A stretch of DNA of 64,000 nt, from positions 5,706,001 to 5,770,000 of the forward strand of contig OZ076409.1 in the NCBI GenBank assembly GCA_964187785.1. The letters run 5' to 3'. Shown here piece after piece: positions 1 through 64,000 of this stretch. Each line of letters begins with the position of its first letter. Position 1 is the stretch's first letter. Source of the DNA: Amphiscolops sp. MND2022. Taxonomy: Eukaryota. The notes beneath the pieces were generated by a model. The model saw nothing but the letters and a program-made list of their open reading frames with translations. It searched no databases and was not told the DNA's origin. The translations under genes were made by a program, and so were the position numbers.

Positions 1-1751
1 ATAGCAAATTTCAACAACCTGACTACGGAAAAGGACAAATGGAAATTTATAAACGAATCCATAAATGCAAGGCGAACAAAAACTGAAATAACAAGCCTAA
101 AGAACTGTTTCGGCGACCATGTAACAGACCAAAAGAAAATTGCAAACCTACTAAATTTTCGGTTCTCAAAATTAGGGGACTATATGGGGACTGCTAGGCC
201 TTACGATCCGCCAACAGTACCCGAAACAAAAATCACGAAAAAAGTATTCTCGTTTCAACCCACTGTAGAAACGTCATTGCTGAGCCCCTTTGCTACCTAA
301 TCAATGCCTTCATCATGGAAGGAAATATTCCAAATCATTTGAAACACGCTTTGGTAACTCCTATTTATAAAAAGGGAAACAGAGAAGACCCATGCAATTA
401 TCGACCCATCTCAATAACCCCTGCCCTATCAAAAATTTTCGAAAAAATTCTAAGAAAACAAATGAATGAATATCTGGAGGAAAATCAGTTATTAAGCGAA
501 ACACAGTTTGGTTTTCGAGCACGTTTTTCAACAACCGATGCATTACTTTATGCTACTGAAACTATCAGGAAAAATTTAGACGATGGCGAAAATGTCGCAC
601 CAGCTTTCTTGGATTTATCAAAAGCCTTCGATTCCATATCGCATGAAATCTTGTTAAATAAATTAAAGCAATATAACTTCGACCCGATGTCAATCTCGAT
701 GATACGAAGTTTTCTTTCCGAAAGATACCAAAAAGTAACACTTCCAAACTGTCACTCAGATTGGATAAAACTATACCAAGGTGTTCCTCAAGGAACCGTA
801 CTCGGTCCATTACTATTCAACATCTACGTTAATGATATGCAGCATGAGGTTCAAAATGACTGCAATCTTTTGCAATACGCAGATGATACCATGGTGTTCA
901 AATCAGATAGTAACATCGACAAAGCAATAGCCTCACTTGAACAAAATGTGAAGAAATTAGTATTCTTTTTTGAAAGTCACCGGTTGACCATCAATGCTGG
1001 CAAGACTGAATTTATATTTTTTTGTAAAAAAGCAAAAAATGATTCGATGAATAAACTGAAACTCAAAGTTCACAACCAAATAATTCCGGCAATCTCTAAT
1101 GCGAAATATCTCGGTGTTTATCTGGATCAAAATCTGAACTACCAAATCGAGATCAAAAATATCCTCCGCAAGATGGCACTGGGAATAAAAAGTCTGTACT
1201 CTGTACGAGACATATTCCCCCAAAAAACCAGGAAACTGCTTTTAAACGCCCTAGTGGTGAGCCACTTGCACTACTCAGCTATCTTACTAAGCGGAATTTC
1301 AGAAAACCTTCTTACCACTTTAGAGAAACAGTTAAATTGGGGAATAAAAGCATGTTTTAACCGTTTAGAATATGATCATTCATCAGATCTCAAAGTTCAG
1401 CATGATATCCTTGCAGTCCGATATCTCTTTCAAAGCAAAAATGCCAACTTCTACTGGAAATGGAAAAACAAAAAACTTCCGGCTTTTGCAGGGAAAATGA
1501 AATTTCCTACCGGTGACATAAGATCCCACGAACGAACCAAAAAAGTCTACTTCAACATCCAATGCAAAACTGACTTTCTTAAGAAAAGCTTTTTCAATAA
1601 AACAGTGCCCATATGGAACGAGTTACCTGACAAGCTAAAAATTGGGAAATGTACCTACATAACAACCAAAAAAAACATCAAACAATACTTCCTAAACAAA
1701 TATGTAAGTGAAAAAGACAATTTCGAATATGGAAAAAAAATGTTGGAGTGA
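1..1751 (+). pseudogene. Non-LTR retrotransposon (LINE, CR1/L2-like) ORF2 reverse transcriptase; runs off the window start, with an internal deletion/frameshift near 265
   Basis: ORF 315-1751 has PIYKKG..D..NYRPIS, QFGFR, FLDLSKAFD, GVPQGTVLGPLLFNIYVND, YADD and KYLGV. Frame 1 from base 1 also reads as ORF2 sequence and shifts frame near 265-275. Confidence 0.9.
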
Positions 1752-2915
1752 ATATCGCTTTCGATAGATTATCTGTATTGTTTCTTGCAAAACTTAATGA
1801 TACCTCTTTCCTACTTTAAACTAAAAAAAATGTAAATACACTACCTTCTGAAAATAAATTACTATTTTATTGTCATTTATTAATGAAGGAAATACAGTGT
1901 TTTTTTTTTATATCCAACGGATCCTCATATCGATTTTTTCAGTCCGGGTTCAATTCGATAGCGGAAGAAAATTAAAACGACCTTTTTTGAAATAAGTATA
2001 ACAACTGTTCGCGTGTATTCCACAACCAATTCAAATGTCGACGGACTATGTTCCTGCATACCTTTGATTCTGACGTTGAGTGTTCTCGTGCAATTGCTGT
2101 TCAGTATAAAATCTTTCAGACTGGACGTTGAAGCTTAGACAGCAATACATATGGTCTGAATGATTGTTTTCAGTGCCTCATGTGTTCATAAAAATGTACC
2201 AGCTAAAACTTGTTTCGGGTTTCGTCGAGTTTCTAAATCTACTCATTCTGTGAAATGGAAATTCAGAAAAAGAGCATCTTGGTTGAGTGGCAAACCCAAC
2301 GTTTGGTAATCCCGAACGTTATGAATATAAATTGGAAGATATTAAAATTCTATACGAGTATACAGTGTCTACATATTTGTCTAGACATATATACGGATGA
2401 CGGGGTGAGTGGAACAATATGAAAGAAAAAACAGGCATATCATCCGACCGGTTAATAGAAAATTGTAGCATCATATGTGAAAGGTTGAATTTTTACATGG
2501 TTTGTACCACCACCAGAACGGATAATGAAGTCTTCACCCTCAGTTGTTCCTTAACTAGACCGAATACTGCAGCTGTGTTAGCGTCTCTTTACAGTACTCC
2601 CGCTCCCGTTCAATCGTAACAAAAACTATAAACAACCAACAAACTGTGATGCCATGATGCTAGTCCTCAAAGATTCTACAAATCTGAAATACTCTGAACT
2701 TTTAACCAAAGTAATTAGTAAAGGTAATCTCATTTGAAAGCTAATTATTCTAGAAGAAACTTCACTTAATATATCCTGTACCAAGCTTCTTAGATTCATC
2801 CTGTTGCTGTCACATTGTTAATTGATGAAACCTACCCTAGTTAATAGAATATATCTACTCGGAGAAGTTGAGAATTCATCCTGACGATCGGTCTTCTCTC
2901 CAGCACTTCAAGAAC

Positions 2916-3055
2916 TGAGATCTCAGAAACAGATTGTACTTAGACCTAGCTAGCTATAAGGTAAAAGTAAGACGACTCTGCTGTTAAAATCTTAGACTTC
3001 TTATGTCCGTAATAAAACAACTAAAAGAAACAACCACCACACTTTTAACAGCTCA
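2916..3055 (+). repeat. 5' LTR of element A
   Basis: Matches 19417-19555 with about 4-5 differences; contains TATAA and AATAAA. The start could lie up to 5 bp further left because GAAC precedes both copies. Confidence 0.9.
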
Positions 3056-3057
3056 AT

Positions 3058-3070
3058 TGGTGCGACCAAG
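3058..3070 (+). promoter_or_regulatory. Primer-binding site of element A (tRNA not assigned)
   Basis: TGGTGCGACCAAG starts 2 nt after the terminal CA of the LTR. Confidence 0.75.
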
Positions 3071-3209
3071 AAAATTCTTCTTTCTCTCCCATTCATTTCA
3101 CAACTCTACAATTGTTTTACACCTTTTCTCGACTTTCTCATCCGATATCTCTTTGTTCGACACACAGTTTCTTTACCTCTCAATATAGCCTACCGTTATT
3201 AACTTCAAC

Positions 3210-3475
3210 GTTGCAACCAATTTCCACTAGAAATTGATTCGTGTTGCTATGGTTCTGACTGCGTCTCCTCACGTAATTCCTGTCAGTTACATTTCTTGGT
3301 TCTGACTGCGTTTCTCAACGTAATTCCTGTCAGTCATATTTCTTGGTTCTGACTACGTTTATTCGCGTAATTCCTGTCAGTTAAAATTTTTTCGTTCCAA
3401 CCACCTCTGAGTGAATTCGTGTTGGCTTTCTCTCTTTCTTCCGTTCCAACCGCAGACGTGCGATACGTGTTGGCC
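3210..3475 (+). promoter_or_regulatory. Array of six bulged stem-loops in the 5' leader of element A
   Basis: Units start at 3213, 3255, 3302, 3349, 3397 and 3446. Each has a 5-bp outer stem, an inner hairpin and a 3' bulge AT(T/A)C(G/C)T. Confidence 0.7.
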
Positions 3476-3782
3476 CTTCTACAGTGCTATCAAGCGATAC
3501 CTGCTAGTAAAAAAAGTTCTTTGGTTCTAGCCGCTCGGATCAACTTTAAAGTTGGCACACCTACATAACATATATTTCTTATATAACACCATTATAACAC
3601 TTTTCTTTCTGTCTCTTCTATAGTACAAACATCCTACAAAACTCTTTCAAAACAAGTTTACGGATCCAAATACATAACAATTAAAATATATAACAAATAT
3701 ATTAAACTTCATTTTTTCTACATTTATATATTACACTTTTATACAACCTCTTTGACACACTCTTAATTGAACTCTATTGTAC

Positions 3783-4156
3783 ATGCCGTCATCTGTAGAC
3801 ATTGTAGTCAAACTCATTGTTTGCTTTTGGTTCTCTATTGCTATTGATGCCGGTCTTGCACTTTTTCTTGACAAATTCATAATTTCGTTCATACCAAAGT
3901 TTTAAAGTACATCCTTCTCCTTCTATGTTAACAAGTAGAGTACTACCTCTTTTTGGACTGCTTAGTATTTACCATACTTTTTACACTTATCCAATATATA
4001 CAAAACCCATTCCTTCTTTTCATAAGTACAGCACTTACAATCTTCTTACAAGTTGTATTCACAGACCAAATCTTGCCATGTATTTCACAATTCAATACAA
4101 AATATCTTCTTTTCCAATACATCTGTCCTTTATGGCAATCTTATTATACTAACTAA
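3783..4156 (+). pseudogene. Putative small hydrophobic ORF upstream of gag (ORF0), disrupted
   Basis: ATG 3783 frame (MPSSVDIVVKLIVCFWFSIAIDAGLALFL...) joins the 3953-4156 frame via one frameshift near 3900 and one stop at 3929. Confidence 0.35.
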
Positions 4157-4171
4157 ATCTTACACCATATA

Positions 4172-7100
4172 ATGCTTCCTACTCCATTTACATTAAATAC
4201 AGAAAAAAGACAAAATCGATCTCTCATACAAGATGTAACACCGTTTCTGAATAACATCATTTTTCAGTACACAAATCCACTTCCATTTGAAACAAAACCC
4301 CATAGAGTACATACTATTGCATTAGCAAGAGAACATTGTGATTCTTATCTTTATTACATTCGATAATAAAACACTTGAAATAACATCATCACAAACCCCT
4401 TTTCAAGTTATTTTTAACCCAGTTAAAGGAATAAACTCTGGAACATTTTATGGAACCATTCACCCACAAAACATTAAACTTTCTATACAAGATGTTTTCC
4501 GCACATATATGCACAAACTCATCGAATTCAATGAAAACCAAGACACACCACTCTATTGTCCTTCTCACCTACAAGAACTAAAACACAGATCTGAACATTT
4601 CGAGGTCCCTGATCTTGACACAAAAGTTCAAAGACATGATAACCCCTATTATTGGCTACAACGAGATATTTTACAAATAAAAAGTTTTCATAACAGATTC
4701 TTTAACAACATTATTCTCACGGATGACACTATACCTCAAGTCAAAATTTTTACCCAATTCCTATTAAAGTTTCTTAGATTTAACTATCAATTACTTTGGG
4801 AACAAAAAGATCAACAAGCTTACATTAACTTCCCTCAAATATTAACACATATAGAACTTTTACCATACATTATCAAAAATGAAAACAAACATTTACAATA
4901 CAGAGATCTAACAGCATTCAATGTTACACATTTTGAACAAATAAACTTAGATCACAACTTTTTGCTTGAACATTCTGAAACATCAGATAACAGACCTTTT
5001 ATTACATCCGATACTTCTCATGAAACAACTTCTGAAGAACAAACTTCTAATGTTGAACCTTTATATACGAGACAACAATCAGAACAATCAGAACAAGAAG
5101 CCCTTGCTAACCTTTTTCAAAATTCTGATCCCCCTCAAGAACAACCACTATACCCACCACTATCACAAATCTCAGATATACAACAACCAAATCCTTCTGA
5201 AACAACTACAATTCACGATATATCAGAATTCTCTGAAGACACAGTACAAAATACACGAAATTTTACAAAAACTGATGATTCAAATATCATAATAATTCCT
5301 ACCCACAATATTACACAAAACGAATTTAACAACCAAAATCAAGACAACACTTTCACTACCAATCCAGACAATACCTCTGTTTTATCTACATCCAAAACTA
5401 ATATTACACAACCTTCTCAGACACAAGTACCAACTCCTCGAAACTATAATCCACCTCCTGTTCCACCTCAATTCTCAACTCAGATAAACACCCATAATTC
5501 TCCTCAACAAAGCTCATCAAATACACACCATATTACACAGAACACTAATACAGTACATTTTCAAACACCAACCCCACCATCACCTGCTGAAATACATACT
5601 TCAACTTATTTTCCAGCTCAAACTAACCCAGTACCAACTACACAACCTACATTAAATAATAACACCATTCATTCCAACCCATCCTTTAATTATACCACTG
5701 CCAGACATCTTTCTCGACCTCCATTACAAACCATATTAACTAATCCATTATCGTACAGTCTTACCAGTACTAATCCAGAACATACACAACAATCTCAGAT
5801 AAATTATAACACACCCAATCCATTAAATACTCTTTCTTCTCAACATACGTCTAATACAATCACACCTACATTACAAACTTCCCAATTTCAAATACAAAAT
5901 CCTCCTTCAACAACAATTAGAACCAACCCTCACTTTCATAACACTTCTACTACTTCCTTAACTAATATTTCAAATAATCCTACTTACAATACTACACAAC
6001 CATCTACCGTATCTTATAATACTATGTCACACCCAACATATATTAACTCTTCTACTTCTATATCGGAACCCTTTTGATGGACTAAATCATAATTATACAC
6101 CTGAAGAATATTTACAACATATTGAGGCACGTGTTACATTCTCCTTAGGTTTACAACCTACATCAGAACATGAATATAAACTTTGGCACGCTCGTCGCAT
6201 GGCTTTCATACAATGCTCTTTAACAGGTACAGCACTTAGCTGGTACATTTGTTTAAACAACACCTATAAACATGATTGGCACGCTTTTGTACAAGCTTTC
6301 AAAAAACAATTTTCCTCACAAAAGAACGCTTATTATGCTCAAGTTGAAGCCCTTAATTTAATCAAAAAATACATCGAAACAGTACGTCAATTTGCACTCA
6401 AAGTTCAACAGCTGGTTGAAAAAGGCTGGTGCAATGAGAATGCATCCACTATTAACCTTAAATGTAATGAAATCTTTACAAAAGGACTTCCCAAAAATCT
6501 TAAAGACTTTGCAAACAAAAGGCAAGTAAAACACACTTCCACTGTTTTAGAACCTTCAATTCCTTTTCATACATTAGTAAAATTTGTTGACGCTGAAGAT
6601 ATTGCAAACGACAAAATCAGAACACATGATCTTGCACTTGAAATAAACAATATTACAAAACAGTTGAACACTCAAACTCTTGACCCTTCATCTCAAGAAC
6701 AACTTATGTTTACACAACCCAAAGATCCAAATAACAAAAATAAACCTGCATATAAGAAATATTGCTCATACTGTCATCGAACAAATCACTCCATTTCTGC
6801 TTGTTTCAAAAAACAACGAGATGATGAAGATAAACGAGAAGCATATGCTTGATCTAAATCTCCACAAAAATCTTTTGTACAATACTTCCGTTCTCCTTCA
6901 AACGATAGAACAAAACACTATGATACTCGATACCGAAGTCAAAGTACCTCAAGAGACAACTCTTACAAAAAAAACTACTCATAAAATCGATACCGTTCTA
7001 CATCTAGAAGTAGATTTAGTTACGATAAAAGTACTACTCGTCCACATTACTCTACATCACGATATGATACATACAAACGTGATTCCCGGTCCTACCGTTC

Positions 7101-10100
7101 TCTTTACTGATCTTCATACAGATCCCCATATCGACACAACTCTCGTCCTAGATACAGATCACGCTCCTATTCCAGAGACAACAAATTCACAAAATATACA
7201 AATTCATACAGACCACCTTCAAGACCAAGAGACTCTAGATTTTCTAGATCTCGCTCACACTCCAATTCCAGAAACAAAATTAATATGATACAACAACAAG
7301 ACCAATCTGACCCTATAAAATTTGAAGTACATATGTATCACCCAACAGCAATGGCAAATGCTGTCACACCTACAAGTTGGTTTTATACATTATATGTACA
7401 TACACCATCAAGTATAGTACAAAGAGACAACCCATCTAGATTGGAAATTGCATTCCTTCTAGATAGCGGTGCTTCTATTTCTGTATTAAATTACCCAACA
7501 TACATAACATAATTCGACCAACTCGAAATTCCAAAACATTTAGCGTTGCAAACCAAACTGAAATTCCTATTTTACATTATGCAAATACAATTTTGAACAC
7601 CACTATTGACGAAAATTCTCGTTTCTTTTCAGTACCTTTTGCAGTAGCTGATATCAAATACAACATCCTTGGTACACCATTCTTTGAAGATAATGTACAA
7701 AACATAAACATACAAGACTTTACACTCGAATTCAAATATCAATCAAAAACACACCCAAATTATGCAAAGTTCACAACACTCCTATCTAAAGACTACCCAT
7801 ATTTCTCTTACGTTTATAGAATTAATTCAAAGACTCAAATACGCCTAAAACCCAAGTCTCCAAAGTTTGCTTATTTTCCAATTAAAAATTATCATAACCT
7901 CCATTTTACAACTACTCCACAAAACCACTTCTTCCCTTCAGTACCTCATACCTATTTTGCTACTAAATTTCGTACAAATTTCAATTTTATTGAAGTATTC
8001 ACTGATGACAAACCAGATATCTGTGCAACTATCATCCAAAACACCTCAAAACATGTTGCAACACTGCCTACAGGACAAATTGGATACATTGAAGTTCCAA
8101 TTACTAGTGAAAAAGCCAAACTCTTCCAAGTTAATGATATTAACACTTTAATACAAAATGTTACTCATACCTACCATCCTGAAATCACTGAACCAGTTCC
8201 ACAAACTAATTATATCGTACAATACGATGATCTTTCAACCCCTCCTCCTCAATTCTCTTTACATCAAATTTATATGACAAACGATGACATCCCAAATCAA
8301 ACTTCTCTTTTATATAACGTTCAACCTACTTCTCATACTTCCGAAAAACGCAATTTTCCTTCTCTACCATACACTTCTGAAAATCTGAAATTTATTAAAA
8401 AATTTAACTTCCAATTTTCTGATCTTACAGACCCCGAATACATTACTCTTTGCAATATGTTACTCAAGTATAAAACATGTTATGCAACTCATAAAAACGA
8501 TGTTGGAAAAATTTCAACACCCTTCTGTATTCGACTTAAACCTAACGCTCAACCTTTGACACAACGTCCTTCTAAAGTCCCTATTCACTACCGAGACAAA
8601 CTTGATGTACTTCTCAAAGAACTCGAAAAATAGAACATTATCAAACAAATTGGTTCCTCTCCACAAGACAAACCCGTTTATGGCACAACTTTTTTAAACC
8701 CTCTCAAAATATTCCCCAAGGGAGATACTATAAAATATGTATCAGACGCTCGACATCTTAACTCCAATACAAAACAATCTGATGAATCTTGGCCTATTGA
8801 ACCACTCGCTCCCCAATTAGCACGCGCAAACAAAAAGTACAAATCTGCTATTGATCTTATGTATGCCTATGCACATACACCTCTTGATGAAGACACTATT
8901 AAACTTACCAGTTTCTCCTCAGGAGATAAACTTTTCGCTTTCATACGAGGCTTTTATGGTCTCAAAGGACTCCCAAACTTCTTTACAAAACAAATGTCTA
9001 CCTTCTTTAAAACTCTTATAGAACAAGGTTTTGCTCTTGTCTACATTGACGATATATTACTTTTATCTGACTCTAAAGAACACATGTTCCAACTCATGGA
9101 ACAACTACACATAATTAGTACAAAAAACAATCTTAAACTAGCCCCTGAAAATCCTTTTTCATGCTTCTTAAAGTCAAATTTCTTGGACATGAAATTGGTT
9201 ACAATACAATTAAACCAATCCATTCGAAAATTGCAGCTATTCATAAAATACCTTCTCCAACTGGAAAAGTTGCCGTAATGAGTTTCATTGGTGCACTCAA
9301 TTTTTACACCAAATTTATTGAAAAACTACATATTAACCTCAAACCATTTTACGATCTTTTACATGAGAACACTCCTTGGAAATGGACAGACGAACACGAA
9401 AGTCTCTTCCAAAAACTTAAAATGTCTCTCACTTCTGAAACAGAACTTACAATACCAAATACAAAACATCCATTTTTCATTACAGTTGACGCTTCCCTTA
9501 TTGGATTAGGCGCTGTCTTATTCCAATTAAATGAACAAAACAAAATGAAAGTTATATCGTACAACTCTCGTATACTTAACCCACAAGAACAAAAACTCTC
9601 CACACTTGATAGAGAACTTCTCGGTATAGTACATGCTCTCCAAATTTATGAATTTCTTTTCATTGGTTCTCCCCATCCAATACACATTTTTACTGATCAC
9701 AAACCTTTATTACATTGTTTTTCAAAGAAAGGTAACCTTAGTCCTCGTTTCTATAGAGCTCAAATGCAATTACCAAAATTTTTGAAACTTAAAATAATTC
9801 ACACTCCTGGAAAAAATCTCTCTATTGCCGATATGTTAAGTCGCTCTTTTACAAAAGCTGAATTACAACTCAACCAATTAAAACATAAACAACTTCCACC
9901 TCAAATTGATTTTGCACTTCTACAAAATAACACTCTTAAACCTGTACATTACTTAATTAAACATGAAGAAATCTTACCTCATCAAAAACATGACTCTCAC
10001 CCAATTCTCGCTGAATATGGTACAGACCAATTCTCTATTCGTATCAATGATAAAGGAAATGACATTGTTGTCAAACCGTTACAACCTTTCTCATTCAAAT

Positions 10101-12255
10101 CTTTAACTCCTTTCCAAACCAAGTTCATCATATATATACCAGATTTCCAAAATCTGACTCTTCTTTCCTACATGACACAACATTACAAACAGAAAACTAT
10201 TCTACTGTTAACCAATTAACCCCAAAAACCTCACAAAAATCTGTTTCTGCAAAAAATGTACAACCAAATCTACCATCTCTCACACATTGTCCACAGATTA
10301 TACCTTTCTATTATACATCATTTTTTAAGTACAAAAACTATTTTCAAGGTTTTTTCCTCCCCGATGACTATTCAATAGACATAACAACACTTCAACAACA
10401 ACAATGCCAAGGCCCGGTTCTTAGAACTGTTTATTCTTGGATCATAAAAAATGAAAAACCTGAATCTCTAACACCACTTATCATGGCACTCCTTTTCTAC
10501 ATGCTTATTACAAAAGATTTTCAGAACTTTTTATAGATGACTACACAAATCTTATTAGCCTTTACACTAAACACCCTACTACTCTAAACCAATCTTTTAC
10601 TCCAGATTTTGTACGCGCTACTATTCGAATATGTCTTCCATTTCGACTCTTCAAAACTGTTTTTAACAAACTTCATGAACACTCACATACAGGCATCAAA
10701 ATCACATATAACACATTCGCACAATATTACCACATTCCATTTGTTGAAAAATGGCTTTCCATTTTTATACATGACTGTATTGAATGTCAACGCAATAAAC
10801 ACTTCAACATGAAAATTCAAACTGCTCCTACACAATCCTTTTCTGAACATGCTCCATCCTTCAAATACCGCATTTCAATGGACACTAAAGGACCTATTAA
10901 TCCTCCTTCCCACAACAAATCATATATAAATGTAATAAGTGACGCTTTCAGTCACTTTGTTGTTACAGTACCCATCAAATCAAACAACGCAAAGACTGCT
11001 ATCAAAACTTATCTCACCATTGGATTATTAAATTTGGACAACCTATATATCTTGTCACTGATCGTGGATCAGAATATGTTAATAAAGAAATGGCACACCT
11101 TCGTACACTTATGGGAATTCGTCACTCTTTAAGAACAGCTTACTCTCCTTGGACAAATGGCCTTGTCGAAGTACAAAACAGAAATCTTGGTACACATCTA
11201 CGAATGTTCTTACATGACACACCTAAAGATTGGGCATTCCAAGTCCATATGTACGCTTATGCACATAATTCACAACCACTTTCAGAACTCAGTATTTCTC
11301 CTCATGAAATTGTTTTTCACACCAGACCCAGAATCCCCCTTATACGTTTGATTTAAATCTCAACCGAAACACCTCTAAAACATGTATTTCACGCTATTGC
11401 TCTCAACTTCCAGAACACTCCCACTATGATAAATCCGATCTTAACCCATTTTTTAATAAAACACTTTCAAAACCCATTCCACATTGGTTTCTCGCCGTAG
11501 AAACTGCTATATTACAAATTTATTCCACAGTATACGAAAACACTTTACGAAAAATCAATTCACACGCATACATTACGAAAACATACCACGAAGGTAAACC
11601 CCTTCCTATTGGCACCTTTGTTTTAAAACGCAAATTCACACACGTATATTTTTCTGACAAACTAAAACCCCTTCGGATTGGACTATACAAAATTATTGAC
11701 AGACTATCAGATGTTACATATGAACAACTTGCACAAGATGGCTCTACAATACATGTTCATAAAAATCATTTAATTCCATATTATCCAAAAGAACCACTCT
11801 TATATCCACCTTTGCGTAGTTTCATGCGCTTTTCAGACTCAACTCAATTCCAAATTCCACAACCTACCAAATATGCAAACAGTGATTCTTCCCCTTTCAA
11901 CTCAGACGAATCCTCATCAGACGAAGATTCTCAAACATTCATGACACCAACCACAACGGATAATTCTTCTCAAACATTTGTGACACCATCATCATTTAGA
12001 ACGTCCAATCAAAATACACCATCTACAACATCCAATGACAAGTCTTTAACTTCCTCAACCAATGACAACTCCTTATATAAACACATAATTAACACCCCTC
12101 ACACTAATATCTCTAGTGACAGATCAAGACACCCTTCTAATAACCAAACAACTTCACTTCCTCCTCTAATTGACAGAACTACTAAAACTACTTATAAACT
12201 ACAACAACAACCCAAATTAGATTACAGACTTTTTATTACACCCTCAAAACTGTAA
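4172..12255 (+). pseudogene. Element A gag-pol polyprotein (capsid, CCHC, RS-rich segment, protease, RT, RNase H, integrase); many stops and frameshifts
   Basis: Gag core LTGTALSWY; knuckle CSYCHRTNHSISAC; LLDSGAS; YIDD; VDAS, RELL and TDHKPL (RNase H); ISMDTKGP, TDRGSEY and NGLVE (integrase). Confidence 0.92.
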
Positions 12256-12304
12256 CCTCATTATTCTATCCGCTGGCTCACTCAAAACTAGTCACTACAG
12301 CTGA

Positions 12305-13582
12305 ATGCAAGATAACCAATAACAAGTTATCTCAAGATAACCTGTTGAAAACATTTCAAGAATCCTGGATTCTTCCTCTGATATATCTCCATCAGCTCCA
12401 AGTATTCCTTCTACTTCTGAATCTTCAGTATCAAACACTACAAACTCTAGTAATGTAACTCCTACTACTCCTTCTAAAAGACCAAGATCATACGTTTCTG
12501 AAACAACATCTTCATCACTCCTTCATAGACCACCTATAACTGAAATACCTATAAACACTCGTACTCAACAAATTCCTATTAACACTCCTATAGTACACAT
12601 ACCAAACCCTGAAAGTCTTGAATAATACGTAAATTACAAACATCCTACAGCTATCAAAACTGTTAGACTACAACCTCAGCTCAATCTTGTACAAATCCCT
12701 GATACTGAATATACAACATTACCTTCACTGAAATTACCATCAGAACTTAGTACTACTCCTTCAAAACTTTATCCACCATTAAAACCTCTTCGGAAACCTT
12801 CTACATCACTCTCAAATCTCTTAGACAATATATCAGAATACACTCCATCACAAGATACAACAGGCTCACTTTTTGTACCACACCATAGATATAATCTTCG
12901 AGATCTTCCTTCAAGAAGACTTAGTACAGACACTTCTACACTTAATCTATCTGCTCTTTCTAGCACTTCTACTTTAAGACTCCTACGACAACACGCACAA
13001 CCGTTGTCTTCTGAAAAAAATTCTTCTGACTTTATACCTTCTCCATATTTTACATCTGGTTTTGACACCGCTTCTCTACTTTCCTCAGACGCTCAGACTG
13101 CATTCCCTTCCGGAAATCTATTCTCAGAAGTTATAATACCTACTCCTGTCCCCGCACATATTAGAACACCTGAATATTATACTGCAGATCAATTTAGACC
13201 TCCAACTCCAAATTTTGCTGACTACCCACTTAGAGTCGATGGTATAACCATCTACGACCCACAGCACGATCCTAGATTTCCTATCCTTGCAGAACGTTTC
13301 ATTACAAATAAAGATCGCTTATCTCACAAAAGAAAGGAAACACAACTAAAACGCCTTCAGACACCGAATTTAGAACTCAAATTTGAAGTAAAAGTCAATT
13401 TCCAAGGTTTATATCCACATCCAATATTTCACGTCTCAAAGATAGAACATAAAACTTCTCCTGCTCCTTTTGAAGTGATACACATTGATTTTGAACGAGA
13501 CCTCAATATACCTACTATCACATATGGCAAAATCATATTCTGTAACCCATACTCAGGTCTTAAATATACTACCACTTTTTGA
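12305..13582 (+). pseudogene. Element A ORF-X: Ser/Thr/Pro-rich N-terminus plus conserved C-terminal domain; three in-frame TAA
   Basis: ATG 12305 is in frame with ORF 13004-13582. Shares ILDSSS, PSAP, VHIP.P, LYP.L, YNLR, RLLRQHAQP, RPPTPN, LKFEV and NPYSGL.Y with 56997-58469. Confidence 0.75.
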
Positions 13583-16229
13583 ACTCCTTACAACTTCATA
13601 CATAACAATTCTCATACTCTATTCACACTTATTTAACTTTACCTTTTCAATACCCATAACACCCTCTGACACAGAAAACTAGCTTCCATCGGATGATCCA
13701 AATATTACAAATCTTATGGTTTCTCATTATGACTGGGCAAAACAACACAATTTGAGACAGTTTAATTTACTTAATGTAAAACAATGCCTGAAGCTCCTTC
13801 TGACATTAAACATGCAAGTGTTAAAGCCCGTGTATATGTTCGCGCAAAAGCTAAACGCATCAAAGCTTTTAAATGTGTTGCTTATGCAAAGAAAGAAAGG
13901 AAAGTATGCTTTCAAGGCTCCGTAAAATACCGCCGTGTTGATAGAACTGTATGGAATCATAATACATTACCGCTTCCTGTTACTCTTGATCCATTAGAAT
14001 GTAAAAACATTATCAGACATTTAAATGGTACAAATGATAAAATATTGAACAACCTCCATTACAATAAAACTTTCACACTCTTAGAGGACCATTATTTTCA
14101 AGAACGATTGGAACAATATCAAACTCCTTTCACCGTATACCAATTGAACAAAATGTACACAGGTACATTTACATTTATGCCTGCCGATAAAAACTGGATA
14201 TATGACCCTACTCAAAACCCTTATCATAACTGCCCTGCTCATCACCAATTCGAAGTTAACCTAGTTAGTTGGCGATTAGAAATTTCCGAAGTAGAACTTA
14301 CTTATGATGACACATCTAATGACATGATAATAGATGGACATACATTACCCTGCTACTTTGCAGATGGTTTTTGTAAACCCACAACGAAAACCCCTTTTAC
14401 TCTTGTTTGGTTCGATGATGACTGTTGCCTACTTTTCACATTACAAGATTTCATTGGTCGTATGACTAAAATTGAAGATAGATATTGGATTGAAACAGAC
14501 TCTTTTGTACATTCTCCACACTCAATAAAACCGAAAACAACTTCTGGTATCAAAGGTACAGAACATCCCTATGTTTATGCTCCTCATACACAACATCCAA
14601 ATAACCCAAGTCTTTCAAGTTTTCAAGTTTTTCCTACAGCACAAACCTTTTGTGGTAAACCAGACACTCTTTATTCTACACGATACTCAGACCTTTTTGT
14701 TACATACACCGATGGTTTCAATATGCATACAGGACAACCCAATCCTCATTCTATGATTGATGAATATATTTCTGGTAAAATAGTATTGGACACTTCAAAT
14801 AACAAATTTATATTCCCTGCATTAAATGTTTCAAACAATTTTGCTACCATTGACTATGATGCACAAATAAACACGAAAATAGATTACACTATTAACCATG
14901 TTTTTAGATCAATGACAGTACAAGAACTAAATACTGTACATACCATATGTGAATTAGAACGAAATCAACTTCTTACAATACTCGCAATGTCAGTACAAAA
15001 TCCTCAACTTGCTGGTTTTCTTTTACCCGGTAATCGAAGTAATTTCTTATACGTTGAAGGCTCAACCGCCTGGCTTAATGACTGTCCTCATTTTTTATCC
15101 CCTTTATATAAAGCTGATAGATGCTTTGACCGTATACCTATACACTTTAAAGATGCATTAATGTACGTTGATCCTATTACAAGACAAATCTATGACTATG
15201 CTACTCCATTTACATGTGATAATACTCCACGAAATCTTATTGAACTAGATCCTGATTCTGATGATCAAGACTTTTACATTCTTGGACCTGAACCTATTAA
15301 ACGCAAACCTCCACTAATGTTTACACCTTCACAAATTAAAACTACAATACGTCCTAACACTTTTACAGCTCAAGATGCTGGTATATATTCTAATGCAGAA
15401 CTTGACCAATTTTGGAACCGTATTTTATTTTCCAAACATTCTGATTCTACACTTCAATTACTAGGCAAAGCTCTTAGCTATTCTTTCACTTCATCTAATA
15501 CTCCTAAGTATGATGCAGATTCCCCTCAAGATTCTGGTAATCCTTATAATACATTACGTATAAGACTACATGACAAACTCTTGAATTCATCTCCTCTTTT
15601 TACGCCTACATGGTTTTCAGATGCTTTTATTGCACTTTTTGGATACCCTTGTTATATTCTCACACAATGTGGTATAAATTTTTCTACATTTCTTTTTGTA
15701 CAAGCTACTCTTACACTCATTGTCAAACTTTACAAAACAATATCTATTAAAGATAATCTCAAAAATAATATTACCTTACTTAGTTCTATAGCACATGGTT
15801 TTTTAATGTTCTTACAGCACGAATGGTCAATGACCTCAATGAGACTCAAAACAAAAAACCCAAAAGTACACTTTTAAAATCCAAATCCTTAGATAATTTT
15901 ATTGACACTTCAACAAATTTAATTAATCATTCTACCGATGTTACTTCCCCCCACTTTTCTATACTGAACGTCCTAACAAAATTCAATTTCCTAAATTTAA
16001 CTTGTTTCCGAAACGACACATCAATTCTCACCAAAAAACAGCTCCTTTTCCTTTCTCTCCTGTTCAACATCCTCCACTTCCCAATTATACTCATAAAAAA
16101 TTTCATCTGAATGACAATCTAACTACTCAACATGACACTTTAATTAACAATCCTGTCACCTCCAATACGGATACACCAATTAAAATATATTCACGGATAA
16201 ACTATCCTTTTCCTCCTCCATCTTCTTGA
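13524..16229 (+). pseudogene. env: Element A envelope glycoprotein, gB/chuvirus-G-like; disrupted
   Basis: ATG 13524 opens a hydrophobic leader in frame with MVSHYD (stop at 13680). Main ORF 13784-15877 is Cys-rich with a C-terminal TM segment and aligns with 54397-56967. Confidence 0.85.
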
Positions 16230-16500
16230 ACACTCTCTCAGTTTTTTGCAAACTCTCTTCCAGCACACTTGCCTACTACTTCTTTTCACAATTGCTACTC
16301 CTCCACCACTTGAAACCCTTGCAGAAGTTCATCTTCCTCAATCCAATAACACCTCTCTAATCATAACAATCTTCAAACCCTCTTCACCTAAAGTTGATAA
16401 ATCCACTCGTTAGTGTCATTTAAAGTACTTTCACTTCAAAGTGATACGGCCTTTTGGAATAGATAACACTGTGACTGTTGATGTTTTTCTTTTAAACACA

Positions 16501-17829
16501 ATGACACAAGCAGAAATTGATCTACAAACACAGCTTGAACAAGCAACCCCAACAGATCTTATAACTAGACCTCTTTCAAATTATTCTCCTGTTCTCTATA
16601 TCGAGACTTCTGAACAAACACCTCCAATTTTTCTTGAACAAATGGAACACACAAAAATTGAACACGAAAAATCAAAACCTACTCCTTCACAAGATGATGA
16701 TGATCATACACAAACAACACCACCTCCTCCAAAAAAGCGATATGAAATTATGAAAGATCCAATCTTTCTTTCTTCACCAATATACCCTCCTTCAAAACCT
16801 TCAAAAATTTCACTTTGCACGAATTGTGATGATCATTTGATCCCACTTTTTTCTAATGGCGATTTTGTCTTTAAAGCACAACTAATTTTTTTATATATGC
16901 ACCCTACTGATTATTCATTTCACTTATATGACACAAATCAAGATTTCTTCACATCAATTGCCTCCACAATAATGGGTCCATACCAATATTGGCTCGATAA
17001 TGGAGTCAAAATTTTCTCTCTACAATTCAATTTTCTCCGTCCTTCTATCTACGATCTCAAAACAGATGAATCTGATCCATCTTTCCTTTCTATTTCACAA
17101 AAAGCTACTCATCATCAAACATATACTAAATTTCTACAATACACCAAACCACAAAATCACATTTTCGTCAATTACAAATATACATCACCGTTCACAATGA
17201 CAAATATGTACACTCTTGACCACTCTTGTATAACAGGCTATCTTCGAAACTAAGACCCTATAAAACAATACTTCTGTTTGCTTCCGTACAATAATACTTC
17301 ACGTTCACTTATTGTACCTCAAGAATACATCATACATTACCATGACTTTTTGTTGCCTTGCAAAATTCCTACACAAATTGTCAAACCTCTCACTGTCTTT
17401 AAACACCTAGTATCTTCTCCACTTGACGATAAAGATAGAACTTACTATACAGCACTCTACAAGCAAACGTATTTCTACAATGAACTTCTCTTCATTTCTG
17501 CAAAGACTATTCCTTTTATGGTACAAGCTGAACAAAAAACAGAACATAAATCACACTCTTCACCTATAAAAAACGCTCCTGACAAACTTTCCTCTGTACT
17601 GAATAACCGAACACTTCGCGACATGACAAATTTACTTGAACCCCATAAACGAAACTCCTCTGAAACACCTATCACAACACTCACACATATACTCCACTGC
17701 TATGACAGAACACATAAACTTCTTCAAACACTCGATTTAGACTCTCAACGCATCACTCAATCATCCCAAGCGATTCAATCTGCTTTGGAAACTATAACTA
17801 CTCTTTTTAACTCAACTAATTTTCATTAA
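16501..17829 (+). pseudogene. Element A ORF-Y, unknown accessory protein; one internal stop at 17251
   Basis: ORFs 16441-17253 and 17278-17829 share one frame and align with 52638-53945 (TSIAS, FSLQ.NFLRPS.YDL, KFLQY, KYTSPF, IVPQEY). Confidence 0.8.
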
Positions 17830-18245
17830 ACTCTTCTACAGGTAATACAAAATTCTTAATTTTCCTTCTCTGATACACTCTATGATACATCTTTGACACT
17901 ATATCAAAGGTATTTAGATTTTTACATACTTAATCAAAGTGATATCTTGCTTTCTGAATGAAATCTCAGGATTATCTTTAAAGTACATACTTCTTTCCTA
18001 CAGTACATGTCAAAAATAACTATTTATGTCTAAAAACTACGATACAAGACATACAAGACAGTATAGCACAAAACTAAAGATGATACATTTTCGCACCAAA
18101 TCTTGTTGTACACCTTTGACTTGTCATTGCCATTCTTCTTAAACTTCTTTTGTTTTAGAAACATCTATTCTTCTTCCTCCTCCATCCGCATTCTTTCGAA
18201 ACATTTCCACTTCTCTCTCGTCACTATCTTCAGAACCTCGTCAAC

Positions 18246-18696
18246 ATGACTCCCAATGCTGAAACAGAAGACATTATTACCATGACCTCAGATTTCTCAA
18301 AAGTGCACAGCCTCAAAGCCGCCATATTCCACACCATGGCATTTAAACTCTCGCTCGAAATAAACAAAAACAAAATAACTCCGAAATCTCTCATTGCTTT
18401 CTTAAAGGTCCTTTACAATGTCACACAAATAAAGAAAAAAAAATACATTTGATCAATACTCGCGCATTCACCTTGAAGGCCCAAAAATTGCCATTTGCGA
18501 AACGGCGTCCAATGTCGTTTTCGTCTTAAATTCCTCCTTTACTTCAAAGGACCAATACTTCCGTACCGCCCTACAAGAAGCCAATGACGCTTTCAATAAC
18601 ATGCTTAAAGATTTCGGGAATACTCAAAAATTAGAGCTATATGACCCGCTCCAACACCAAGCTCATCCAACTCAACAACATCCTCTCTTGGCATAA
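18246..18696 (+). pseudogene. Element A ORF-Z, ~150 aa; one frameshift in the A-run near 18440
   Basis: After the shift it reads FDQYSRIH, matching FDQYLNIH in 51639-52115; same position and similar size. Confidence 0.55.
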
Positions 18697-19416
18697 ATAA
18701 AACTACTTACATTTTCTCACTCTTCAAATACATCTCATCTTCACTCCTTCATCCTTCTTCGATGATGTCTCGAGATGTGGTTGCTGATCACTCCTCCAAA
18801 GAACTTTGCTGACACTTCTCACTGCTTCACGCACACCCTCCAGATGGTCAACATCATCCATCGCCACTGGGTTCTTCCATCTTGACAACCTGCTTCTGCA
18901 ACTGTCAACTGGTCTTCACAATCGTCACTGCAATGCTGACTTCTTTCAACTTGACTGGTCTTCTCACTTTGCTCCACTGAACTGGACTCAATTCACTTGT
19001 CACGAACTGAACTCGCCGCAATTCATTTGCCAATTTCAAACTCTTTATTAGCCGTAAATGTCAAACTGTATCTTAAAAACTTTATTGTAACTTTAACGTA
19101 TAATCTTATTTATTGTAAATTCATAATATAATCTTAATAACGCATTATCTTATCTAATCTTAATCTTGTATAATCGTACTATAATTACCCCCTCTAATGC
19201 TAAACCCTTACAAATTTTCATCTATAATTATCTTTGTAACCGCAAAATATATCTTCCCAAATTATATCCCCATTGTCATGTGCATAATACATCTATTTAA
19301 CAATTCTATAATCCACATCTTTTACAGAACACAAGTCCTACTTACAGCACAAGAAATTTTCGAAGATTTTTAGACGAAAATTTTTTTTTTACAAAACATG
19401 TTCTACACCTTTGAAC

Positions 19417-19555
19417 TGAGATCTCAGAAATAGATTGTACTTAGACCTAGCTAGCTATAAGGTAAAAGTAAGACGACTCTGCTGTTAAAATCTTAGACTT
19501 CTTATGTCCGTAATAAAACATCTAAAAGAAACAACCACCGCTTTTTAACAGCTCA
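19417..19555 (+). repeat. 3' LTR of element A
   Basis: Direct repeat of 2916-3055. Confidence 0.9.
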
Positions 19556-19572
19556 AAACCAAGTACTTCAAC

Positions 19573-19585
19573 TGGTGCTACCAAG
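19573..19585 (+). promoter_or_regulatory. Orphan PBS-like site of an older related element
   Basis: ...CTTCA-AC-TGGTGCTACCAAG is 12/13 identical to the element A PBS with the same CA-NN-TGG spacing. Confidence 0.5.
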
Positions 19586-20870
19586 TTCGTCTCTTTCTTT
19601 CCAAAATCGTTTTGTCTCTACTAACCAAAATAAATTGGTTCGATATTCAGTACTGGTAGAAATCATCTCTTTGACTTCTCCATTACAAGAAGACCTTCAA
19701 ATAAATTAACAATTTTTTGTAGACTTCTCGCAATTGCACACCTAATAACCCACGAGAGAGATGTGCAATTTTGCGGACAAATTCAGTTACATGTAATAGA
19801 TAAGACGGGGCTCGAAAGTTGTGTGCAATTAGGCAGAGAGTGTGCAATTATTACACGGAGTATACTATATAATCTTTGGTTTAAAAATTGTGGGTCTTTC
19901 CTGAGATCGCAGAAGTCAGTGCGTCGAACGGCTGTAATGAAGAAGTGCCAATCGTACTGTGAAAAAGACACACTTTCCAAATTAACAGTCTGAAGAATTG
20001 CTACAGAATCTTGTGTTGAAAACACCTAAACTCCTTTACAAGTTGTAAGGAATCTACGTTTTTTTAGTCCCAGTTAGTACAAACTTTCTAGAGTTGCCGA
20101 CAAAAAGCAACCCGCTTGTCAGGTTAAAAACGATTTGTGTTCGCTGTGCTCTCCCAATCTTGCTGTCTCTCTCGCATCGCTGTGTTTGTTTCCTTTTGAC
20201 AACGTTAATCTCACTCACAGCTCACAATATCGTCATATTCCACGTCACATCATCTTGAATTACTCACTATTTGCCAAGTATTTGTTGAACGATTTCTTTT
20301 TCTGTTCAGATCATTTCCAAACTACCGTTTTCGACTTGATTCGCATGCCCTCCATTCGTTTCTGCCAATCGTGACTACAGATGTTTATCGTAGTTCAATA
20401 TGCATTAGAAACAGCTAGTGTTTCGAAACATCAATCGTTACTACAGTGTATGACGCTGAACATTTAATAAACTTCATTCAAAATTTCCATCGCTCGGTAA
20501 CAGCTTGTTTGTGATTGGTTAATTAAATTAAACACACAATCAACTTTTCACAAATAGACATTCAAGATTATAAAGAGAATGAAAGTGCTGCTTCGCATAG
20601 CAGCCCAAACTTTCGATCTTAATTACGCGCTGTATGCGAGCGGTGTATGCGGAGGGATTGTTAAAATTCAATGTCAATTTTGGAATTTCGATTGTCTACT
20701 TAGAAAATTCAATCCTTCACCTGATTGGTTCTCAATTTTTGATTGTCGTTTATTAACTCTTCACCGTCATACATTGTATTTTTAATTCAATGACTTTCTC
20801 ATCGGCTGTTTGATGAACTAAAGTTCTGTTTTTGGATTGGACGCCTCAGATGAAGTTTGCTTGCATAATG

Positions 20871-21252
20871 TGTTGTGTACACAATATGATTGGATTAAAA
20901 TAAACAAATAACAAGGCACTTTAGCACAATAGCTTAGCGCGTTCGGTTTCTATTCCAAAGGTCTAGAGTTCGATTCTCAGAACCGGCGGAGTCTTTGGTA
21001 AAAAATTACTAAAATACCGTTTTCCACTAAAATACTCTTTTCGATAATTTGCTGTCTCGAAACTTTAATTTGATTGTCTATATTAGTAAACAACTTTTGT
21101 TATTTTGACAGTTTCTTCATTTATACCATTGTAGCTTTCTGAATTCATATGACACCAGTTGATATTCAATATTGGCACGAGAACAATACAATATTCAGTT
21201 GCTTTCTCTCTAAAAACGAGATGTAGAGACCGGATTCTATAACACTCTTTTA
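20871..21252 (+). repeat. BEL/Pao 5' LTR
   Basis: TGTTG...TTTTA, repeated at 29869-30250. Confidence 0.93.
20915..20987 (+). other. tRNA-derived (SINE-head-like) segment inside the BEL LTR; second copy at 29913-29985
   Basis: A-box-like TAGCACAATAGCTTAG and T-arm GAG-TTCGATT-CTC (B box) at tRNA-like spacing; no good acceptor stem. Confidence 0.6.
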
Positions 21253-21269
21253 TGGTGGCCATAGAGAGG
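21253..21269 (+). promoter_or_regulatory. BEL/Pao primer-binding site
   Basis: TGGTGGCCATAGAGAGG directly after the LTR. Confidence 0.75.
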
Positions 21270-21742
21270 CACGACTTCTTTGGGTAAGGCGGATACTTTC
21301 TTTGGACGCCTGTTGGTTGTTTTAGTCCAATCCTTTCCATTGTTTCTACCTTTCATCTCCCTTATTGGGCTAATTTCTTCAGTAACAGAACAATATTTTG
21401 CAAATACTGAATTGACATATTCACTTTAATGTTGAACGGAAAATGCTGCTGAATGAGAACAGTTCTGGGCAATTCTTCAATGAGTACTTCTGGACCTCTT
21501 CCTTTTGAGAAAACTACTTACCTTTGGTAGTATCTTCTCTTGGAAAATGTCGAAATTAGCTTTAGTGAGTTATTTTCGTTGGGAAGTTGTCACTCTGGTT
21601 GTAATTTTGCATCGTCACTGAAGATAAGAGTCCTCAAATCCTACCAAATTTACCTCCATATGTTCACCCTCAGTATTCAGTCAACTCTGAACCCTCATCA
21701 TCGATTCCACCGAAGCCCGGAATAAACCACCCGAAGCACCGA

Positions 21743-22884
21743 ATGTACCCACCCCCCGAAGATGAATTCATGGTCGTGAGTACCCGAAAAAAAACTTTAA
21801 AAGCTTTGCGCTTCAATTTTAATTTATTTTGCAAAGCGTTTCTTGAAAAAACCAATAACCCGAAGAAACATTATTGTGCTAATAGCTTCGAGACAGCGAA
21901 GTTTGTCAAATTCGAGTCACTTTTTTGTGTTATGTAAAACTTTCAGTTTCTTACGAAATTTGGAAAGGGTGATTGAAAAAAAAATTAAAGTAACAATTTC
22001 CTAAAAGACACAAAATTTTGATACTCTTCTTTCAAAGAGAACTCAAAAAAAAGGTTCAATTCATAATTATCAACTGAAATTCGGCAAAAAAGTTGGACAA
22101 CTGAGTGCTAATTTCATTTTTGCTTCTTGTAAAAAAATTGTCCCGAATTTTCCATGTAAGCTTGTTCCAGTTTGAAAAATTGTTGTATCCGCCCTTTGAT
22201 AATCCGTGTAGCCGAATGAAAAAATCTTGAGAAAACAAAATCAATTTTGCGCAAATTGTTGTAAACAAATCACGTATGGTTTTCATATTGGCTGCTAGTT
22301 CTTTGCACCATGCAATAGAAACGTTAACTCCCGATGAAAAAGAACATTTCAATGACAAAATTTATACCATCCCGGGCCTAAGTCTTAATCCGTTGAGGAA
22401 AAATCTGAAGAAAATTGTCTAAAATTTGCTTTCGAAAGATCTGAAAGATAAAAACAACATTATTATTTGGCATGATGTCCTAAATAACAGCATTTCTCGT
22501 CATAATAGTAACAACTTCTGTGCATTATCAGTGTCCGAATTGATTGAAATTTTGAAAAGCTTTCAGAAAAAACTCAGTGCTCTGGTGTACTGCCACCGCT
22601 TTCGTACCCCCGAGATCTTTGAATCATTGAAAACATTGGAAACCGATCTTGATATCAAAGTATTCAATATAGTCAAAGACTTTATTTCTCCGAAAAAACA
22701 GAAGGATGCCGACCTTTTGAAAAAATTTAAAGCTTTGCATCAAAGCCCTGAGCTTGAACTAAAAAATTTGTACTTTCTGCTCCGTAAAGAGAACGCACTA
22801 TCCTCAATAACTGATAAGAGCCGACCCCAACGGCCAAGTAAGCGTGCCCGTAACGCTGCGAAGAGAGCCGCTGCCTCTTTTTAA
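21743..22884 (+). pseudogene. Degenerate ORF with SGNH/GDSL-esterase-like blocks (LINE ORF1-like) inside the BEL element
   Basis: The frame of 22426-22884 extends upstream through one stop. Blocks VFILAASSL, TIPGLS, IIIWHDVLNN and ALHQ fall in SGNH order, followed by a basic tail. Confidence 0.5.
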
Positions 22885-23297
22885 TCTCAGTTAACAACCC
22901 CCCCCCGCTCCTTCCAGCTGTTGAGACAGTGTCCGAACTTCACTGATCGGTTGAAGTTTCTTCAGCTCTTCCTTCTTTTTTCAGAGTTGTGTCCAGTCTT
23001 GACTGACTGGTTGATACTCTGAAAAAACGTTTCGTCCCTCACCCGCACCATCGTCAACTGACACCGCGTTTCTTCAACGCGACTTTGAGTTTATCGTGTT
23101 CCGTCCTCGTAGTCTGTGACTACTTTTAACTTAAAACAAAAAAATTGCCAGTTTCTTCGTTGAAGCGCTGTAGAAACAGTGTTGTCACCGATAATCACCG
23201 TTCTTTCTGCCACAAAACTTTTTCCTGAACTGTGTCCAAACTTAATTGTTTGATTGACGTCTGCAAAGTAACCCGATTCCCTAATTTTGACAACGTA

Positions 23298-26200
23298 ATG
23301 TCTGACCCCATTCATGAAAAGTTGCAAAAGTTGTATGACAGTCGCGCGAGAGCCGAAGCCGACTTGATTAGATATCAAAACGACGTCACAGAAGCAGTAA
23401 ACAATGCCGATAGACGCGTCCGCGTCGAACGGTTGGTCACTTCTTTCGAAGAAGCTATGACTAAAGCTTTCGCTAAGAACGAACAGCTACTCGAGCTTGC
23501 CAAGAAAACCAACGACCCGGCAACTGTCACAGCAGACTTAGAAAAATGGTTGAACGTCATGAGCATACAAAACGATGAAATTTTGAGAAACGCAAGGGAA
23601 TATATCGATCAATGTCCCAAAACAGATAATTCTTCGCAAACTTCAGTCAAAGCTGCCACCGTGAAGACTAAGTCTAGCAAAGTTTCAAGCAGCAAAGCGT
23701 CGAAAACTTCAAGTCAGCGCCAACGAGACTTGCTTATTGCCAAACACAAGCGAGAAGAAGTAGAAAGGCAAAACGAAGCTGCTTTACGACTGGCTAAACA
23801 AAAGCAAGAGCTGGAACTTGAACAACTGCAAGAAGAGAACCGCAAACGACTTGCAGAGGCGCATCTAATTGAACTTGAACTTCAAGAAGACCCATCTGAA
23901 GCTAACGAAGATGCTCATGAGATTCTTTCGCGGTTGAGCAGAACAACAGACGCTAGCGAAACGCGCCGAGTTAGTGACTGGGTTAACAACTCGCCAATCG
24001 TTACCACGACTCAACATGAGACTGTAACAGTGGAGACTGCAAGTCTAGCGACTTCTGCCGCAAATACTACCGCTTTGATCCCATCTCAGCAACCTCCGGT
24101 TAACGTCTCTCAGCCGATTTTCGCACCAGGTGATCCCAATGAAACAAACGTGGCAGTACAACTACCAACAACTACCGTTCCATCAATGAGTTTAAATCAC
24201 ACTCCTGCGGTACAAATTCAGACTCCTCCATTGACAGCGCAAAACTTTGGGAATATCGGACCTTCAACCTCGGATGTCACAGTACAACAACAAGTTCAAC
24301 CGACAATCATCCCGACCCAAACTAGAAGTTTCAATGCGCAAGTTTTACCGTCACAAACGACAGCACGGATGCCCGCGTTCACAATGCCGGTGAACCACAT
24401 CCTCCCAAACTTGTCCGCATGGACCTTCCCGAACCCGACTGTCACCACCGCACCGATTGTAACAACGATTCCGCCCCCAACACAGCCGATGGCACCTACT
24501 TTCATGCCGTTTGCTCACGCGCCAACCTATGCCGCTCCGACCGTACCCGTTACCGCTGGTGGAACTGTTTATTATATACCCCCAGCAACAGTTACAACGC
24601 CAATTGTGTACAGTACAGTAGCACAACCGACGACTTCTCTTAGTCCAACAGCCGCTACCTTTGTGCCAGCCGGAACGTCAACGACTATGCAACCAAGTAC
24701 AACCGGATTCACGATACAAGATCTTGCCTTGTTGTTAGCTTCAACGAAGAAAGACCATCTGCCAGAGTGGAAACTAGCACAATATAATGGTGACCCTATA
24801 CAATGGCATGAAAGGTTTGGCCAGTTCAAAAGTGCCATAGACTCAGCCCCACTCACCGATGACGTCAAGTTAACATACCTCAAGACTCTTGTTACAGGTA
24901 AAGCAAAAACTGCTACCGCTGAATTTGCTTACTGCGGAGCAATGTATAGAGACGCCCTAAAGACACTAGAACGGAAGTTTGGACAGCCACAGGCTGTAGT
25001 AACTGCCTATCTGGATAAGTTGGCAAACTTTCCACCCGTGAAGATGCACAACAGTGAGAGCATCATCAGTTACTCAGCAACAATCTGTTCTCTAGTTGGG
25101 GTCTTCCGATCTCTAAACTACGTCCAAGATCTCTCGAGCGCGTCATTGCTTGGACAAGCCGTTCAAAAGCTTCCGCCAAACATGAGAGAAGCATGGTCGC
25201 TGCACACAGTGAGGCGAACTTTGGACAGACCGACACTCATTGACTTCAATGACTGGCTTAAAGACAAAGCCGAAGCGCATGAGCGCATGAAGTCTCTACC
25301 CAGCAAAGCGAAACCTGAAGAAAGTAACAGCGTGACCGTAACTAAGACCAAGACTGCTTCTAAGGTTTTCGCCGCTACGACGTCTAGTCAACAAAGTGTC
25401 AGCGCCAAAGGTAAAAGCGACAAACCGTCAAACACTTGCGTCGCCTGTAAAGAAAAACATCCTTTGTGGAGATGTCCGGCATTCAGAAGAAAATCTCCCA
25501 CAGAGAGAGCAAAACTTGTAGCTGAGAACAAGCTTTGCTTTTCATGCTTCAATCAAAATCACACGTTTCGCCAGTGCCCGCAACCCCGCAAGTGTACTAA
25601 AGATGAATGCGGGAGTTCACACAACACTTTCTTACACGGAGCCGACAGAATTTTTGCCAAGAAAGTCACTGATGTGAACACGGACAAAGCTGAAACATCT
25701 GGTTGCATCGGAACGTCAGTGAAAAACAAAAGATCAGACGAGAGCTCAGGCATGCCTTCCGTTGCTGAAGTCAAAGGCCTATTACAAATAACGGAAGTTG
25801 AACTTCACTCGAACGGCAAAAGCGAAAAAGTCCTAGCACTGTGTGATTCTGCCTGCAGCCATTCCTGGATCTCAGCGAATCTGGCAACGAAGTTGAACTT
25901 ACACGGCACCCCGACCAAGCTTACTGTCCATGGCATAAATTCCAACCAAGTCGTAGACACGCACCTGGTGGAGCTTAAGTTGACACCCGTTCATTCGGGT
26001 GGCTCTTGCTCTCCCTTTGTTGTTAAACCGTATGTCAGAGAAGACCTCAAAGTCGGAACTGACACCATCGATGTCGAACTTTTGAAAACAAAGTACCCCC
26101 ATTTGCAACCAATCTCTTTGAAAAAGTACAGCTACGCCGATGTTGAAATGATCCTAGGTCAGGATGTTTTCCACTCGATCCGCCCGCTGGAGTATTTTGA

Positions 26201-29200
26201 TTCCGGCCGCAAAAATGCTCCAGTTGCCGTTCGTTTACCGTTGGGTTGGGTTTTGAGTGGACCGCTCCCCTCGTCCTCAGGTCTCTATTCAACTTGTTTT
26301 AAAGCTGTTGCTTCTAACAAGGAATTCGACTCCGAACTTGCCGACCAACTCCGAAGCTGGTACGATATCGAATCGTATGGAGCGTACAAGCAAGTAGATT
26401 CGCGTTCCGCTGCCGATGCGAGAGCGTTGGAAATACTTGAAGAAACGACTTACCACGATGGTAACCGATACCATGTGGGAATGTTGTGGACCGAAGCTGA
26501 CAGTAGTTTGCCGAATAACTACTTTTCCGCGCTCGTGCAGCTAAAATCGTTGGAACGTCGCCTCGACAAAGATCCTGAATTGAAACAACTTTATGCCAAA
26601 ACAATTCACGACGACTTCGACAAAGGTTACATCACCAAAGTTGACAAAAGCGACTGTTTCAAATTAGACCAACCCCGCGAGTGGTACCTGCCACACCATC
26701 CTGTAGTGCACACGCACAAACCTGGCAAAGTTCGCAGAGTATTGAATGGCGCAGCAAGGTTCCAGGGCCAATCTTTGAACAACGCCTTGTTAACCGGACC
26801 GGACTTGCTACAAAGTTTGATACACATACTGATCCGCTTTCGTCAACACAAGTACGCCGTCTCTGCCGATATCGAAGGTATGTTTCTTCAAGTTGGAGTC
26901 ATACCAAAAGATCAACCTTCACTTCGTTTTCTGTGGCGGGAAGACCCAGCTGCAGAAATCGCTGTGTATCAGTACGTCCGGCACATCTTCGGGTCGAAGG
27001 ACTCACCAACATGTGCGAACTACGCACTGAAACGTACTGGTAGCGATAACCAAGACGCTTTCCCTGAAGCAGCGAAAAGCGTTTATCGCAATTTTTACAT
27101 GGACGACTACTTGGAATCAAGCCCTACGGTCGAAGAAGCCAGTAACAAAGCAAAGGACTTAGTGGCACTGCTTGCAAAAGGTGGCTTTAATCTAACTAAG
27201 TTTGTTTCCAACATTAATCACCTTTCAGCCGAACTGCAACAAAGCGGCGAGCTAGCACCGACCGATGAGAAGGTGATTCCGAAACCAGACGAGTCCTCAC
27301 ATGTCTTGGGACTTAAATGGAATCATGCCTGTGACACTCTTGTTGTAAGTCGAGGAACGAGCCCTGCTACGAACAAGAAACTCACTCAACGAGTGGTACT
27401 GAGGGTCGTTTCAGCTGTCTACGATCCCATTGGACTCGTTGCTCCGTTTACAGTCCAAGCAAGACTGTTGTTGAAGAACATCTGGAGATTGAGTGGTCAA
27501 CAGTGGGATGACGATCTGCCGAACGAAATTGTAACCAAGTTCAACGAATGGAGCAAAGAGCTACCAACTTTGAGTGAAATCCAAATCCCAAGGAGCTACT
27601 TTGGAGAGCAAGTTGAATCGTTGGAGCTTCATATGTTCGGTGACAGCTCGCAAGATGTCTTCAGCGCCGTCGCCTTCCTACGAGGAAAAGTTGCCACCAC
27701 GACTGGTTATATAACAGAGTTAGCTTTCGTCTTCGGAAAAGCCAGAGTGGCACCCATGAAAGCCCTTACAATCCCGAAGCTGGAACTACAAGCCTCGTTG
27801 CTTGCTGCACGACTCCGAAAAGAAATTGAAAGTGCGCTAACGGTCAGAGTTGACAACACTTTCATGTGGACGGACAGTACGACAGTCCTGCAGTTGCTCT
27901 ATTCATTAGAGAAGCAACCGGTGTTTGTCACCAATCGTGTTGCCGAAATCCTGGAACTGACAACAGCGGATGAATGGAACTATGTCAAATCAATTGACAA
28001 CCCCGCTGATGCAGGAACGCGTGGTCTTTCAGCCAATTCACTTCGTGACAGTCCTTGGCTTAAAGGTCCTTCATTCTTGCGAACACACGACTGGCCGTTC
28101 AAACCACCAAAACACGTTGAGATCAAATTGAAAACAAAAAAGTGGGACTTTCCCAATTCGGATGAAGAAACTTCGGAATTTTTGTCTGCTTTAAGTGCAA
28201 CTGTGATCGGCATCGCGACAACTTTCGAGTGGCAGAAGTACAGCTCATACGAGAAACTTATGCGCGTTGTTGCTTACATTTTGCGCCTACTGCCAAAAAA
28301 CGAAGGTTACCGCTCCGACTCTGGTTTAGTAACTGACCCGAATGAAATGCGAAATGCTGAAATGAGACTTTTCTATCTCATCCAACAAGAGTCATTTTCC
28401 CTCGAATTGAAGTGCTTGCTGAAACAATCCCCCTTCAACAACTCTTCCAAAGTTTCCCAATTCTCCCCTTTCATTGGGCCTCAAGGCCTACTGCGAGCAA
28501 CCGGCCGGACCAAACAACTAACAGTTTCCAACTTCGACGCAAAACACCCTATTTTACTGGACAGCTGTCACCCCGCCATACGCTTGTACTTAGAGCAGCT
28601 CCACGAAACGCATTGCCATCAGGGTGTCCACTACATGAGGGCGTTGGTGCAGCAACAGTTCGCCATCGTCAAGCTTAGAACCGCCCTGAGGTCAATTGTC
28701 TCCAAATGTGTCACTTGCCGCAAACGTCGAGCGGAAACTCTCAACCCGATAATGTCCGACCTTCCTCGGGAAAGACTGGCATTTCAAGAGCGTTCATTTA
28801 CGAACACCGGAATTGACTATTTTGGTCCGTTTTACGTAGCTGTGAAAAGATCAACCGAAAAACGATGGGGATTCCTATTTACTTGCTTAACAACCAGAGC
28901 TGTCCATTTTGAAGTTGTCCCGTCAATGGACACTAGTAGCTGTGTTATGGGAATCGAAAGATTTGCCGCCCGTCGGGGCGTCCCATCAGTTTTGTGGTCT
29001 GACAACGGAACCAATTTCATCGCCAGTGAAAAGGAGTTACTGCAAAACGTGTCAGCGTGGAACCAACAGATTCTGTCTGAAGCTTTGGTCAAAAAACGGA
29101 TCCACTGGAAGTTCAATCCTCCCAGTGCTCCCCACCACGGAGGTGTCTGGGAACGAATTGTCAGGAGCTTCAAACACGTTTTTTACGCAATTCTTGGAAA

Positions 29201-29705
29201 TCGTCGCCTAACCGACGAGATATTAACAACTACTTTTCGTCTTGTAGAACAGAGTCTCAATTCCCGCCCACTGGTGCCCGTCAGCTCCGACGCTACGGAT
29301 TTTGACGCCTTAACACCAAACCACTTCCTGTTGGGAACCGCGGGTTCCACAATGCCATCACACCAAAGAGCCGACTTCGACCACAGGAAACGCTACGCAC
29401 GTGCGCAAGCGTACTCAGATGCTATTTGGGACCGTTGGCTAAAAGATTACGTTCCGTCGCTTAACCGCCGTTCGAAGAGGTCAGCCCAACCAGATCAAGA
29501 TCTCAAGATCGGGGACCTTGTCTGGATTGTGGAGCCTACGAGTCCCCGAGGACATTACCCACTTGCACGTGTGGTCAAGCTGAACTACGGTACCGACGCT
29601 GTCGCTCGTTCTGCAGAACTGAAAACCGCAACAGGAAACCTCATTCGACCCGTTGTCAAACTCGCACCCGTTCTTCCGTCCCCCGATTCCCCCAATCTTA
29701 CTTAA
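23298..29705 (+). CDS. BEL/Pao Gag-Pol polyprotein (gag with Cys/His knuckles, protease, RT, RNase H, integrase)
   Basis: Uninterrupted ORF, first ATG 23298. Motifs YNGDPIQW, three CCHC-type knuckles, LCDSAC, WYLPHHPV, ADIEGMF, FYMDD, FGDSS, TIPKLEL, GIDYFGP, SDNGTNF and GGVWER. Confidence 0.95.
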   Translation: MSDPIHEKLQKLYDSRARAEADLIRYQNDVTEAVNNADRRVRVERLVTSFEEAMTKAFAKNEQLLELAKKTNDPATVTADLEKWLNVMSIQNDEILRNAREYIDQCPKTDNSSQTSVKAATVKTKSSKVSSSKASKTSSQRQRDLLIAKHKREEVERQNEAALRLAKQKQELELEQLQEENRKRLAEAHLIELELQEDPSEANEDAHEILSRLSRTTDASETRRVSDWVNNSPIVTTTQHETVTVETASLATSAANTTALIPSQQPPVNVSQPIFAPGDPNETNVAVQLPTTTVPSMSLNHTPAVQIQTPPLTAQNFGNIGPSTSDVTVQQQVQPTIIPTQTRSFNAQVLPSQTTARMPAFTMPVNHILPNLSAWTFPNPTVTTAPIVTTIPPPTQPMAPTFMPFAHAPTYAAPTVPVTAGGTVYYIPPATVTTPIVYSTVAQPTTSLSPTAATFVPAGTSTTMQPSTTGFTIQDLALLLASTKKDHLPEWKLAQYNGDPIQWHERFGQFKSAIDSAPLTDDVKLTYLKTLVTGKAKTATAEFAYCGAMYRDALKTLERKFGQPQAVVTAYLDKLANFPPVKMHNSESIISYSATICSLVGVFRSLNYVQDLSSASLLGQAVQKLPPNMREAWSLHTVRRTLDRPTLIDFNDWLKDKAEAHERMKSLPSKAKPEESNSVTVTKTKTASKVFAATTSSQQSVSAKGKSDKPSNTCVACKEKHPLWRCPAFRRKSPTERAKLVAENKLCFSCFNQNHTFRQCPQPRKCTKDECGSSHNTFLHGADRIFAKKVTDVNTDKAETSGCIGTSVKNKRSDESSGMPSVAEVKGLLQITEVELHSNGKSEKVLALCDSACSHSWISANLATKLNLHGTPTKLTVHGINSNQVVDTHLVELKLTPVHSGGSCSPFVVKPYVREDLKVGTDTIDVELLKTKYPHLQPISLKKYSYADVEMILGQDVFHSIRPLEYFDSGRKNAPVAVRLPLGWVLSGPLPSSSGLYSTCFKAVASNKEFDSELADQLRSWYDIESYGAYKQVDSRSAADARALEILEETTYHDGNRYHVGMLWTEADSSLPNNYFSALVQLKSLERRLDKDPELKQLYAKTIHDDFDKGYITKVDKSDCFKLDQPREWYLPHHPVVHTHKPGKVRRVLNGAARFQGQSLNNALLTGPDLLQSLIHILIRFRQHKYAVSADIEGMFLQVGVIPKDQPSLRFLWREDPAAEIAVYQYVRHIFGSKDSPTCANYALKRTGSDNQDAFPEAAKSVYRNFYMDDYLESSPTVEEASNKAKDLVALLAKGGFNLTKFVSNINHLSAELQQSGELAPTDEKVIPKPDESSHVLGLKWNHACDTLVVSRGTSPATNKKLTQRVVLRVVSAVYDPIGLVAPFTVQARLLLKNIWRLSGQQWDDDLPNEIVTKFNEWSKELPTLSEIQIPRSYFGEQVESLELHMFGDSSQDVFSAVAFLRGKVATTTGYITELAFVFGKARVAPMKALTIPKLELQASLLAARLRKEIESALTVRVDNTFMWTDSTTVLQLLYSLEKQPVFVTNRVAEILELTTADEWNYVKSIDNPADAGTRGLSANSLRDSPWLKGPSFLRTHDWPFKPPKHVEIKLKTKKWDFPNSDEETSEFLSALSATVIGIATTFEWQKYSSYEKLMRVVAYILRLLPKNEGYRSDSGLVTDPNEMRNAEMRLFYLIQQESFSLELKCLLKQSPFNNSSKVSQFSPFIGPQGLLRATGRTKQLTVSNFDAKHPILLDSCHPAIRLYLEQLHETHCHQGVHYMRALVQQQFAIVKLRTALRSIVSKCVTCRKRRAETLNPIMSDLPRERLAFQERSFTNTGIDYFGPFYVAVKRSTEKRWGFLFTCLTTRAVHFEVVPSMDTSSCVMGIERFAARRGVPSVLWSDNGTNFIASEKELLQNVSAWNQQILSEALVKKRIHWKFNPPSAPHHGGVWERIVRSFKHVFYAILGNRRLTDEILTTTFRLVEQSLNSRPLVPVSSDATDFDALTPNHFLLGTAGSTMPSHQRADFDHRKRYARAQAYSDAIWDRWLKDYVPSLNRRSKRSAQPDQDLKIGDLVWIVEPTSPRGHYPLARVVKLNYGTDAVARSAELKTATGNLIRPVVKLAPVLPSPDSPNLT

Positions 29706-29868
29706 TCTGTAAAAACTCTCCGTTTTTGTTCTCGCTTGTAATCGTACCTAACATGAATAAAATGTAACATGTACATCATCGAAAATCCATGTAAACCGTT
29801 TTCCGAAAAAAAAGTTTCCTTTTCAATTCTAATGTTTCTTGCATTCACATCTTCTTGGGCCCGGAGGA

Positions 29869-30250
29869 TGTTGTGTACACAATATGATTGGATTAAAATA
29901 AACAAATAACAAGGCACTTTAGCACAATAGCTTAGCGCGTTCGGTTTCTATTCCAAAGGTCTAGAGTTCGATTCTCAGAACCGGCGGAGTCTTTGGTAAA
30001 AAATTACTAAAATACCGTTTTCCACTAAAATACTCTTTTCGATAATTTGCTGTCTCGAAACTTTAATTTGATTGTCTATATTAGTAAACAACTTTTGTTA
30101 TTTTGACAGTTTCTTCATTTATACCATTGTAGCTTTCTGAATTCATATGACACCAGTTGATATTCATTATTGGCACGAGAACAATACAATATTCAGTTGC
30201 TTTCTCTCTAAAAACGAGATGTAGAGACCGGATTCTATAACACTCTTTTA
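29869..30250 (+). repeat. BEL/Pao 3' LTR
   Basis: Direct repeat of 20871-21252. Confidence 0.93.
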
Positions 30251-30615
30251 TAATGTGTTCAATAATATGTTCTCATGACCTAAAATTGCATATTTTCTAA
30301 AGTTCGAAAAGTAATTTTGTGTAGCTTTTGTTGAGTGCCATCTTTTGCGCTTTCTCATTCTTCAATCAAAGCGCCTTTTTAAATACTCAACTTTTCATGG
30401 CTTTATTATCGTTGGCTGTGAAAGTTCAAAAGTACTATGCGAAGCGATTGGTAACCTCGGAACACGGCACTTCGCTCAATTCTGCACACTTCTGGGAAAT
30501 GTGTTTGAATTTTTCTGAACAGTTGGGTAGTAAGAATGAGCTACTTACCTCTTTCGATAAAAAGTTCTGCCAACTTTAATTAGTGTTAGTCTATTTGGGT
30601 CTTATACCTTCTAGG

Positions 30616-31250
30616 TGTCAGAATCCCATGTTTTCCACACAGAAGATCTTCCTGTAACGTCCGGCCGGCGGCGCACATCTAAGAAGTGGGACAATGCTTA
30701 GGGTGCTTAAACAGGAGACCGTTGTCTTACTACAGCCCTAGGCACTAGTTTTCAATCCCAAAATGGTCTCCCAGGGGGACTATTCTGACGTCAAAGGAGG
30801 CTCCTCAGTTAGAGCTCCGAGGTGACGCGACGGCACTCTCAAAGTCCGGACGCGTATCACAAGCCTGTATAAACGAATCCTAGGTTGCTAACGTGTTCCC
30901 GCGTGTAACGGCTGCTTGCCCTTATCCTGCGCTGAGGCTTGACAAACTTTACGCCGCCCTGATCCGTTGCTTAGTACTGTGGAGCGTTACTAAACAAATC
31001 CTGGTTTTCTTGTTTTAAAAGGACTGTATCTTTGACTGGTGGGTCCGATGTGACCCGTGGAATCTACTGTGATTCCTCTTTGCACTAATTTGGATCCGAT
31101 GTGATCCTGCACACACTTCCCTCACTGTATCTTCACGCGCTCCGGCTCTCCGACTATGAGAGTAGCTACTTAGTCGCTCTGACTAGCGAACAGTTTTGAA
31201 GATTGAGAAGTTTATCAATTAGTCTCTTGGTCCTAAGACCCAACTTGACA
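30616..31250. repeat. Possible solo LTR
   Basis: GC-richer block bounded by TGTCA...TGACA; flanks CTAGG/ATAGC are only a weak TSD. Confidence 0.35.
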
Positions 31251-32014
31251 ATAGCTATTCAGTGGAAAAAATCTCCTTCTAATAATGGTATACATATCGT
31301 TTACAATTCTACAGTAAATATAAGCAAATACCAGTTGAAATTTGCTGTAAAAATAAATGACAATTGAAGCATAAAATGAAGTTATTGGCTAAGTAAACAA
31401 ACTATGTGGTGGTTTTGGCATGTTTGTTATGTGGGCTAGAAAGTATGTTTTCACAATGTAAATATCATTAATTTCAACAGAGTTACATTTCCTTCAAGGT
31501 CATATGAGAAAATCACATAATATTTAATACATCAAAATTGGGTAATTCATGGGGTCCGACCTAGGTCACTTTGGGCGTTAATTGCTCCCAACCCAGGGGG
31601 GATACGAGGTAGGGTAGTTCGAGTGAAAAATTGAGTTAGCACCTCTAGTATATGCGTGCTAAGTTTCAGGGTCATTGGACAAGTGCTTCTCAAAAAGTGG
31701 GGGTTGTATTTTTTACACACGGCTAATTTTGCTAAAAGTTGCAATTTTCAACCAAAATCTTGATCAACTTTCTAAAAGTTTTGAGTGCTAAGTTTCATCA
31801 GTCACGTTCTAATTTGAGTTTTTGATCTCGCAATTGACTGGCGCCAACACCGCGATTCCTACATACTTCCGAGGTCCAAAAACAGAGGTTTAGGCAAAAT
31901 GCATTTCATTGGGGGAATAAGTTCTAAAATACAGATCTAGTAAATCAAACATCACCAAATACCTGCAAAAACCACAAATACGGTACAACAGACTAAGGAA
32001 ACATCAGTCGTCAG

Positions 32015-32352
32015 TGTCAGCGAGTCTTGGACTCGCGGGGTGACACATGCAAATTTCTGAGTTTCTTCATCTCTTGGGCCATTCTTCGGGTTATGCTGTT
32101 AGCTGGGACGTCTTCCGAGGGAGATGGCACCGCACGGCGATTTTGAGGGTACTTCTATGGCCGGGTGTTCTCTCGGGTTGGGTGGGGGTATTCTGTCTGC
32201 GTTTTTTCGCTTCTTCTACGGTTTCTGTACCTGCCGGGTCTGCCATCTTGATTGTGACAATTTGATATCGCACATTTCGAATTTTTGATCGAAATTCTGC
32301 AACGTCTCTTGCTGGACGTTACATCCAGAGATTTCACAACTACAGTTTGACA
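32015..32352. repeat. Possible solo LTR
   Basis: GC-richer block bounded by TGTCA...TGACA; no clean TSD. Confidence 0.3.
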
Positions 32353-32720
32353 TAGTCACCTCTTTTGATTTAGGTTCCTCTGCAATTGTCCCCATTTAGC
32401 TCGTCCAGAAAAAAAATTCAAGACATCCATTAAGGACACAAATTGAGTATCACTGTTCTTCTCGCTTGCACTCAAGTTCAACTAAGTATATTTTGAATCC
32501 CTTCAGTGACTTTCCATCCACAAAGATGTCCGATAAAGAGTCCAATTTGTTTTTAAATGCACTTAAAATTCTCCTCTGAGCATTTTCGACGACCGTTTGA
32601 TTTTTTTTGTTGCACAATCATAAATAACGAGTCCGTATTGTATTTTGAAGTTCACAAAGGAGTTACCAAACATTCACAAATGTTTCTTTTGAAAGATATG
32701 TTGTACACGATGCAACAAAT

Positions 32721-33196
32721 AACAAGCCGAGAACGGCCAGAGTCGGCGCTATATATAAGGCTCAAAATTGTAAAGGGGGGACCCTTGTGGCTTTGTGATA
32801 CTCCAGCTGGTTGCAAAATATGAAAAAAAAATTGAAGGATGGACCCTTTGCGTACATTAAAAAATTTCCCAAAAAAATTTTTGAAAGAAGATTTTTGAAC
32901 AGTGTCACAGTGCCAAAAAATGTAAAAGGGGCACCCTTCGGAATTTTTTGACATCCACTGTGTTGCAAAATATCGAAACACATGAAGGGGGGACCCTTTG
33001 GTGCATTACAAAAAGTTTCAAAAAAAGTAGCATAGTGCCGAAAAAAAGTGGGGCTAAGGGAGGACCCTTAGTGTGTTTTTGAGGTTATGGACATCTATTT
33101 CGTTTCTTCTTTTCGTTTTGGGCGCGCTTCTGAGGAAAAACAATACCCGCTGTAAGAGTCGGGCACATTTTCTACTAACATGCGCCGACTAAAAAA
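32721..33196 (-). mobile_element. Helentron-associated (HINE/DINE-1-like) non-autonomous element
   Basis: Minus strand: T-run, subTIR AGTCGGCGC with nearby inverted copy, 3' subTIR GCGCCGACT, hairpin GCCG-TTCT-CGGC, then TTGTT. Confidence 0.7.
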
Positions 33197-33861
33197 TGGT
33201 TCACTACTGTTAAAAAATATATTGTTGCTAGTGGAATTGTAATGTGACATTTTCTGCTGTTGAACATAACAGACAACCCAAGTATGTTCATCTTTGTTTT
33301 CAAATTTGTGCGGTCTACAGTTTTCGGAAAGTGGATTTGCAGAAATCAATTCGAAGTGATTCAAAGGTCAATTCAGCAGATTAGGTGTTCAACGGCGGAA
33401 CCAGGTTTTTTGATTCATTGTATTGAACCGGCTTTTTAAACCTAATTACGGGAAATTTTATGGACAAAACACCACTCACTCTCAAATAAATTTCACAATC
33501 TTTTACTTCAGGCTGAAAAACGCATTCTTGACTTTTTCAACCATTTTTCATTAGTTCTGCCTATGATGTAATTAATAAAACCAAATTGCCAACCAAACCA
33601 GGGCTGAGCTATATCGTTTCTACCGAAGTTTCAAGGACCCACAGGTCGAAGCGTTTCATCATTCTGCGTGGTTTTCAAAACTATCGCATTAAAAAACAAT
33701 TCGAATATCAAGCATTTTTGAAATAAAAACAAAACTCCTGAAAACTAAAGGCTTGATGTTTTCAGAAAGGGAGTCGTTTAGCTAGACATTGTTCTGAAGT
33801 GTTCCACTGGTTGCAAAAATCTAAGCATCTTGATCGCCCTGTGTATCTGTGAGGTTGTTCT

Positions 33862-33930
33862 GTAAGTTTTGATCATCTTGCGGATTTTGATCATTTTGGG
33901 GATTTTGATCGTTTTGGGGATTTTGGATTC
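33862..33930. repeat. Short minisatellite, 18-bp unit
   Basis: About 3-4 units resembling GGATTTTGATCATTTTGG. Confidence 0.7.
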
Positions 33931-33953
33931 CGAGTTTTCTCGGTTTTGGTTTC

Positions 33954-36900
33954 CGAGAACTACAAGAACTACAAAAATTAGAAGAACTGGATCCTAAACA
34001 AGACGAAAAATCTAGAACACAATACCTCTCAATGTTCAAATGGAACGATTCACTGATAACGGGAGAAGATCGTGAAAGCCTAGAATCTATCATCGTCGAA
34101 TTCAACGATATCTTTGCCCGTCACCATCTTGACATCGGAATGAACACCCAATTCAAAGTCTACCTAATGCCCAAAAACGACAAGCCAGTATACACGCAGA
34201 GCCTACCCGTACCCATAAATCTCGAAGACGACCTCACGGTAGAACTAGCTTTGATGCACAGATACGTGATCATCACAACCCTCCCTTTCTCCAAATATGC
34301 CAACCCTATCTTTGCCCAACATAAGCCCAACGGAAAACTGCGACTCCCAGTGGACCTGCGGAAGATCGACGCCCTCATCTCAGATGATTACATCAACAAC
34401 AACCACCCCATCAGCACCCTCTCAGACGCTGCACAACACCTCGCAGGGAAGAAGTTGTTCTGCGAACTCGACTGCTCCCAAGCCTACCACTGCCTTCAAA
34501 TGGCAGACCAAAGGTCAGTAGAACTGCCTGCATTTAATTTCGCTAGTGGAGAAAATCAGAGCGGTTTCAGATGTATACGCAAGGCTGGCCTAAAACTGAC
34601 AAAACTGACAACAATGAAGTCAAATTCCTCGGCAGAACCATCATCCCAGACAGAATAGCCCCGCAAGATCACAAAGTCACCAACTTGATCTGCAAAATCA
34701 GATTTCCCAAGTCAAAGAAACAAGTCCAGAAATACACTGGCTTCGTCAACTACTACCGAAACTACATACCCAGACTATCTGAGAAGATGATTGGTATGTA
34801 GGAACCTTCGGAAGCAGATGCAAAAATTACCAACTCTGAAGACCTAGTTACCGACTTTAAAGCCATTACCGCAAGCCTCGCGGAAGCCTGTGGATTAGCA
34901 CTCAGACGACCTATTGCTGGGGAACAATAGTACTAATGACGGACGCAAGCTTCAGAGCATCTGGATACGCACTGATGATAGAGGAAAACGATGCCAAAAA
35001 ATTCCTCTCGAAAAGGAAAACTTTCGCCCCAGTCGCCTTTGGAACACGCGTGTTCTCTCCGTCACAGCTGAAAATGTAAATATATTGCAAAGAAATCCTT
35101 GCCATCTACCACGCGTTCCTAGAATACAGTCACATGTTATGGGAAACGACATTGCCAACTCTAGTACTAACAAACAACATGTCAGTAACGAGATTTTCCC
35201 AAACGAAAACCACACCACCTACTCTCTGGAAGGCTTGTGGCTTCGTACTACAGTTCAAGTTCCACATCGTGCACGTTACAGGATCGCAAAATACCGCTGC
35301 CGATTTTCTGTTGCGACTAGAACTATTCTCTAAAGAAAAACTCCAACTCAATTCACGCGACGATATTATAACGGCGCCCATCAAAGTCAACCTACAATCA
35401 AAGGATGTCGCCGATGAAGAGCACTCTTTTTCTTACCAGACGAAGAGGAATAGGAACACGAGGTTTTCGCCAGAAAAGCACTTAGTAAGCAACGCGCTTT
35501 GGACGAAGAACAACAACACGATCTATCTACCGAGATAACAGAAAGAGTCAACATACCGCTCAATGTGGCAGTTTTCGCATTTGGTGCGATCAAAAAAAAT
35601 TGCACGAATACGCAACGAACCAGATGGGGACCTGCTCCTCAAAGCACTAATGATACGCCTACTACACGAAGAATACGACAAACATCTCCTCAAAACTGAA
35701 CCACGAGGAAGAAATCTGTTACGCCATGAAGAGAGAATTATAGTCAAAGACGGAGTTCTTATGAGGAGGTACTACGAAGAATATGGCACAGTCACACATC
35801 ACCATTTCCTGATCCCGGAACATATCGTACCAGAGCTACTATCAACTCTGCATGGCCAAACGAATAAATACCCAGAAATCACATGAATGATCCAGGAATG
35901 CCGAACAAAAAACTACTACCCGGGATTAGCTCGGAAAATCAGGTCTAAGGTAATCAACTACCCTGACTGCATAGCTAATAAACGTATCGACACAAGACAA
36001 ATACACCCAAGCCCGAAAGTGCTCAGCAAAACAGAATTCACAGTCGGACAAGAAGATTGCCTAGAATTCGATATCCTACCTAACTTACCCTCATCAAACA
36101 GTTACAAATATAATATAACGATGATGGACGTTTTCTCCCGATATCTCCTCGCATACCCCACCCAGGGCATGACAGCCAGAGCAGACGGCCGATGCATCGT
36201 TGACGTAATGTCACGCCATTGCTACCTACCAACAGTGATTCTCACTGACAAGGGATCGCAGTTTCGCTCGGACTTCGTAAACCAGATAGCACCGACACTT
36301 GATATACGGATTATTCACGTAACGACGAAACACGCCGAACCACTAGGGTTACTCGAAAGGATACTCAAAAGGATACTCGAAAGAGTTACTCACGCATCGC
36401 TGAAAACGTCCCAAAAGACGTCGACGGGAGAGCCTCGAACGATGTGGCAAAAATACGTACAAATTGCAGTCATGAACTACAACACGAGCTACCACGAAAG
36501 CTTACTCTGCGAGCCGACAACAGTGTTTCACGGACAAATTCCGTACAACTTTCTGGACATCAAACTAGGACTCAAACAAGAACGGAAAAAAGACGCCAAG
36601 GAAGACCTAATGGACGAATTACAGAAGCAGATAGCAGAAATCCACCAAGCAGCTAAGAACAACCTTACGCAATCCTTTTTAAATACAAGCGATATTATGA
36701 TTAGAAAAGCGACAGCAATGCCATTGAAAGTCAATGTCTATTGCTATGTCCTGAACCCGAAGGCTGATATCCAGTCAATGAAATTCGCTTTTAAAAATTG
36801 CATTTGGATGGGACCCTAGATAGTGGTCAAAGTCCTCTCCAACAACAACTACGTCGTACGACGAACGGGAACAAGATATACGCAAACCCCGTATAGACTT

Positions 36901-37330
36901 AGCCTCGGCTATATGCGCCCAATCAATGAGTTCCTGACGTAACAGTCAAAGTGGAAGATCAACTTCCAGATCCTGAGGTTAAAACAACTCATAAGGATTG
37001 GTACCTGCAACTTTGGGAAACTGAATTCGCAGATGTTCTGTTCGGAAGCGCATCGGAAAAAAAATGTAGAAGCTACGATCACAGAAGTACTAACTGATGA
37101 CGGAGCTACAACGGGAAATGAAGCGGTCATAACAACCGCAGTTGAAAATTCCGCTGAGAATAAAACATCCTCCGGAGATATTCATCCATTCAACTTGGAC
37201 GTCAGTGGCAATCCTTACATAATGACTCCGCCGCCTATAGAGAGCCCCCAATACCGCCTACATTACCGCTATAGTTGTCAGATATAATCCGAGAAAATCA
37301 GGAAGATACAAGTTACGTCCTAATTCTAAG
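33954..37330 (+). pseudogene. Degenerate Ty3/gypsy pol (RT-RNase H-integrase), a different family from A and B
   Basis: KPNGKLRLPVDLR, LDCSQAYH, FVNYYRNYIP, TDASF, TDKGSQF and WMGP. The RT YxDD segment is deleted near 34548; many frameshifts. Confidence 0.9.
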
Positions 37331-37559
37331 ACTATTGCACACCCAGATTTCTTCCGGATGCATGACGCTGTCACCATGGACGAAGAGCCTCAATCTCATA
37401 CTCTCAATCTCTCATGCACGGACGAAGAGCCTCAATCTCTCATGCAGACACACCTTGCTGGGCACGGGCAAGACGATTAGTTTTGTTGATATCCACATAA
37501 TGGGTCTCGCACGACTTCCGACGCTCTAACAAAAACGTGCCATATATGTTGAAAAATCG

Positions 37560-38470
37560 AGACACAAACTCTTTAGCATTTCCACCATAGAACTCCGGCG
37601 TTAGATCGAAAATAGGAGCTACATGAAAAAAAACACTCCAGCATTGGCGATAGACTTTCGGACAGCATCCACTGTTGGGTCGGTGAAAAAGCATTTATGC
37701 ACATACCCCGGACTCAAAAAGTAGCTCTGTACCAAATGCAAACACTCCCGGAACTTCCCCATAGCGAGCTTACTTCCACTCAAATCAAAAGTTACAGCAG
37801 GGTAATCCACTCGAGGCCTACCCGTAATCAACAGACACAGTTTCAAGACCCGACAAGCATGCTGGCTTGAAAACTAAAAACCCGCAGCAACCAACTGACC
37901 ATATCGGGTATCTCACTAGCCACTCCTTTAGACGCCTCAAGATGAACACGCTTTTCCACAACGTAGCTACTGAACTCTTCCGCTGCAGCCTTGGCATCAT
38001 CGGACGATAGAGCTCCACACGATTCCAAAATACGGCACAGACTCGGAAACAGCTGGAACACCAGCTGTCCGTTCCCTCTAACAACAGTTCTGTTCAGAAG
38101 GTGTATAAACCGCGTGACGTCCGGGGCGTTACGCTTGAGCTCTACAAAATAGTCACAATCAATCGATCAAGAAACTTTCGACAGCGCACACGAAACGTGC
38201 CGAACTCGCTCGTTTTTCCAGCTAGTAGATCTCGCCCAAAATCAGACCCCACAAGGAAAGACTCCATTGCGATCGAAGGGAATTCAGCAACCTTCTCCTC
38301 TTTCATGAACTTCTCCCACAAAATCAAAGTCAGCAGGATCTTGGTTTGACGAGTCTTCAACAATAAGCAGTAGACGAAGTCACACAAGTCGTGGAATCCG
38401 TAGTTACTTCGCTTCTGCTGCGACTTAACGAAATTGACATGAACTGAAACAAACAATGACGACTCAGGAA
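37560..38470 (-). pseudogene. Fragmented antisense coding remnant of unknown function downstream of the gypsy pol
   Basis: Consecutive minus-strand ORF pieces 38142-38561, 37843-38061 and 37619-37846 read as one protein-like sequence broken by stops and frameshifts. Confidence 0.4.
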
Positions 38471-39866
38471 ACTGTCTCAAATACCAACGGAACACAAACG
38501 AAAACAAAATAGACAAGCGAACTGTCATAAACCAAAAACAGCCACAACACAAAACAACCAATCAATACAGCCACATCACAACAACCCGAAACGATACGGA
38601 GTCATGTTGTCGGTGATTATGTGCCAGTCAGTCCCCTTCATCTGCAACAAACAACAAACGGATTTTACTAATGCGAAAGAGGATGAAAATTACGACAAAT
38701 TACTAAAAATAAACGAGAAAGAAGAAAGGAAAGACTAAAACACAACTAACACTGTCAGCTTTCCCTTTTGCATTGGGATGACCGGTGCACCGGATGAAAG
38801 GACGAATTGAACTCCTTGAACCAGAGACTATCTGACTGGAAATGCCCCCCAAACTCCTCGGAACCGTGAGTTTTCATGCCGACATCACAATGACACACTC
38901 GGCGGAAGAAAAACTTGCCCGAACCACACTTTGGTCCTGATACAAAATCGGGAAACGCAGGATGAAGGCTCAGCATTCGGCGTGCAAAATATTAACACTA
39001 CTGTACTTCTTTACCTTGGGTCGCTTGGACAATCGGTTGCCCACCTTTTAAGCAAAATTGTCAAGACCTAGAACGCGCAAAAGAAACTGTCCAATTAACC
39101 ATCACGAACAATACAATTGATACCATGACAAAAGAACAAAATACCAACCGGATCGTAACTGGGTCTCCACTTGGCCCGCAAGCTGCCGCCCAAAATCCAG
39201 AATATCTTGTGGGCTGAGTGCGTTGCCACCAGTGAGAAGGAACGGTTCGGGTTCATCCCCATGCCCCATGCAACAACTTCCTAACAAACATCACTAACTA
39301 ATCCAACCAGAAGCAAGAATCAAACGCGAAGTGGGTGGAACGAGGAACCAACAGCAGTCTTACGAACAGCACTCGTCTTATCTGGTAAACAGAAAATTAT
39401 CCCCTCATAGCCCACCTTTTTACCGCAACTACTACGGAAGAAAAGAAAAACCAAACACTAACTCTTTTTCTCTTGGGGGGAGGCATCAGTCTCACCTCCT
39501 TGAGACTCACTCTGCGAATCAACAGCCGGAGGAGACTCAACTGAATGTGAAGCTAAATTTCCGCTGAATTAGAAACATCACATGCCGGAACGACAGTGGA
39601 GCAAGAAGGAACAGGAGCTGTTGAAATCTCAACGTCAGGAACACTGAGCACGGAAGTCAACACATCAATAATAGAACTGGGAGGACGGACAGACAGGACA
39701 GCTAAAACCGGACGTAACGAAGAAGAAGTAGAAATAGCTACGTCTCCAGTAGTAGCAGAAAGAGCAGCAGCTGAAGTCGTGGTTGATGTACGGAAAAGCA
39801 AGTGCTGGTTTGATGCGTCAGAGATACGGGTAAGACTACAAATCGCTGATCACCAAAAATAATATA

Positions 39867-40066
39867 NNNNNNNNNNNNNNNNNNNNNNNNNNNNNNNNNN
39901 NNNNNNNNNNNNNNNNNNNNNNNNNNNNNNNNNNNNNNNNNNNNNNNNNNNNNNNNNNNNNNNNNNNNNNNNNNNNNNNNNNNNNNNNNNNNNNNNNNNN
40001 NNNNNNNNNNNNNNNNNNNNNNNNNNNNNNNNNNNNNNNNNNNNNNNNNNNNNNNNNNNNNNNNNN
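39867..40066. other. Assembly gap
   Basis: Run of 200 N. Confidence 1.
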
Positions 40067-40162
40067 ATCCTTGCAAACTGTCTTGCAAGATTGTGGCAAG
40101 CAAAGAATTGAAATTGCAAGATTCTTGCAAGAAAAGCATGCAACTTTCAAGATTCTTGCAAG
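40067..40162. repeat. Degenerate short tandem repeat with CTTGCAAG core next to the gap
   Basis: TTGCAAG/CTTGCAA recurs about every 11-20 bp. Confidence 0.55.
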
Positions 40163-41381
40163 CTTCGACTGAGATTTTGAGGTGAAAAAAAACTTAAGCT
40201 CTGTGTTTTCGCCATTGAAACTCACCTTTCGATCATTCCCACTAATTGCTATTGTAGTTACTATCGAGACGGCCATTTCAGACTGAAGGTTTGAGAGTTC
40301 ACAACAATTGTAATAATAACGGTAGAGTTGGTCGACCCCAGTTTTAGAATCAGAGTTTTGACATCGCGAATTTTTTCCTCTAATCACTAAACCGCTACTT
40401 TCGAAATCGTGTTTAGCTGGAAAAAAATTCTCCAGACTATTAAATGCTTGACTTCAACTATCTTTCAAAATTGAATGATAACCTAATTTCGTTTCGCAAG
40501 TTTTGTACTATACTCATTTTACAGTGGTAAAGGTTGAAAAGTTTTTAGATTCATTTTAAAACCCCCTGTAAGATTTTGAGGAAATTCGGATTTCGGACAT
40601 TTTACTAGTTACCCCTAAATTGAATGGCTAAAAAAACTGCTGAAAATTCCTGCGCGGCCGCTAATTCGCTGATCAGCGATGTCAAAACTCTGATCAGGAC
40701 TTATGTCGACGAAATATTTAAAAAGATTTTTAGTCATAAAAAAGCGACTGAAAAACTAAGTTCAAAAATTACTACGGTTTACATTGCTGATAGTAAGCAT
40801 CGGCTTTCGCTCTACTTCGAAAAAAAATGTTAGTGCTCTAAGTTAATAAAAGTCCCCATTTTATTTGAGAATTTCGAGTGACAAATCTTATATAATGGTC
40901 TCTAGTTTTTAATTTATCCCTAATTGGGTCTCTGGGGCGGGAATTCGTTGAGTTTGATATTTTTCCCGTCCCGATTGAAATGTTATTTGCATTTTTTTTA
41001 TATAAATAAATGTTCTTCCCTTTTCCAATTAAAGTACTTTTACTTTTCTAATGACTGGAAAAACTGCTCCAATTTCAATTTTGAAAGTGCACAACAACTA
41101 TTTTAATTCTGCAAATCCTCAAAAAAGCAATCAATTACTAATGCTACGATGTAAGTCTTATTTAATAACTGCGTTCCACTCAAACTTATACGTTCTATTC
41201 GCGACTTTTTGGGTCGAAATAGATGAATTTCTTGCAAACAATAAAGTGTCGACATTCTAACAATCCTGCCTCAAGGTCAGTTCAGCCCCCTGTCTAGAGG
41301 ACAATATGTCGAACATTGCCCTGAATGCTAGCTGCTCCGCCACTGACGAATGACAAGAAAACAGGGAAAAAACAACACAAA

Positions 41382-41419
41382 AAACAAACAAACAAACAAA
41401 CAAACAAACAAACAAACAA
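41382..41419. repeat. (AAAC)n microsatellite
   Basis: About 9 tandem AAAC units. Confidence 0.9.
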
Positions 41420-43404
41420 TATTTCGAAATTCAACCTCTTGAGTGTTATCTGTACTAGACATGAAATCATTTATGTTCTGTATTATTCTCAATATTAATT
41501 TGAATGTTTTTGCAATACTCTTCCCCAAACTGGTATAAGTCAATCTAGGAAATGGAGGAATTAGCAAATAAAAGCTCAGGTAAGTAATGGTTCGTTCATT
41601 CGACCAAATAAAGAACTTACTACGTATTACTTTCCAGTTCTTCGAGGCTTTCAAAAACATCAGTTGAGATCCAAGATACCCAAATTCATCAAGAAAGTCG
41701 TTATCACTATATCATGGTTTCAAAACAGTGGCAGATTAACAAAATACTTGGTAGAATGAATAGACGTCAACAAAAACTCATTTTTAAACTATTCCAATGG
41801 TTCTTTTCTCGATCTTTCTCTAATCCAACTGAAAATGACGTATTCAAGAATCTTTCGAGAACGATAATGTACGTATGATTTTATTTTTTATAATGCGAGT
41901 TTAGTATTCACCTATCTTGGACAAATACCTGAAGGTTTGACTTGAAAAGTTCTTCAATGTCGTAATTGCAGGGCTGTCGGAAGTTATCATCTACAGCTGT
42001 TTTCGATTTGTGATCTGCCTAACATTGTGATATTAATGCAGTAATTTGTACATTTTCCTCCCTTGCCAAAATATACAAATTTTTTATACGGGACCGTAAG
42101 TGACACTGCAAGGAGGCTCTGCCCCTTGCAGCGTATACGACACCCTCCTAAACTTTCTGACTGGCACCGTCCTATTTTAAAAATCACTTTAGAAGAATCA
42201 AGATCAGTTTCGCTCTGCTGAGAAGTTCCACACTTTGACTCAGAGGCTCTAAAGCGATGAGGAGTTTGACTGCTGTAGATTCCGCTATCGCTATAAGCGC
42301 GATAGCAGAGAAAGGGGAGTTGTTCTACGTATAGACACCTGGCAACTTTTTTTTTGTATAATTCTCAAGAAGAGTCTGTTACGGAAAAATTGACATTTTC
42401 AAATCACGTTTCATCAAGAACAAGTGACTGAACTTCCGCTTTTGTGATACCAACAGGAAGCTGCAAGATCTGGTCTAAATTCTGTTGATTAAAACAACAG
42501 CCGTGATCGCTTGTAAAATGTTTTAAAAATTGGTTTCTGTTGTGTTGGTAAAACTCATAAAAATTTACAAATTTTTGTCAATTTTACCTAAACAGACTGT
42601 ATTTTGATCATCAGACCTCGACAACCCATCTAATGGGTCCCCTAGACGACCGGTGACCACGTCTTTTTTTTGTTTGCTTACAGTTTGTTGATTGTGCTGT
42701 TGTAAACCTCAAGGGATTGCTGTGCATAGTCGAATTATGTAGAATCGAAATGTGACTTGATTTATCTAGGATCGAAAGATTTGAAAATTTCATTTGTATT
42801 GTACCATTGCTCTAGTGCCCTGTAAAATTCGACCATATATAATTCGATCCAGAGAACTTCAGTTTCAACTTTCGATTCTAAATAATTCGACTCTGGAGAG
42901 GCAACTCAACCTTGAATATCTTGAAGAAATATTCTTTCAAATATGCGGAATATCAACTGAAGTGATCATCTTTCGAAAAGGTATTTTAATAGAAAATGCC
43001 AGACAAGAAGCCCTGTCTCAAAAATCAGCTCGACCAGGTTCAAATAATTTTCAAATATACCCGGAAGCATCCATTAGAAATTCAGCTTCCCTTAACGCTG
43101 TTCTGCAGGAATTTGCTGATTACAGCAGTCTCATCAATAAATTCAGTTTCAGGCTCAAAGATGTTGAACAGTTTCGTGAACAAAAATCTTTCAATGTCAA
43201 TTCTTCGAAAAATTTTCAGAAAATAGGACAGTCAAATTGCACATCAAAGGCCATACGTGGAATTTCATTGTCATCTAGGCCTTTGTACAAAGTTCACTCA
43301 GTTAGGTGGGAGTCGGTCACAGACATATTCTCAGCTTGGCTATTATATATGGTATATATATTGTATATTATATAAATGGGGGTTACCGGATGTCTCGGTG
43401 GTTC

Positions 43405-43925
43405 TTAGTCGGCGCTTCATGCAGTGAAACTCGACTATTATAGTGACATTTTTTTTCAATCCAAACGAACTGACCAATTTAGTTCTTCGAAAGTTCTACG
43501 AATAATTATAGTGTCAAATTGGCCCATTTCGCATAGCGAATTGAACCAAAAAAGTTTTTCGTGTTTTTCCGCGTAACATACAGTAATGGGGAGACTAATA
43601 AAGTGTCCCCTCTTTCAGGTTTTTCGGCATTGTGAGACTTTTTTCCGATTTTTTTCCCTCAAAGGGTCACCCTTCAATTGTTTTGATGCTCGGCGACAGA
43701 AAGGATGTTGAAAAATCCCAAATGGTGCCCCTTTTCAGTTTTTTCGGCATTCTGAGACATTTTTCGGAATTTTTATCACCCTACAATTTTTTGATGTTTT
43801 GCAGCAATGGATGTTAAAAAAGCCGAAAGAGTCCCCCTTCTAGCGCGCCAGGGGCCCGCGCTAACGGGAACCTGGCGCGCCTGTTCGGTCGTTTGGGTTT
43901 TTCGTGAGTTTGATACTCTTTTTTA
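43405..43925 (+). mobile_element. Partial HINE-like copy (5' end)
   Basis: TTAGTCGGCGC...CTCGACT 5' structure and the same internal TCCCC/TTTTTCGGCA subrepeats; no 3' end found. Confidence 0.5.
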
Positions 43926-45885
43926 ACTGACAACTCAACCGTCGTTAGAACCGGAAACATCAAAAACTAAAGTTCTGACAATTTTTTTCCGAAAAACGCC
44001 TTTTTCAAGCAGAAAATATTCATGAAAGTGAAGGGGTACACTTTGATTAAACAATTTTTTGTCGCACAGAAGCGAAAGAAACCTTAGGTTTTTTCACATA
44101 TAATTGAAAAAACTCTCCTCAGTAAGTCCTCCGAATTTTTTTTTCAAAAATACTCAAAAATCTGAAAATATTGTAAGGAAAAAATTCAATGTTTTATGTT
44201 TGAAAATTTTCTTTCACTTCCAAAAAGTCCCAAGTTAATCACATAGTGCCGAAAAACCGAAAAATGGCCTTCTATGCTCGCAAAACGCTTTGTATCTGCT
44301 AAACATCGACGAAAGGGTTTCGATTTTTAAAAAAACCTGAAAAAAAGTGAGACAAAGGCAAACAAACTACAGGGGGACACTTTGGTCTACTCTCTACTTT
44401 CGCAAGCTATAAAAAAATCACTTTAGTGCGAGACTCGAATCCATGTACTACTACTTCTAAGGCCCCAGAAAATCCGATGAACATCTAGATCAAGTGGTAG
44501 ATAGAATTAGACAACTTTTAGGAAGTGGTAGCTAGAATTAAACAACTTTTAGGAGTGTTTATCGTCAATGTGCTAAAAGTGAAAACATATTATCCTTGAG
44601 AACCCTAAATTTGAAAGCAACTGAAGAAATACATAAAACTCATTTCCCTTTGCAGCTTTTAAACCATACCTTTAAACAATGCTTCTGAAAAAAGTTTTCC
44701 TGAAAATGCATGAAGAAAGAAGCACTTGCTTATTCCAAAAAGCTTTGATATGAGATCCCATTCATAAATTTGTCTTTTGTGATCCCATGTGTTTTGTGAA
44801 TGTACAACACTCTGTATGCGCTCTGTGCAAAGGTCATATTTCAGTGCTATGAAAAAGGAGTAGAACAGAAGTAATAACCTGGTGAACTTTTCGTGCAAAT
44901 TGCTCAAAAACAAGTCAAATGACAGCGTTTTAGAATTTAACATTCTTAAGAAAAATCCTTGAAGTTTCTAGGAGCAATATTGACGAAGTCTGAAATTGAT
45001 ATTCTCAAATGCATCAAGATGAAAAACTGTTGAAATTTTGATGTTGAAACTACAAGGAATTTCAAGAAACTTTTGTCTGGACATTCTTATCAGAAAAAAT
45101 AATTCTTTTAAACCTTATGGTGAAAATTTTTGGAAAATTGGTGAAAATCTTATAACAAATAGACTTGAATACAAACCAGAAAGCTTCATTGACTCTTTTC
45201 GGTTTTCCCCGCCACCACCAAATTTTTCGAAAATAACTTTCCTTAAAAACTTCAGATTAGCCTAATTAAAAATAAAACCTTCTTTCATAACAGGAAGTTA
45301 ACTTCTATTAGAGTAGTTTTCCGCTTGAAAAAAACATTGTTCACGCATTTCGACTATAATCATGTTCGTATTAAGTGTCTATTGATGACTTAAAACAGGA
45401 AGCTGTTGATTTCTTCATCAAAAATGCGTGACTACTTAAGGAAAAAGTGTGAACAAACTTTGTATCTGAATCCTCAACTATAACCTTGAGAATAAATTTG
45501 AAAATGAAGCTTTCTGGTTTGTATTCAAGTCTTTTTGTTATAAGATTTCCACCAATTTTCCAAAAAAAATTGGTGGTGGCGGGAAACAGAAAAGAACCAA
45601 AAATAAGACTGAGAAAACGCCATGGCACTGCGACAACTTCAGTACGACGTTAAAGAACCGTCAGAAAAATCTAACACCTCTAAACTTCAGTTGAACAGAA
45701 AATGAAGGGTCTACTATTCTGTCCCCTTCTTCCCCACCACCAAAATTTTGAAAGTAAAGTTCCCTAAAAAATTCAGACTAGCCTGAAGAAAAGTAAAATC
45801 TTCTTTCATAACAGGAAGTTAACGTCCAATAGAACAATTTTTTGTTTGAACAAAACATTGTTCATGATTATGTTCGTATTAAGTG

Positions 45886-46376
45886 TTTTTAGTCGGCGCT
45901 TTTCTAGTGAAAAGTGCCCGACTCTTACAGTGGCTAGTTTTTTTCTTTTTTTCGTCAGACCACAGACCTCATCGCGTATGTACCACTTTTTACAGAAACT
46001 GATAAAACTACTCAGGCCAAGTCCGGCCAATGCAAACTTAGTGCAAATGGTCCCCCTTTTCATTTTTAACCTTTTTTACGTAACCTACAAAACCAGAAGA
46101 TACTAAAGGGTCCCCCTTTCAATTTTTTTCGGCACTGCAACTTTTTTCGAAAATTTTTTAATGTCTCAAAAGAGTCCCCCTTTCGAGTTTTTTGATATTT
46201 TGCAACAGAATATATGTTAATAAAGCCCAAAGGGTCCCCCCTTTTACATTTTTTGGCACTATGCGACATTTTCTGAAAGAAAGAAATCAAAAATTTCAAG
46301 TTTTTTTTTGAAAAAAGTCTTTTGCGCTTTTTCAGCCTTAGATATAGCGCCGACTTTAGACGTTCCCGTCTTGTTT
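45886..46376 (+). mobile_element. Helentron-associated (HINE/DINE-1-like) non-autonomous element
   Basis: TTTTT-AGTCGGCGC...GTGCCCGACT, then GCGCCGACT, hairpin GACG-TTCC-CGTC, TTGTT. Splits a repeat that is uninterrupted near 45360-45460. Confidence 0.75.
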
Positions 46377-49300
46377 GTGACTCAAAACAGGAAGCTGTTG
46401 ATTTCTTCATCAAAAATACGTGACTACATAGAGAAAAAGTGTGAACAAAGTTCGTATCTATTCTATTGGAATTATTTTTTTGTTTGAACAAAACATTTTT
46501 CACACATTTTGACTATCATTTTGATCGTATTCGTTGTTTTTTTGTGACTAAAAACAGAAAGTTGTTAATTTTCATCAAAATTGGGTAACTTCATCAGGAT
46601 AAATAGTGTGAGCAAATTTTATTTCTCAATTCCAAATTTTAGCACTGGAAATGAATTGAAATTGAAGATATCTGTTTTGTATTCAAGTCTTTCTCTATAA
46701 AATTTTCACTAATTTTCCGAAAAAAGTTTCCGATGGTGTAACAGAGAAGAGTCAAAATGAATTAATGCATGAAGATTTCCATAATGGTATCTTCATGATG
46801 AGTATTCCACTACCTTGGAAATACTTTCACCGTCCCTGCTAAAAAAAACTTTTATTGAGGTACGCCATTCGGTAAAATGGAAGTTTTCAAAAAACAGCCG
46901 CCAGGTGCTGAAAAATTCGAAGGGGGACATTTTGATCATGTTGGCGGAAATTTGAAATGTTGGCGGAAATGTCAAAAATCCCGTGCTGAATTCGTTTTTC
47001 AAGAAAATATAAACAAATCATTATTAGCATGCATTTTTTGCAAGAAGCACGGACAAAATAGAAAAATATTAATGGCCAGGAGATTAACAAACTACTCATT
47101 GTGGTAAGAAAAAAGATCAATTTAATCCTGAATTTATTCACATGGCAATAACATGGAGATGAGGCAATCAGAGAAAGCATTTACATACAAAAGCAATAAG
47201 TGCTTCCTGCCTTGAATGAAAAATGTCAAGCCATTTAGTTGTTTTTCAAATTGTGTTGCTTTAGAAGCGGTACCGCCGCCGATGCAAGGTAGTTGCGAGT
47301 TTTTCAGTGGTTTACCAGAAAGCATGTTTTTATAGAGATTTTTTTAAAATTCAGAAGATCGAAAACATTCTCTAGAAAAAACCCTAGCCTTGAATAATGT
47401 CAGTGGGTTACGTAGAAACTGAACCACGGATATAGTTGTATACCAGTTAGAGTGTCATGTTCTTACAACGATTTGTCATAAATTTAGTTAGTTTATTTTT
47501 TATCATTATTGAGGTTGAATTTATATAGCCTAAAGTTTTCCATCACTTTTTGATTTGTGGTAGAAAAGCACGTGAACAATGATGGTCCGTGTGATTTGAT
47601 TTATACTGTAGAATCAAACCAGAAATATGAAAGTTTGTTACAATGCTATAATGATATTCAATTTGTCAAAAAAATGAATCGCGCAGTTCTGAACTTTTTA
47701 TCACATGAAAAGACCAGACTGAAACGGACCACTGCCTGCTCAAACTAAATGGAATCCGGGACTTATGACGTAATTTGCCAATTTTGCACGGTTAAAGGTA
47801 TGGTCGTGGAATCCGAGATATTGAAAGCACAAAGTTGCGCTTTGAGCAATAAGGCTTGCCTGTGCACTCTAATGACACCTTAGTAGGCTCATTACTTGAA
47901 ACCGATGAATTGAAAACCAACGAGGGCTGTGGAAGGATCAATTCTTAGTCTGCGCCGCTTTTTATTTGTAACAAGTGCCAGACTTTTACAGTGGCAAAAT
48001 TGTCACCTTGAAGCGTTCACATTTAAAAGGTTTCACAAAAGTTGTATGTCCTTTTGGTCTAGATGTTAACTCATGGTTCAGACGTGGTGCCAGTGATAGG
48101 ATCTGAGAAGCAGGAGTACAGGAGTCCCACGCTAAACCGAATCCAATGCTTGCTAAGGTAGAGGAAAAACAAGACGAACCACATTTTGGGCTTTATCCGG
48201 TACTATGCGACGTTATGAAAAAGGCGGTCTTGCATGTTTCTAGCTGGCGTTTTTCCATAGGGGAAAAACAGTGTTTATTGCAAATTCGTTTGATAGTTTA
48301 CGACTTCCGCCCTTAATGATTTTATACGATCTCGGACCACAACACCTACCTCACACAAAACATTCCTGCATTGCCACAAAAAGCATTTGTTTGCCTGAAA
48401 AGTACCTGACTAACTCTGAAGCTGTTTTTGAATTTTGCTTGCATTGCTAGGTGCTTCTTTGACTAATTGCGTCTATCTTCTGGTTTGGATAGAAATCTAG
48501 ATACTTTACTTTATGTTAGTGACGAAAGAACATTTACTACAACTTTGTGGCTGGTTTGAGTAGTTTGTTGGTTGTTTTTTTTGTTACTGGTATAGTGGCT
48601 GGTATGGGGTTCCCTACTTTCGTTGCAGACCACGGGTGTGTGTCTTCTCCCCCCAACATGATGATACACATGGCACTTGATTGATGACGAAGATCCATGA
48701 TATCGGATAGTGGAAAAAAGAAAAGGTTTACTATAACTGCGAAACTACCTTCATCTTGTTTTCAATTGAAAGACAGTTTTTACACCCCCACAAGTTTTTT
48801 TCCGAATTCTGCCAAATCTCCACTTCTTACTCCATTTTAAATTTAATATTGCGTTTTACTAGGGAGGAGGCAGAAGTTTGAAAACAAGCGCTCCCATATG
48901 TTCCAGCACACTATATCCGAACTTTCGACGTTATATCCGAAGTTAATTTTCTTTTACTACGAAGGAAGCGGAGGTTCGAATTAATTGCGCTATATCCGAA
49001 CTTTGACGTTATATTGTGTTTCACCAAGGAGGTAAATTGTCGATTAAGTGTCTGTTGTTACGCAATTGAAGGCGGAAAATATACCGGAGCATAGCGGGCA
49101 TCTTGTTCAAAAGAAAAAGTTATTTTTGCTGCGACATTTGAAAGATGGACTGAAAGCACGGGAGGATGAAAGCACCTCCATCAAATAGCTCATCCCTGTT
49201 GTCATTCAGTCCGAAGCATCGCTGAACAATAGTACCTGCTGATGAAACGGAACTGCTAGCCCTCTTGAGCCAGCTTTTGAATGTTGTGGATAGGAAGTCT

Positions 49301-50381
49301 GATGCTTTTTTGCTTGCGAATACCATGACTTTGTTCATAAATATTGATGGTGAAACCCTTCTCCGTTCAGCGAACAAAACAAGGGGGCCTTTCCAGGCAA
49401 GTATCGACAACTCATCAGATCGTCGACGAGCTGCGTTCGAAAATATGGTACTTGTTGGCGCCAGTCATTTGCAAGACGAGAAACTAAAAGTCGAAAGAGA
49501 CTGATGAAACTTATAACTCAGAACAAATTTTCTCAAGATTTTAGTTGAAAGTTACCACTTTTAGCAAAATGGCCATGTGCCATAAAAGAGCGAACCGCTG
49601 TTTCGAGAAGCACTTATTCAATGACCCCGAAACTTAGCATGTACAAACAAGAGGTATTACCTCAACTTTTAACTTTGAGCTCTCGACCTCGTATCTCCCT
49701 TGGGTTCCGGGCAAGTAGCACCGAACGTGGTGTAAGCCAACCCCTTCAATGCCCAATTTCGTGATACAAGTTCTTATGGGATGATCTCATATGACTTTGT
49801 AGGAAATATAATTCTTTTCGAATTGGTGATCTTTACATTGTGTAAACAAACATTCGGGCCCATCTACTAACAATTATGCCGAATTCACCACATGATACAT
49901 TTATATCACCAATAATTTCATATTTTACTTTAAGTTTAGTTTATTTACACCACAAATTTCGACTCATACTAACTGAAGTATTGTAGACCAGATCTTCACT
50001 ATAACTAGTTAGAGATTTAAACAACTTAATAGCTACTACGTGTCTAATAAACATCTATCTTTACAAGTTTTCGTTAGACGTCAGAGCCAACTAGTCGGAT
50101 TTTTGGTCACAGGACCAATTGTAGAGGAACTGAGGAAAAGTTTATCGGTTGTTTTCAGCAAGAAACTGTCGAACTACTTCGCCGGCATATTGAAAGGCAA
50201 AATTTGCGACATGATGTCTGTGACATGAGAGGTTTTCATTAGAACCAGAGACCTTTTTAGGGATCCTTTTCTAGTCGGTCAGCAGAGCAATTCCGTAGAA
50301 ATGCCATTTTATTAAAACAATCTAAAACAACCATTGACATGGAAGGACGTTGTTTTCGACATAATGTTTCTTTTAATGCAA

Positions 50382-50550
50382 TGTGTGCTGCCTTAATTCT
50401 TAGTAGTGTGGTGGTTATTTTAGAGACTAACTAAGACAGGCTTATTCGAGGTTTATCTAGCTAGATTTCTGATGGTAAGAGTAGAACAAAAAGGAAGTCA
50501 ACCAAATACTGATTATTAACTTTCTCTCTCTGAGGGAGTAGAGACTTACA
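50382..50550 (-). repeat. Probable 3' LTR of element B (~168 bp)
   Basis: Minus strand TGTAAG...GCACACA; shares CTAGCTAG and AACCACCACAC with the LTR of A. The partner LTR is not in the window. Confidence 0.6.
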
Positions 50551-51457
50551 ATCATTCAATAAATAAATGTACATTATATAAACATTAAAATACTATTGGT
50601 TATTAATGTAGGTCAGTACATCCATCCCGGTTTTTAAATAAAATAAAATTTTACAATAACATCATTAAATAAAATAATAAAAAAATTTTTGTTTATATGT
50701 TTTTAGCGTTCCAGCTAGTTAACATTTTTCATTTGATGGATGATTGGCATAAGTCTCTTTAAGAGTTGTGTAAGTTCGACTCATTGATCTACCTCGAATT
50801 GTTAAAATTTTGATTGACACCTCGTAGGTGCGACTAACAGTTCAAAAGCGTCACAGTGTTCTTTTTCACTATGCTTTCGTCGGCTTGTTTTTTGAACTGG
50901 TAGATGCTCAATTTATGTTTCTGTTGAAGTTTTTGGAATAACTTCGCATTGAACAAACGTGAGAAAACATCATACGAGTTAGAGGTTAAAGAGTCATTGA
51001 AAAATTTTGTTGACAAAAAAATCTTTTATGTGTGAAAACTTTCTGAAATGATATCAGGTTGTGATTAACTTTGGCGGGTTTGTTATGTAAGAAGTGTTGA
51101 AAACTTCGAGAATTTAGGTCTATCATTATTCAAATCTGAGTTGAACAATGTGCTTGATCTAATTTTGAACTAGTTTTGTTGAAATTTGAGAGAAAAATTT
51201 TTGTTAACATATATTGTATATCTGGATGGAATAGCACCGAAAAATAATAATTATTCATTAAAAATGAGAGCAAATAAATATCGGTCTGGGCTGAAATTGG
51301 ATTTTATGGGCAAATAAATAAGGGGGGGAACTTAAAATTAAAATAAAATACATACTGCGAATGTTTTCTAATATATTTCTAAATATTATCATGCACAGTG
51401 TTTTTTCTTTGCTTTTGAGTTTCTTTATTCTTGCTAATTAATTATCTTCGGTTGGAC

Positions 51458-51626
51458 GATTGAAGATTGAAGATTGAAGATTGGAAGATTGGAAGGTGGG
51501 CGAAAATGGGTCAGTTGGCGTCAATGAAGTTGAAGATGGGTGCTGGTTGAAGATGGGTGCTGAAGACGGGTGCTGAAGTTGGGTGCTGAAGATGGGTGCT
51601 GAAGATGGAAGATGGGTGCCGAAGAT
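51458..51626. repeat. Tandem repeats in the 3' UTR of element B
   Basis: 7-bp GAAGATT units, then 13-bp TGAAGATGGGTGC units. Confidence 0.85.
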
Positions 51627-51638
51627 GTCAATTTGAAG

Positions 51639-52115
51639 CTAGAAAGAGACGTAAGTATATGTTTTGAATGGGTTGTTGTCATCTAGAACTGCTTCGGGTG
51701 GGTCTTTTTGAAGTTCTTCATCCGTATCGGCGTTATCATCTGAAGGCCAATAGGAATCCAAATGTTGTTTTTCCATTTCGGAACGTATTCTATTTGTCAG
51801 ATTGCGTAAAAAACGTTTGGGTTTTATGGTAGTATGTTCCGTTTGGGTAGCGGCGTCTCGTTGGGTTGAATTTGTATCTGGATGTCTGTGAATATTGAGG
51901 TACTGGTCGAAATTTATTTTTGTTATCTGGAATATTTGGAACATATTAAGCAATATCATCCTTGTAAGATGGGGATTTGCCTTTTTGTCTGTTTTTAGCT
52001 GTGCATTTAATGTTGTTAAATGCTTTTTCAGGATTAAGGATCGTAGTCGAGCTGATGAAATGGAAAGCAAAGGAGCTATGGGGCAGTCTGTTTCGCCAGT
52101 ATGGATAGTGGTCAT
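51639..52115 (-). CDS. Element B ORF-Z, 158-aa accessory protein of unknown function
   Basis: Intact ATG-initiated ORF; FDQY..IH shared with A; contains DAATQTE and an acidic tail. Confidence 0.6.
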   Translation of the reverse strand: MTTIHTGETDCPIAPLLSISSARLRSLILKKHLTTLNAQLKTDKKANPHLTRMILLNMFQIFQITKINFDQYLNIHRHPDTNSTQRDAATQTEHTTIKPKRFLRNLTNRIRSEMEKQHLDSYWPSDDNADTDEELQKDPPEAVLDDNNPFKTYTYVSF

Positions 52116-52637
52116 TTTGAAATGAAATGAAGAATTCTTCTGGAAATTTGAGAATAGCTGATGAAGTTCCCTTTGGATGGAAGGTTCGAAGATAGAAGGA
52201 ATGCTGAAGAAGCAGTTTCTGCGATATTCACCTAAAATAGATTAGTTTGTTTACATTAAATTTCTCTTTAAAATTGAATTTCATAGTTGACATTTTTTTG
52301 TTGTAATCTATGATGTTATAACTTTTTAATTTTAAGAATTAAGTTGCTGTATTTTGGAAGTCTTTTGAAGGGTATTTAAATATCTTTCATATGTGTACTT
52401 ATTTGTTGAAATCGGTCCATTAAAAGGAGGAGCAAATTCTAAATTTTGTTAAAATTTTTTATGTCGCTTTTGAAAATTTTAGTTATTATTTAAATTTAAA
52501 GTGTATTTTAACATCAAGCATATATTAAATCATGCATAACAGGCATATACGTGTAGACTCAATTAATTTTGACAGGTTGTTAAGGGATTAAGAGTGGTAA
52601 CACTTATCTCTTAAAGTTATTATCCGATAATTACCAG

Positions 52638-53945
52638 TTAAGATCGATGCATTTTTTCAATTGTATAGTTGAATTCGTCCAATGATGTGCGAATACACAA
52701 AGCTGATTGGCTAATTCTGGTCGTATCAAATACGATATTTTGTATTATGCTTCGAGCTTGTTCAAGGGCATTTACAATTTCGACAATTGTTGTAAGAATA
52801 TCTCGGTTCGAATGGTGATAAGGTTTTATAATATTCAGAATTTCTGTATATTTCTGCAATTCTTCTGTTGGGCGAAAATGTTGTGGTTGAGGAGTATCAT
52901 TTTTTATCTTCTTTGGTGATTCTTGTTTTGATTTTTTATGTTCTTTATGAATCTTTTCGTTATAATTCCCATTTGTAAGAAGTGATAGTAGGTGAGAAAT
53001 AATGAAAATTAATTCATTATTTGAATATCCCTTTTTGGTCATTGCATAGAAATAGGATTTTTCACAATCTCCCAAAGGTTGAGAGGCTATTTGTTGAAGT
53101 GGAGGAAGAGGATCGTGTATCTGTTGAGGAATATCTTCTTGTAATAATGGATCGTCGTTCAAAATGAGGTATTCTTGCGGAACAATGATTGGTCTTTTTG
53201 GGTTATCATTTGGAAGAAATAGGAAACTTTGTTTCAGTGGATCATAATTTCTAAGTTTTCCTTTGGTTTTAGTATGATCTATTAAATATTCTGAGTTGAG
53301 AATGAATGGCGAGGTGTATTTGGAGTTGAAGAATATGTAATTATCGGGCTCTTTATATTGGAGAAACTTTTGATACGTTATATGATGAGCCTTTTTAATT
53401 TGATATGGCAAGAAGTTTGCATCATTTTCTTCGGTTCGAAGATCGTATGGCGATGGTCTGAGGAAGTTGTATTGTAATGAGAAACTTTTCACTTTATTAT
53501 TTAACCACCAATCATATGGGGTTATCAATTTTGAAGCAATTGATGTATGATAATCATTTCGAAATTCTCGAATGATGAATTTGTATTTTGTTGGAATCAT
53601 ATATAAAGAAGTTAAATGAGATTGGAAGGTGAATTGTTTTGATGAGAGAATAGGAACTAATTCACAATCTCTATCTTCATCCTGTTTCATTGGTTTTATG
53701 AATGGAGGACAAGCGCCAGATTCCATAAAAGGTTTATCTGCAGTTATATCTGGGTATTTTCTCTTTTGAGATCTTGCGTTAACATAATCTATTTGTTCAA
53801 CAGGAATAGTTTCTATGGGATCTTGAGAGTTAAAAGAAGAATTATTTTCTTCGTTGACATTTTGTTGAATAGTTATATTCAAAGGGGGTGCAAGCAATTC
53901 AGAGGGAGTAGAATTTACTACATCAATTTCAGGCGAGGATTCCAT
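52638..53945 (-). CDS. Element B ORF-Y, 435-aa accessory protein of unknown function
   Basis: Intact ORF, collinear with 16501-17829. Confidence 0.85.
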   Translation of the reverse strand: MESSPEIDVVNSTPSELLAPPLNITIQQNVNEENNSSFNSQDPIETIPVEQIDYVNARSQKRKYPDITADKPFMESGACPPFIKPMKQDEDRDCELVPILSSKQFTFQSHLTSLYMIPTKYKFIIREFRNDYHTSIASKLITPYDWWLNNKVKSFSLQYNFLRPSPYDLRTEENDANFLPYQIKKAHHITYQKFLQYKEPDNYIFFNSKYTSPFILNSEYLIDHTKTKGKLRNYDPLKQSFLFLPNDNPKRPIIVPQEYLILNDDPLLQEDIPQQIHDPLPPLQQIASQPLGDCEKSYFYAMTKKGYSNNELIFIISHLLSLLTNGNYNEKIHKEHKKSKQESPKKIKNDTPQPQHFRPTEELQKYTEILNIIKPYHHSNRDILTTIVEIVNALEQARSIIQNIVFDTTRISQSALCIRTSLDEFNYTIEKMHRS

Positions 53946-54396
53946 TATTTAGACTTGCGTGCTTTTGTAGAGCTAAAATAATTATAATTTCTAATGATAC
54001 TAGGTCTGGTACTAGACAAAATTAGTGTTATATCCTTTTTATCCATTAATTTGTTAAAATTTAAGTTTAAATTGTACTTACACTATGGAATATTGAATCA
54101 ATGGTTGGTTGAAAACATCAACAATCACAGTGGTATCTATTCCCGGAATAGAAACTTCTGTGGTTTTGGTTTTCTAGATGGAGTGGAAATCCAATTGAAG
54201 TCTTCTGGTTGAAGGCTGAGTTGTGATAGAAGATGAGGGCTGAGTTGTGATAGAGTGAAATTTCTTTCAGTTAAAAAGGAAGAACTGGTCCGGGTGAGAA
54301 TTTGGGTTTGAATGAAAGTTAAGCTGAGAAGAATTTTATTAATAATATTCTGAACTTTTTCAGAGGTTAATTTGTTTATTGAGTTAGTTCTTTTTG

Positions 54397-56967
54397 CTAG
54401 GTGGGGTTAAATTTTATGAAGACTTTAGCAGGGCTTTCCGGTATAGTTATTATATTCGGCAATACTGGGTCATAGTCCTGAGAATTAATATCATTGATAG
54501 TAGTTGGGTGTGTCTTTTGCGGTGATTGAAATGTTGAATTCTTACTGGAATATTTAGGAGGTAAATAAGGGGAGTCATTATCAGAGTATTTTCTTTTTAC
54601 ATCTTTTTCCGGCAATAGGATATTATCATTTTCACTTGTTGTGATTTTATGTTTAGTATATATCCGTTTTCGTTTTCCTGTATTGTTTAAATCGGTAACC
54701 ATTTCCGATGTAACTATATTAAAAAATCCATGGGCTATTGAACTCAAAATGGAAATGTTACTTTGGAGATTATATTTTATACTAATTGTTCTATAAAATT
54801 TGAGTAAGAATGTTAAAATTTCTCTAATGAAAAGAAATGTTGAAAAATAAATTCCACATTGTGTTAAAACATAGCATGGATATCCAAAGAAATTAATGAA
54901 TGCTTGACTAAACCAGTCGGGGTTAAAAAGTGGTAAAAGATTTAACAAGTGGTCGTGTACTCCAATCCTTAAATGATTATAAGGATTATGTCCTGAGTAT
55001 GAATGTTTATCATTATGTACTGAAATAAAATCATAGCTCAATGATTTTCCGAGTAATTGAAGGGTTGTGTCTGAATGTTTAGCAAATAATACTCTGTTCC
55101 AGAATTGATCTAATTCTGCATTTGAGTATATACCAGCATCTTGGGCGGTGAATGTATTAGGAGTAATTGTTGTTTTAATTTGGGTAGGTTTAAACATTTG
55201 TGGAGCTTCTCGTTTAAGTGGTTCTGGTGTTAACACATAAAAATCTCCGTCATTTGAGTCTGGGTCCAATTCGATTATATTTTGTGGATTATTTCCACAT
55301 TCAATTGGTGTGGCATAGTTAAAAGTTTGTCTTGTTATAGGATCAACATACATTATTGTTTCTCTATAATGTATGGGAATTCTATCAAAGCATTTATCTG
55401 CCTTGTATAGTGGGGATATAAAATGAGGGCAATCATACAGCCATGCTGTAGATCCTTCAACGTAAAGAAAGTTACTACGATTTCCAGTTAAAAGAAAACC
55501 GGCTAATTGAGGGTTTTTAACTGACATAGCTAAGATTGTTAACAATTGAGTTCTTTCTAGTTCACATATAGTATGAAGAGTGTTTAGTTCTTGTACTGTC
55601 ATGGATTTGAATACATGATTTATTGTAAAATCATTTTTTGTATTTATGTGGGCATCATAATCTAAAGTGGCGAAATTGTTTGATATATTCAATGCGGGGA
55701 ATATATACTTTTTATTTGAGTTATCATATTTTATGTTTCCACTAATTGTTTGATCGATTATTGAGTGTGGTTTGGGTAATCCTGTGTTCATATCAAAACC
55801 ATCTAAATATGTAACAAAAATATCATCATATTGTGTTGAGAATAATGGCTCAGGTTTTCCACAAAAGGTTTGTGCAATTGGGTATATTTCAAATCGAGAA
55901 AGACTTGGATTGCTTATTTTCGATTGTGGTGTTTTCACATTGGGATATCGTGTCCCTTGTATTCCTTCGGTTTGGAGTTTTTGTGTGATATTTGAAGTTT
56001 CAATAAAGGTATCGGTTTCTATCCAATATCTATCTTTGATTCGTGTCATTCTACCAATAAATTCTTGAAGTTGAAATATGAGACAAAATTTTTCATCAAA
56101 CCATGTTAATGTATAAGGAGTTTTAGTTGTTGGTTTACAAAATCCATCTGAATGGTAGCATGGTAATATATGTCCATCATGTATTAATTGATTATTTTTG
56201 TCGTCATAGTCTATTGCAGTATTAACAATTCTAAGTTTCCAACTTTGTCGGGTAATTAAATGTTCTCGGTCTGATCGACATCTAGAGTATGTGTTTTGTG
56301 TAACATTAACTATCCAGTCGGGATAATTTTCATCAAATACGAAGGTTCCAATATGCCATGTATTTAATTTTGTTACTCTAAATGGTGTTTGGATTCGTTC
56401 AATTGTGTTTTGATAGTTACTATCGCCGAATAATGAGAAAGAGCTTTGTATATTGTAATTGTTTAATTCTTCGCTATCAGTCGCGTTTAAATATCTTATC
56501 ATATTTTTGCATTCAATAGGGTCCAATATTTTTGGAAGTTCTAATGTGTTTTGTCCCCATTGTAAACGATCATATCGTCTACTAGATGTAAATGTTTGTG
56601 AACACCAGACTTTTTCAGTCTTTATGTATGCTTCACATTTAAAGGCTTTTATTCTTTTGGCTTTTGCTCTAACATAAACTGTTGCTTGGGTTTTTGCGTG
56701 TTGTATATCTGAGGGTGCTTGTTTACATGGTTCAACATTTAATAAACTAAACTGTCTTAAATTATTTTGTTTTGCACAATCATAATGGGATACCATTAAG
56801 TTTAAAATGTTAGGATCTTGATCTGAGATATGGTTTTCAGGATTTGTTGTGTCAACTTTAGGAACATTTGAAGAATAAACTAAGGAGAGAACTGTATGAA
56901 TTATATATGTGTATTTGATAGCTTGTATTATACTCAGTAAATAAAAGGGAAAGATGATTTGGTTCAT
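54397..56967 (-). CDS. env: Element B envelope glycoprotein, 856 aa, gB/chuvirus-G-like (putative class III fusogen)
   Basis: Hydrophobic N-terminus, YDC..FSLLNV..C, CELER, C.DRIPI.Y..YVDPITR, GIYS..EL, C-terminal TM and cytoplasmic tail. Confidence 0.88.
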   Translation of the reverse strand: MNQIIFPFYLLSIIQAIKYTYIIHTVLSLVYSSNVPKVDTTNPENHISDQDPNILNLMVSHYDCAKQNNLRQFSLLNVEPCKQAPSDIQHAKTQATVYVRAKAKRIKAFKCEAYIKTEKVWCSQTFTSSRRYDRLQWGQNTLELPKILDPIECKNMIRYLNATDSEELNNYNIQSSFSLFGDSNYQNTIERIQTPFRVTKLNTWHIGTFVFDENYPDWIVNVTQNTYSRCRSDREHLITRQSWKLRIVNTAIDYDDKNNQLIHDGHILPCYHSDGFCKPTTKTPYTLTWFDEKFCLIFQLQEFIGRMTRIKDRYWIETDTFIETSNITQKLQTEGIQGTRYPNVKTPQSKISNPSLSRFEIYPIAQTFCGKPEPLFSTQYDDIFVTYLDGFDMNTGLPKPHSIIDQTISGNIKYDNSNKKYIFPALNISNNFATLDYDAHINTKNDFTINHVFKSMTVQELNTLHTICELERTQLLTILAMSVKNPQLAGFLLTGNRSNFLYVEGSTAWLYDCPHFISPLYKADKCFDRIPIHYRETIMYVDPITRQTFNYATPIECGNNPQNIIELDPDSNDGDFYVLTPEPLKREAPQMFKPTQIKTTITPNTFTAQDAGIYSNAELDQFWNRVLFAKHSDTTLQLLGKSLSYDFISVHNDKHSYSGHNPYNHLRIGVHDHLLNLLPLFNPDWFSQAFINFFGYPCYVLTQCGIYFSTFLFIREILTFLLKFYRTISIKYNLQSNISILSSIAHGFFNIVTSEMVTDLNNTGKRKRIYTKHKITTSENDNILLPEKDVKRKYSDNDSPYLPPKYSSKNSTFQSPQKTHPTTINDINSQDYDPVLPNIITIPESPAKVFIKFNPT

Positions 56968-56996
56968 TGTTAAAGTACCAGTTAATATTTCTATAG

Positions 56997-58469
56997 TTAA
57001 AATATTGTTCTATAATTAAGTCCGGAGTAAGGATTAAAAAAGTTTATATGTCCCGTTCTAATTTCGGGTAGGTCTGCGTCACAAAGATAAGAAATGGAAG
57101 TGACTATGAATGGTGATGGAGTTGTTTTGTGTGCTACTCTTGTTGAAAGGGAAAACAGATGAGGTCCTAAAGAGTTGAAAGTTACTTCTACTTCAAATTT
57201 TAATGTGAGTTGTTGTTCTTGTAATCTTCTTAATTCTCTTTGTTTTCTTTGAGTTGAGAGTGAGCTGTTATTTATAAATCTTACAGGTAAGACTGTATAT
57301 CGAGGATCTTCGTGTAACGTACGGACAATTTTTGAGTTAACACGAATGGGATATTCGTCAGGGTTTGGTGTTGGAGGTCTTGAAAAATCTTCTAGAAAAT
57401 ATTCAAGTAATTGAATAGAAGAGTTTGATGCAATTGAACTGGGTGAATAAACTCGTGAGAAATTAGCTGCGGTATCTGATATAGTTGCTGGGTCTTCAGA
57501 TATAAGAGAAGCTGTTTCAAATCCTGATGTGATTTGAAATGGTAGTGACAAGGAAGATGGTATAGTAGGTTGAGATGAGGAAAGAGAAGAAGTGTCTAGT
57601 CTAGGTTGAGCGTGTTGTCTAAGTAGTCTGGAGTTTGTACTTGAACTTGTTAAAGATTGTAATTCTTGAGAGTTTCTCTGTTGTTGAGATCGAAGATTAT
57701 AACTATGTCTCGGTACTCTAGTACTAGCAGTGGAGTCAGAATCTTTATCTTTATTGTATAGATCTGTTAAAGAAGAAGTAGTTGAATTTACACGTTGCAA
57801 TTCGAGTTTAGGATATAATTGAGAAAATGTGAATGAACTTAGTTCACTCGGTGAAGGTGTTAGGTATTGTTGTAGTTTTTCTGTTGGTGTTTTTAATGAA
57901 GGTTCTGGTAAAAATGTTATTGGAGTGTTACTTGATGATGGTAAATTAGGGTTTTGTGTTAATGTAGGTAAAGGAGGTTTTCTTTTTGTTTTTGTTGCTG
58001 TAGGTATTTTATGTGGACAAGTATTTATGTATTGTAATACTGAACTTGGATCAGGAATATGAACAGAACGAGTAGTAGTAATTGGTGGAAGAGGAGGTCT
58101 ATTTAAGATATTTAAGGTATCTTGTGTATTTGGTGTTGTAAGTGATTCATCACTATAGGTAGAAGCTGGTGAATTTGTTTCTTCAAATGTTTGATTTCTT
58201 GAGATAGGTTGTGGTTGAGTTGGAGTTATAGGTGTATTGGTGGGTGTTGTTGGTGCTCTATCAGGAGTATATGGAGCAGATGGGCTAGGATTTGAGGATG
58301 AGGAATCCAGTATGTCTGTATCTGTATCTAAATATGCTGTATATTCAGGTAATCTTTGGAGTGAATGTGTTGAACTAGAAGATGAGTTATTTGTAGTTGA
58401 TGATGGTGAGTGAATATGTCTATCAATCTTGAAATTTTTGTTATGGTAGTTTGGTTTGATTATAAAAGT
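56997..58469 (-). CDS. Element B ORF-X; 490 open codons with no in-frame Met
   Basis: The frame of ORF 56997-57800 stays open upstream to a TAA at 58472-58470; homologous to 12305-13582. Confidence 0.75.
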   Translation of the reverse strand, partial: TFIIKPNYHNKNFKIDRHIHSPSSTTNNSSSSSTHSLQRLPEYTAYLDTDTDILDSSSSNPSPSAPYTPDRAPTTPTNTPITPTQPQPISRNQTFEETNSPASTYSDESLTTPNTQDTLNILNRPPLPPITTTRSVHIPDPSSVLQYINTCPHKIPTATKTKRKPPLPTLTQNPNLPSSSNTPITFLPEPSLKTPTEKLQQYLTPSPSELSSFTFSQLYPKLELQRVNSTTSSLTDLYNKDKDSDSTASTRVPRHSYNLRSQQQRNSQELQSLTSSSTNSRLLRQHAQPRLDTSSLSSSQPTIPSSLSLPFQITSGFETASLISEDPATISDTAANFSRVYSPSSIASNSSIQLLEYFLEDFSRPPTPNPDEYPIRVNSKIVRTLHEDPRYTVLPVRFINNSSLSTQRKQRELRRLQEQQLTLKFEVEVTFNSLGPHLFSLSTRVAHKTTPSPFIVTSISYLCDADLPEIRTGHINFFNPYSGLNYRTIF

Positions 58470-58589
58470 TTATTTTCGAATTTCTTCCGTGTATTATCAC
58501 TTGTGAAATACTTTTCATTCAATTCCACATTAATCTTCAAGCTTTCTCTTCCAAAAAATTTTTTATGTATTTTTCCTGTATTCCGTATT

Positions 58590-61500
58590 TCAGCAGGAAT
58601 TTTGAGAAAGTGAATTTATATCCTTTTCACCAAGAAAGAGTCGATAATCTTTTCTTGGTTGTGGGCGGAAATTGTATCTATTAGAGGAGTGTCTTCGAGG
58701 ATTAATAAAATTGTCATAGTCATGAATATCTGATTGGTTATCTAAGCTGATATTTTGAGGGATTTGTTCTTTTTGTTGGTACGGAAATGAAGAATAATGA
58801 CTGAATGGTTCTGATTGGAAGTCAATTGTGGATGGTATATCCGTTTTTTTTATTAGATGTTGTGGAATAAAATTGATCTTCGTCGCTAGATTGATTTTCA
58901 TCGGAATTAGTTGTTTGATTGTTTATATTTGAATGGCTATCATTGAATAACTGTGGATTATACTGTTGTAAGAAGGGGAAAATAGTTGGTTCCTTTGGGT
59001 AATAAGGAATTAAATGATTTCTATGTATGTGAGATGTATACCCATCTTGGCTAACAATTTCATATGTTATGTCGGAAATTTTATTAATAATTTTGAATGG
59101 TCCAATTCGAAGAGGTTTTAATTTATCTGAAAAATGAACATGGAGGAAATTTCTTTTTAGTACAAATGTACCAATATCCAAAGGTCTCGGATTGTGGTAT
59201 GTTTTGTTAAAATAAGCGTAGGAATTTATTTTTCTTTTTGTGTTTTCATATACTGTATGGTATCTTTGTATCATAGCAGTTTCAGTAGCTAAGATCCATT
59301 GTGGTATTGGTTTAGATAGAATTTTATGAAAGAAAGGGTTTAAGTTTGATTTATCATAGTGTGTATGAAGTGGTAATTCTTGACAATATTGAGAAGTACA
59401 ATTTCTATATGTATCTCTGTGAAGGTTAAGTTCAAAATTGATAGGAATTCTTGGTATAGTATGAAATACTATTTCATATGGAGATAAATTGATTTCAGAA
59501 AGTGGTTGTGAATTATGTGCATAAGCATACATGTGAACTTGAGTAGACCAGTTTTCCGGAGTATTATGTAAAAAAAGTCTAAGATGAGTTCCAAGATTTC
59601 TGTTTTGATTTTCAACTAGACCATTAGTCCATGGTGCATAAGGAGTTCTTGGTGAATGTCTAATTCCCATTGTGGTACAAAGATTTGCAAATTCTGAGTT
59701 GATATATTCTGTTCCACGGTCGGTAACTAAATATACAGGAGGTCCGAATTTTGTTATCCAATGATGTAGTAATGAGTTAACAGCATTTTGAGCATTGTTT
59801 TGTTTTATTGGTACTGTTACTACAAAGTGGCTAAAAGCGTCAACTATAACATGAATGTATGAATTTTGGTTTGATGGTGGATTTATAGGTCCTTTTGTAT
59901 CCATTGATATTCTGTAATTGAAGTATGAAGCGTTTTCTGAGAATGTTTGTACTGATGCAGTTTGTAGTTTTTGGTTAATATGTTTATTTTGTTGACATTC
60001 GATACAATCATGAATGAATATTGACATCCATTTATTCAAGTAGGGTATGAAGTAAAATTGGTTAAAAGCTTTGATGGATATTTTTATTCCTGAATGTCCA
60101 TGGGCGTGAAGTTTGTTGAAAGCTGCGTAAAAGAGTTTAAATGGTAAACATATTTTGTCTCTTTGATTTGGATTGGAATCGTGAAGATTAGGGTAGTCTA
60201 TGTGGATAATTTTTGTATCATGGTTAATGTATAATTGATTGAAAATTTTATATTATACTAATAAGAAAGAATTAGCTGCAATTGTTGGATCTATTTGTGA
60301 AGGTCTTTCATTATTAAGAATCCATTGATAAACTTTTTGTAAAACAGTGTCTTGGTTTTGTTGGGTTTTTATTGTTTCAATGGTTATTTGTGTATTTTCC
60401 GGTAGAAAAAAATAATTAAAATATTTTTTGTATTTGAAGAAGGACGGGTCAAAAAATGGAACTTGTTGTTTACAGTAATCAGATTTAGTTGGATATTGTA
60501 TAGCAAATGTATGTTCTTTTGTTTGGTATTGAACATTATTAGATTGAGTTGGTTCATCTTCATCACTGAGGATATCAGTATCATTAAGAATTGTCGATTG
60601 TTGTAAAAGAGATTTTGCTTGATTTTTTGTAGGCCTTTTATACTTTGATTCAAATGGAACAATAGATTGAAAAGAGAATGAGTCTAAAGGCTTTATGTGA
60701 ATATCTTCTCCTTTGTTATTAATGCGGATTGAGAATTGGTCGTCTCCATAATCAGCAAGGATAGGATGACAGTCATTCTTCTGGTTATATTTAATTTCTT
60801 CATGCTTTACTAAATAATGTACTGGTTTGATTTGATTGTCTTTCAAGATAGAGAATTCTATTTGAGGTGGTAATTGTTTGTGACGTAATTGATGTACTTG
60901 TAATTGTTCTTTTGTAAAGGTTCGTGAAAGCATATCTGCTACAGTTAAGTTTTTTCCAGGTGTATGAATGATTTTCAGTTTGGAGAATTTGGTTAGTTGC
61001 ATTTGTGCTCTATAGAATCTAGGACTAAGATTTCCTTTCTTTGCGAAACAATGTAGTAAAGGTTTGTGATCTGTAAAAAGGTATATAGGATAAGGGGATC
61101 CGATGATTAAAAATTCATATATTTGTAATGCGTAAACTATTGCGAGGAGTTCTCTGTCTAAAGTTGAAAGCTTTTGTTCTTGTGTGTTAAGAATTCTTGA
61201 GTTATAAGAGATTACTTTCATTTTGTTTTCTTCGTTCGTTTGGAATAAGACTGCGCCTAAACCAACTAACGAGGCATCTACTGTTATGAAAAATGGATTT
61301 GTTGTATTGGGTATTGTTAATTCAGTGTCTGCTGTCATTGCATTTTTAACATTTTGAAATATTGCTTCCAATTCAGGTGTCCATTGGAATTTAACGTCGT
61401 CATGCAATAGTGTATACAATGGTTTAAGATTTATATGAAGTTTTTCAATGAACTTTGAATAGAAATTAACACTGCCAAGAAATTGCATAACATCTTTCTT

Positions 61501-64000
61501 TTCTTTTGGTGATGGAATTCGTTTAATAGCTTCGATTTTGGATGGAATTGGTTTGATGGTATTGTTGCCAATTTCATGTCCAAGGAATTTGACTTTGAGT
61601 AACATATAAAATGATTTTTCGGGTGCAAGTTTAAGATTTTCTCTAGATGCTATTATATGTAATTCTTTTATAAGTTCAAACATTTCTTGTTTTTCATTAG
61701 CGAGTAGTAAAATATCATCGATATAAACTAATGCAGAACGTTTGTCTATAAGTGATCTGAAGAAAGTTGACATTTGTTTTGTGAAAAAGTTTGGAAGTCC
61801 TTTTAATCCATAGAATCCACGGATAAAGGCATATAGTTTGTCACCTGATGAGAATCCTGTAAGTTTAATTGTTTCTTCGTCTAATGGTGTATGAGCATAT
61901 GCATACATTAGATCAATGGTTGATTTGTATTTTTTATTAGCTCTTGCTAACTGAGGAGCCAAAGGTTCAATAGGCCAAGATTCAAGTTCTTGGTTGGTAT
62001 TTGAGTTTAAATGTCTTGCATCTAAAACTACCTTTATTGAATCTCCTTTTGGGATAATTATTAGAGGATTTAAAAATGTTGTTCCAATTGTATGTTTTTC
62101 ATCTGTCTTTGAACCAATTTGTTTGATTATATTGTATTTTTCGAGTTCTTGTAAAAGTTTATTTAGTCTATCTCTATAATGAATTGGTACTTTAGAAGGT
62201 CTTTGTGTATGAAGTTTACAGTTGTCTTTTATTCTAATTCGAAAGGGAGTAGAAATTTTTCCTACATCGTTTTTATGTTTGGCGTAGCAATGTTGATTAT
62301 TGATTAAAATATTACACAGGTTCACATATTCAGTGTCAGTTAAATCTGAGTATTCAAAGTTAAACTTTTTTATAAATTGTTGATTCTCTGTAGAATAGGG
62401 TAAAGGAGGAAAATCTTTTCGAATTTTATCTGAGGGTTGAAGGTTTCCAATAACAGAAGGAATAGGAAGTTGAAGTGTTTTATCCTTTATTTCTATCTTG
62501 TTTATTTCTAATAGAGACTGTGGTGTTACTCTAGTGCATAAGTTCATATCTGTATATGGATTTGGTTTAATCGGAGTTGTGATATCAGGATGATACGCAT
62601 GTATTACAGAGTGAATGAGTGAGTTTACATCATGAACTCTATAGTGAGAAGGAGTTGTTTGAGTAATAGGTATTTCTATGTATCCAATGATTCCTCGTGG
62701 TAATGTAGCTGGTTGAGATGTAAAGTTTTGAATTATTGTTGCACAAGAGTCTTTGCTTTTGTCATTGGTCATCATGTCTAGGAAATGAAAGATATTTTTG
62801 AATTTTTGTAAAAAATATGTATATGGATTTGTTGGATAAAATTTTGTATTGTCTTCGAGTTCAAAGTGTAAGTGTGAGTAGTTTTTTATTGGGAAATAAA
62901 TTGTTTTTCCTGACCTTGGTTTAAAGTGAATTGGTTCTTTGCATTTAATCGTGTAAATATAAGAAATATATGGGTAATCTTTTTCTGTAAATGTAGAGAA
63001 TGTAGTCTTTGTTGGAAGATTTGAGTGTTGTTCTTTGTAAGTCATAACGTTTTGTTGAAAATCTATATTTTGGATGTGGTTTTTGAAAAAAGGTGTTCCA
63101 AGGATATTGTATTTAATATTGGCTACGGCGAAATCAATATTGAAGGATCGCGTTTGATGATTTACTTCAGTGAAACAGGTTATTGAAATATAATGTATTA
63201 TTGGTACTTCAGTTTGATTTGCAACTGTAAGAGTTTTGGCTCTTTGGTTTTGAAGATTGGTTGGAACATTAATGTTTAATTGTTTGGAAATTACGTAGAA
63301 TGTTGGTAAATTTAATACGGATATAGATGCTCCATTATCTAAGAGGAATAAGATTTCTAATTTTGTGGGTAATATACTATCATTTGTTTCAGAAGCGTGA
63401 ACATATAGTGGATAAAACCAACTATAAGGAGTAATTGTATTTGCTATTTCAGATGTTTGACAGGTGTGGATTTCAAATTTTGTACTATCATTGTCTTTTG
63501 TGGTTTTAACATCTACTTGATTTATTCTGTTTTGTTGTCTGTTTCTTGAGGGTGTTCTAGATCGTGATCTAAAATCTCTAGGTCTTGATGGAGATCTATA
63601 TGGGTGATTATATCGTTTAAAGGAATTTTCTTGTGATTGAGAACGTGATCTATATCTTGAGCGAGAGTTATATCTGTAGTTTGAGTTATTTCTATATGGA
63701 GTTCTATATGGAGATCTAGATGGAGTTCTTCTTTGATAATAATTATCAAATCGAGATCTATATGGGCTTCGAGATCGATTGTAATATCGTTGTCGAGAAT
63801 TAGATCGATAGTTGTTTTGCAAAGTTTCTCTACTATTACTGCGGTATCTATCGTTATTTCTATATCTATCGTTAAAGTAATTTTGATTGTATTTGTTACG
63901 ATCATTGTCTGAGGAGTAAATATTTGTATTCTTGTTTTGATTTTCTTGTGGATTATTAGGTTTACTACGAAAATATTGTACAAAGGATTGTTGAGGAGTT
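58590..64000 (-). pseudogene. Element B gag C-terminus and pol (RS-rich segment, PR, RT, RNase H, IN); one stop at 60253 and a frameshift in the IN tail
   Basis: Frame is open from the window edge (SFVQYFRS) through LLDNGAS, YIDD and VDAS. The integrase ORF 58822-60039 is in the same frame after the stop. Confidence 0.93.

Follow-up and report, generated by a model that had tools for sequence, protein, structure and literature searches.

A high-copy 'complex' retrovirus-like Ty3/gypsy lineage with three accessory genes in the genome of Amphiscolops sp.

Overview

The genome of Amphiscolops sp. MND2022 carries thousands of copies of a 17-18 kb retrovirus-like element. Two of them, elements A and B, lie in the window analyzed here, a stretch of 64,000 nucleotides of contig OZ076409.1. 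They are, with a probability of about 0.8, members of two families of one env-bearing Ty3/gypsy lineage, which comprises at least three diverged families (A, B and C) and has reached a very high copy number. Besides gag, pol and env, the elements contain three open reading frames, X, Y and Z, which are protein-coding genes under purifying selection in families A and B. The lineage is thus retrovirus-like in the 'complex' sense, but lies outside the true retroviruses. The gypsy-type Pfam domains found in gag and in pol suggest that the accessory genes were gained independently of retroviruses. Literature searches returned no earlier account of the X/Y/Z gene set. The methionine-free X, the ATG desert around it and its conserved CTG, all described below, are features new here.

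Overall organization of the elements

Both elements proposed in the original prediction are real, although their bounds had to be corrected slightly. Element A occupies positions 2912-19556 of the + strand and is a decayed LTR element. Its 5' LTR (145 nt, 2912..3056, +) carries a TATAAG-like box and an AATAAA, and comparison with the 3' LTR (19413..19556, +) gave identity at 140 of 145 positions. Element B is a young copy of 18,312 bp on the - strand, running from 50380 to 4.7 kb past the window. Its 3' LTR (241 nt, 50380..50620, -) is followed by the target-site duplication GCATT. The 5' LTR is outside the window (L031:5452-5691, window-equivalent 68452-68691), the two LTRs are 99.6% identical over 241 nt, and the 5-bp duplication flanks the element. 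Comparison of the A and B LTRs confirmed that they have only short strings in common, for instance AACCACCACAC and CTAGCTAG. The primer-binding-site-like TGGTGCGACC is located 1 nt downstream of the 5' LTR of element A (3058..3067, +), and TGGTGCGAC is likewise found directly 3' of the 5' LTR of element B.

The elements, 16.6-18.3 kb in size, begin with a short LTR and a 1.2-1.9 kb leader. A single giant frame for gag-protease-RT-RNase H-integrase comes next, then X, env, Y and Z, followed by a 3' UTR of ~1 kb and a short LTR. This order is seen in both A and B, as had been predicted. The window copy of element A is dead: it has several frameshifts in gag-pol, in-frame stops in X (12623-12625) and Y (17251-17253), and further frameshifts at the start of env and in Z. 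In the window copy of element B, X, env, Y and Z are all open. It has an in-frame stop at 60253-60255, between RNase H and integrase, and a frameshift near 58851 in the integrase tail, both of which are absent from 7 of the 10 other B loci that were fetched.

The divergence of A and B claimed earlier was borne out, but the number of families has grown from two to at least three. Family C, from this genome too, contains X and Y, ordered likewise, and a further ORF at the position of Z; X and Y alone are matched by homology. When the element B proteins were used as tblastn queries against element A, gag-pol and integrase were 33-74% identical (33% in the N-terminal part of gag, 53-74% in the other long pieces) and env 63%. 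X and Y could be aligned at the protein level as expected, with identities of 41% (E 7e-56) and 38.5% (E 3.5e-75), respectively, whereas Z had no match at 1e-3. The X and Y proteins of B are 35-41% identical to those of the other two families. The motif that Z had been said to share was recovered by BLASTP of B-Z against an intact family A Z: K(I/N)xF(D/E)QYxxIH was the sole match, with an E value of 0.009 in a single comparison. From 6,839-8,273 first-look candidates, 96, 150 and 94 matches were scored, and many B copies are 99-100% identical to one another in Y.

Gag-pol and the envelope protein

The gag-pol remnant of element A (4232..12255, +) was pieced together by tblastn in frames 1, 2 and 3, with Retrotrans_gag in 5962-6852. 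In element B the gag-protease-RT-RNase H part (60253..64000, -) continues outside the window to an ATG at window-equivalent 66552, and the integrase (58590..60252, -) contains rve (9.6e-18) and Integrase_H2C2. Retrotrans_gag, RVT_1, RT_RNaseH_2, rve and Integrase_H2C2 score above their Pfam cut-offs and SH3_Tf2-1 below its own. The order of the pol domains is protease, RT, RNase H, integrase. It is by Pfam domains only that the lineage is placed, provisionally, within Ty3/gypsy. A motif search of gag-pol for P[TS]AP and PPxY found none.

The env gene of element B (54397..56967, -) encodes 856 amino acids and matches PF24664, Monjiviricetes_fusion, with an E value of 6.7e-25 and 87.6 bits against a cut-off of 27. 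The protein has a signal-like segment at its N-terminus, a single membrane segment near residue 704 and a tail of ~135 residues. The env gene of element A (13784..15877, +) has a frameshifted N-terminal part, a piece of which (13665-13787) is in another frame. Judged by the profile match, env is a Monjiviricetes or chuvirus-like glycoprotein and not the F-type protein of the Drosophila errantiviruses.

Selection on the accessory genes

The dN/dS ratios were calculated by the Nei-Gojobori method between B subfamilies that are 4-12% apart in DNA over the integrase-X stretch. The integrase gave 0.03-0.16. X gave 0.13-0.25 (0.01-0.15 for residues 351-490 of the stop-to-stop frame), whereas reading this DNA in its other two frames gave 0.63-2.48. 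The values were 0.06-0.20 for Y (0.03-0.18 for its core) against 0.87-3.26 in the control frames, and 0.09-0.31 for Z against 0.66-6.35. The 3' UTR of element B (50621..51638, -), which has 13-nt tandem repeats at 51531-51632 directly after ORF-Z, gave 0.61-1.23 in all three frames. The ratios of the three accessory genes are far below 1 in their own frames only. The core of the original reading survives this check as well as those of copy integrity and of published descriptions.

The genes are also present and mostly open in other copies. The X frame is open in 6 of the 10 fetched B loci as well as in the window copy. Matches to Y without a stop number 88 of 96 scored in family B, 140 of 150 in family A (N-terminal 250 residues) and 92 of 94 to P0125, family C being among these last. 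In the 30 young B loci Y is always open and Z reaches at least 150 residues in 26. In family A, 9 of the 11 other loci have a Z frame that is open from MAPNAE (~150 aa).

ORF-X and the ATG desert

In element B, ORF-X extends from a conserved CTG (58308-58310) to its stop and encodes 437 residues (56997..58310, -); the stop-to-stop frame reaches 58469. The spacer between pol and X (58470..58589, -) contains a purine-rich stretch and two mini-ORFs of 3 and 25 codons. ORF-X of element A occupies 12365..13582 (+) from the equivalent CTG. X contains no methionine at all, be it in the 437-444 codons of family B, the 310-340 of A or the 478 of C. Elsewhere, there are 6 methionines in the 435 codons of Y, 10 in the 856 of env and 5 in the 648 of the integrase.

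The absence of ATG extends beyond the X frame. Between the pol stop and the env AUG lie 1.3-1.6 kb with hardly any ATG, whichever frame is read. Element B has 14.9 ATG per kb overall, and the longest stretch in it without ATG measures 1,183 nt and stops precisely at the env ATG. The desert is present in all 10 alignable B copies (the window copy and 9 fetched loci) and in C, and its interior has one or two short ATG-bearing ORFs in every family. In 5,000 codon-order permutations, the observed and expected numbers of ATG were 1 and 7.3 (p 0.002), 2 and 7.6 (p 0.007), and 1 and 7.7 (p 0.002). The depletion was not significant in family A (2 against 4.8, p 0.11), and control sequences showed no depletion.

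The in-frame string AT(A/C)-CTG-GAT is kept in all 15 copies of A, B and C that were compared, and CTG accounts for only 12 of 591 leucine codons (2%). The conserved CTG has a good Kozak context, with A at -3 and G at +4, and the protein conservation of X between families begins at it. The CTG sits in an I-L-D motif, and its conservation is partly at the protein level. X ends 5-150 nt upstream of the env AUG.

Of 8 X proteins, 7 have the sequence PSAP at residues 9-13, the exception being C. YPxL is present in all eight and occupies the aligned position in 21 of the 23 rows of alignment A3; strings of this type are expected by chance at an estimated ~0.5 per protein of X-like composition. X also has a conserved C-terminal domain, and none of X, Y and Z, which are soluble, has a membrane segment. 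The three proteins had no match in Pfam, no sequence similarity to PDB chains was found, and the structure libraries likewise gave no match. Their functional readings rest on motifs, position and analogy, because no usable fold was obtained. The PSAP and LYPxL of X suggest a budding adaptor. It is possible, if doubtful, that X is a budding or matrix-like adaptor produced together with Env, whose N-terminal PSAP and conserved LYPxL would recruit ESCRT (TSG101 and ALIX), the job of Gag in retroviruses, and whose C-terminal domain would dock to the particle.

ORF-Y, ORF-Z and the region upstream of Y

ORF-Y of element B (435 aa, 52638..53945, -) has an acidic N-terminus, a KRKY basic patch, a conserved core (96-300) and long C-terminal helices. 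ORF-Y of element A is located at 16501..17829 (+); other A copies are open, with ~442 residues. Two AlphaFold2 runs on Y reached pLDDT of only 35 and 51 and gave no fold. ORF-Z of element B (158 aa, 51639..52115, -) has a basic middle and an acidic tail, and that of element A (18246..18696, +) is frameshifted in an A-run (~18433-18452) in the window copy. Most likely, Y, with its basic patch and helices, and Z, with its basic middle and acidic tail, would act in the nucleus, where they would influence how the long unspliced RNA is expressed or exported. This is the weakest inference of the analysis, drawn by analogy with Rev, Tas and the Cer1 protein CERV.

A non-coding block of 32 nt precedes Y, 14 nt upstream of its ATG in element A. 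The A (16456..16487, +) and B (54112..54143, -) copies are identical at 30 of 32 positions. It is the only non-coding stretch of A and B that blastn aligns, and 100 shuffles gave 0 matches. In family B only, the Y leader contains a candidate short intron, recognized from sequence alone (GTAAGT ... TTTTAG, 53973..54081, -), whose two ends are conserved in 30 of 30 young B loci as well as in the 5 subfamily copies. The whole of B has only 3 GTRAGT sites.

Proposed expression of X and env

With slightly better than even odds, these features point to the following plan. One subgenomic mRNA would carry both X and env. X, which has no AUG, would start at the conserved CUG in its good context, and ribosomes passing the CUG would scan 1.3 kb of nearly AUG-free RNA and start at the env AUG by leaky scanning. 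Since env is full of AUGs, Y and Z would need mRNAs of their own, and the 32-nt block before Y may mark a splice acceptor or an internal transcription start.

A less probable but serious alternative is that X receives its start codon by splicing of a short 5' exon, from the leader or the first gag codons, to an acceptor just before X, the conserved CTG being merely a conserved leucine codon. In foamy-virus Bet, and in env mRNAs of certain Drosophila elements of the gypsy group, the start codon comes from a spliced 5' exon. Such splicing would account for an X without AUG. In each of the three families, plausible acceptors are present downstream of the small ATG cluster that follows the pol stop and upstream of the CTG. 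The CERV protein of Cer1 is translated from a spliced mRNA (PMC10309623), a precedent for a regulator produced in this way by a gypsy-type element. In family A, however, an in-frame TAA precedes the CTG by 8 codons, confining an in-frame acceptor to ~24 nt. The retention of the CTG in 15 of 15 copies, at 2% of leucine codons, also speaks against splicing, and the B leader has no GTRAGT donor, such sites being found only in the LTRs and before Y, although weaker donors are possible. That X is no separate gene but a C-terminal extension of pol, made by frameshifting or readthrough, or an N-terminal leader of Env, is improbable. It does sit between pol and env without an AUG, and integrase and X are fused in a few database proteins (P0342, P0366); these are, however, single-member clusters, as expected of mutated copies. 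Relative to pol, the X frame is offset by +1 in A and B and by +2 in C, stops in all frames fill the 125-250 nt between the two, and env has its own AUG and signal-like segment downstream of the X stop.

The origin of the genes has also been considered. X, and perhaps Y and Z, could have been captured along with env, the donor being a negative-strand RNA virus and X, for instance, a matrix-like gene ahead of its glycoprotein gene, rather than being inventions of the retroelement. Many mononegaviruses have the gene order N-P-M-G-L, and VP40 and rhabdovirus M combine an N-terminal late domain with a C-terminal domain. The Monjiviricetes kind of env, the position of X directly before it and the PSAP-plus-domain layout of X agree with capture. 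Nevertheless, it is unlikely: X resembles no Pfam family or PDB chain in sequence, Y had no match in a viral structure library (the query being a poor model), and all homologs found have the element's odd G-poor composition. Chuvirus genomes encode L, G, N and a small protein, and are not known to have an M ahead of G. Least probable is that the extra ORFs are useless passengers, either captured host fragments or frames kept open by base composition. No known domain was found in them, and G-poor sequence has fewer TAG and TGA codons. Yet the composition of B still gives a calculated ~6.8% of stop codons, so an open frame of 437-490 codons is not expected; dN/dS of 0.06-0.31 in the true frames only, and the order and homology of X and Y across three families, also count against it.

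Comparison with known systems

The errantiviruses of Drosophila are ~7-9 kb long, against 16.6-18.3 kb for the elements described here. Among them, gypsy, ZAM and Idefix are, like A and B, gypsy-group LTR elements with the envelope gene third, after pol (PMC3383448). Their env is of the baculovirus F kind (PMC13524379), as opposed to PF24664. According to the review by Stefanov et al. (2012, PMC3383448), 'upgrades' by accessory genes are 'not shown for the errantiviruses', whereas A and B have three such genes.

Among the closest published counterparts by description are 114 Ty3/gypsy elements with a Chuviridae-like gB-type glycoprotein in species of Coleoptera, Hymenoptera, Polyneoptera and Hexanauplia, which form multicopy families with near-identical copies (Chary & Hayashi, eLife 2026, PMC13524379). 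As in A and B, a gypsy-type pol adjoins an env related to chuvirus glycoproteins, and this pairing is therefore already in print. The elements are described there with gag, pol and env only; the main text does not use 'accessory', mentions 'additional ORF' twice in general remarks, and describes no X/Y/Z, AUG-free stretch or CUG start. Its supplement contains no primer-binding-site string like that of A and B. The distinction is one of description. Mosquito BEL/Pao elements have also captured a chuvirus glycoprotein (Dezordi et al. 2020, PMC7642597), giving LTR retroelements with a Jingchuvirales-type env on a BEL/Pao instead of a gypsy backbone. A later account, which describes no accessory genes for them, reports fragments of gypsy next to glycoproteins of this type, with 'no clear evidence' that gypsy had captured them (Dezordi et al. 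2023, PMC10084718).

LTR elements of bdelloid rotifers (PMC5408684) and plants (PMC7264820) are reported to have conserved ORFs in addition to gag and pol; hosts and proteins are different, and the abstracts of these reports mention no three-gene set around env with an expression plan like the one proposed here. Cer1 of C. elegans is, like A and B, a gypsy-type LTR element with an orphan extra protein, CERV, that serves the element itself and on which its genomic RNA depends to be exported unspliced (Sun et al. 2023, PMC10309623). It has one extra protein, from a spliced mRNA, and differs from A and B in host phylum and in the kind of env.

The plant pararetrovirus rice tungro bacilliform virus uses a non-AUG start codon for its first ORF, and a long, nearly AUG-free stretch lets ribosomes reach the downstream ORFs. 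There, leaky scanning serves ORFs I-III of the pregenomic RNA, whereas in A and B it is proposed for an accessory gene and env; the virus family and host kingdom are also different. Lentiviruses and spumaviruses have several accessory genes around env and need more than one subgenomic mRNA, the vpu-env mRNA of HIV-1 is bicistronic with leaky scanning to env, and the P(T/S)AP and LYPxL late-domain motifs of complex retroviruses serve budding. A and B resemble them in having several accessory genes around env and late-domain-like motifs. They differ in their gypsy-type gag and pol Pfam domains and in accessory proteins that are unrelated in sequence, and the late-domain-like motifs, which complex retroviruses have in Gag, are found in the separate protein X.

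Organization and classification of the two elements

The two env-bearing elements lie in a window rich in transposons, taken from a eukaryotic assembly of 1.07 Gb. Element A, on the forward strand, is a dead copy of 16,645 bp bounded by 145-nt LTRs (2912-3056 and 19413-19556) that are identical at 140 of 145 positions; a target-site duplication was sought at its ends and none was recognizable. Element B, on the reverse strand, is 18,312 bp long and continues past the end of the window, its 5' LTR having been recovered from the adjoining 9 kb of the contig (L031). The two LTRs of B (50380-50620 and window-equivalent 68452-68691) are 99.6% identical over 241 nt, and the element is flanked by a 5-bp duplication, GCATT. 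In A and B alike the string TGGTGCGAC, which resembles a primer-binding site (PBS), is found 0-1 nt past the 5' LTR.

The leader of B is about 1.9 kb long and is followed by a single frame of 2,099 codons, which starts with the ATG at window-equivalent 66552 and contains an N-terminal part of about 640 residues without a known domain, Retrotrans_gag, a zinc knuckle, protease, RVT_1 and RT_RNaseH_2. The integrase, with rve and Integrase_H2C2, comes next. The copy in the window is interrupted twice: a stop codon (60253-60255, reverse strand) breaks the frame at the RNase H/integrase boundary, and a frameshift near 58851 affects the tail of the integrase. The RNase H-integrase frame is continuous in seven of the ten other B loci (L044, L045, L047-L050 and L053) and frameshifted in L046 and L052; L051, a locus without recognizable ORFs, was dropped from the alignments and retained in the counts. 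Downstream, all on the reverse strand, are ORF-X (56997-58469, stop to stop), env (54397-56967), ORF-Y (52638-53945) and ORF-Z (51639-52115), and then a 3' UTR of about 1 kb. Element A has the same gene order.

The domains of pol (protease, then the Pfam families RVT_1, RT_RNaseH_2 or RT_RNaseH, rve and Integrase_H2C2) follow the order protease, RT, RNase H, integrase and are of the gypsy type; on this domain content the elements are placed in Ty3/gypsy (Metaviridae). Retrotrans_gag and a CX2CX4HX4C knuckle are present, the DSG/DNG and YIDD motifs are visible, and SH3_Tf2-1 and Integrase_p58_C score under their Pfam cut-offs. The LTRs, the PBS beside the 5' LTR and the short target-site duplication of B are likewise those of a Ty3/gypsy LTR element. 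Neither of two neighboring classes accommodates the elements. Classical errantiviruses (the Drosophila gypsy group) are defined by a class I env of the baculovirus/paramyxovirus F type and by a plan of three ORFs, gag, pol and env; here the sole Pfam match of env is PF24664, and three further ORFs are under selection. A placement among the complex retroviruses of Retroviridae, which have an MA-CA-NC Gag and an RT with an RNase H tether, is opposed by the Pfam results, which gave gypsy-type families and no retroviral Gag or retroviral-type domain. A search of the whole window against Rfam gave no match at the gathering score.

The env of B matches PF24664 (Monjiviricetes_fusion) with an E-value of 6.7e-25. 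This family is named for the class holding Jingchuvirales and Mononegavirales. The protein begins with a signal-like stretch and contains a single membrane segment; a phmmer search of the PDB with it gave no matches.

The part of gag that precedes the capsid-like domain is unusually long. It comprises about 640 residues of low complexity (in B about the first 640 codons, within L031:1-3555, reverse strand; in A window 4326-6077), shows 33% identity in the comparison of A with B, and may constitute an additional functional module.

Several other retroelements occupy the window. A BEL/Pao LTR element (20871-30168, forward strand) lies between A and B; it has two identical 300-nt LTRs, a GC content of 45-48% and one open frame of 2,158 residues with Peptidase_A17, DUF1759, DUF5641, RVT_1 and Integrase_H2C2, and it appears to have inserted very recently. 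At 315-1751 (forward strand) a frame of 478 residues is open and matches RVT_1 strongly, with an E-value of 2.2e-39; no other domain was found in it, and it probably belongs to a non-LTR retrotransposon. Pieces at 33909-36819 (forward strand), where the GC content is higher, match RVT_1 and rve weakly and are the remains of another retroelement, and three pairs of direct repeats (70-119 nt, 74-91% identical, 0.5-1.2 kb apart) make up a small repeat structure between the elements at 45225-46725.

X, Y and Z are genes

The original prediction, a complex env-bearing gypsy lineage whose ORF-X and ORF-Y align between A and B at the protein level, with a single motif in common for ORF-Z, is borne out, and the elements and their ORFs were all observed. 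In tblastn comparisons of B with A, X is 41% identical (E = 7e-56), Y 38.5% (E = 3.5e-75) and env 63%; the long gag-pol and integrase pieces, other than the N-terminal part of gag, are 53-74% identical.

The additional frames were also predicted to occur in other full-length copies, and they were found, mostly open, in other copies of A and B. Y is free of stops in 88 of 96 scored matches for B and in 140 of 150 for the first 250 residues of A. It has 435 residues in all of 30 young B loci, 26 of which have a Z of at least 150 residues, and Z is open from its ATG in nine of eleven further A loci. X (488-496 residues, stop to stop) is open in six of the ten fetched B loci as well as in the window copy.

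That selection has kept these frames is evident from dN/dS, calculated by the Nei-Gojobori method between B subfamilies that are 4-12% apart in DNA. The values are far below 1 in the genes' own frames only: 0.13-0.25 for X compared to 0.63-2.48 in the other two frames of the same DNA, 0.06-0.20 for Y compared to 0.87-3.26, and 0.09-0.31 for Z compared to 0.66-6.35. Integrase gave 0.03-0.16, and the 3' UTR 0.61-1.23 over all frames. Because mutations acquired after insertion drive dN/dS towards 1, the low values are conservative. Within X the constraint is tightest at stop-to-stop codons 351-490 (0.01-0.15), and the first 120 stop-to-stop codons are barely constrained (0.34-1.45). Selection maintains three orphan genes in both families of the window.

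One B subfamily copy, L057, is exceptional in its ORF-Z region, which has only 68-75% DNA identity to window 51639-52340 (dS 2.5), between flanks that are 94-97% identical to the window copy (dS of Y 0.14). The pattern suggests that Z has been exchanged between lineages or is a hypervariable gene.

A third family, copy number and base composition

The diverged families had been counted as two. The divergence of A and B stands, and the number is now at least three, with X and Y present in order in the third, family C. A Y homologue from the representative protein library (P0125) has its best match in this genome at only 46-50% identity and pointed to family C; it suggests a source in another host species. 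Y is open in 92 of 94 scored matches to the P0125 query, a set that includes family C; among the matches of the protein searches, copies belonging to this genome or to closely related ones predominate. The loci of family C (L061-L065) are 59% identical to B in integrase, 37% in X (478 residues), 53-56% in env and 35% in Y. In L061-L064 an ORF in the position of Z follows Y; it has at least 207 residues, begins MSEYPSS and runs past the ends of the loci. The existence of family C makes the lineage older and wider than the two copies of the window would indicate.

The first look gave 6,800-8,300 candidates per query, and the sets of different queries probably overlap. The families are a large part of this genome, and their annotation therefore matters for the assembly. 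With thousands of near-identical copies, the lineage may still be moving today, perhaps passing between cells.

The coding strand is poor in G (A 38, C 21, G 11 and T 30% in B; 35, 24, 10 and 31% in A), and G is just 7-11% in families A, B and C alike. The glycine content is near 1% in X, Y, Z and the N-terminal part of gag, and 3% in env. The low G is found also in open, selected copies and is thus a trait of the lineage rather than a product of decay; deaminase editing and a reverse-transcriptase bias are both possible sources.

The ATG-poor region and the proposed start of X

Not one copy of X, in any of the families, contains a Met codon, and between the pol stop and the start of env there is almost no ATG in any frame. 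Element B has 272 ATGs (14.9 per kb), and its longest ATG-free gap, 1,183 nt, terminates exactly at the ATG of env. After the pol stop of B there are two mini-ORFs, then a single 12-codon ORF, and then env. The ATG-poor stretch recurs in all ten alignable B copies (that of the window and nine fetched loci) and in A; in family C there is one ATG between positions 2077 and 3667 of L065. In a permutation test that shuffles codon order, preserving composition and the absence of Met codons, the B loci L045 and L050 had one ATG for 7.3 expected (p = 0.002) and two for 7.6 (p = 0.007), the C locus L065 had one for 7.7 (p = 0.002), and the A copy L056 had two for 4.8 (p = 0.11). The same test detected no depletion in Y, env or integrase.

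Where conservation of X between the families begins, all 15 copies of A, B and C have AT(A/C)-CTG-GAT in frame (CTG at 58308-58310 in B, reverse strand), which puts an A at position -3 and a G at +4. CTG accounts for 12 of the 591 Leu codons in these ORFs. The simplest model is probably that one subgenomic mRNA carries X and env, that X would initiate at the CUG, and that most ribosomes would pass the CUG and scan to the env AUG (leaky scanning). The main rival supplies X with an AUG by splicing. An in-frame TAA, eight codons before the CTG in family A, leaves such a splice little room, however, and no splice donors of the GTRAGT type were found in the leader of B. Expression of X as a frameshift extension of pol was rejected: the offset is +1 in A and B versus +2 in C, and the intervening 125-250 nt contain stops. 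The CUG model, with its AUG-free stretch and conserved codon, is concrete and can be checked.

Expression of Y and Z

Env holds 61 ATGs in 2.6 kb, and Y and Z therefore need other mRNAs. The only non-coding stretch of A and B that blastn aligned is a 32-nt block, identical at 30 of 32 positions, which lies 14 nt (A) or 167 nt (B) before the ATG of Y; within it are a mini-ORF and a pyrimidine run with an AG behind it. Downstream of it in B are GTAAGT and, after about 105 nt, TTTTAG; both ends are kept in all 30 young loci, and GTRAGT occurs just three times in the whole of B. The arrangement may be a short candidate intron within the leader of Y in B. It has become testable in what way a retroelement of 18 kb expresses the several genes that lie downstream.

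Tandem repeats are found in the untranslated parts of both elements. In B, 4.7-6 copies of a 13-nt unit are located directly past the ORF-Z stop (51531-51632), and in A, 2.8 copies of a 47-nt unit directly past the PBS (3250-3383). They may be binding sites for a factor of the host or of the element.

Possible functions of the three proteins

X, Y, Z, the N-terminal part of gag and the family-A pieces belong to no Pfam family, and the ESM Atlas gave no usable match for Y or for X residues 300-490. In sequence and profile searches of the PDB, the Y profile found only cofilin, at an E-value of 0.21, and the X profile nothing. X and Y were compared as possible paralogues with hhalign, which gave a probability of 0.1, so that no kinship is detectable. 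The mean pLDDT of the AlphaFold2 models of Y was 35 for an alignment of 12 sequences and 51 for one of 115; the latter had no Foldseek match at E <= 0.001 in the PDB or BFVD, an absence for which the model is too poor to count, and the query-normalized TM-scores were below 0.15. None of the three proteins has a membrane segment.

The classical late-domain motifs P(T/S)AP, PPxY and (L)YPxnL bind TSG101, Nedd4 and ALIX. Read from the CTG, X begins LDSSS..PSAP in A and B. PSAP is present in seven of eight X sequences, those of these two families, and is absent in C; (L)YPxL is shared by all three families at a single position of the alignment, in 8 of 8 element copies and in 21 of the 23 rows of the X protein alignment. 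Gag-pol has neither P(T/S)AP nor PPxY. X has a disordered N-terminal half rich in Ser, Thr and Pro, followed by a tightly conserved C-terminal domain. These late-domain-like motifs, this layout and the position before env lead us to propose, tentatively, that X might serve as an adaptor, matrix-like or for budding, that is produced along with Env. No description of late domains in gypsy elements was found in the papers searched, and their motifs in a protein other than Gag provide a concrete hypothesis for budding.

In Y a KRKY/KKRY patch and long helices at the C-terminus are seen, and in Z a basic middle and an acidic tail. The best guess, weakly founded, is that both may be nuclear and act in the expression or export of the 18-kb unspliced RNA. 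Such a role would resemble that of CERV of Cer1, as given in an excerpt of PMC10309623.

Comparison with known systems

In Retroviridae, the recruitment of ESCRT is the job of Gag. This invertebrate lineage of gypsy-type elements might be an independently evolved complex retrovirus, in which X would take over that job. Its Env would be of the chuvirus type, X would be a late-domain protein that starts at a CUG and shares the Env mRNA by leaky scanning, and Y and Z would be regulators on mRNAs of their own. We put the probability of this reading at roughly 0.3. The genome complexity is of the lentivirus or spumavirus sort and appears to have arisen outside Retroviridae, with X and Y kept in the third family too.

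Env-bearing gypsy elements are widespread across animals and are treated as three-gene elements. Gypsy pol is found beside Chuviridae-like gB-type glycoproteins in four arthropod groups, according to an excerpt of PMC13524379, which also reports that the fold of the RNase H-integrase bridge separates the 'insect' and 'ancient' groups of Chary & Hayashi. The capture of a chuvirus-like glycoprotein by BEL/Pao elements is known (excerpt of PMC7642597), and gypsy fragments beside such glycoproteins have been noted, with capture unproven (excerpt of PMC10084718). A 2012 review states that accessory-gene "upgrades" had not been shown for errantiviruses (PMC3383448). No account of such a set of genes came up in the literature search; Repbase, Dfam and GyDB lay outside the search, and the eLife supplements were covered for the PBS string only, which matched no file in the supplements of PMC13524379.

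The kind of element, a gypsy carrying an env that is probably chuvirus-like, is already known. New, within the literature searched, are the conserved set of three accessory genes, the AUG-poor stretch with its candidate CUG start and the late-domain-like protein. The excerpts of PMC13524379, PMC10084718 and PMC7642597 describe no accessory genes in the elements of these papers; families A and B of the present lineage have three.

Follow-up and report, generated by a model that had tools for sequence, protein, structure and literature searches.

The leader of an env-bearing Ty3/gypsy-like provirus was found to carry six short hairpins in tandem, each with an unpaired stretch of six or seven nucleotides on its 3′ side. 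The array is real, conserved, and structured, and in kind it belongs to the leader cis-RNA elements of retroelements, with a function that we infer. Selection for RNA structure on the sense strand is likely. We propose, by analogy and with a probability of about 0.4, that the hairpins would act in cis as a multivalent docking platform for Gag/NC in packaging and perhaps in dimerisation. The analysis covered a window of 64,000 nt (the whole stretch of DNA at hand) together with searches of a genome assembly of 1.07 Gb.

The host of the array is a decayed provirus at approximately 2645-19556 of the window, here named element A. Pfam matches in element A were to Retrotrans_gag (5962-6852), RVT_1, RNase H, an integrase zinc-binding domain, and the env-like Monjiviricetes_fusion (13775-15877). 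Several ORFs without a Pfam match lie between integrase and env and downstream of env. A second env-bearing provirus of ~18.3 kb, element B, is located on the − strand (window 50384-64000, continued in L031 1-4691); its LTRs of 237 nt (window 50384-50620 and L031 4455-4691) are 100% identical, and its nucleotide identity to element A amounts to 70-73% in pol and env. The frame of element A in which the array lies is as follows.

2645 to 3055, + strand: 5′ LTR of element A, TG...CA; homology of 30 of 30 genomic copies stops upstream of ~2645, and the match to the 3′ LTR ends at 3056.
3058 to 3070, + strand: primer binding site (PBS), TGGTGCGACCAAG, 2 nt past the LTR; the word is conserved after the LTR in relatives.
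4172 to 6852, + strand: gag, a broken copy; translated from 4172, it agrees with full-length relatives at their N-terminus, and Retrotrans_gag covers 5962-6852.

The limits of the 5′ LTR were deduced from the loss of homology of the copies upstream of 2645 and from the end of the match to the 3′ LTR remnant, which at 19413-19556 shares 96% identity with 2912-3056. The 3′ end of the element (19140-19556) has a counterpart only to the last 145 nt of the 411-nt 5′ LTR. The U3 part is missing or different there, and this copy of element A is therefore rearranged or recombinant; a PBS-like TGGTGCTACCAAG is present downstream of the 3′ LTR remnant. TGGTGCGACCAAG was identified as the primer binding site because TGGTGCGA(CC) comes after the LTR not only in element A but also in element B and in 15 of the 16 env-bearing relatives sampled. 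The PBS word TGGTGCGACC (window 3058-3070; L032-L046) is common to families whose env proteins are only ~50-63% identical. With regard to the primer, ARAGORN gave no tRNA within the window, and a single genomic pattern match was rejected as primer tRNA, its sequence not being a tRNA. The PBS word was absent from the supplements of PMC13524379.

The gag copy of element A has in-frame stops after residue 64 and is read in the frames 4326-6077 and 5962-6852, with a shift of frame around 5962-6077. The first of these, a 583-codon frame, encodes the N-terminal part of Gag and is joined to the Retrotrans_gag domain in many relatives. The "ORF1" ahead of the gag domain is thus N-terminal Gag itself and no accessory gene of its own. 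Gag proteins of the relatives comprise 900-1000 aa with one CX2CX4HX4C knuckle and an R/S/Y-rich basic tail; in the protein set P0121-P0240, an S/T/N/Q/P-rich N-terminal extension of ~600 aa, belonging to no known family, precedes Retrotrans_gag. The leader of element A is ~1.1 kb long and noncoding, its 3′ limit being the gag ATG at 4172, and no frame of more than 68 codons overlaps 3100-3600.

Other features of the window were noted in passing. Upstream of element A, another retroelement is represented by an RVT_1 reverse-transcriptase frame (198-1751; 517 codons; E 2.7e-39). A BEL/Pao element at 20871-30168 is flanked by LTRs of 300 nt with 100% identity and contains one 2158-codon open frame with Peptidase_A17, RVT_1, integrase, DUF1759, and DUF5641 domains. 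The coding strand is G-poor, with a GC skew of −0.3 to −0.58 over element A (4000-20000) and of +0.25 to +0.38 over the reverse-oriented element B (50000-64000); the BEL/Pao element is without such skew.

The array itself occupies 3210-3473, begins 152 nt past the PBS, and ends ~700 nt short of the gag start. Direct reading of this region bore out the initial annotation in its layout. The array lies in the 5′ leader, between the PBS at 3058-3070 and the gag ATG at 4172, and units led by GTT recur every 42-49 nt (starts at 3210, 3252, 3299, 3346, 3394, and 3443; spacings of 42, 47, 47, 48, and 49 nt). The GTT of each unit is followed by a 5-bp outer stem, an inner hairpin of 3-7 bp, and an unpaired A(T/A)(T/A)C(G/C)T of 6-7 nt on the 3′ side. 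The outer stems had the sequences claimed for them, GCAAC/GTTGC in unit 1 (u1), CTGAC/GTCAG in u2-u4, and CCAAC/GTTGG in u5 and u6; all 30 of their 30 cells pair, every one of them Watson-Crick. The inner hairpins do differ in sequence and still pair, with 7, 5, 6, 5, 3, and 4 pairs from u1 to u6 upon parsing. The hexamer was likewise found unpaired on the 3′ side, as ATTCGT in u1, ATTCCT in the next three units, AATTCGT with one extra A in u5, and ATACGT in u6. Common to all units are only GTT, AC..GT, and A..C.T.

3210 to 3247, + strand: unit 1, GTT, outer stem GCAAC/GTTGC, inner stem of 7 bp, bulge ATTCGT; MFE −9.0 kcal/mol, z −3.04, same RNAalifold fold in 13 lineages.
3252 to 3286, + strand: unit 2, GTT, outer stem CTGAC/GTCAG, inner stem of 5 bp with one G·U, bulge ATTCCT; from the single-unit fold and RNAalifold.
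3299 to 3333, + strand: unit 3, arms of unit 2 with another loop; from the single-unit fold and RNAalifold.
3346 to 3380, + strand: unit 4, outer arms of unit 2, inner stem TACGT/GCGTA, another loop; from the single-unit fold and RNAalifold.
3394 to 3425, + strand: unit 5, the weakest, GTT, outer stem CCAAC/GTTGG, inner stem CAC/GTG, bulge AATTCGT; z −0.08.
3443 to 3473, + strand: unit 6, GTT, outer stem CCAAC/GTTGG, inner stem CGCA/TGCG with a GACG tetraloop, bulge ATACGT; from the single-unit fold.

When the units were folded singly, the bulged hairpin was the MFE structure in all six, with energies of −4.3 to −9.0 kcal/mol. In u5, the bulged hairpin is the MFE structure yet makes up only 0.17 of the ensemble.

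Several tests against chance were applied. Three of the five pairs of the outer stem are changed on both sides between units. The covariation score of the outer stem was reached by none of 500 shuffles, and three covarying pairs were reached by 19 of 500; after the partners had been slid by 1-3 columns, 0-43% of the cells paired. For the inner stem, the four independent unit types were evaluated by 200,000 shuffles of each interior, and an end-to-end stem of the observed length or longer arose by chance with a probability of 2.1e-4 for u1, 1.4e-3 for u2, 0.062 for u5, and 0.021 for u6. The thermodynamic stability of the array was modest, with z-scores of −3.0, −2.3, −2.9, −2.6, −0.1, and −0.7 for the single units u1-u6, those of u5 and u6 being unremarkable. 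The whole 286 nt showed no excess stability over shuffles (z −0.97 for the + strand and +0.16 for the − strand). Of the six units, TRF detected the three middle ones only, which are near-identical (47 nt x 2.8). A loose generic scan of the window for nested hairpins did not single out the array, which gave 8 matches versus up to 11 in other 270-nt windows (totals for the two strands, 443 and 428). Rfam covariance models gave no match at E ≤ 10 on either strand of 2600-4400, nor did blastn against a phage collection return one. The case for the array rests on architecture and covariation, not on energy.

Conservation was followed first among close copies of the leader and then among older lineages. 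A genome search with the leader gave 2567 first-look candidates, with at least 40 scored matches among them. Thirty close copies were sampled; they are 93-97% identical, and all 30 hold six units. Their variation consists almost entirely of singletons apart from one shared site, 3261, which is G in 8 and A in 22 copies (G·U <-> A-U in unit 2), and covariation among these 30 copies consequently gave no usable signal. Older lineages were represented by leaders upstream of genomic gag matches with 68-100% protein identity to P0214, the probe, which is a Gag N-terminus 67% identical to that of the window. Twelve usable leaders and the window made up a set of 13 lineages with 71 units; L049 was off target and was excluded, the spurious regex matches L054 341 and L048 458 are left out of the unit counts, and unit L053 195 was re-cut. 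The leaders added were of family A only, as against other env classes of the genome such as those with open frames of 908-927 aa. Units were found by GTT plus outer arm with at most one mismatch, so that conservation of these two parts is partly ascertained, and the inner stems and the bulge played no part in unit finding.

The array in the 13 lineages consists of u1, 2-4 middle (CTGAC) units, u5, and u6, making 5-7 units. The 71 units contain 697 pair cells, of which 658 are Watson-Crick, 19 G·U, 8 A·C, and 12 other. The non-modal fraction per column was lowest for GTT (0.013), followed by stems with 0.024, the bulge with 0.030, and loops with 0.187 (Mann-Whitney p 1.3e-5 for stems versus loops and p 0.0016 for bulge versus loops); it was 0.083 for the flanking leader between PBS and u1. 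Among the otherwise variable loops, that of u6 is the exception, as its GACG is unchanged in 13 of 13 lineages. With RNAalifold, the 32 middle units folded into the bulged hairpin, as did the 13 copies of u1; on u5-u6, the arms of which are identical, an equivalent cross-unit pairing was preferred. Compensatory pairs within orthologous units numbered 0 for u1, 1 for u5-u6, and 0 for the middle units, the sole change of this kind among orthologues being C-G -> U-A in u6 of one lineage. Four U·G closing pairs also occur within orthologous units. The description of the hairpins as covarying consequently holds between paralogous units, where three of five outer pairs changed, but not within orthologous ones, and an R-scape-type test would probably miss significance on these data. 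Selection on RNA structure, as originally suggested, fits the finding that stems, bulge, and GTT are conserved in the 13 lineages and loops are variable. The signal across lineages is one of purifying selection on stems, bulge, and GUU.

A further conserved segment adjoins the array.

3484 to 3558, + strand: conserved structured domain right after the array; RNAalifold over 13 lineages gives 22 pairs and −17.0 kcal/mol, with no compensatory changes.

This domain is predicted to form a long stem, in which an ATTCCT next to a GCTAG/CTAGC stem is left unpaired, and a CAACT/AGTTG hairpin. Variation per column was 0.02-0.12 in the first ~80 nt past u6 versus 0.22-0.43 beyond. The loop of the CAACT/AGTTG hairpin is the palindrome TTAA in the window copy and varies in other lineages.

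The weak thermodynamic signal would also suit a short palindrome that was duplicated in tandem and is carried, without any function, by a successful element family; the copies are numerous and, at 93-97% identity, young, and much of their conservation could be shared descent. Against this stands the observation that variation within the same sequences is 3-8 times higher in loops and flanking leader than in stems and bulge. Furthermore, four unit types with unrelated stems share one architecture, and arrays of other folds are located at the same position in F4, element B, and F1 (described below). An array free of function is therefore very unlikely in our judgment.

Pairs that vary between lineages bear on the strand on which the structure would act. 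Among 32 middle units, 18 have A-U, 13 have G·U, and 1 has U·U at pair 2. This A-U/G·U alternation and the U·G closings would be tolerated on the sense strand and would give A·C mismatches on the other strand. The wobble bias comes mostly from one polymorphic position; without it, 6 G·U stand against 8 A·C, as under neutral decay. G content was 0.18 within versus 0.09 outside the array in family A and 0.16 versus 0.06 in F4.

Su(Hw) sites are located in the 5′-UTR repeats of Drosophila gypsy. The array might similarly act as DNA, being a tandem enhancer, insulator, or chromatin-targeting module in which the potential to form hairpins is secondary. In agreement with this, 30 of the 32 middle units share ATTCCTGTCAG without change, and the number of units, 5-7, differs between lineages. 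We presume a resemblance of the ATTCCTGTCAG complement to ETS (GGAA) and TGACAG-type sites and of the TTTATC of element B to a GATA site. Tandem repeats are likewise found in the 5′-UTRs of Drosophila errantiviruses, with 307 bp x 2.3 in ZAM and 102 bp x 2-6 in Tirant; the sections of PMC5408687 on these repeats state that those of ZAM bind HP1a and discuss errantivirus repeats as DNA elements in chromatin targeting. The array agrees with the errantivirus repeats in that its number of units varies, from 5 to 7 in the 13 lineages. It differs in that the repeats of ZAM and Tirant measure 102-307 bp, whereas the units here are 42-49 nt long, self-complementary, and covarying, a distinction drawn from descriptions. 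A protein-binding site on DNA predicts conserved words rather than complementarity. However, all three outer-arm and four inner-arm sequences are self-complementary, the words ATTCCT and TGTCAG are absent from units 1, 5, and 6, and the A-U/G·U alternation is permitted on the sense strand only. No conserved protein-binding DNA word was found in all units; the arms differ yet stay complementary. Action as DNA is hence improbable, and an RNA structure selected on the sense strand is the reading pursued here.

The genome contains many env classes; 5702 first-look candidates were obtained for the env Pfam family, and 16 upstream regions were sampled. Env proteins with 74-81% identity also occur in related assemblies. 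The leader of element B, just outside the window, carries seven units of 40-50 nt at L031 3885-4218 (− strand), with a conserved (A/G)TTTATC on the 5′ side, an outer stem of 3-4 bp, and variable inner stems. These units are weak (z −0.5 to −1.95), RNAalifold supporting only a 4-bp outer stem with one compensatory pair. In L038, a relative, the last units occur in a higher-order triplication of 162 nt. Family F4 (L036, L039, L040, and L044) has 3-5 units at 74-335 nt after the PBS that fold as three-way junctions; 240 of 240 cells pair, with 5 wobbles and none broken, z ranges from −0.8 to −3.1, and two compensatory pairs were seen, G-C/A-U in 8:8 and 8:7 units. Family F1 (L033) showed two hairpins that differ by a compensatory A-U -> G-C change, along with a 113-nt duplication. 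In F2, F3, and F5 (L034, L035, and L041), neither TRF nor reading of the leaders revealed a tandem-repeat array. Their leaders are short, gag following 41-405 nt after the same PBS, and F3 and F5 have small upstream frames. Because no array was detected in these three families, it was deduced that a leader array is not universal in the clade.

The unit of family A was not recognizable in its sisters. A covariance model built from all six units was run over 234 kb (the window and 17 loci) and recovered the array of the window alone; the leader of element B, for which the initial annotation had recommended an Infernal search, gave no match at E ≤ 1, and neither did the loci of F1-F5. Equivalent structures in related families were thus observed in part, as arrays at the same position in F4, element B, and F1, but with other folds, and with none in F2, F3, and F5. 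Tandem pairs of LTR plus leader, each with its own hairpin array, were seen in L004/L011 (C10, 1.73 kb apart), in L036 (PBS at 3238 and 5177), and in L040 (PBS at 4484 and 5087).

The CCHC knuckle and basic tail of Gag in the relatives make this protein the obvious candidate ligand. According to our proposal, every unit would present GUU in single-stranded form, a helix of 5 bp, a hexamer of the type AUUC(C/G)U left unpaired on the 3′ side, and, as the cap, a hairpin of free sequence. The units would then offer multivalent and partly redundant docking to the element's own Gag via its CCHC/arginine-rich NC part. Docking of Gag may mark unspliced genomic RNA for packaging and perhaps help dimerisation, and the array together with the conserved 75-nt domain that follows it could form a Psi-like region. 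With stems that diverge between units while the fold is kept, fewer repeats might mispair and be lost in reverse transcription; the number of the identical middle units nonetheless varies (2-4). A multivalent platform for an oligomerising ligand fits the uniform display of GUU and hexamer, the free loops, and the tolerance of 5-7 units. Gag as the ligand, the role in packaging, and the fold in vivo are what we infer from these features.

The data that fit packaging are also compatible with RNA export, control of translation, or the binding of an accessory ORF product. A real RNA structure could accordingly have another job, as a site for a host export or translation factor (CTE-like or IRES/PTB-type) or as a Rev/RRE-like element bound by an ORF product. 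Such a role would draw on the same structural and conservation evidence as Gag docking. In addition, the spacers are pyrimidine-rich, several ORFs without a Pfam match lie between integrase and env and after env, and scanning would be impeded by so long and hairpin-rich a leader. In simple retroviruses, however, export elements are located near the 3′ end. The constitutive transport element (CTE) of MPMV, for example, is one long stem near the 3′ end with repeated conserved internal loops. The array may be likened to it, and to multimerised CTEs, in that conserved unpaired sequence is presented on helices and repeated so that one factor is bound several times; it differs, by description, from the CTE as a single long 3′-proximal stem. 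Such another RNA function is possible but rather doubtful.

The initial annotation had also drawn analogies to TAR, a trans-activation element, and to hepadnaviral epsilon, a priming and packaging signal. HIV-1 TAR is located at the 5′ end of R, carries its bulge on the 5′ side, and recruits a viral protein; epsilon, also a bulged stem-loop recruiting a viral protein, templates protein-primed synthesis. The stem-bulge-stem-loop topology is indeed shared, and the likeness is one of this form only. The array begins 152 nt downstream of the PBS and hence lies outside R, and its bulge is on the 3′ side, so that the analogy to TAR breaks down on position as well as on the side of the bulge. That to epsilon is contradicted by the six copies, where one would be expected, and by the tRNA-type PBS (TGG..., conserved in 15 of 16 relatives), given which protein priming from the bulge is not expected. 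Either role is extremely unlikely. Gag docking is retained here as the proposed function.

An extension of Gag docking would regard the array as a family-specific address label, each family presenting its own small fold 3-7 times after the PBS to be read by its own Gag. The label would be a bulged hairpin in family A, a three-way junction in F4, and an internal-loop hairpin in element B, with the number of units tuned by template switching. We consider this extension unlikely as it stands; if it held, dozens of related families could share a genome and a cell without cross-packaging their RNA.

Much is known about packaging and dimerisation signals of vertebrate retroviruses. Those of invertebrate env-carrying gypsy-like elements were not described in the literature checked, and no description of such leader hairpin arrays was found in the literature searched, which is not proof of absence. 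As a candidate recognition unit for Gag, a short repeated hairpin with one conserved unpaired hexamer would be unusually simple and open to testing, and the different folds in sister families of one genome would amount to a natural experiment on packaging specificity. Should the array act as DNA or in RNA export, it would still be a conserved regulatory module of a very abundant family.

Among known elements, element A resembles the env-carrying Ty3/gypsy "errantiviruses" of metazoans treated in PMC13524379 (eLife 2026) in its gag, pol, env, LTRs, and tRNA PBS. The env types given in the main text of that paper are F and gB, in contrast to the Pfam Monjiviricetes_fusion found here, and that main text contains 0 mentions of tandem repeat, UTR, stem-loop, or packaging.

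With respect to the leader itself, the closest comparison is to MuLV Psi (SL-A to SL-D). The array differs from Psi in consisting of tandem paralogous repeats with a conserved 3′ bulge and a variable number, and it has no sequence homology or Rfam match. In both cases, several small stem-loops are located between PBS and gag, and Gag has a CCHC knuckle; like Psi, the array occupies a leader site between PBS and gag, and its structured stem-loops are conserved in relatives. The part of PMC5874298 on the MuLV leader describes GACG tetraloops in SL-C and SL-D and UCUG quartets as high-affinity NC sites. Likewise, the tetraloop of u6 is GACG in all 13 lineages, and UCUG spans the edge between GUU and the 5′ arm in every middle unit and in every F4 unit; in element A, UCUG was observed 4 times versus 1.8 expected, a small enrichment among units that are not independent.

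Follow-up and report, generated by a model that had tools for sequence, protein, structure and literature searches.

Env-bearing Ty3/gypsy elements are now viewed as ancient, possibly infectious retroviruses of invertebrates, and we know of no late domain or accessory gene that has been assigned to them so far. The 64,000-nucleotide stretch of DNA analysed here (the window) contains two copies of such an element, A and B, in which an additional reading frame, ORF-X, lies directly upstream of env and displays two short motifs of the kind that HIV and Ebola use as budding peptides to pinch off from cells. In particular, P(T/S)AP is a signal for TSG101 and LYPx(n)L a signal for ALIX. This locus raises the question of what ORF-X is, how it is translated and whether its product serves particle egress. 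A previous sequence-only reading proposed a stand-alone budding or matrix protein, possibly captured together with env. The best single reading, to which we assign a probability of about 0.4 from comparison of the sequences, is that ORF-X would act as an ESCRT-recruiting egress adaptor. What is new here with respect to that earlier proposal is an ORF-X frame free of AUG codons, within an interval from pol to env that is depleted of ATG as a whole, and a conserved CTG in optimal Kozak context.

The host element and its copies in the window

The element encodes a Gag with a CCHC knuckle and a Pol with the order PR-RT-RNase H-IN, followed by an Env, as is characteristic of env-bearing Ty3/gypsy elements; Pfam profiles identify RVT_1, RT_RNaseH, rve and Integrase_H2C2 in pol and PF24664 in Env. 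Terminal direct repeats are found around copy A and around a full copy, C13, whose repeat layout is unusual. The element is, in other words, an env-bearing Ty3/gypsy LTR retroelement (Metaviridae, errantivirus-like), that is, an endogenous retrovirus of an animal genome. It is a giant of its kind (~22 kb), it occurs in at least five diverged families (A, B, C, C' and D-like) that share the gene order pol, ORF-X, env, and candidate copies number in the thousands for each of families A, B and C. At least one further conserved gene of unknown role, ORF-Y, is carried by these elements.

Copy B lies on the reverse strand. Its pol (58590..63999) is truncated by the window end and shows a frame change in the IN C-terminus. 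The pol stop (58590-58592) is followed by a spacer reaching the opening of the ORF-X frame (58470..58592), in which the pol frame meets 7 further stops and two ATGs (58530 and 58518) open short uORFs. ORF-X itself is a stop-to-stop frame of 490 codons devoid of Met codons (56997..58469, stop codon 56997-56999), and env (54397..56967) follows. Copy A, on the forward strand, is decayed. The interval 12305-13582, initially taken as ORF-X, does not correspond to an intact frame: stops at 12320-12322, 12338-12340 and 12623-12625 interrupt it, leaving just 5 codons open from the ATG at 12305, and the ORF-X frame of this copy (12341..13582) still contains the last of them. The downstream env frame of copy A (13775..15877) is decayed at its N-terminus and tail; an intact family-A Env is represented by P0275.

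ORF-X is an accessory gene under purifying selection

ORF-X copies A and B share 42% identity (E 7e-57) with both motifs in register, and across families, which are only 37-45% identical, the motifs occupy aligned positions. The frame lies directly upstream of env, as a frame of its own, in families A, B, C, C' and D-like, in agreement with the earlier view of a separate protein next to env. Its dN/dS is 0.10-0.24 overall, with values of 0.14-0.34 for the N-terminal arm and 0.05-0.06 for the C-terminal domain. Within the same genome, 75 of the 87 scored family-B copies lack an internal stop, and among those at 98-100% identity 31 of 32 are open. ORF-X is thus a genuine accessory gene between pol and env, maintained by purifying selection. 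It is hardly credible that the motifs are chance matches in a proline-rich, low-complexity frame, or that the frame is untranslated. Composition shuffles of the S/T/P-rich arm do produce YPx1-3L in 31% of cases, and copy A of the window is broken; against this stand the dN/dS values of the arm and of the C-terminal domain, both far below 1, the alignment of the motifs among such diverged families and the rarity of the joint occurrence. Specifically, shuffling the N-terminal 360 aa of the B protein yields P[ST]AP in 4.9% of cases, YPxL in 12.7% and both together in just 0.6%.

The protein is cytosolic and contains neither a signal peptide nor a transmembrane segment. Its architecture comprises an S/T/P-rich arm of ~360 residues without predicted structure, followed by a beta-rich C-terminal domain of ~125 residues; AF2 pLDDT stays below 50 across residues 1-404, a region that includes both motifs. 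The arm was originally described as S/T/P-rich and poorly conserved, and only the first part of this description holds, given its dN/dS and the presence of about ten conserved islands, among which RPP, HIPxP, TAxKTxR, PxHxYNLR, LxRQHAQPxS, TSG and SRPPTP.

As regards its origin, ORF-X is not a duplicate of Gag, ORF-Y, Env or Pol, to which it shows no similarity (best BLASTP match to Gag, E 0.98), nor is it a Gag-derived late-domain peptide of the p6, p9 or p12 type, being a separate frame downstream of pol with 7 stops upstream. None of the relatives looked up in three sets of 115, 69 and 18 proteins is named, and scanning IMG/VR with one ORF-X alignment gave 155 pattern matches, none of which was confirmed, so that no relative was found in viral contigs. 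The conservation counts given below refer to 150 listed representatives of 323 profile matches. Many of these relatives come from this same genome (P0114, for example, is 100% identical to a locus here), and their phylogenetic breadth is consequently small.

Translation start and the AUG-free stretch

ORF-X has no in-frame ATG in families B and C. At its N-terminal edge a CTG in optimal Kozak context is conserved: in copy B it is the Leu codon of 'ILD' (58308..58310, reverse strand; ATA CTG GAT, with A at -3 and G at +4) and constitutes a candidate non-AUG start, while copy A has ATC CTG GAT at the corresponding position (12365..12367, forward strand). The codon is CTG in 43 of the 44 copies found in families A, B, C and C' and the D-like one, L040, which carries TTG. 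CTG is otherwise rarely used: the pooled Leu codons number 1804, only 58 of them are CTG, and this single site accounts for 43 of the 58. In family B only, an in-frame ATT located upstream (58425..58427, reverse strand; AAG ATT GAT, again with A at -3 and G at +4) is an alternative candidate. The 40 codons between ATT and CTG have a pN/pS of 0.15-0.30 in this family, a value derived from only 1-4 changes per class; these codons also look coding, and CTG may consequently not be the only start. A hairpin downstream of CTG that could aid initiation found no support (z -1.0, -1.3 and +1.4).

The scarcity of ATG extends to the whole region that a scanning ribosome would have to cross. Between the pol stop and the env ATG 3 ATGs are present against 16.6 expected (P about 0.0002), and over the families, A and C alike, the same interval holds 1-3 against 17-23 expected. 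ORF-X has a single ATG, as compared with 23.2 expected from the rest of the element, and from the upstream start to the env start 0-2 ATGs occur in 1.36-1.51 kb, against 9-14 in shuffles and 23 at element-wide density; one out-of-frame ATG is retained in family B. The depletion is specific for ATG, as AGT, TAG, TGA, GAT and GTA are not depleted in ORF-X. The first ATG after ORF-X is always the start of the Env signal peptide, 4-37 nt past the ORF-X stop. From these features we infer non-AUG initiation of ORF-X, with leaky scanning to env on one mRNA.

Alternatively, ORF-X may be started by the splicing-in of an upstream AUG. In a splice-site scan of one full B copy, all 6 donor-like sites of the GT[AG]AG type fell within the LTR and 5' leader, the most distal at composite position 7681, and a single acceptor-like site, rich in pyrimidines, was seen 65 nt upstream of the CTG. 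The one pairing examined, of the donor-like site at composite position 6412 with that acceptor-like site, provides no in-frame AUG, a result that is suggestive only.

The boundary between ORF-X and Env

The close spacing of the two genes could also mean that ORF-X is the cytoplasmic leader of an Env precursor, produced by readthrough, frameshift or splicing, as for the Env leader peptides of foamy viruses. The gap from the ORF-X stop to the env ATG is indeed just 4-37 nt, in one decayed copy (P0188) the frame continues into Env, and the distant Env P0340 has an extension of ~290 aa before its first membrane segment. This explanation appears most improbable. The offset between the two frames differs between families (+32, +6 and +4 nt), so that no single recoding mechanism is conserved; intact copies retain the ORF-X stop, and the Env of each family has its own ATG and N-terminal signal peptide. 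In copy B this ATG (56967-56965) is the first after the ATG-free stretch, 32 nt past the ORF-X stop, and opens an Env of 856 aa with a signal peptide, a transmembrane segment near residues 704-722 and a PF24664 match at 6.7e-25. As for the P0340 extension, it was considered as a possible relative of ORF-X and rejected, the hhalign probability being 0.1%.

The C-terminal domain and the matrix hypothesis

The C-terminal beta-rich domain, of ~126 aa in copy B from SRPPTPN to the terminal Phe (57000..57377, reverse strand; 13202..13579 on the forward strand in copy A), is the most constrained part of the protein. Its presence, noted from the outset, is borne out by its low dN/dS and by an AF2 model with pLDDT of 75-83 and topology b-b-a-b-b-b-b-b. 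Subject to the moderate confidence of this model, the domain would match no known fold or family in the Pfam, PDB, BFVD and VIA-align searches. With 31 ORF-X members, Pfam at E<=1 returned four families, each matched by 1 of the 31 only, and a PDB profile search gave 0 matches at E<=10. Fold searches were not convincing, with a best E of 0.12 in BFVD and 0.31 in PDB by Foldseek; a wide VIA-align search reached a best Z of 3.5, with generic beta-sandwiches (ApaG, appendage-ear), and the ESM Atlas offered no usable lead for this domain (recognition 1530) or for ORF-Y.

These searches bear directly on the proposal that ORF-X is a homologue of the matrix protein of a negative-strand RNA virus, acquired in one M-G (or M-F) module that also included the fusion glycoprotein. 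The gene is directly upstream of a PF24664 glycoprotein, a family named Monjiviricetes_fusion, and places N-terminal late-domain motifs before a beta-rich globular domain, which is the layout of VP40 and rhabdovirus M. Nevertheless, such a capture seems very unlikely. Neither sequence nor profile comparison with Pfam and PDB linked ORF-X to a matrix family or to a solved structure, and the viral contigs of IMG/VR yielded no relative. No viral matrix protein is present among the structure matches listed for the moderate-confidence model, BFVD, Foldseek and VIA-align included, and the unstructured arm of ~360 aa is far longer than those of matrix proteins. Moreover, according to the errantivirus survey, env and pol of such elements have been co-diverging since early animals, which is at odds with a recent capture (PMC13524379). 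The term 'matrix' is hence not backed by any match, and no evidence for joint capture with env emerged.

Late-domain-like motifs and their conservation

PSAP and LYPxL are both present in the two ORF-X copies, at exactly the positions first reported and in alignment: PSAP at 12389..12400 in copy A (forward strand) and 58272..58283 in copy B (reverse strand), LYPPL at 12767..12781 in copy A (forward strand) and LYPKL at 57804..57818 in copy B (reverse strand), the latter within a conserved block, S-x-[LI]-Y-P-x-L. Their conservation, however, differs. [LI]YPxL is present in every family covering the site, with the variants LYPPL, LYPKL, LYPRL and IYPRL across families A, B, C, C' and D, and ranks 9th of 306 arm windows (top 3%). 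Among the listed representatives, YPxL is kept in 27 of the 40 covering the site, a hydrophobic residue precedes it at -1 in 36 of 40, and Pro at Y+1 together with a hydrophobic -1 is conserved in 34-36 of 40. The defining columns score 0.85-0.88 against an arm mean of 0.56, with the x position variable (0.47). P[ST]AP is kept in 7 of the 15 listed representatives covering its site (20th of 306 windows) and is restricted to families A and B, with a PTAP form in P0234; families C and C', abundant and intact, lack it, as does the one D-like copy read, so that it cannot be essential. In short, of the conservation expected from the first reading, that of YPxL extends to all covering families and that of PSAP to the A and B lineages only; likewise, location in an unstructured segment combined with conservation among relatives, as is typical of late-domain motifs, applies to YPxL, and to PSAP only within A and B.

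A third motif type occurs in Env. A PPKY is found in the cytoplasmic tail of copy B (54550..54561, reverse strand), and of the 7 Env sequences long enough to reach this aligned column, 6 have PPxY there, its chance in shuffled tails being 4.2%. Three late-domain types hence cluster in the ORF-X/Env module. The LYPPL also reported in the gag region of copy A is there (5148-5162), although it is not conserved, the Gag of B and C having no P[ST]AP, PPxY or YPx1-3L. One might argue that ORF-X supplies the late domains that Gag lacks; this argument was discarded, as 43% of shuffled Gag sequences lack all of them and their absence, true for B and C, says little.

The motifs nonetheless admit another explanation, a genuine contender that we place somewhat below even odds: ORF-X would be a real gene with a role other than ESCRT budding, such as Env trafficking or turnover, antagonism of host defence or handling of the element RNA, in which YPxL would be an endocytic, sorting or other docking signal and PSAP a lineage-specific extra. 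YPxL fits the generic YxxPhi sorting signal as well. About ten other islands of the arm are conserved to the same degree, so that the late-domain motifs do not stand out by their conservation. Families C and C' do without PSAP, no fold or family can be recognised in the C-terminal domain, the low expression implied by a non-AUG start fits a regulator, and another conserved gene, ORF-Y, is present. On the other hand, Pro at Y+1 with a hydrophobic -1 is the ALIX-type pattern and goes beyond a bare YxxPhi, and the clustering of three late-domain types speaks against a role unrelated to ESCRT. In addition, YxxPhi signals normally work from the tails of membrane-anchored proteins, and a membrane segment is missing from ORF-X.

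A possible mechanism of egress

If ORF-X is an ESCRT-recruiting adaptor, its translation would begin at a near-cognate codon, the candidate being the CUG conserved across families. Most scanning ribosomes would bypass this codon, cross the AUG-free stretch of ~1.4 kb and reach the env AUG; since CUG would be mostly bypassed, we propose that one subgenomic mRNA gives little ORF-X and much Env. The arm of the protein would then recruit host ESCRT factors: [LI]YPxL would bind ALIX/Bro1 proteins in every family, and the PSAP near the N-terminus would bind TSG101 in families A and B only. Both presumed targets are encoded by the host. Specifically, ALIX V-domain exons are present, including a QFYADLTEIL segment that aligns to human KFYNELTEIL, and the search for ALIX retrieved a 180-aa piece only, the gene being split into exons; TSG101 UEV exons are also present, with the UEV domain divided among them. 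The C-terminal domain could dock on a viral partner, either the Env tail, itself with a PPxY, or Gag, and ORF-X would in this way act in trans as the source of the late domain when particles or Env-bearing vesicles are released. A late domain acting in trans requires a link to the budding particle, and that the partner of the C-terminal domain is so far no more precise than these two candidates counts against the ESCRT adaptor.

A broader scenario, rather doubtful as a whole, can be drawn from the same comparisons. That is, late-domain function might have moved out of Gag into a dedicated CUG-initiated and AUG-free gene, co-translated with Env by leaky scanning and bringing in ALIX and TSG101 jointly with a PPxY-bearing Env tail. 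These elements would then represent 'complex' endogenous retroviruses outside Retroviridae.

Significance

Metazoan env-bearing Ty3/gypsy errantiviruses have been described as gag-pol-env elements with a viral-type fusion glycoprotein, ancient in animals (Chary and Hayashi, eLife 2026; PMC13524379). In the survey text available to us no gene between pol and env is described, and the survey allowed at most 1000 nt between the two genes (PMC13524379). Elements with a 1.5-kb ORF-X would thus probably have been skipped. In general, surveys that require pol to be adjacent to env miss such 'complex' elements. Conserved, very abundant and recently active, ORF-X offers a testable handle on the egress and gene expression of these retroelements. 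If the broader scenario above is correct, no earlier gene of an LTR retroelement would be known to encode an ESCRT adaptor that stands alone, and leaky-scanning polycistrony, known from plant pararetroviruses and lentiviruses, would have arisen in animal Ty3/gypsy elements too. Should the ESCRT reading fail, ORF-X would still define a protein family so far without annotation, whose small beta-rich domain is new.

Comparison with known systems

Late-domain peptides of retroviruses are exemplified by HIV-1 Gag p6, EIAV p9 and RSV p2b. Like these, ORF-X displays P(T/S)AP and LYPx(n)L in a disordered segment and is encoded by an element that reverse-transcribes and would bud with an envelope. Unlike these, which are parts of the Gag polyprotein acting in cis, it has a gene of its own, located 3' of pol, shows no similarity to Gag and adds an arm of ~360 aa and a folded domain of its own. 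Matrix-type budding proteins, such as Ebola VP40, rhabdovirus M and arenavirus Z, have late domains near the N-terminus followed by a globular domain, and in Mononegavirales the matrix gene (VP40, rhabdovirus M) is encoded next to the glycoprotein gene. ORF-X resembles VP40 and rhabdovirus M in being a stand-alone gene beside that of a glycoprotein, with N-terminal motifs ahead of a globular domain; it differs from all three proteins in that no sequence or fold similarity was found, in the lack of an evident membrane-binding or oligomerisation feature and in its much longer arm.

With respect to gene expression, HIV-1 offers a parallel in Vpu, which promotes virion release. Like vpu, ORF-X is an accessory gene placed immediately before env; Vpu, however, is a membrane protein, small and started from a weak AUG, whereas ORF-X is large, soluble and without AUG. 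According to a published account, ribosomes get to env by leaky scanning on the dicistronic mRNAs of HIV-1 (vpu-env) and SIV (rev-env), and ORF I of rice tungro bacilliform virus (RTBV) starts at AUU, with ~900 nt of AUG-free coding sequence being scanned to the next ORFs (PMC5902531). RTBV is a plant pararetrovirus that uses its pregenomic RNA and encodes unrelated proteins, and the AUG-free stretch of ORF-X is longer (~1.4-1.6 kb) and ends at env. The arrangement of RTBV ORF I-II-III is nonetheless similar, in that a reverse-transcribing virus combines a non-AUG first ORF with an AUG-free stretch, and the sequence features on which leaky scanning depends, a non-AUG upstream start (here a candidate codon) and a nearly AUG-free stretch, are both found in the animal element.

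The element and its copies

The host is a eukaryote with a genome of 1.07 Gb, and the window contains two copies of a giant LTR element of the Ty3/gypsy type, in which Pfam recognises RT, RNase H and integrase in pol and assigns the 856-aa Env to PF24664 (Monjiviricetes_fusion, E 6.7e-25). Copy A (approximately 2900-19600, forward strand) is decayed and is bounded on both sides by a direct repeat (145 nt, 96.6% identity); copy B (approximately 51000 to the window end, reverse strand) is largely intact. The genes are laid out in the order gag-pol, ORF-X, env, ORF-Y and a further small frame. In both copies the sense strand is very poor in G, with about 8-14% G per 500-nt bin (4000-20000, forward; 50000-64000, reverse) and a GC skew down to -0.58. 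A full copy of family B, one of several diverged families of this element, lies on contig C13 (L031-L033) and is about 22 kb long. Its terminal repeats are oddly arranged, with a 1.5-kb repeat at the flanks, a 237-nt block duplicated just within both ends and an 848-nt block present on either side of the 3′ repeat, a layout that could reflect tandem or recombined copies.

Downstream of env, copy B carries ORF-Y (52638-53948, reverse strand, 436 aa), which is interrupted by one in-frame stop in copy A (16414-17829, forward strand; 48% identity across 175 aligned amino acids) and yielded neither a Pfam match nor an Atlas lead. ORF-Y being, beside ORF-X, a second gene of this kind, these elements carry at least two accessory genes. 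A small frame of 200 aa with no Pfam match follows ORF-Y towards the element's 3′ end (51639-52241, reverse strand) and is also open in the full C13 copy (197 aa). The window harbours further retroelements on its forward strand, namely a BEL/Pao element (23229-29705) with a single uninterrupted gag-pol frame of 2158 aa (Peptidase_A17, RVT_1, Integrase_H2C2, DUF1759, DUF5641) in a region far higher in G+C (0.47-0.48), a piece with a 478-aa RT frame (315-1751; RVT_1, 2e-39) and another with an integrase-core frame (35887-36819).

Evidence for selection on ORF-X

The stretch 12305-13582 of copy A, given for ORF-X in the sequence-only reading, is not one ORF but is broken by in-frame stops at 12320, 12338 and 12623; in copy B, ORF-X is a clean frame of 490 codons. 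The motif positions of that reading all proved exact on rechecking, and PSAP and LYPxL are indeed in register between the two ORF-X copies (42% identity, E 7e-57). No Pfam match to ORF-X emerged from the survey of the window. Family B has been active recently, because 31 of the 32 ORF-X copies at 98-100% identity are open and, of 87 scored copies in the genome (drawn from 9827 candidates), 75 have no internal stop.

Screening 1.84 billion cluster representatives with a profile retrieved 323 relatives of ORF-X at E<=1e-3 and 190 at E<=1e-10; among the 115 near relatives and 18 cluster members looked up, there was no protein with a name. Several relatives belong to this same genome, the database protein P0114 being 100% identical to one of its loci, and host breadth is therefore small. 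Another, P0177, has only 52% identity to its best match here, so it represents a lineage for which this assembly yielded no member. Several families could be told apart, namely A, B, C (453-aa frame), C' (477 aa) and D-like, along with C-terminal-only ones. Between subfamilies, dN/dS is 0.10-0.24 over the whole of ORF-X and 0.14-0.34 over its N-terminal arm, and it falls to 0.05-0.06 over the last 135 residues, bearing out the conserved C-terminal domain noticed earlier. ORF-X is thus a selected gene present in several families.

Architecture of the protein

The arm (the first ~355 residues) consists of Ser, Thr and Pro for 44%, with a GRAVY of -0.78, and no hydrophobic segment was found in ORF-X, whose top Kyte-Doolittle 19-residue window reaches 0.75. 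In the AF2 model of the full-length protein, residues 1-404 have a pLDDT below 50, and a model of the C-terminal 200 residues, built from 31 sequences, contains a domain of ~125 residues (pLDDT 75-83) formed by two short strands, one helix and five strands. ORF-X is a selected soluble protein that joins an unstructured, motif-rich arm to a small folded domain.

The best matches of the C-terminal domain are not convincing, whether in BFVD (E 0.12), in the PDB with Foldseek (E 0.31) or with VIA-align (Z 3.5, to ApaG and appendage-ear sandwiches). At E<=1, no Pfam family is common to more than one of the 31 ORF-X members, the PDB profile search gave 0 matches, and IMG/VR returned no ORF-X relative. 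Homology to matrix proteins, for which a Foldseek comparison had been suggested, is therefore without support from sequence, profile or fold searches, though a missing match does not exclude homology. The layout of ORF-X is similar to that of VP40 and M-type matrix proteins, and its gene position to that of the matrix proteins of Mononegavirales; since no homology to viral matrix proteins was found, the proposed capture of a matrix-glycoprotein module together with env is unsupported and we regard it as very improbable.

Late-domain motifs and their candidate partners

Motif counts were made on 150 listed representatives aligned to the profile, many of them decayed fragments, with 113 near-identical matches left out. 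Among the 40 representatives that cover YPxL, the ALIX-type motif, 27 retain it intact. It ranks 9th of 306 windows when scored with a Y-P-x-L mask, and its column scores are 0.88 (Y), 0.85 (P), 0.47 (x) and 0.85 (L), the arm mean being 0.56. Its Tyr is preceded by L, I, V, M or F in 36/40, and a Ser three residues before the motif is kept in 35/40. P[ST]AP, the TSG101-type motif, is intact in 7 of 15 sequences (once as PTAP) and ranks 20th of 306. The retention of both motifs, noted between copies A and B, thus extends for YPxL to every family with a known N-terminal part, as LYPPL (A), LYPKL or IYPKL (B), LYPRL (C, C') and IYPRL or LYPRL (D), whereas PSAP is absent from families C and C' and from the D-like copy L040. 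After composition shuffling, 4.9% of arms contain P[ST]AP, 12.7% contain YPxL and 0.6% contain both; YPxL exceeds chance and PSAP is lineage-specific, and chance matches are the least probable of the readings considered here. A third LYPPL, in the integrase C-terminus of copy A (11800-11814, forward strand), was rejected as a conserved motif, copy B having IFPFL at the same place.

A third late-domain type adjoins ORF-X in the cytoplasmic tail of Env, a new observation. Specifically, PPKY or PPFY (54550-54561, reverse strand; alignment A3) occupies a single alignment column in six of the seven Env sequences that extend this far, with families A, B and C' represented and a relative of 23% identity as the exception; PPxY arises in 4.2% of shuffled Env tails. 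The extreme C-terminus of Env keeps (D/E)(S/T)P-x-K-(V/I)-(F/Y). A distant Env relative of 23% identity, the database protein P0340 (1179 aa), has an extension of ~290 aa before its first membrane segment, which was rejected as an ORF-X relative, being unrelated.

The ALIX and TSG101 targets are encoded by the host. Its ALIX V-domain exons match residues 580-674 of human ALIX (E 1e-13), the next exon keeps QFYADLTEIL, corresponding to human KFYNELTEIL, whose Phe is central to the YPxL pocket, and the UEV exons of TSG101 are present.

An AUG-free frame and its candidate start

The ORF-X frames of families B and C contain no Met codon. ORF-X shares its frame with pol, and the spacer between them (58470-58589, reverse strand) holds seven stops in that frame, so readthrough from pol is ruled out. 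This spacer also has two short uORFs and is rich in purines, with GGAAGAGAAAG as part of it; a splice acceptor, an internal promoter or a polypurine tract might be situated here.

The 1628 nt between the pol stop and the env ATG contain 3 ATG in any frame versus 16.6 in shuffles (P about 0.0002), and inside ORF-X there is just 1 versus the 23.2 predicted by the ATG density elsewhere in the element, with other triplets of A, T and G at normal levels (observed/expected: AGT 19/14.8, TAG 19/17.3, GAT 21/25.0, GTA 11/12.3, TGA 15/23.5). Among 553 sliding windows, equal ATG poverty occurs only in those overlapping ORF-X or the 5′ leader. The depletion recurs in family C (0-1 vs about 9), in the B subfamilies (1-2 vs about 13.5) and in decayed copy A too (3 vs 12.2). 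In each family, the first ATG past ORF-X, 4-37 nt beyond its stop, is the initiator of Env with its signal peptide. Such an ATG desert, ending at the env start, is the hallmark of leaky scanning along a long ORF. That ORF-X, which ends so near this start, is instead a leader fused to Env is very improbable, as the offset between the two frames varies by family (+32, +6 and +4 nt). The 5′ leader of ~2.1 kb that precedes the gag ATG (L032/L033, family-B C13 copy, composite 6341-8480) is the sole other ATG-poor stretch (4 ATG per 1470 nt vs a median of 23), and GT[AG]AG donor-like sites are limited to LTR and leader.

Similarity of ORF-X across families starts at an 'ILD' block, the Leu of which is CTG in 43 of the 44 copies with a detected block (35 from B, seven from C and C', plus copy A of the window), the pooled B copies not being independent and the real sample amounting to three or four lineages. 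D-like L040 has TTG, and six copies missed by the pattern (L025, L041-L043, L045, L053) were left out of the count. CTG is rare, making up 58 of 1804 pooled Leu codons, 43 of which are the 'ILD' codon. Its context is AT[AC] CTG GAT, with A at -3 and G at +4, and in families A and C no more than 6-9 codons of open frame precede it. Taking CTG usage of 1-3% and synonymous sites near saturation between C and C' (dS 0.7-1.0), we estimate that such conservation across lineages would arise by chance with a probability of roughly 1e-3. In family B, the 40 codons upstream of CTG look coding too (pN/pS 0.15-0.30, from very few changes) and include an ATT that is in frame and has an equally favourable context, so an earlier start, or two starts, may be used there. 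No stable hairpin was found after the CTG; a start at this codon would place PSAP about ten residues from the N-terminus. The absence of AUG from the frame, together with a conserved CUG, is a new finding on ORF-X expression, robust at the level of sequence.

A proposed model for ORF-X function

We propose that ORF-X would be initiated inefficiently at a non-AUG codon, with ribosomes scanning leakily on to env on a shared subgenomic mRNA. The arm would draw in ALIX/Bro1 proteins via [LI]YPxL and, in families A and B, TSG101 via PSAP, and the C-terminal domain would tie ORF-X to Env or Gag, so that the protein would act in trans as a late-domain adaptor alongside the PPxY of the Env tail. We give this adaptor role, which is less certain than the proposed mode of expression, a probability of roughly 0.4. 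It is a plausible reading that the Env-tail PPxY strengthens; no weight is given to the Gag proteins of B (738 aa) and C, which have none of the three motif types, because shuffled Gag is likewise free of all three in 43% of cases. About ten other islands of the arm are equally conserved, therefore conservation alone does not single out PSAP and YPxL, and it is about equally probable that ORF-X has another role, its motifs serving other partners.

Comparison with known systems

The element groups with the env-bearing Ty3/gypsy elements of metazoans of Chary and Hayashi (PMC13524379), whose pipeline admits a pol-env gap of at most 1000 nt; these elements would thus be excluded from that survey. 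The literature, in the excerpts available, offers no description of a late-domain-bearing accessory gene in LTR retrotransposons, nor of leaky scanning to env in them. In its expression, ORF-X is similar to ORF I of rice tungro bacilliform virus and to lentiviral vpu-env. According to PMC5902531, the former virus employs leaky scanning across a long ORF, with ORF I starting at AUU and 900 nt without AUG, and lentiviral vpu-env and rev-env mRNAs have a comparable arrangement. The closest functional analogue is HIV-1 p6, in which PTAP and LYPxnL are carried by a disordered peptide; unlike this Gag-derived peptide, ORF-X is a separate gene, unrelated to Gag, and falls outside that class.

Follow-up and report, generated by a model that had tools for sequence, protein, structure and literature searches.

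Results

Copies of an env-carrying Ty3/gypsy-type element

We analysed a window of 64,000 nucleotides from contig OZ076409.1 of Amphiscolops sp. MND2022. It carries members of a family of env-carrying Ty3/gypsy-type elements, 17-18 kb in size, with the gene order gag-pol, ORF-X, env, ORF5. The features of two members, copies A and B, are listed in Table 1. Copy B has a length of 18.3 kb and its 5' LTR is outside the window, at the window-equivalent positions 68455-68691. In both copies, the primer-binding site TGGTGCGAC is immediately 3' of the 5' LTR. The Pfam domains of the family are in the order RVT_1, RT_RNaseH and rve, followed by a viral fusion glycoprotein. Thus, the LTRs, the tRNA primer-binding site, RT-RNase H-integrase and the position of env 3' of pol identify env-carrying Ty3/gypsy (Metaviridae) elements. 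In pol, RNase H and integrase are separated by an in-frame stop.

Table 1. Features of copies A and B, with positions numbered from the first letter of the window
Feature	Position	Strand	Remarks
Copy A, complete element	2912..19556	+	16,645 bp; LTRs 145 bp, 96.5% identical
Copy A, uORF	12305..12322	+	five codons, opened by TGA-ATG
Copy A, AUG desert	12308..13523	+	1,216 nt, 2 ATGs: 12453 (ATG-TAA) and 13239 (ATG-GTA-TAA)
Copy A, ORF-X	12341..13582	+	one in-frame stop, 12623-12625; 41% identity to copy B across 390 aa
Copy A, ATC-CTG-GAT	12362..12370	+	CTG at 12365-12367
Copy A, env ATG	13524..13526	+	within 3' end of ORF-X; env frame broken further 3' in copy A
Copy B, 3' LTR	50384..50620	-	237 bp; 100% identity with 5' LTR
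Copy B, env	54397..56967	-	856 aa; ATG with A at -3; 29 nt past ORF-X stop; Pfam Monjiviricetes_fusion, 6.7e-25
Copy B, AUG desert	56968..58515	-	1,548 nt, 1 ATG (58150) over all frames
Copy B, ORF-X	56997..58469	-	490 codons open, no Met, no Trp; Ser/Thr/Pro-rich; mostly predicted disordered; conserved C-terminal domain
Copy B, sole ATG within desert	58112..58150	-	off-frame, 12 codons
Copy B, ATA-CTG-GAT	58305..58313	-	CTG 58310-58308 is codon 54 of open frame; A(-3), G(+4); candidate non-AUG start
Copy B, uORF	58441..58518	-	TGAATGA context, T at -3; 25 codons; out of ORF-X frame; ends before CTG
Copy B, uORF	58519..58530	-	three codons, ATG-TGG-AAT-TGA
Copy B, pol C-terminal tail	58590..58922	-	frame differs from integrase ORF; stop 58592-58590 is 5' limit of inter-gene zone

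ORF-X is a coding gene

Within the ORF-X frame, dN/dS is 0.14-0.37; the same DNA read off-frame gives 0.8-3.4. Moreover, 75 of 87 scored genomic copies are stop-free. Hence, we read ORF-X as translated. We take it to be a real coding gene, under purifying selection and accessory to the family. Readthrough from pol into ORF-X was rejected because several stops lie between the two and the frames vary by lineage.

Pfam holds no match to ORF-X and the protein atlas no usable match; the relatives recovered by word-based and profile searches are all unnamed. AlphaFold gave a pLDDT of 41 for the whole protein and 57 for the C-terminal 191 aa. Foldseek searches of BFVD and the PDB with the model returned nothing at E <= 0.001, which leaves a mononegavirus matrix-protein origin of ORF-X without structural support from those searches.

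Late-domain motifs, which recruit ESCRT, are P(T/S)AP and/or LYPxnL. LYPxL is found at the aligned position of ORF-X in all six lineages recognised in the host genome (alignment A1 shows no variation at Y219 and P220), and PSAP is found in four of the six. The chance of at least one late-domain motif per shuffled ORF-X protein is 0.02-0.08. By motif presence alone, ORF-X would thus have late domains in a disordered region.

AUGs are depleted upstream of env

A sequence-only reading of this DNA had noted an AUG desert that ends at the env start. The sense-strand ATGs lie at 58530, 58518, 58150 and 56967 in copy B (- strand) and at 12305, 12453, 13239 and 13524 in copy A (+ strand); the positions it had given are confirmed, and the depletion is stronger than it had claimed. 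For the copy B desert (G = 9.0%), the single ATG compares with a mononucleotide expectation of 14.7 (none of 2000 shuffles as low) and with 9.6 +/- 2.5 in dinucleotide shuffles (none of 1000 as low). The two ATGs of the copy A desert compare with 11.9 and 10.3, respectively (1 of 1000 dinucleotide shuffles as low). That reading had also allowed that the depletion might vanish once composition and codon usage were controlled for. It does not; in ORF-X of copy B one off-frame ATG is seen against 8.6 expected from codon permutation (P = 0.0005) and 4.5 from synonymous-codon shuffling (P = 0.0065).

The neighbouring genes had been described as rich in ATGs, and the contrast holds. For the other ORFs of copy B, the ratio of observed to expected off-frame ATGs (obs/exp) is 0.67-1.50 by codon permutation and 0.87-1.24 by synonymous shuffling. 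Off-frame depletion is confined to ORF-X, with obs/exp 0.12-0.56 versus 0.67-1.5 for gag-pol, IN, env, ORF5 and ORF6. The 18.3-kb element has 272 ATGs and 271 gaps between them; the largest is the 1,183-nt gap here, and the runner-up is 436 nt. In 1,548-nt windows slid along copy B the median is 24 ATGs and the minimum, over ORF-X, is 2. The next-poorest zone is the 5' leader, with 5-6 ATGs per window, and there is no further ATG-poor zone. The 1.9-kb leader has 8 ATGs against 18.6 expected (P = 0.001). Since ribosomes must cross the leader to reach the gag AUG, we take this as the same trait in a scanned region.

A missing Met is, by itself, a poor argument. The first 490 codons of copy B gag-pol also hold only one Met, yet have 26 off-frame ATGs (obs/exp 1.5).

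The depletion is conserved

ORF-X has no Met in any of the six lineages (B, D, A, C, E and F), which share only ~30-45% protein identity, although all six belong to a single genome and are only partly independent. Between copies A and B, ORF-X DNA is unalignable and synonymous divergence is ~1.5. Internal Met is likewise absent from all seven distant homologues found by profile search. By codon permutation, off-frame obs/exp is 0.12 for lineage B, 0.13-0.25 for D, 0.32 for A, 0.43 for C and 0.46-0.56 for E, the depletion in A, C and E taken singly reaching just P = 0.03-0.12. Lineage F has one ATG in ORF-X against 6.9 (P = 0.0025), and one in 1,573 nt against 9.4 in dinucleotide shuffles.

The surviving ATGs are of a tolerated kind, opening very short ORFs or lying in weak context. 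In lineages A, C and E there are 2-4, most of which open ORFs of 1-2 codons; they comprise ATG-TAA, an ATG followed by a single codon and, in weak context, an ORF of 29 codons. Those of lineages B and D open 12-16 codons, and that of lineage F opens 41 codons in weak context.

A conserved CUG is a candidate start for ORF-X

The weak TGA-ATG at 12305 and 58518 had been proposed as the upstream start. This ATG opens a uORF of 5-25 codons that ends before the coding part of ORF-X, and it is absent from lineage F. As had been stated, 58518 is one base off the ORF-X frame and 12305 is in frame in copy A; in intact A-lineage copies, however, it is out of frame. In copy A itself, two stops lie between the 12305 ATG and the opening of the ORF-X frame (12341). 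Copy B has TGAATGA in the LTR, past the primer-binding site and 5' of ORF-X, four times in all with both LTRs counted (1.0 expected). We considered a role for the motif in marking gene junctions or in initiation; it is missing from the A LTR and lineage F and is not systematically intergenic. CTACAG (12295-12300), suggested previously as a splice acceptor, is present in A, appears as CTACAA in lineage C and lacks an equivalent in B and F; it was rejected as not conserved. No conserved splice acceptor was found among the lineages, either 5' of ORF-X or 5' of env.

The sequence AT(A/C)-CTG-GAT, picked out post hoc from data already inspected, is found in each of the six lineages at the 5' edge of conserved ORF-X coding. 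This I-L-D motif was placed by pattern, since MAFFT misaligned it between lineages. CTG is present in 45 of 47 parsed copies, the other two having CCG and GTG; of the 58 loci examined, 4 further ones also show it and 7 were without an anchor. The codon is rare in ORF-X, at only 1-2 per 40-50 Leu codons, and among 108 conserved columns no other G-ending codon is kept across the five aligned lineages. The CTG lies 5-7 codons past the opening of the frame in some copies of E, A and F; in lineages B and D the frame is open for a further 42-52 codons upstream. In lineages A and F, AG is absent from the interval that separates the CTG from the stop at which the frame opens. Therefore, no splice acceptor could bring an upstream AUG there. 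No conserved hairpin was detected 3' of the CUG (six lineages; folding z-scores -3.3 to +0.9). I-L-D may be no more than a conserved motif of the peptide. The conserved CUG is a better candidate start than the weak upstream ATG.

The ORF-X/env junction varies

The Env N-terminus of copy B is hydrophobic and signal-like, and the env AUG has a purine at -3 or G at +4. Both properties suggest that env initiates independently of ORF-X. From the ORF-X stop to the env AUG, lineages D and F have +2-3 nt and B has +29 nt; the two genes overlap by 58 nt (-58 nt) in A, C and E. Relative to ORF-X, the env frame is +1 in A, C and E, +2 in B and D, and the same in F.

Discussion

We favour a model, held at about an even chance, in which a non-AUG codon serves as the ORF-X start and ribosomes reach env by leaky scanning along one shared mRNA, the arrangement demonstrated for ORFs I-III of rice tungro bacilliform virus (RTBV). 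Because ORF-X lacks an AUG, its translation most likely begins at a near-cognate codon, for which the CUG, with its A(-3)/G(+4) context, would be the best candidate. Such a start is inefficient and, therefore, most 40S subunits would continue scanning. They would arrive at the env AUG because the 1.2-1.6 kb of ORF-X is nearly AUG-free in all frames, and this AUG would be the first to open a long frame for them. ORF-X and Env may thus both be made from a single mRNA. The CUG start, the shared mRNA and the origin of that mRNA, by splicing or from an internal promoter, are what we infer. Scanning through ORF-X to the env AUG accounts best for depletion in three frames.

It is scarcely credible that the desert is an artefact of a strand with 9% G, on which few ATGs are expected. 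G is indeed 7-10% of ORF-X and the dinucleotide TG is scarce (31 in 1,548 nt). However, the 4- to 10-fold deficit in copy B persists under mononucleotide, dinucleotide, codon-permutation and synonymous shuffles, on which ground we rejected the artefact, and gag-pol blocks that are just as G-poor (G 8.8-9.4%) have obs/exp 0.9-1.5. Env could instead have its own spliced or internally promoted mRNA, starting past most of ORF-X; ORF-X would then be separate, with its lack of AUGs serving another purpose or reflecting protein composition. We think this unlikely. Spliced env is the rule in gypsy, and Drosophila gypsy env is made from a spliced mRNA without the upstream genes, as far as the available portion of PMC4276936 describes. 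AGs do follow pyrimidine or AT-rich runs just 5' of the copy B env ATG, but they are not conserved; the A, C and E env begins before the ORF-X stop, and C has no AG within ~35 nt. Protein composition might be invoked, ORF-X being Ser/Thr/Pro-rich and disordered and the start of gag-pol, another disordered part, being equally short of Met. Yet the off-frame ATGs of that gag-pol block speak against it. Left unexplained by an env mRNA of its own are off-frame depletion in ORF-X alone, synonymous choices that avoid ATG, and survivors that are start-stop or very short ORFs.

Two further accounts concern how ribosomes enter each gene. Splicing might join ORF-X to an AUG-bearing exon from further 5', such as the leader or the gag start, with Env then made by leaky scanning or reinitiation on the spliced RNA; we consider this distinctly improbable. 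Avian leukosis virus, whose env uses the gag AUG, is a retroviral precedent. The AUG desert would still be required, and the copy B leader is ATG-free between element positions 66 and 278. Against this, A and F have an in-frame stop 6-7 codons 5' of I-L-D and no AG from there to the CTG; the acceptor must therefore sit 3' of a motif conserved as coding. CTACAG, moreover, is not conserved. Termination-reinitiation from ORF-X at the nearby env AUG, or a frameshift into env, is very improbable. The ORF-X stop and env AUG are close in every lineage, whether separated by 29 nt or 2-3 nt or overlapping by 58 nt. However, spacing and relative frame vary between lineages rather than showing fixed coupling, and reinitiation predicts no AUG depletion because translating ribosomes ignore internal AUGs. 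A frameshift fusion of ORF-X and Env was rejected since the frame relation varies by lineage and Env has its own signal-like N-terminal segment.

The leaky-scanning model can be extended, by way of speculation that we regard as unlikely to hold in full. A family of animal LTR retroelements would encode an AUG-less, CUG-initiated, largely disordered protein with conserved LYPxL and PSAP motifs together with a glycoprotein of negative-strand-RNA-virus type, on one subgenomic RNA scanned for ~1.5 kb in the manner of RTBV. ORF-X would be an ESCRT-recruiting budding adaptor for the glycoprotein, and the pair may have been captured as a matrix-glycoprotein cassette. 

If the leaky-scanning model itself is right, ordinary annotation would overlook a conserved AUG-less gene with thousands of genomic copies, and env-carrying retrotransposons would have an unrecognised accessory protein, possibly acting in budding. 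Two branches of reverse-transcribing elements would have evolved this way of translation independently. 'AUG deserts' would then be a signal, readable from sequence, for hidden polycistronic units or non-AUG genes in endogenous viruses.

Comparison with known systems

In murine leukaemia virus glyco-Gag, a CUG in good context is a weak start 5' of the main AUG on the same RNA. That CUG extends the frame of the AUG product, whereas the ORF-X CUG would open a separate gene. Like errantiviruses and other env-carrying Ty3/gypsy elements, the family has LTRs, a primer-binding site, gag-pol with RT-RNase H-IN and env behind pol. Unlike them, it carries an additional conserved gene after pol and 5' of env, has at least one more 3' of env, and is 17-18 kb in size. 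Chuviridae-like glycoproteins are known in gypsy elements from several arthropod orders, according to the available text of PMC13524379, whose main text lacks the word stems 'splic' and 'scanning'. The env here resembles these class III glycoproteins in its match to Pfam Monjiviricetes_fusion.

In HIV-1 vpu-env and SIV rev-env, Env lies behind an accessory ORF on one spliced mRNA and is reached by leaky scanning or uORF sorting (PMC5902531, available portion). There the upstream ORFs are short and begin with an AUG whose context is weak or moderate; ORF-X runs to 410-490 codons without an AUG. Thus, the vpu-env analogy drawn by the sequence-only reading fits less well than RTBV, with its non-AUG start.

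Polycistronic scanning through long AUG-free genes is already documented in plant pararetroviruses, and a limited literature search found no report of it in animal LTR retroelements. The RTBV upstream ORF starts at AUU, and scanning passes through AUG-free ORFs I and II (PMC5902531, in the part available). ORF-X is without AUG in six lineages and has only a candidate CUG. The AUG-free stretch documented for RTBV is 900 nt, compared with 1.2-1.6 kb here, and its downstream gene is a polyprotein rather than env. The RTBV RNA is pregenomic; here it is probably subgenomic. The elements described here also differ in having LTRs, integrase and an envelope gene, and in belonging to an animal-type host. 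The likenesses to RTBV and badnaviruses (Caulimoviridae) are that both are reverse-transcribing elements, that short uORFs are tolerated with the downstream AUG as the next productive start, and that long upstream coding is kept AUG-free in all frames (same portion of PMC5902531). In the present family, the long upstream ORF is AUG-poor in every frame, and all lineages fall below shuffle expectations.

Organisation of copies A and B

A survey of ORFs and Pfam domains showed that retroelements crowd the window, which comes from a eukaryotic assembly of 1.07 Gb. Two of them, copies A and B, are related env-carrying Ty3/gypsy-type elements. In both, TGGTGCGAC lies immediately 3' of the 5' LTR. 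DNA identity between the copies is 65-73% across pol and env, and no DNA alignment of A with B was found in the region of ORF-X, the gene between pol and env. The ORF-X proteins are 41% identical over 390 residues and the ORF5 proteins 38.5% identical over 366 aa. No counterpart of ORF6 was detected in copy A, and Pfam searches with ORF5 and ORF6 gave no match. Copy A is decayed; a stop codon in frame (12623-12625) interrupts its ORF-X, and env is broken as well.

Features of the two copies and of their surroundings (window positions unless stated; L043 is a stretch with the 5' part of B)
Feature	Position	Strand	Remarks
Copy A	2912-19556	+	16,645 bp; LTRs 145 bp, 96.5% identical to each other
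Copy A, ORF5 counterpart	16414-17829	+	
Copy B	50384 to 4.7 kb past window end	-	18,308 bp; LTRs 237 bp, 100% identical; sense order: 1.9-kb leader, gag-pol, integrase, pol tail, ORF-X, env, ORF5, ORF6
Copy B, 5' leader	L043 3556-5454 (window-equivalent 66556-68454)	-	
Copy B, gag-pol frame		-	2,100 codons; includes RT and RNase H
Copy B, integrase frame	after gag-pol	-	
Copy B, short pol tail	58590-58922	-	frame differs from integrase ORF; motif YNFRPQPRKDYRLF
Copy B, ORF-X	58469-56997	-	
ORF-X, PSAP	58272-58283	-	aa 63-66
ORF-X, LYPKL	57804-57818	-	aa 218-222
Copy B, env	56967-54397	-	Pfam Monjiviricetes_fusion, 6.7e-25
Copy B, ORF5	52638-53948	-	436 aa; 3' of env
Copy B, ORF6	51639-52241	-	200 aa; 3' of env
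Copy B, TGAATGA	58515-58521; L043 5411-5417, 5623-5629; 50552-50558	-	
BEL/Pao element	23232-29705	+	unbroken 2,157-codon frame in a GC-richer stretch (48% GC); Peptidase_A17, DUF1759, DUF5641, RT, integrase zinc-binding domain
Run of 200 N	39867-40066		assembly gap or withheld stretch

The gag-pol frame of B ends at a stop (60253-60255), and the integrase frame follows directly, without a change of frame. Either readthrough is required at this stop or this copy is defective there. The integrase ORF ends at 58822, and the integrase alignment stops near the same place in most of 20 near-identical B copies. In A-lineage copies the homologous pol tail is contiguous with integrase. Every gene of both copies has a G-poor (7-13% G), A-rich sense strand; GC skew reaches -0.3 to -0.58 over copy A and +0.25 to +0.38 over copy B. 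Of a 508-aa database protein (P0019), 64% matches ORF-X at 90% identity and 22% matches the env start at 97%. Therefore, the two frames are fused in some copy elsewhere, presumably following an indel.

ORF-X is a conserved gene without in-frame ATG codons

We searched the same genome with diverged relatives and gathered six ORF-X lineages, A to F (loci per lineage: B 20, A 12, C 10, E 8 and D 8; for F, 1 locus fetched, 95 copies scored). ORF-X is a gene. Its frame was open in 75 of 87 copies scored in a genome search that returned 9,827 candidates in all. Between lineages, dN/dS was 0.14-0.37 in frame and 0.8-3.4 for other frames of the same DNA. The protein is rich in Ser, Thr and Pro, has neither Met nor Trp and is predicted to be mostly disordered. 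It has a conserved C-terminal domain, for which structure searches with a predicted model gave no fold assignment. LYPxL occurs at an aligned position in all six lineages and PSAP in four; the chance of such motifs is 0.02-0.08 per shuffled protein. We take both to match the consensus of viral late-budding domains, and a role as budding adaptor is put forward from these motifs purely as a hypothesis.

Intact representatives of all six lineages lack an in-frame ATG in ORF-X, and internal Met is missing from all seven distant homologues found by profile search. Absence of Met is weak evidence on its own, because the first 490 gag-pol codons of B hold only one Met, yet 26 off-frame ATGs.

ATG depletion extends to all frames

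The sequence-only reading had described an ATG-poor stretch before the env ATG, and every ATG position it gave for A and B is correct. In B, the 1,548 nt from 58515 to the env ATG contain one ATG, on a strand with 9.0% G. The expected number was 14.7 in mononucleotide shuffles (0 of 2000 as low) and 9.6 +/- 2.5 when dinucleotides were preserved (0 of 1000). For copy A (1,216 nt), shuffles predict 10.3 ATGs and 2 are present, a number as low as that in 1 of 1000 shuffles. The longest ATG gap of element B is 1,183 nt; the runner-up is 436 nt. The depletion also persists under control for codons. ORF-X of B has 1 off-frame ATG where codon permutation predicts 8.6 (P = 0.0005) and synonymous shuffling, which keeps the protein, predicts 4.5 (P = 0.0065). 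The deficit sits in the succession of residues as well as in codon choice. It is specific to ORF-X, because the rest of B (four 490-codon gag-pol blocks, integrase, env and ORF5, with ORF6 by codon permutation only) gives observed/expected ratios of 0.67-1.50 by permutation and 0.87-1.24 by synonymous shuffle.

Apart from this stretch, B is ATG-poor only in its 5' leader (8 ATGs against 18.6 expected, P = 0.001). This is the sole region known beforehand to separate the RNA 5' end from a start codon. Its ATGs open short ORFs, one of them an ATG-TAA start-stop at 67423.

Off-frame ATGs are depleted across lineages, with observed/expected ratios of 0.12 (B), 0.13-0.25 (D), 0.32 (A), 0.43 (C) and 0.46-0.56 (E). 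Over 1,573 nt, lineage F has 1 ATG where shuffles predict 9.4 (none of 1000 as low); codon permutation predicts 6.9 against 1 (P = 0.0025). Private ATGs occur in single decayed copies (e.g. loci L024, L025, L026, L030 and L031). Hence, ATGs arise readily and are missing only from what the lineages have in common. The shared ATGs that survive are of the type that scanning tolerates. Some meet a stop at once (ATG-TAA) or after one more codon, and another, flanked by C at -3 and T at +4, opens 29 codons. The ORFs have 12-16 codons in B and D and, in F, 41 codons behind an ATG in weak context.

A conserved CTG is the candidate ORF-X start

A TGAATG context, with T at position -3, is conserved around an upstream ATG at 58518 (B) and 12305 (A). 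This ATG had been taken as a possible ORF-X start, which our data do not bear out. It opens a short separate uORF, of 25 codons in B, 10 in C and 5 in both A and E, that terminates ahead of conserved ORF-X coding. In copy A the ATG at 12305 shares the ORF-X frame, but two stops come after it, and intact A-lineage copies have it in another frame. Lineage F lacks the upstream ATG, and 210 nt upstream are free of any ATG. TGAATGA occurs four times in B (1.0 expected): in each LTR ~20 nt after TATATAA, 38 nt past the 5' LTR and immediately ahead of ORF-X. Neither the A LTR nor, in lineage F, the sequence preceding ORF-X has it.

In all six lineages, protein conservation has its 5' limit at AT(A/C)-CTG-GAT (I-L-D). 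A pattern search found the CTG (58310-58308 in B) in 45 of 47 parsable copies; the other two have CCG and GTG, respectively. Another 4 of the 58 loci visibly carry it, and the anchor is missing in 7. CTG accounts for 1-2 of the 40-50 Leu codons of ORF-X, and the codon varies freely at other conserved Leu positions. Among 108 conserved columns there is no second case of a G-ending codon kept in all five aligned lineages. Positions -3 and +4 of the CTG are A and G, respectively; no conserved hairpin was found downstream. We consider, with moderate confidence, that the conserved CUG is the most likely ORF-X start, a candidate suggested by sequence conservation and noticed only after the data had been viewed. 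I-L-D may be no more than a peptide motif under conservation, and in B and D the frame stays open for 42-52 codons further upstream.

Routes to ORF-X and env translation

Splicing could instead deliver an AUG to ORF-X. Such an AUG is hard to fit, because the frame of some copies of E, A and F opens just 5-7 codons before the CTG and, in lineages A and F, no AG lies in between. CTACAG, earlier named as an acceptor, was a mistaken choice; among the six lineages we found no conserved splice acceptor before ORF-X or before env. Env of Drosophila gypsy is made from a spliced mRNA (PMC4276936).

In every lineage, env supplies the first AUG that opens a long frame. Coupling of env initiation to the ORF-X stop would call for a fixed arrangement. 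However, the distance varies: in A, C and E the env AUG precedes the stop by 58 nt, whereas it follows the stop by 2-3 nt in D and F and by 29 nt in B. A frameshift fusion of ORF-X with Env is another option, but the env frame relative to ORF-X varies among lineages and a hydrophobic, signal-like segment comes after the env AUG. Both possibilities are disfavoured by this variation in spacing and frame and by the signal-like start of env.

Comparison with known systems

Gypsy elements whose class III glycoproteins resemble those of Chuviridae have been reported from several arthropod groups (PMC13524379); in the main text of that paper, neither 'splic' nor 'scanning' occurs. Searching mainly titles and abstract openings, we found neither AUG-free genes nor leaky scanning described for animal LTR elements.

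In rice tungro bacilliform virus, ORF I starts at an AUU that takes ~10% of ribosomes. The remainder scan 900 nt across ORFs I and II, both devoid of internal AUGs, and a short uORF placed in ORF II did no harm (PMC5902531). The ORF-X/env pattern fits this case, with env as the downstream gene. By analogy, ORF-X would initiate at a non-AUG codon, with CUG the candidate, and the remaining ribosomes would scan through the AUG-poor ORF-X to the env AUG of the same mRNA. This is the best explanation we have, and we give it an even chance of being right. Leaky scanning, as the sequence-only reading supposed, thus survives as the best interpretation, without the start codon and acceptor first attached to it. 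The arrangement would be best read as a variant of the leaky-scanning mechanism already known from such viruses.
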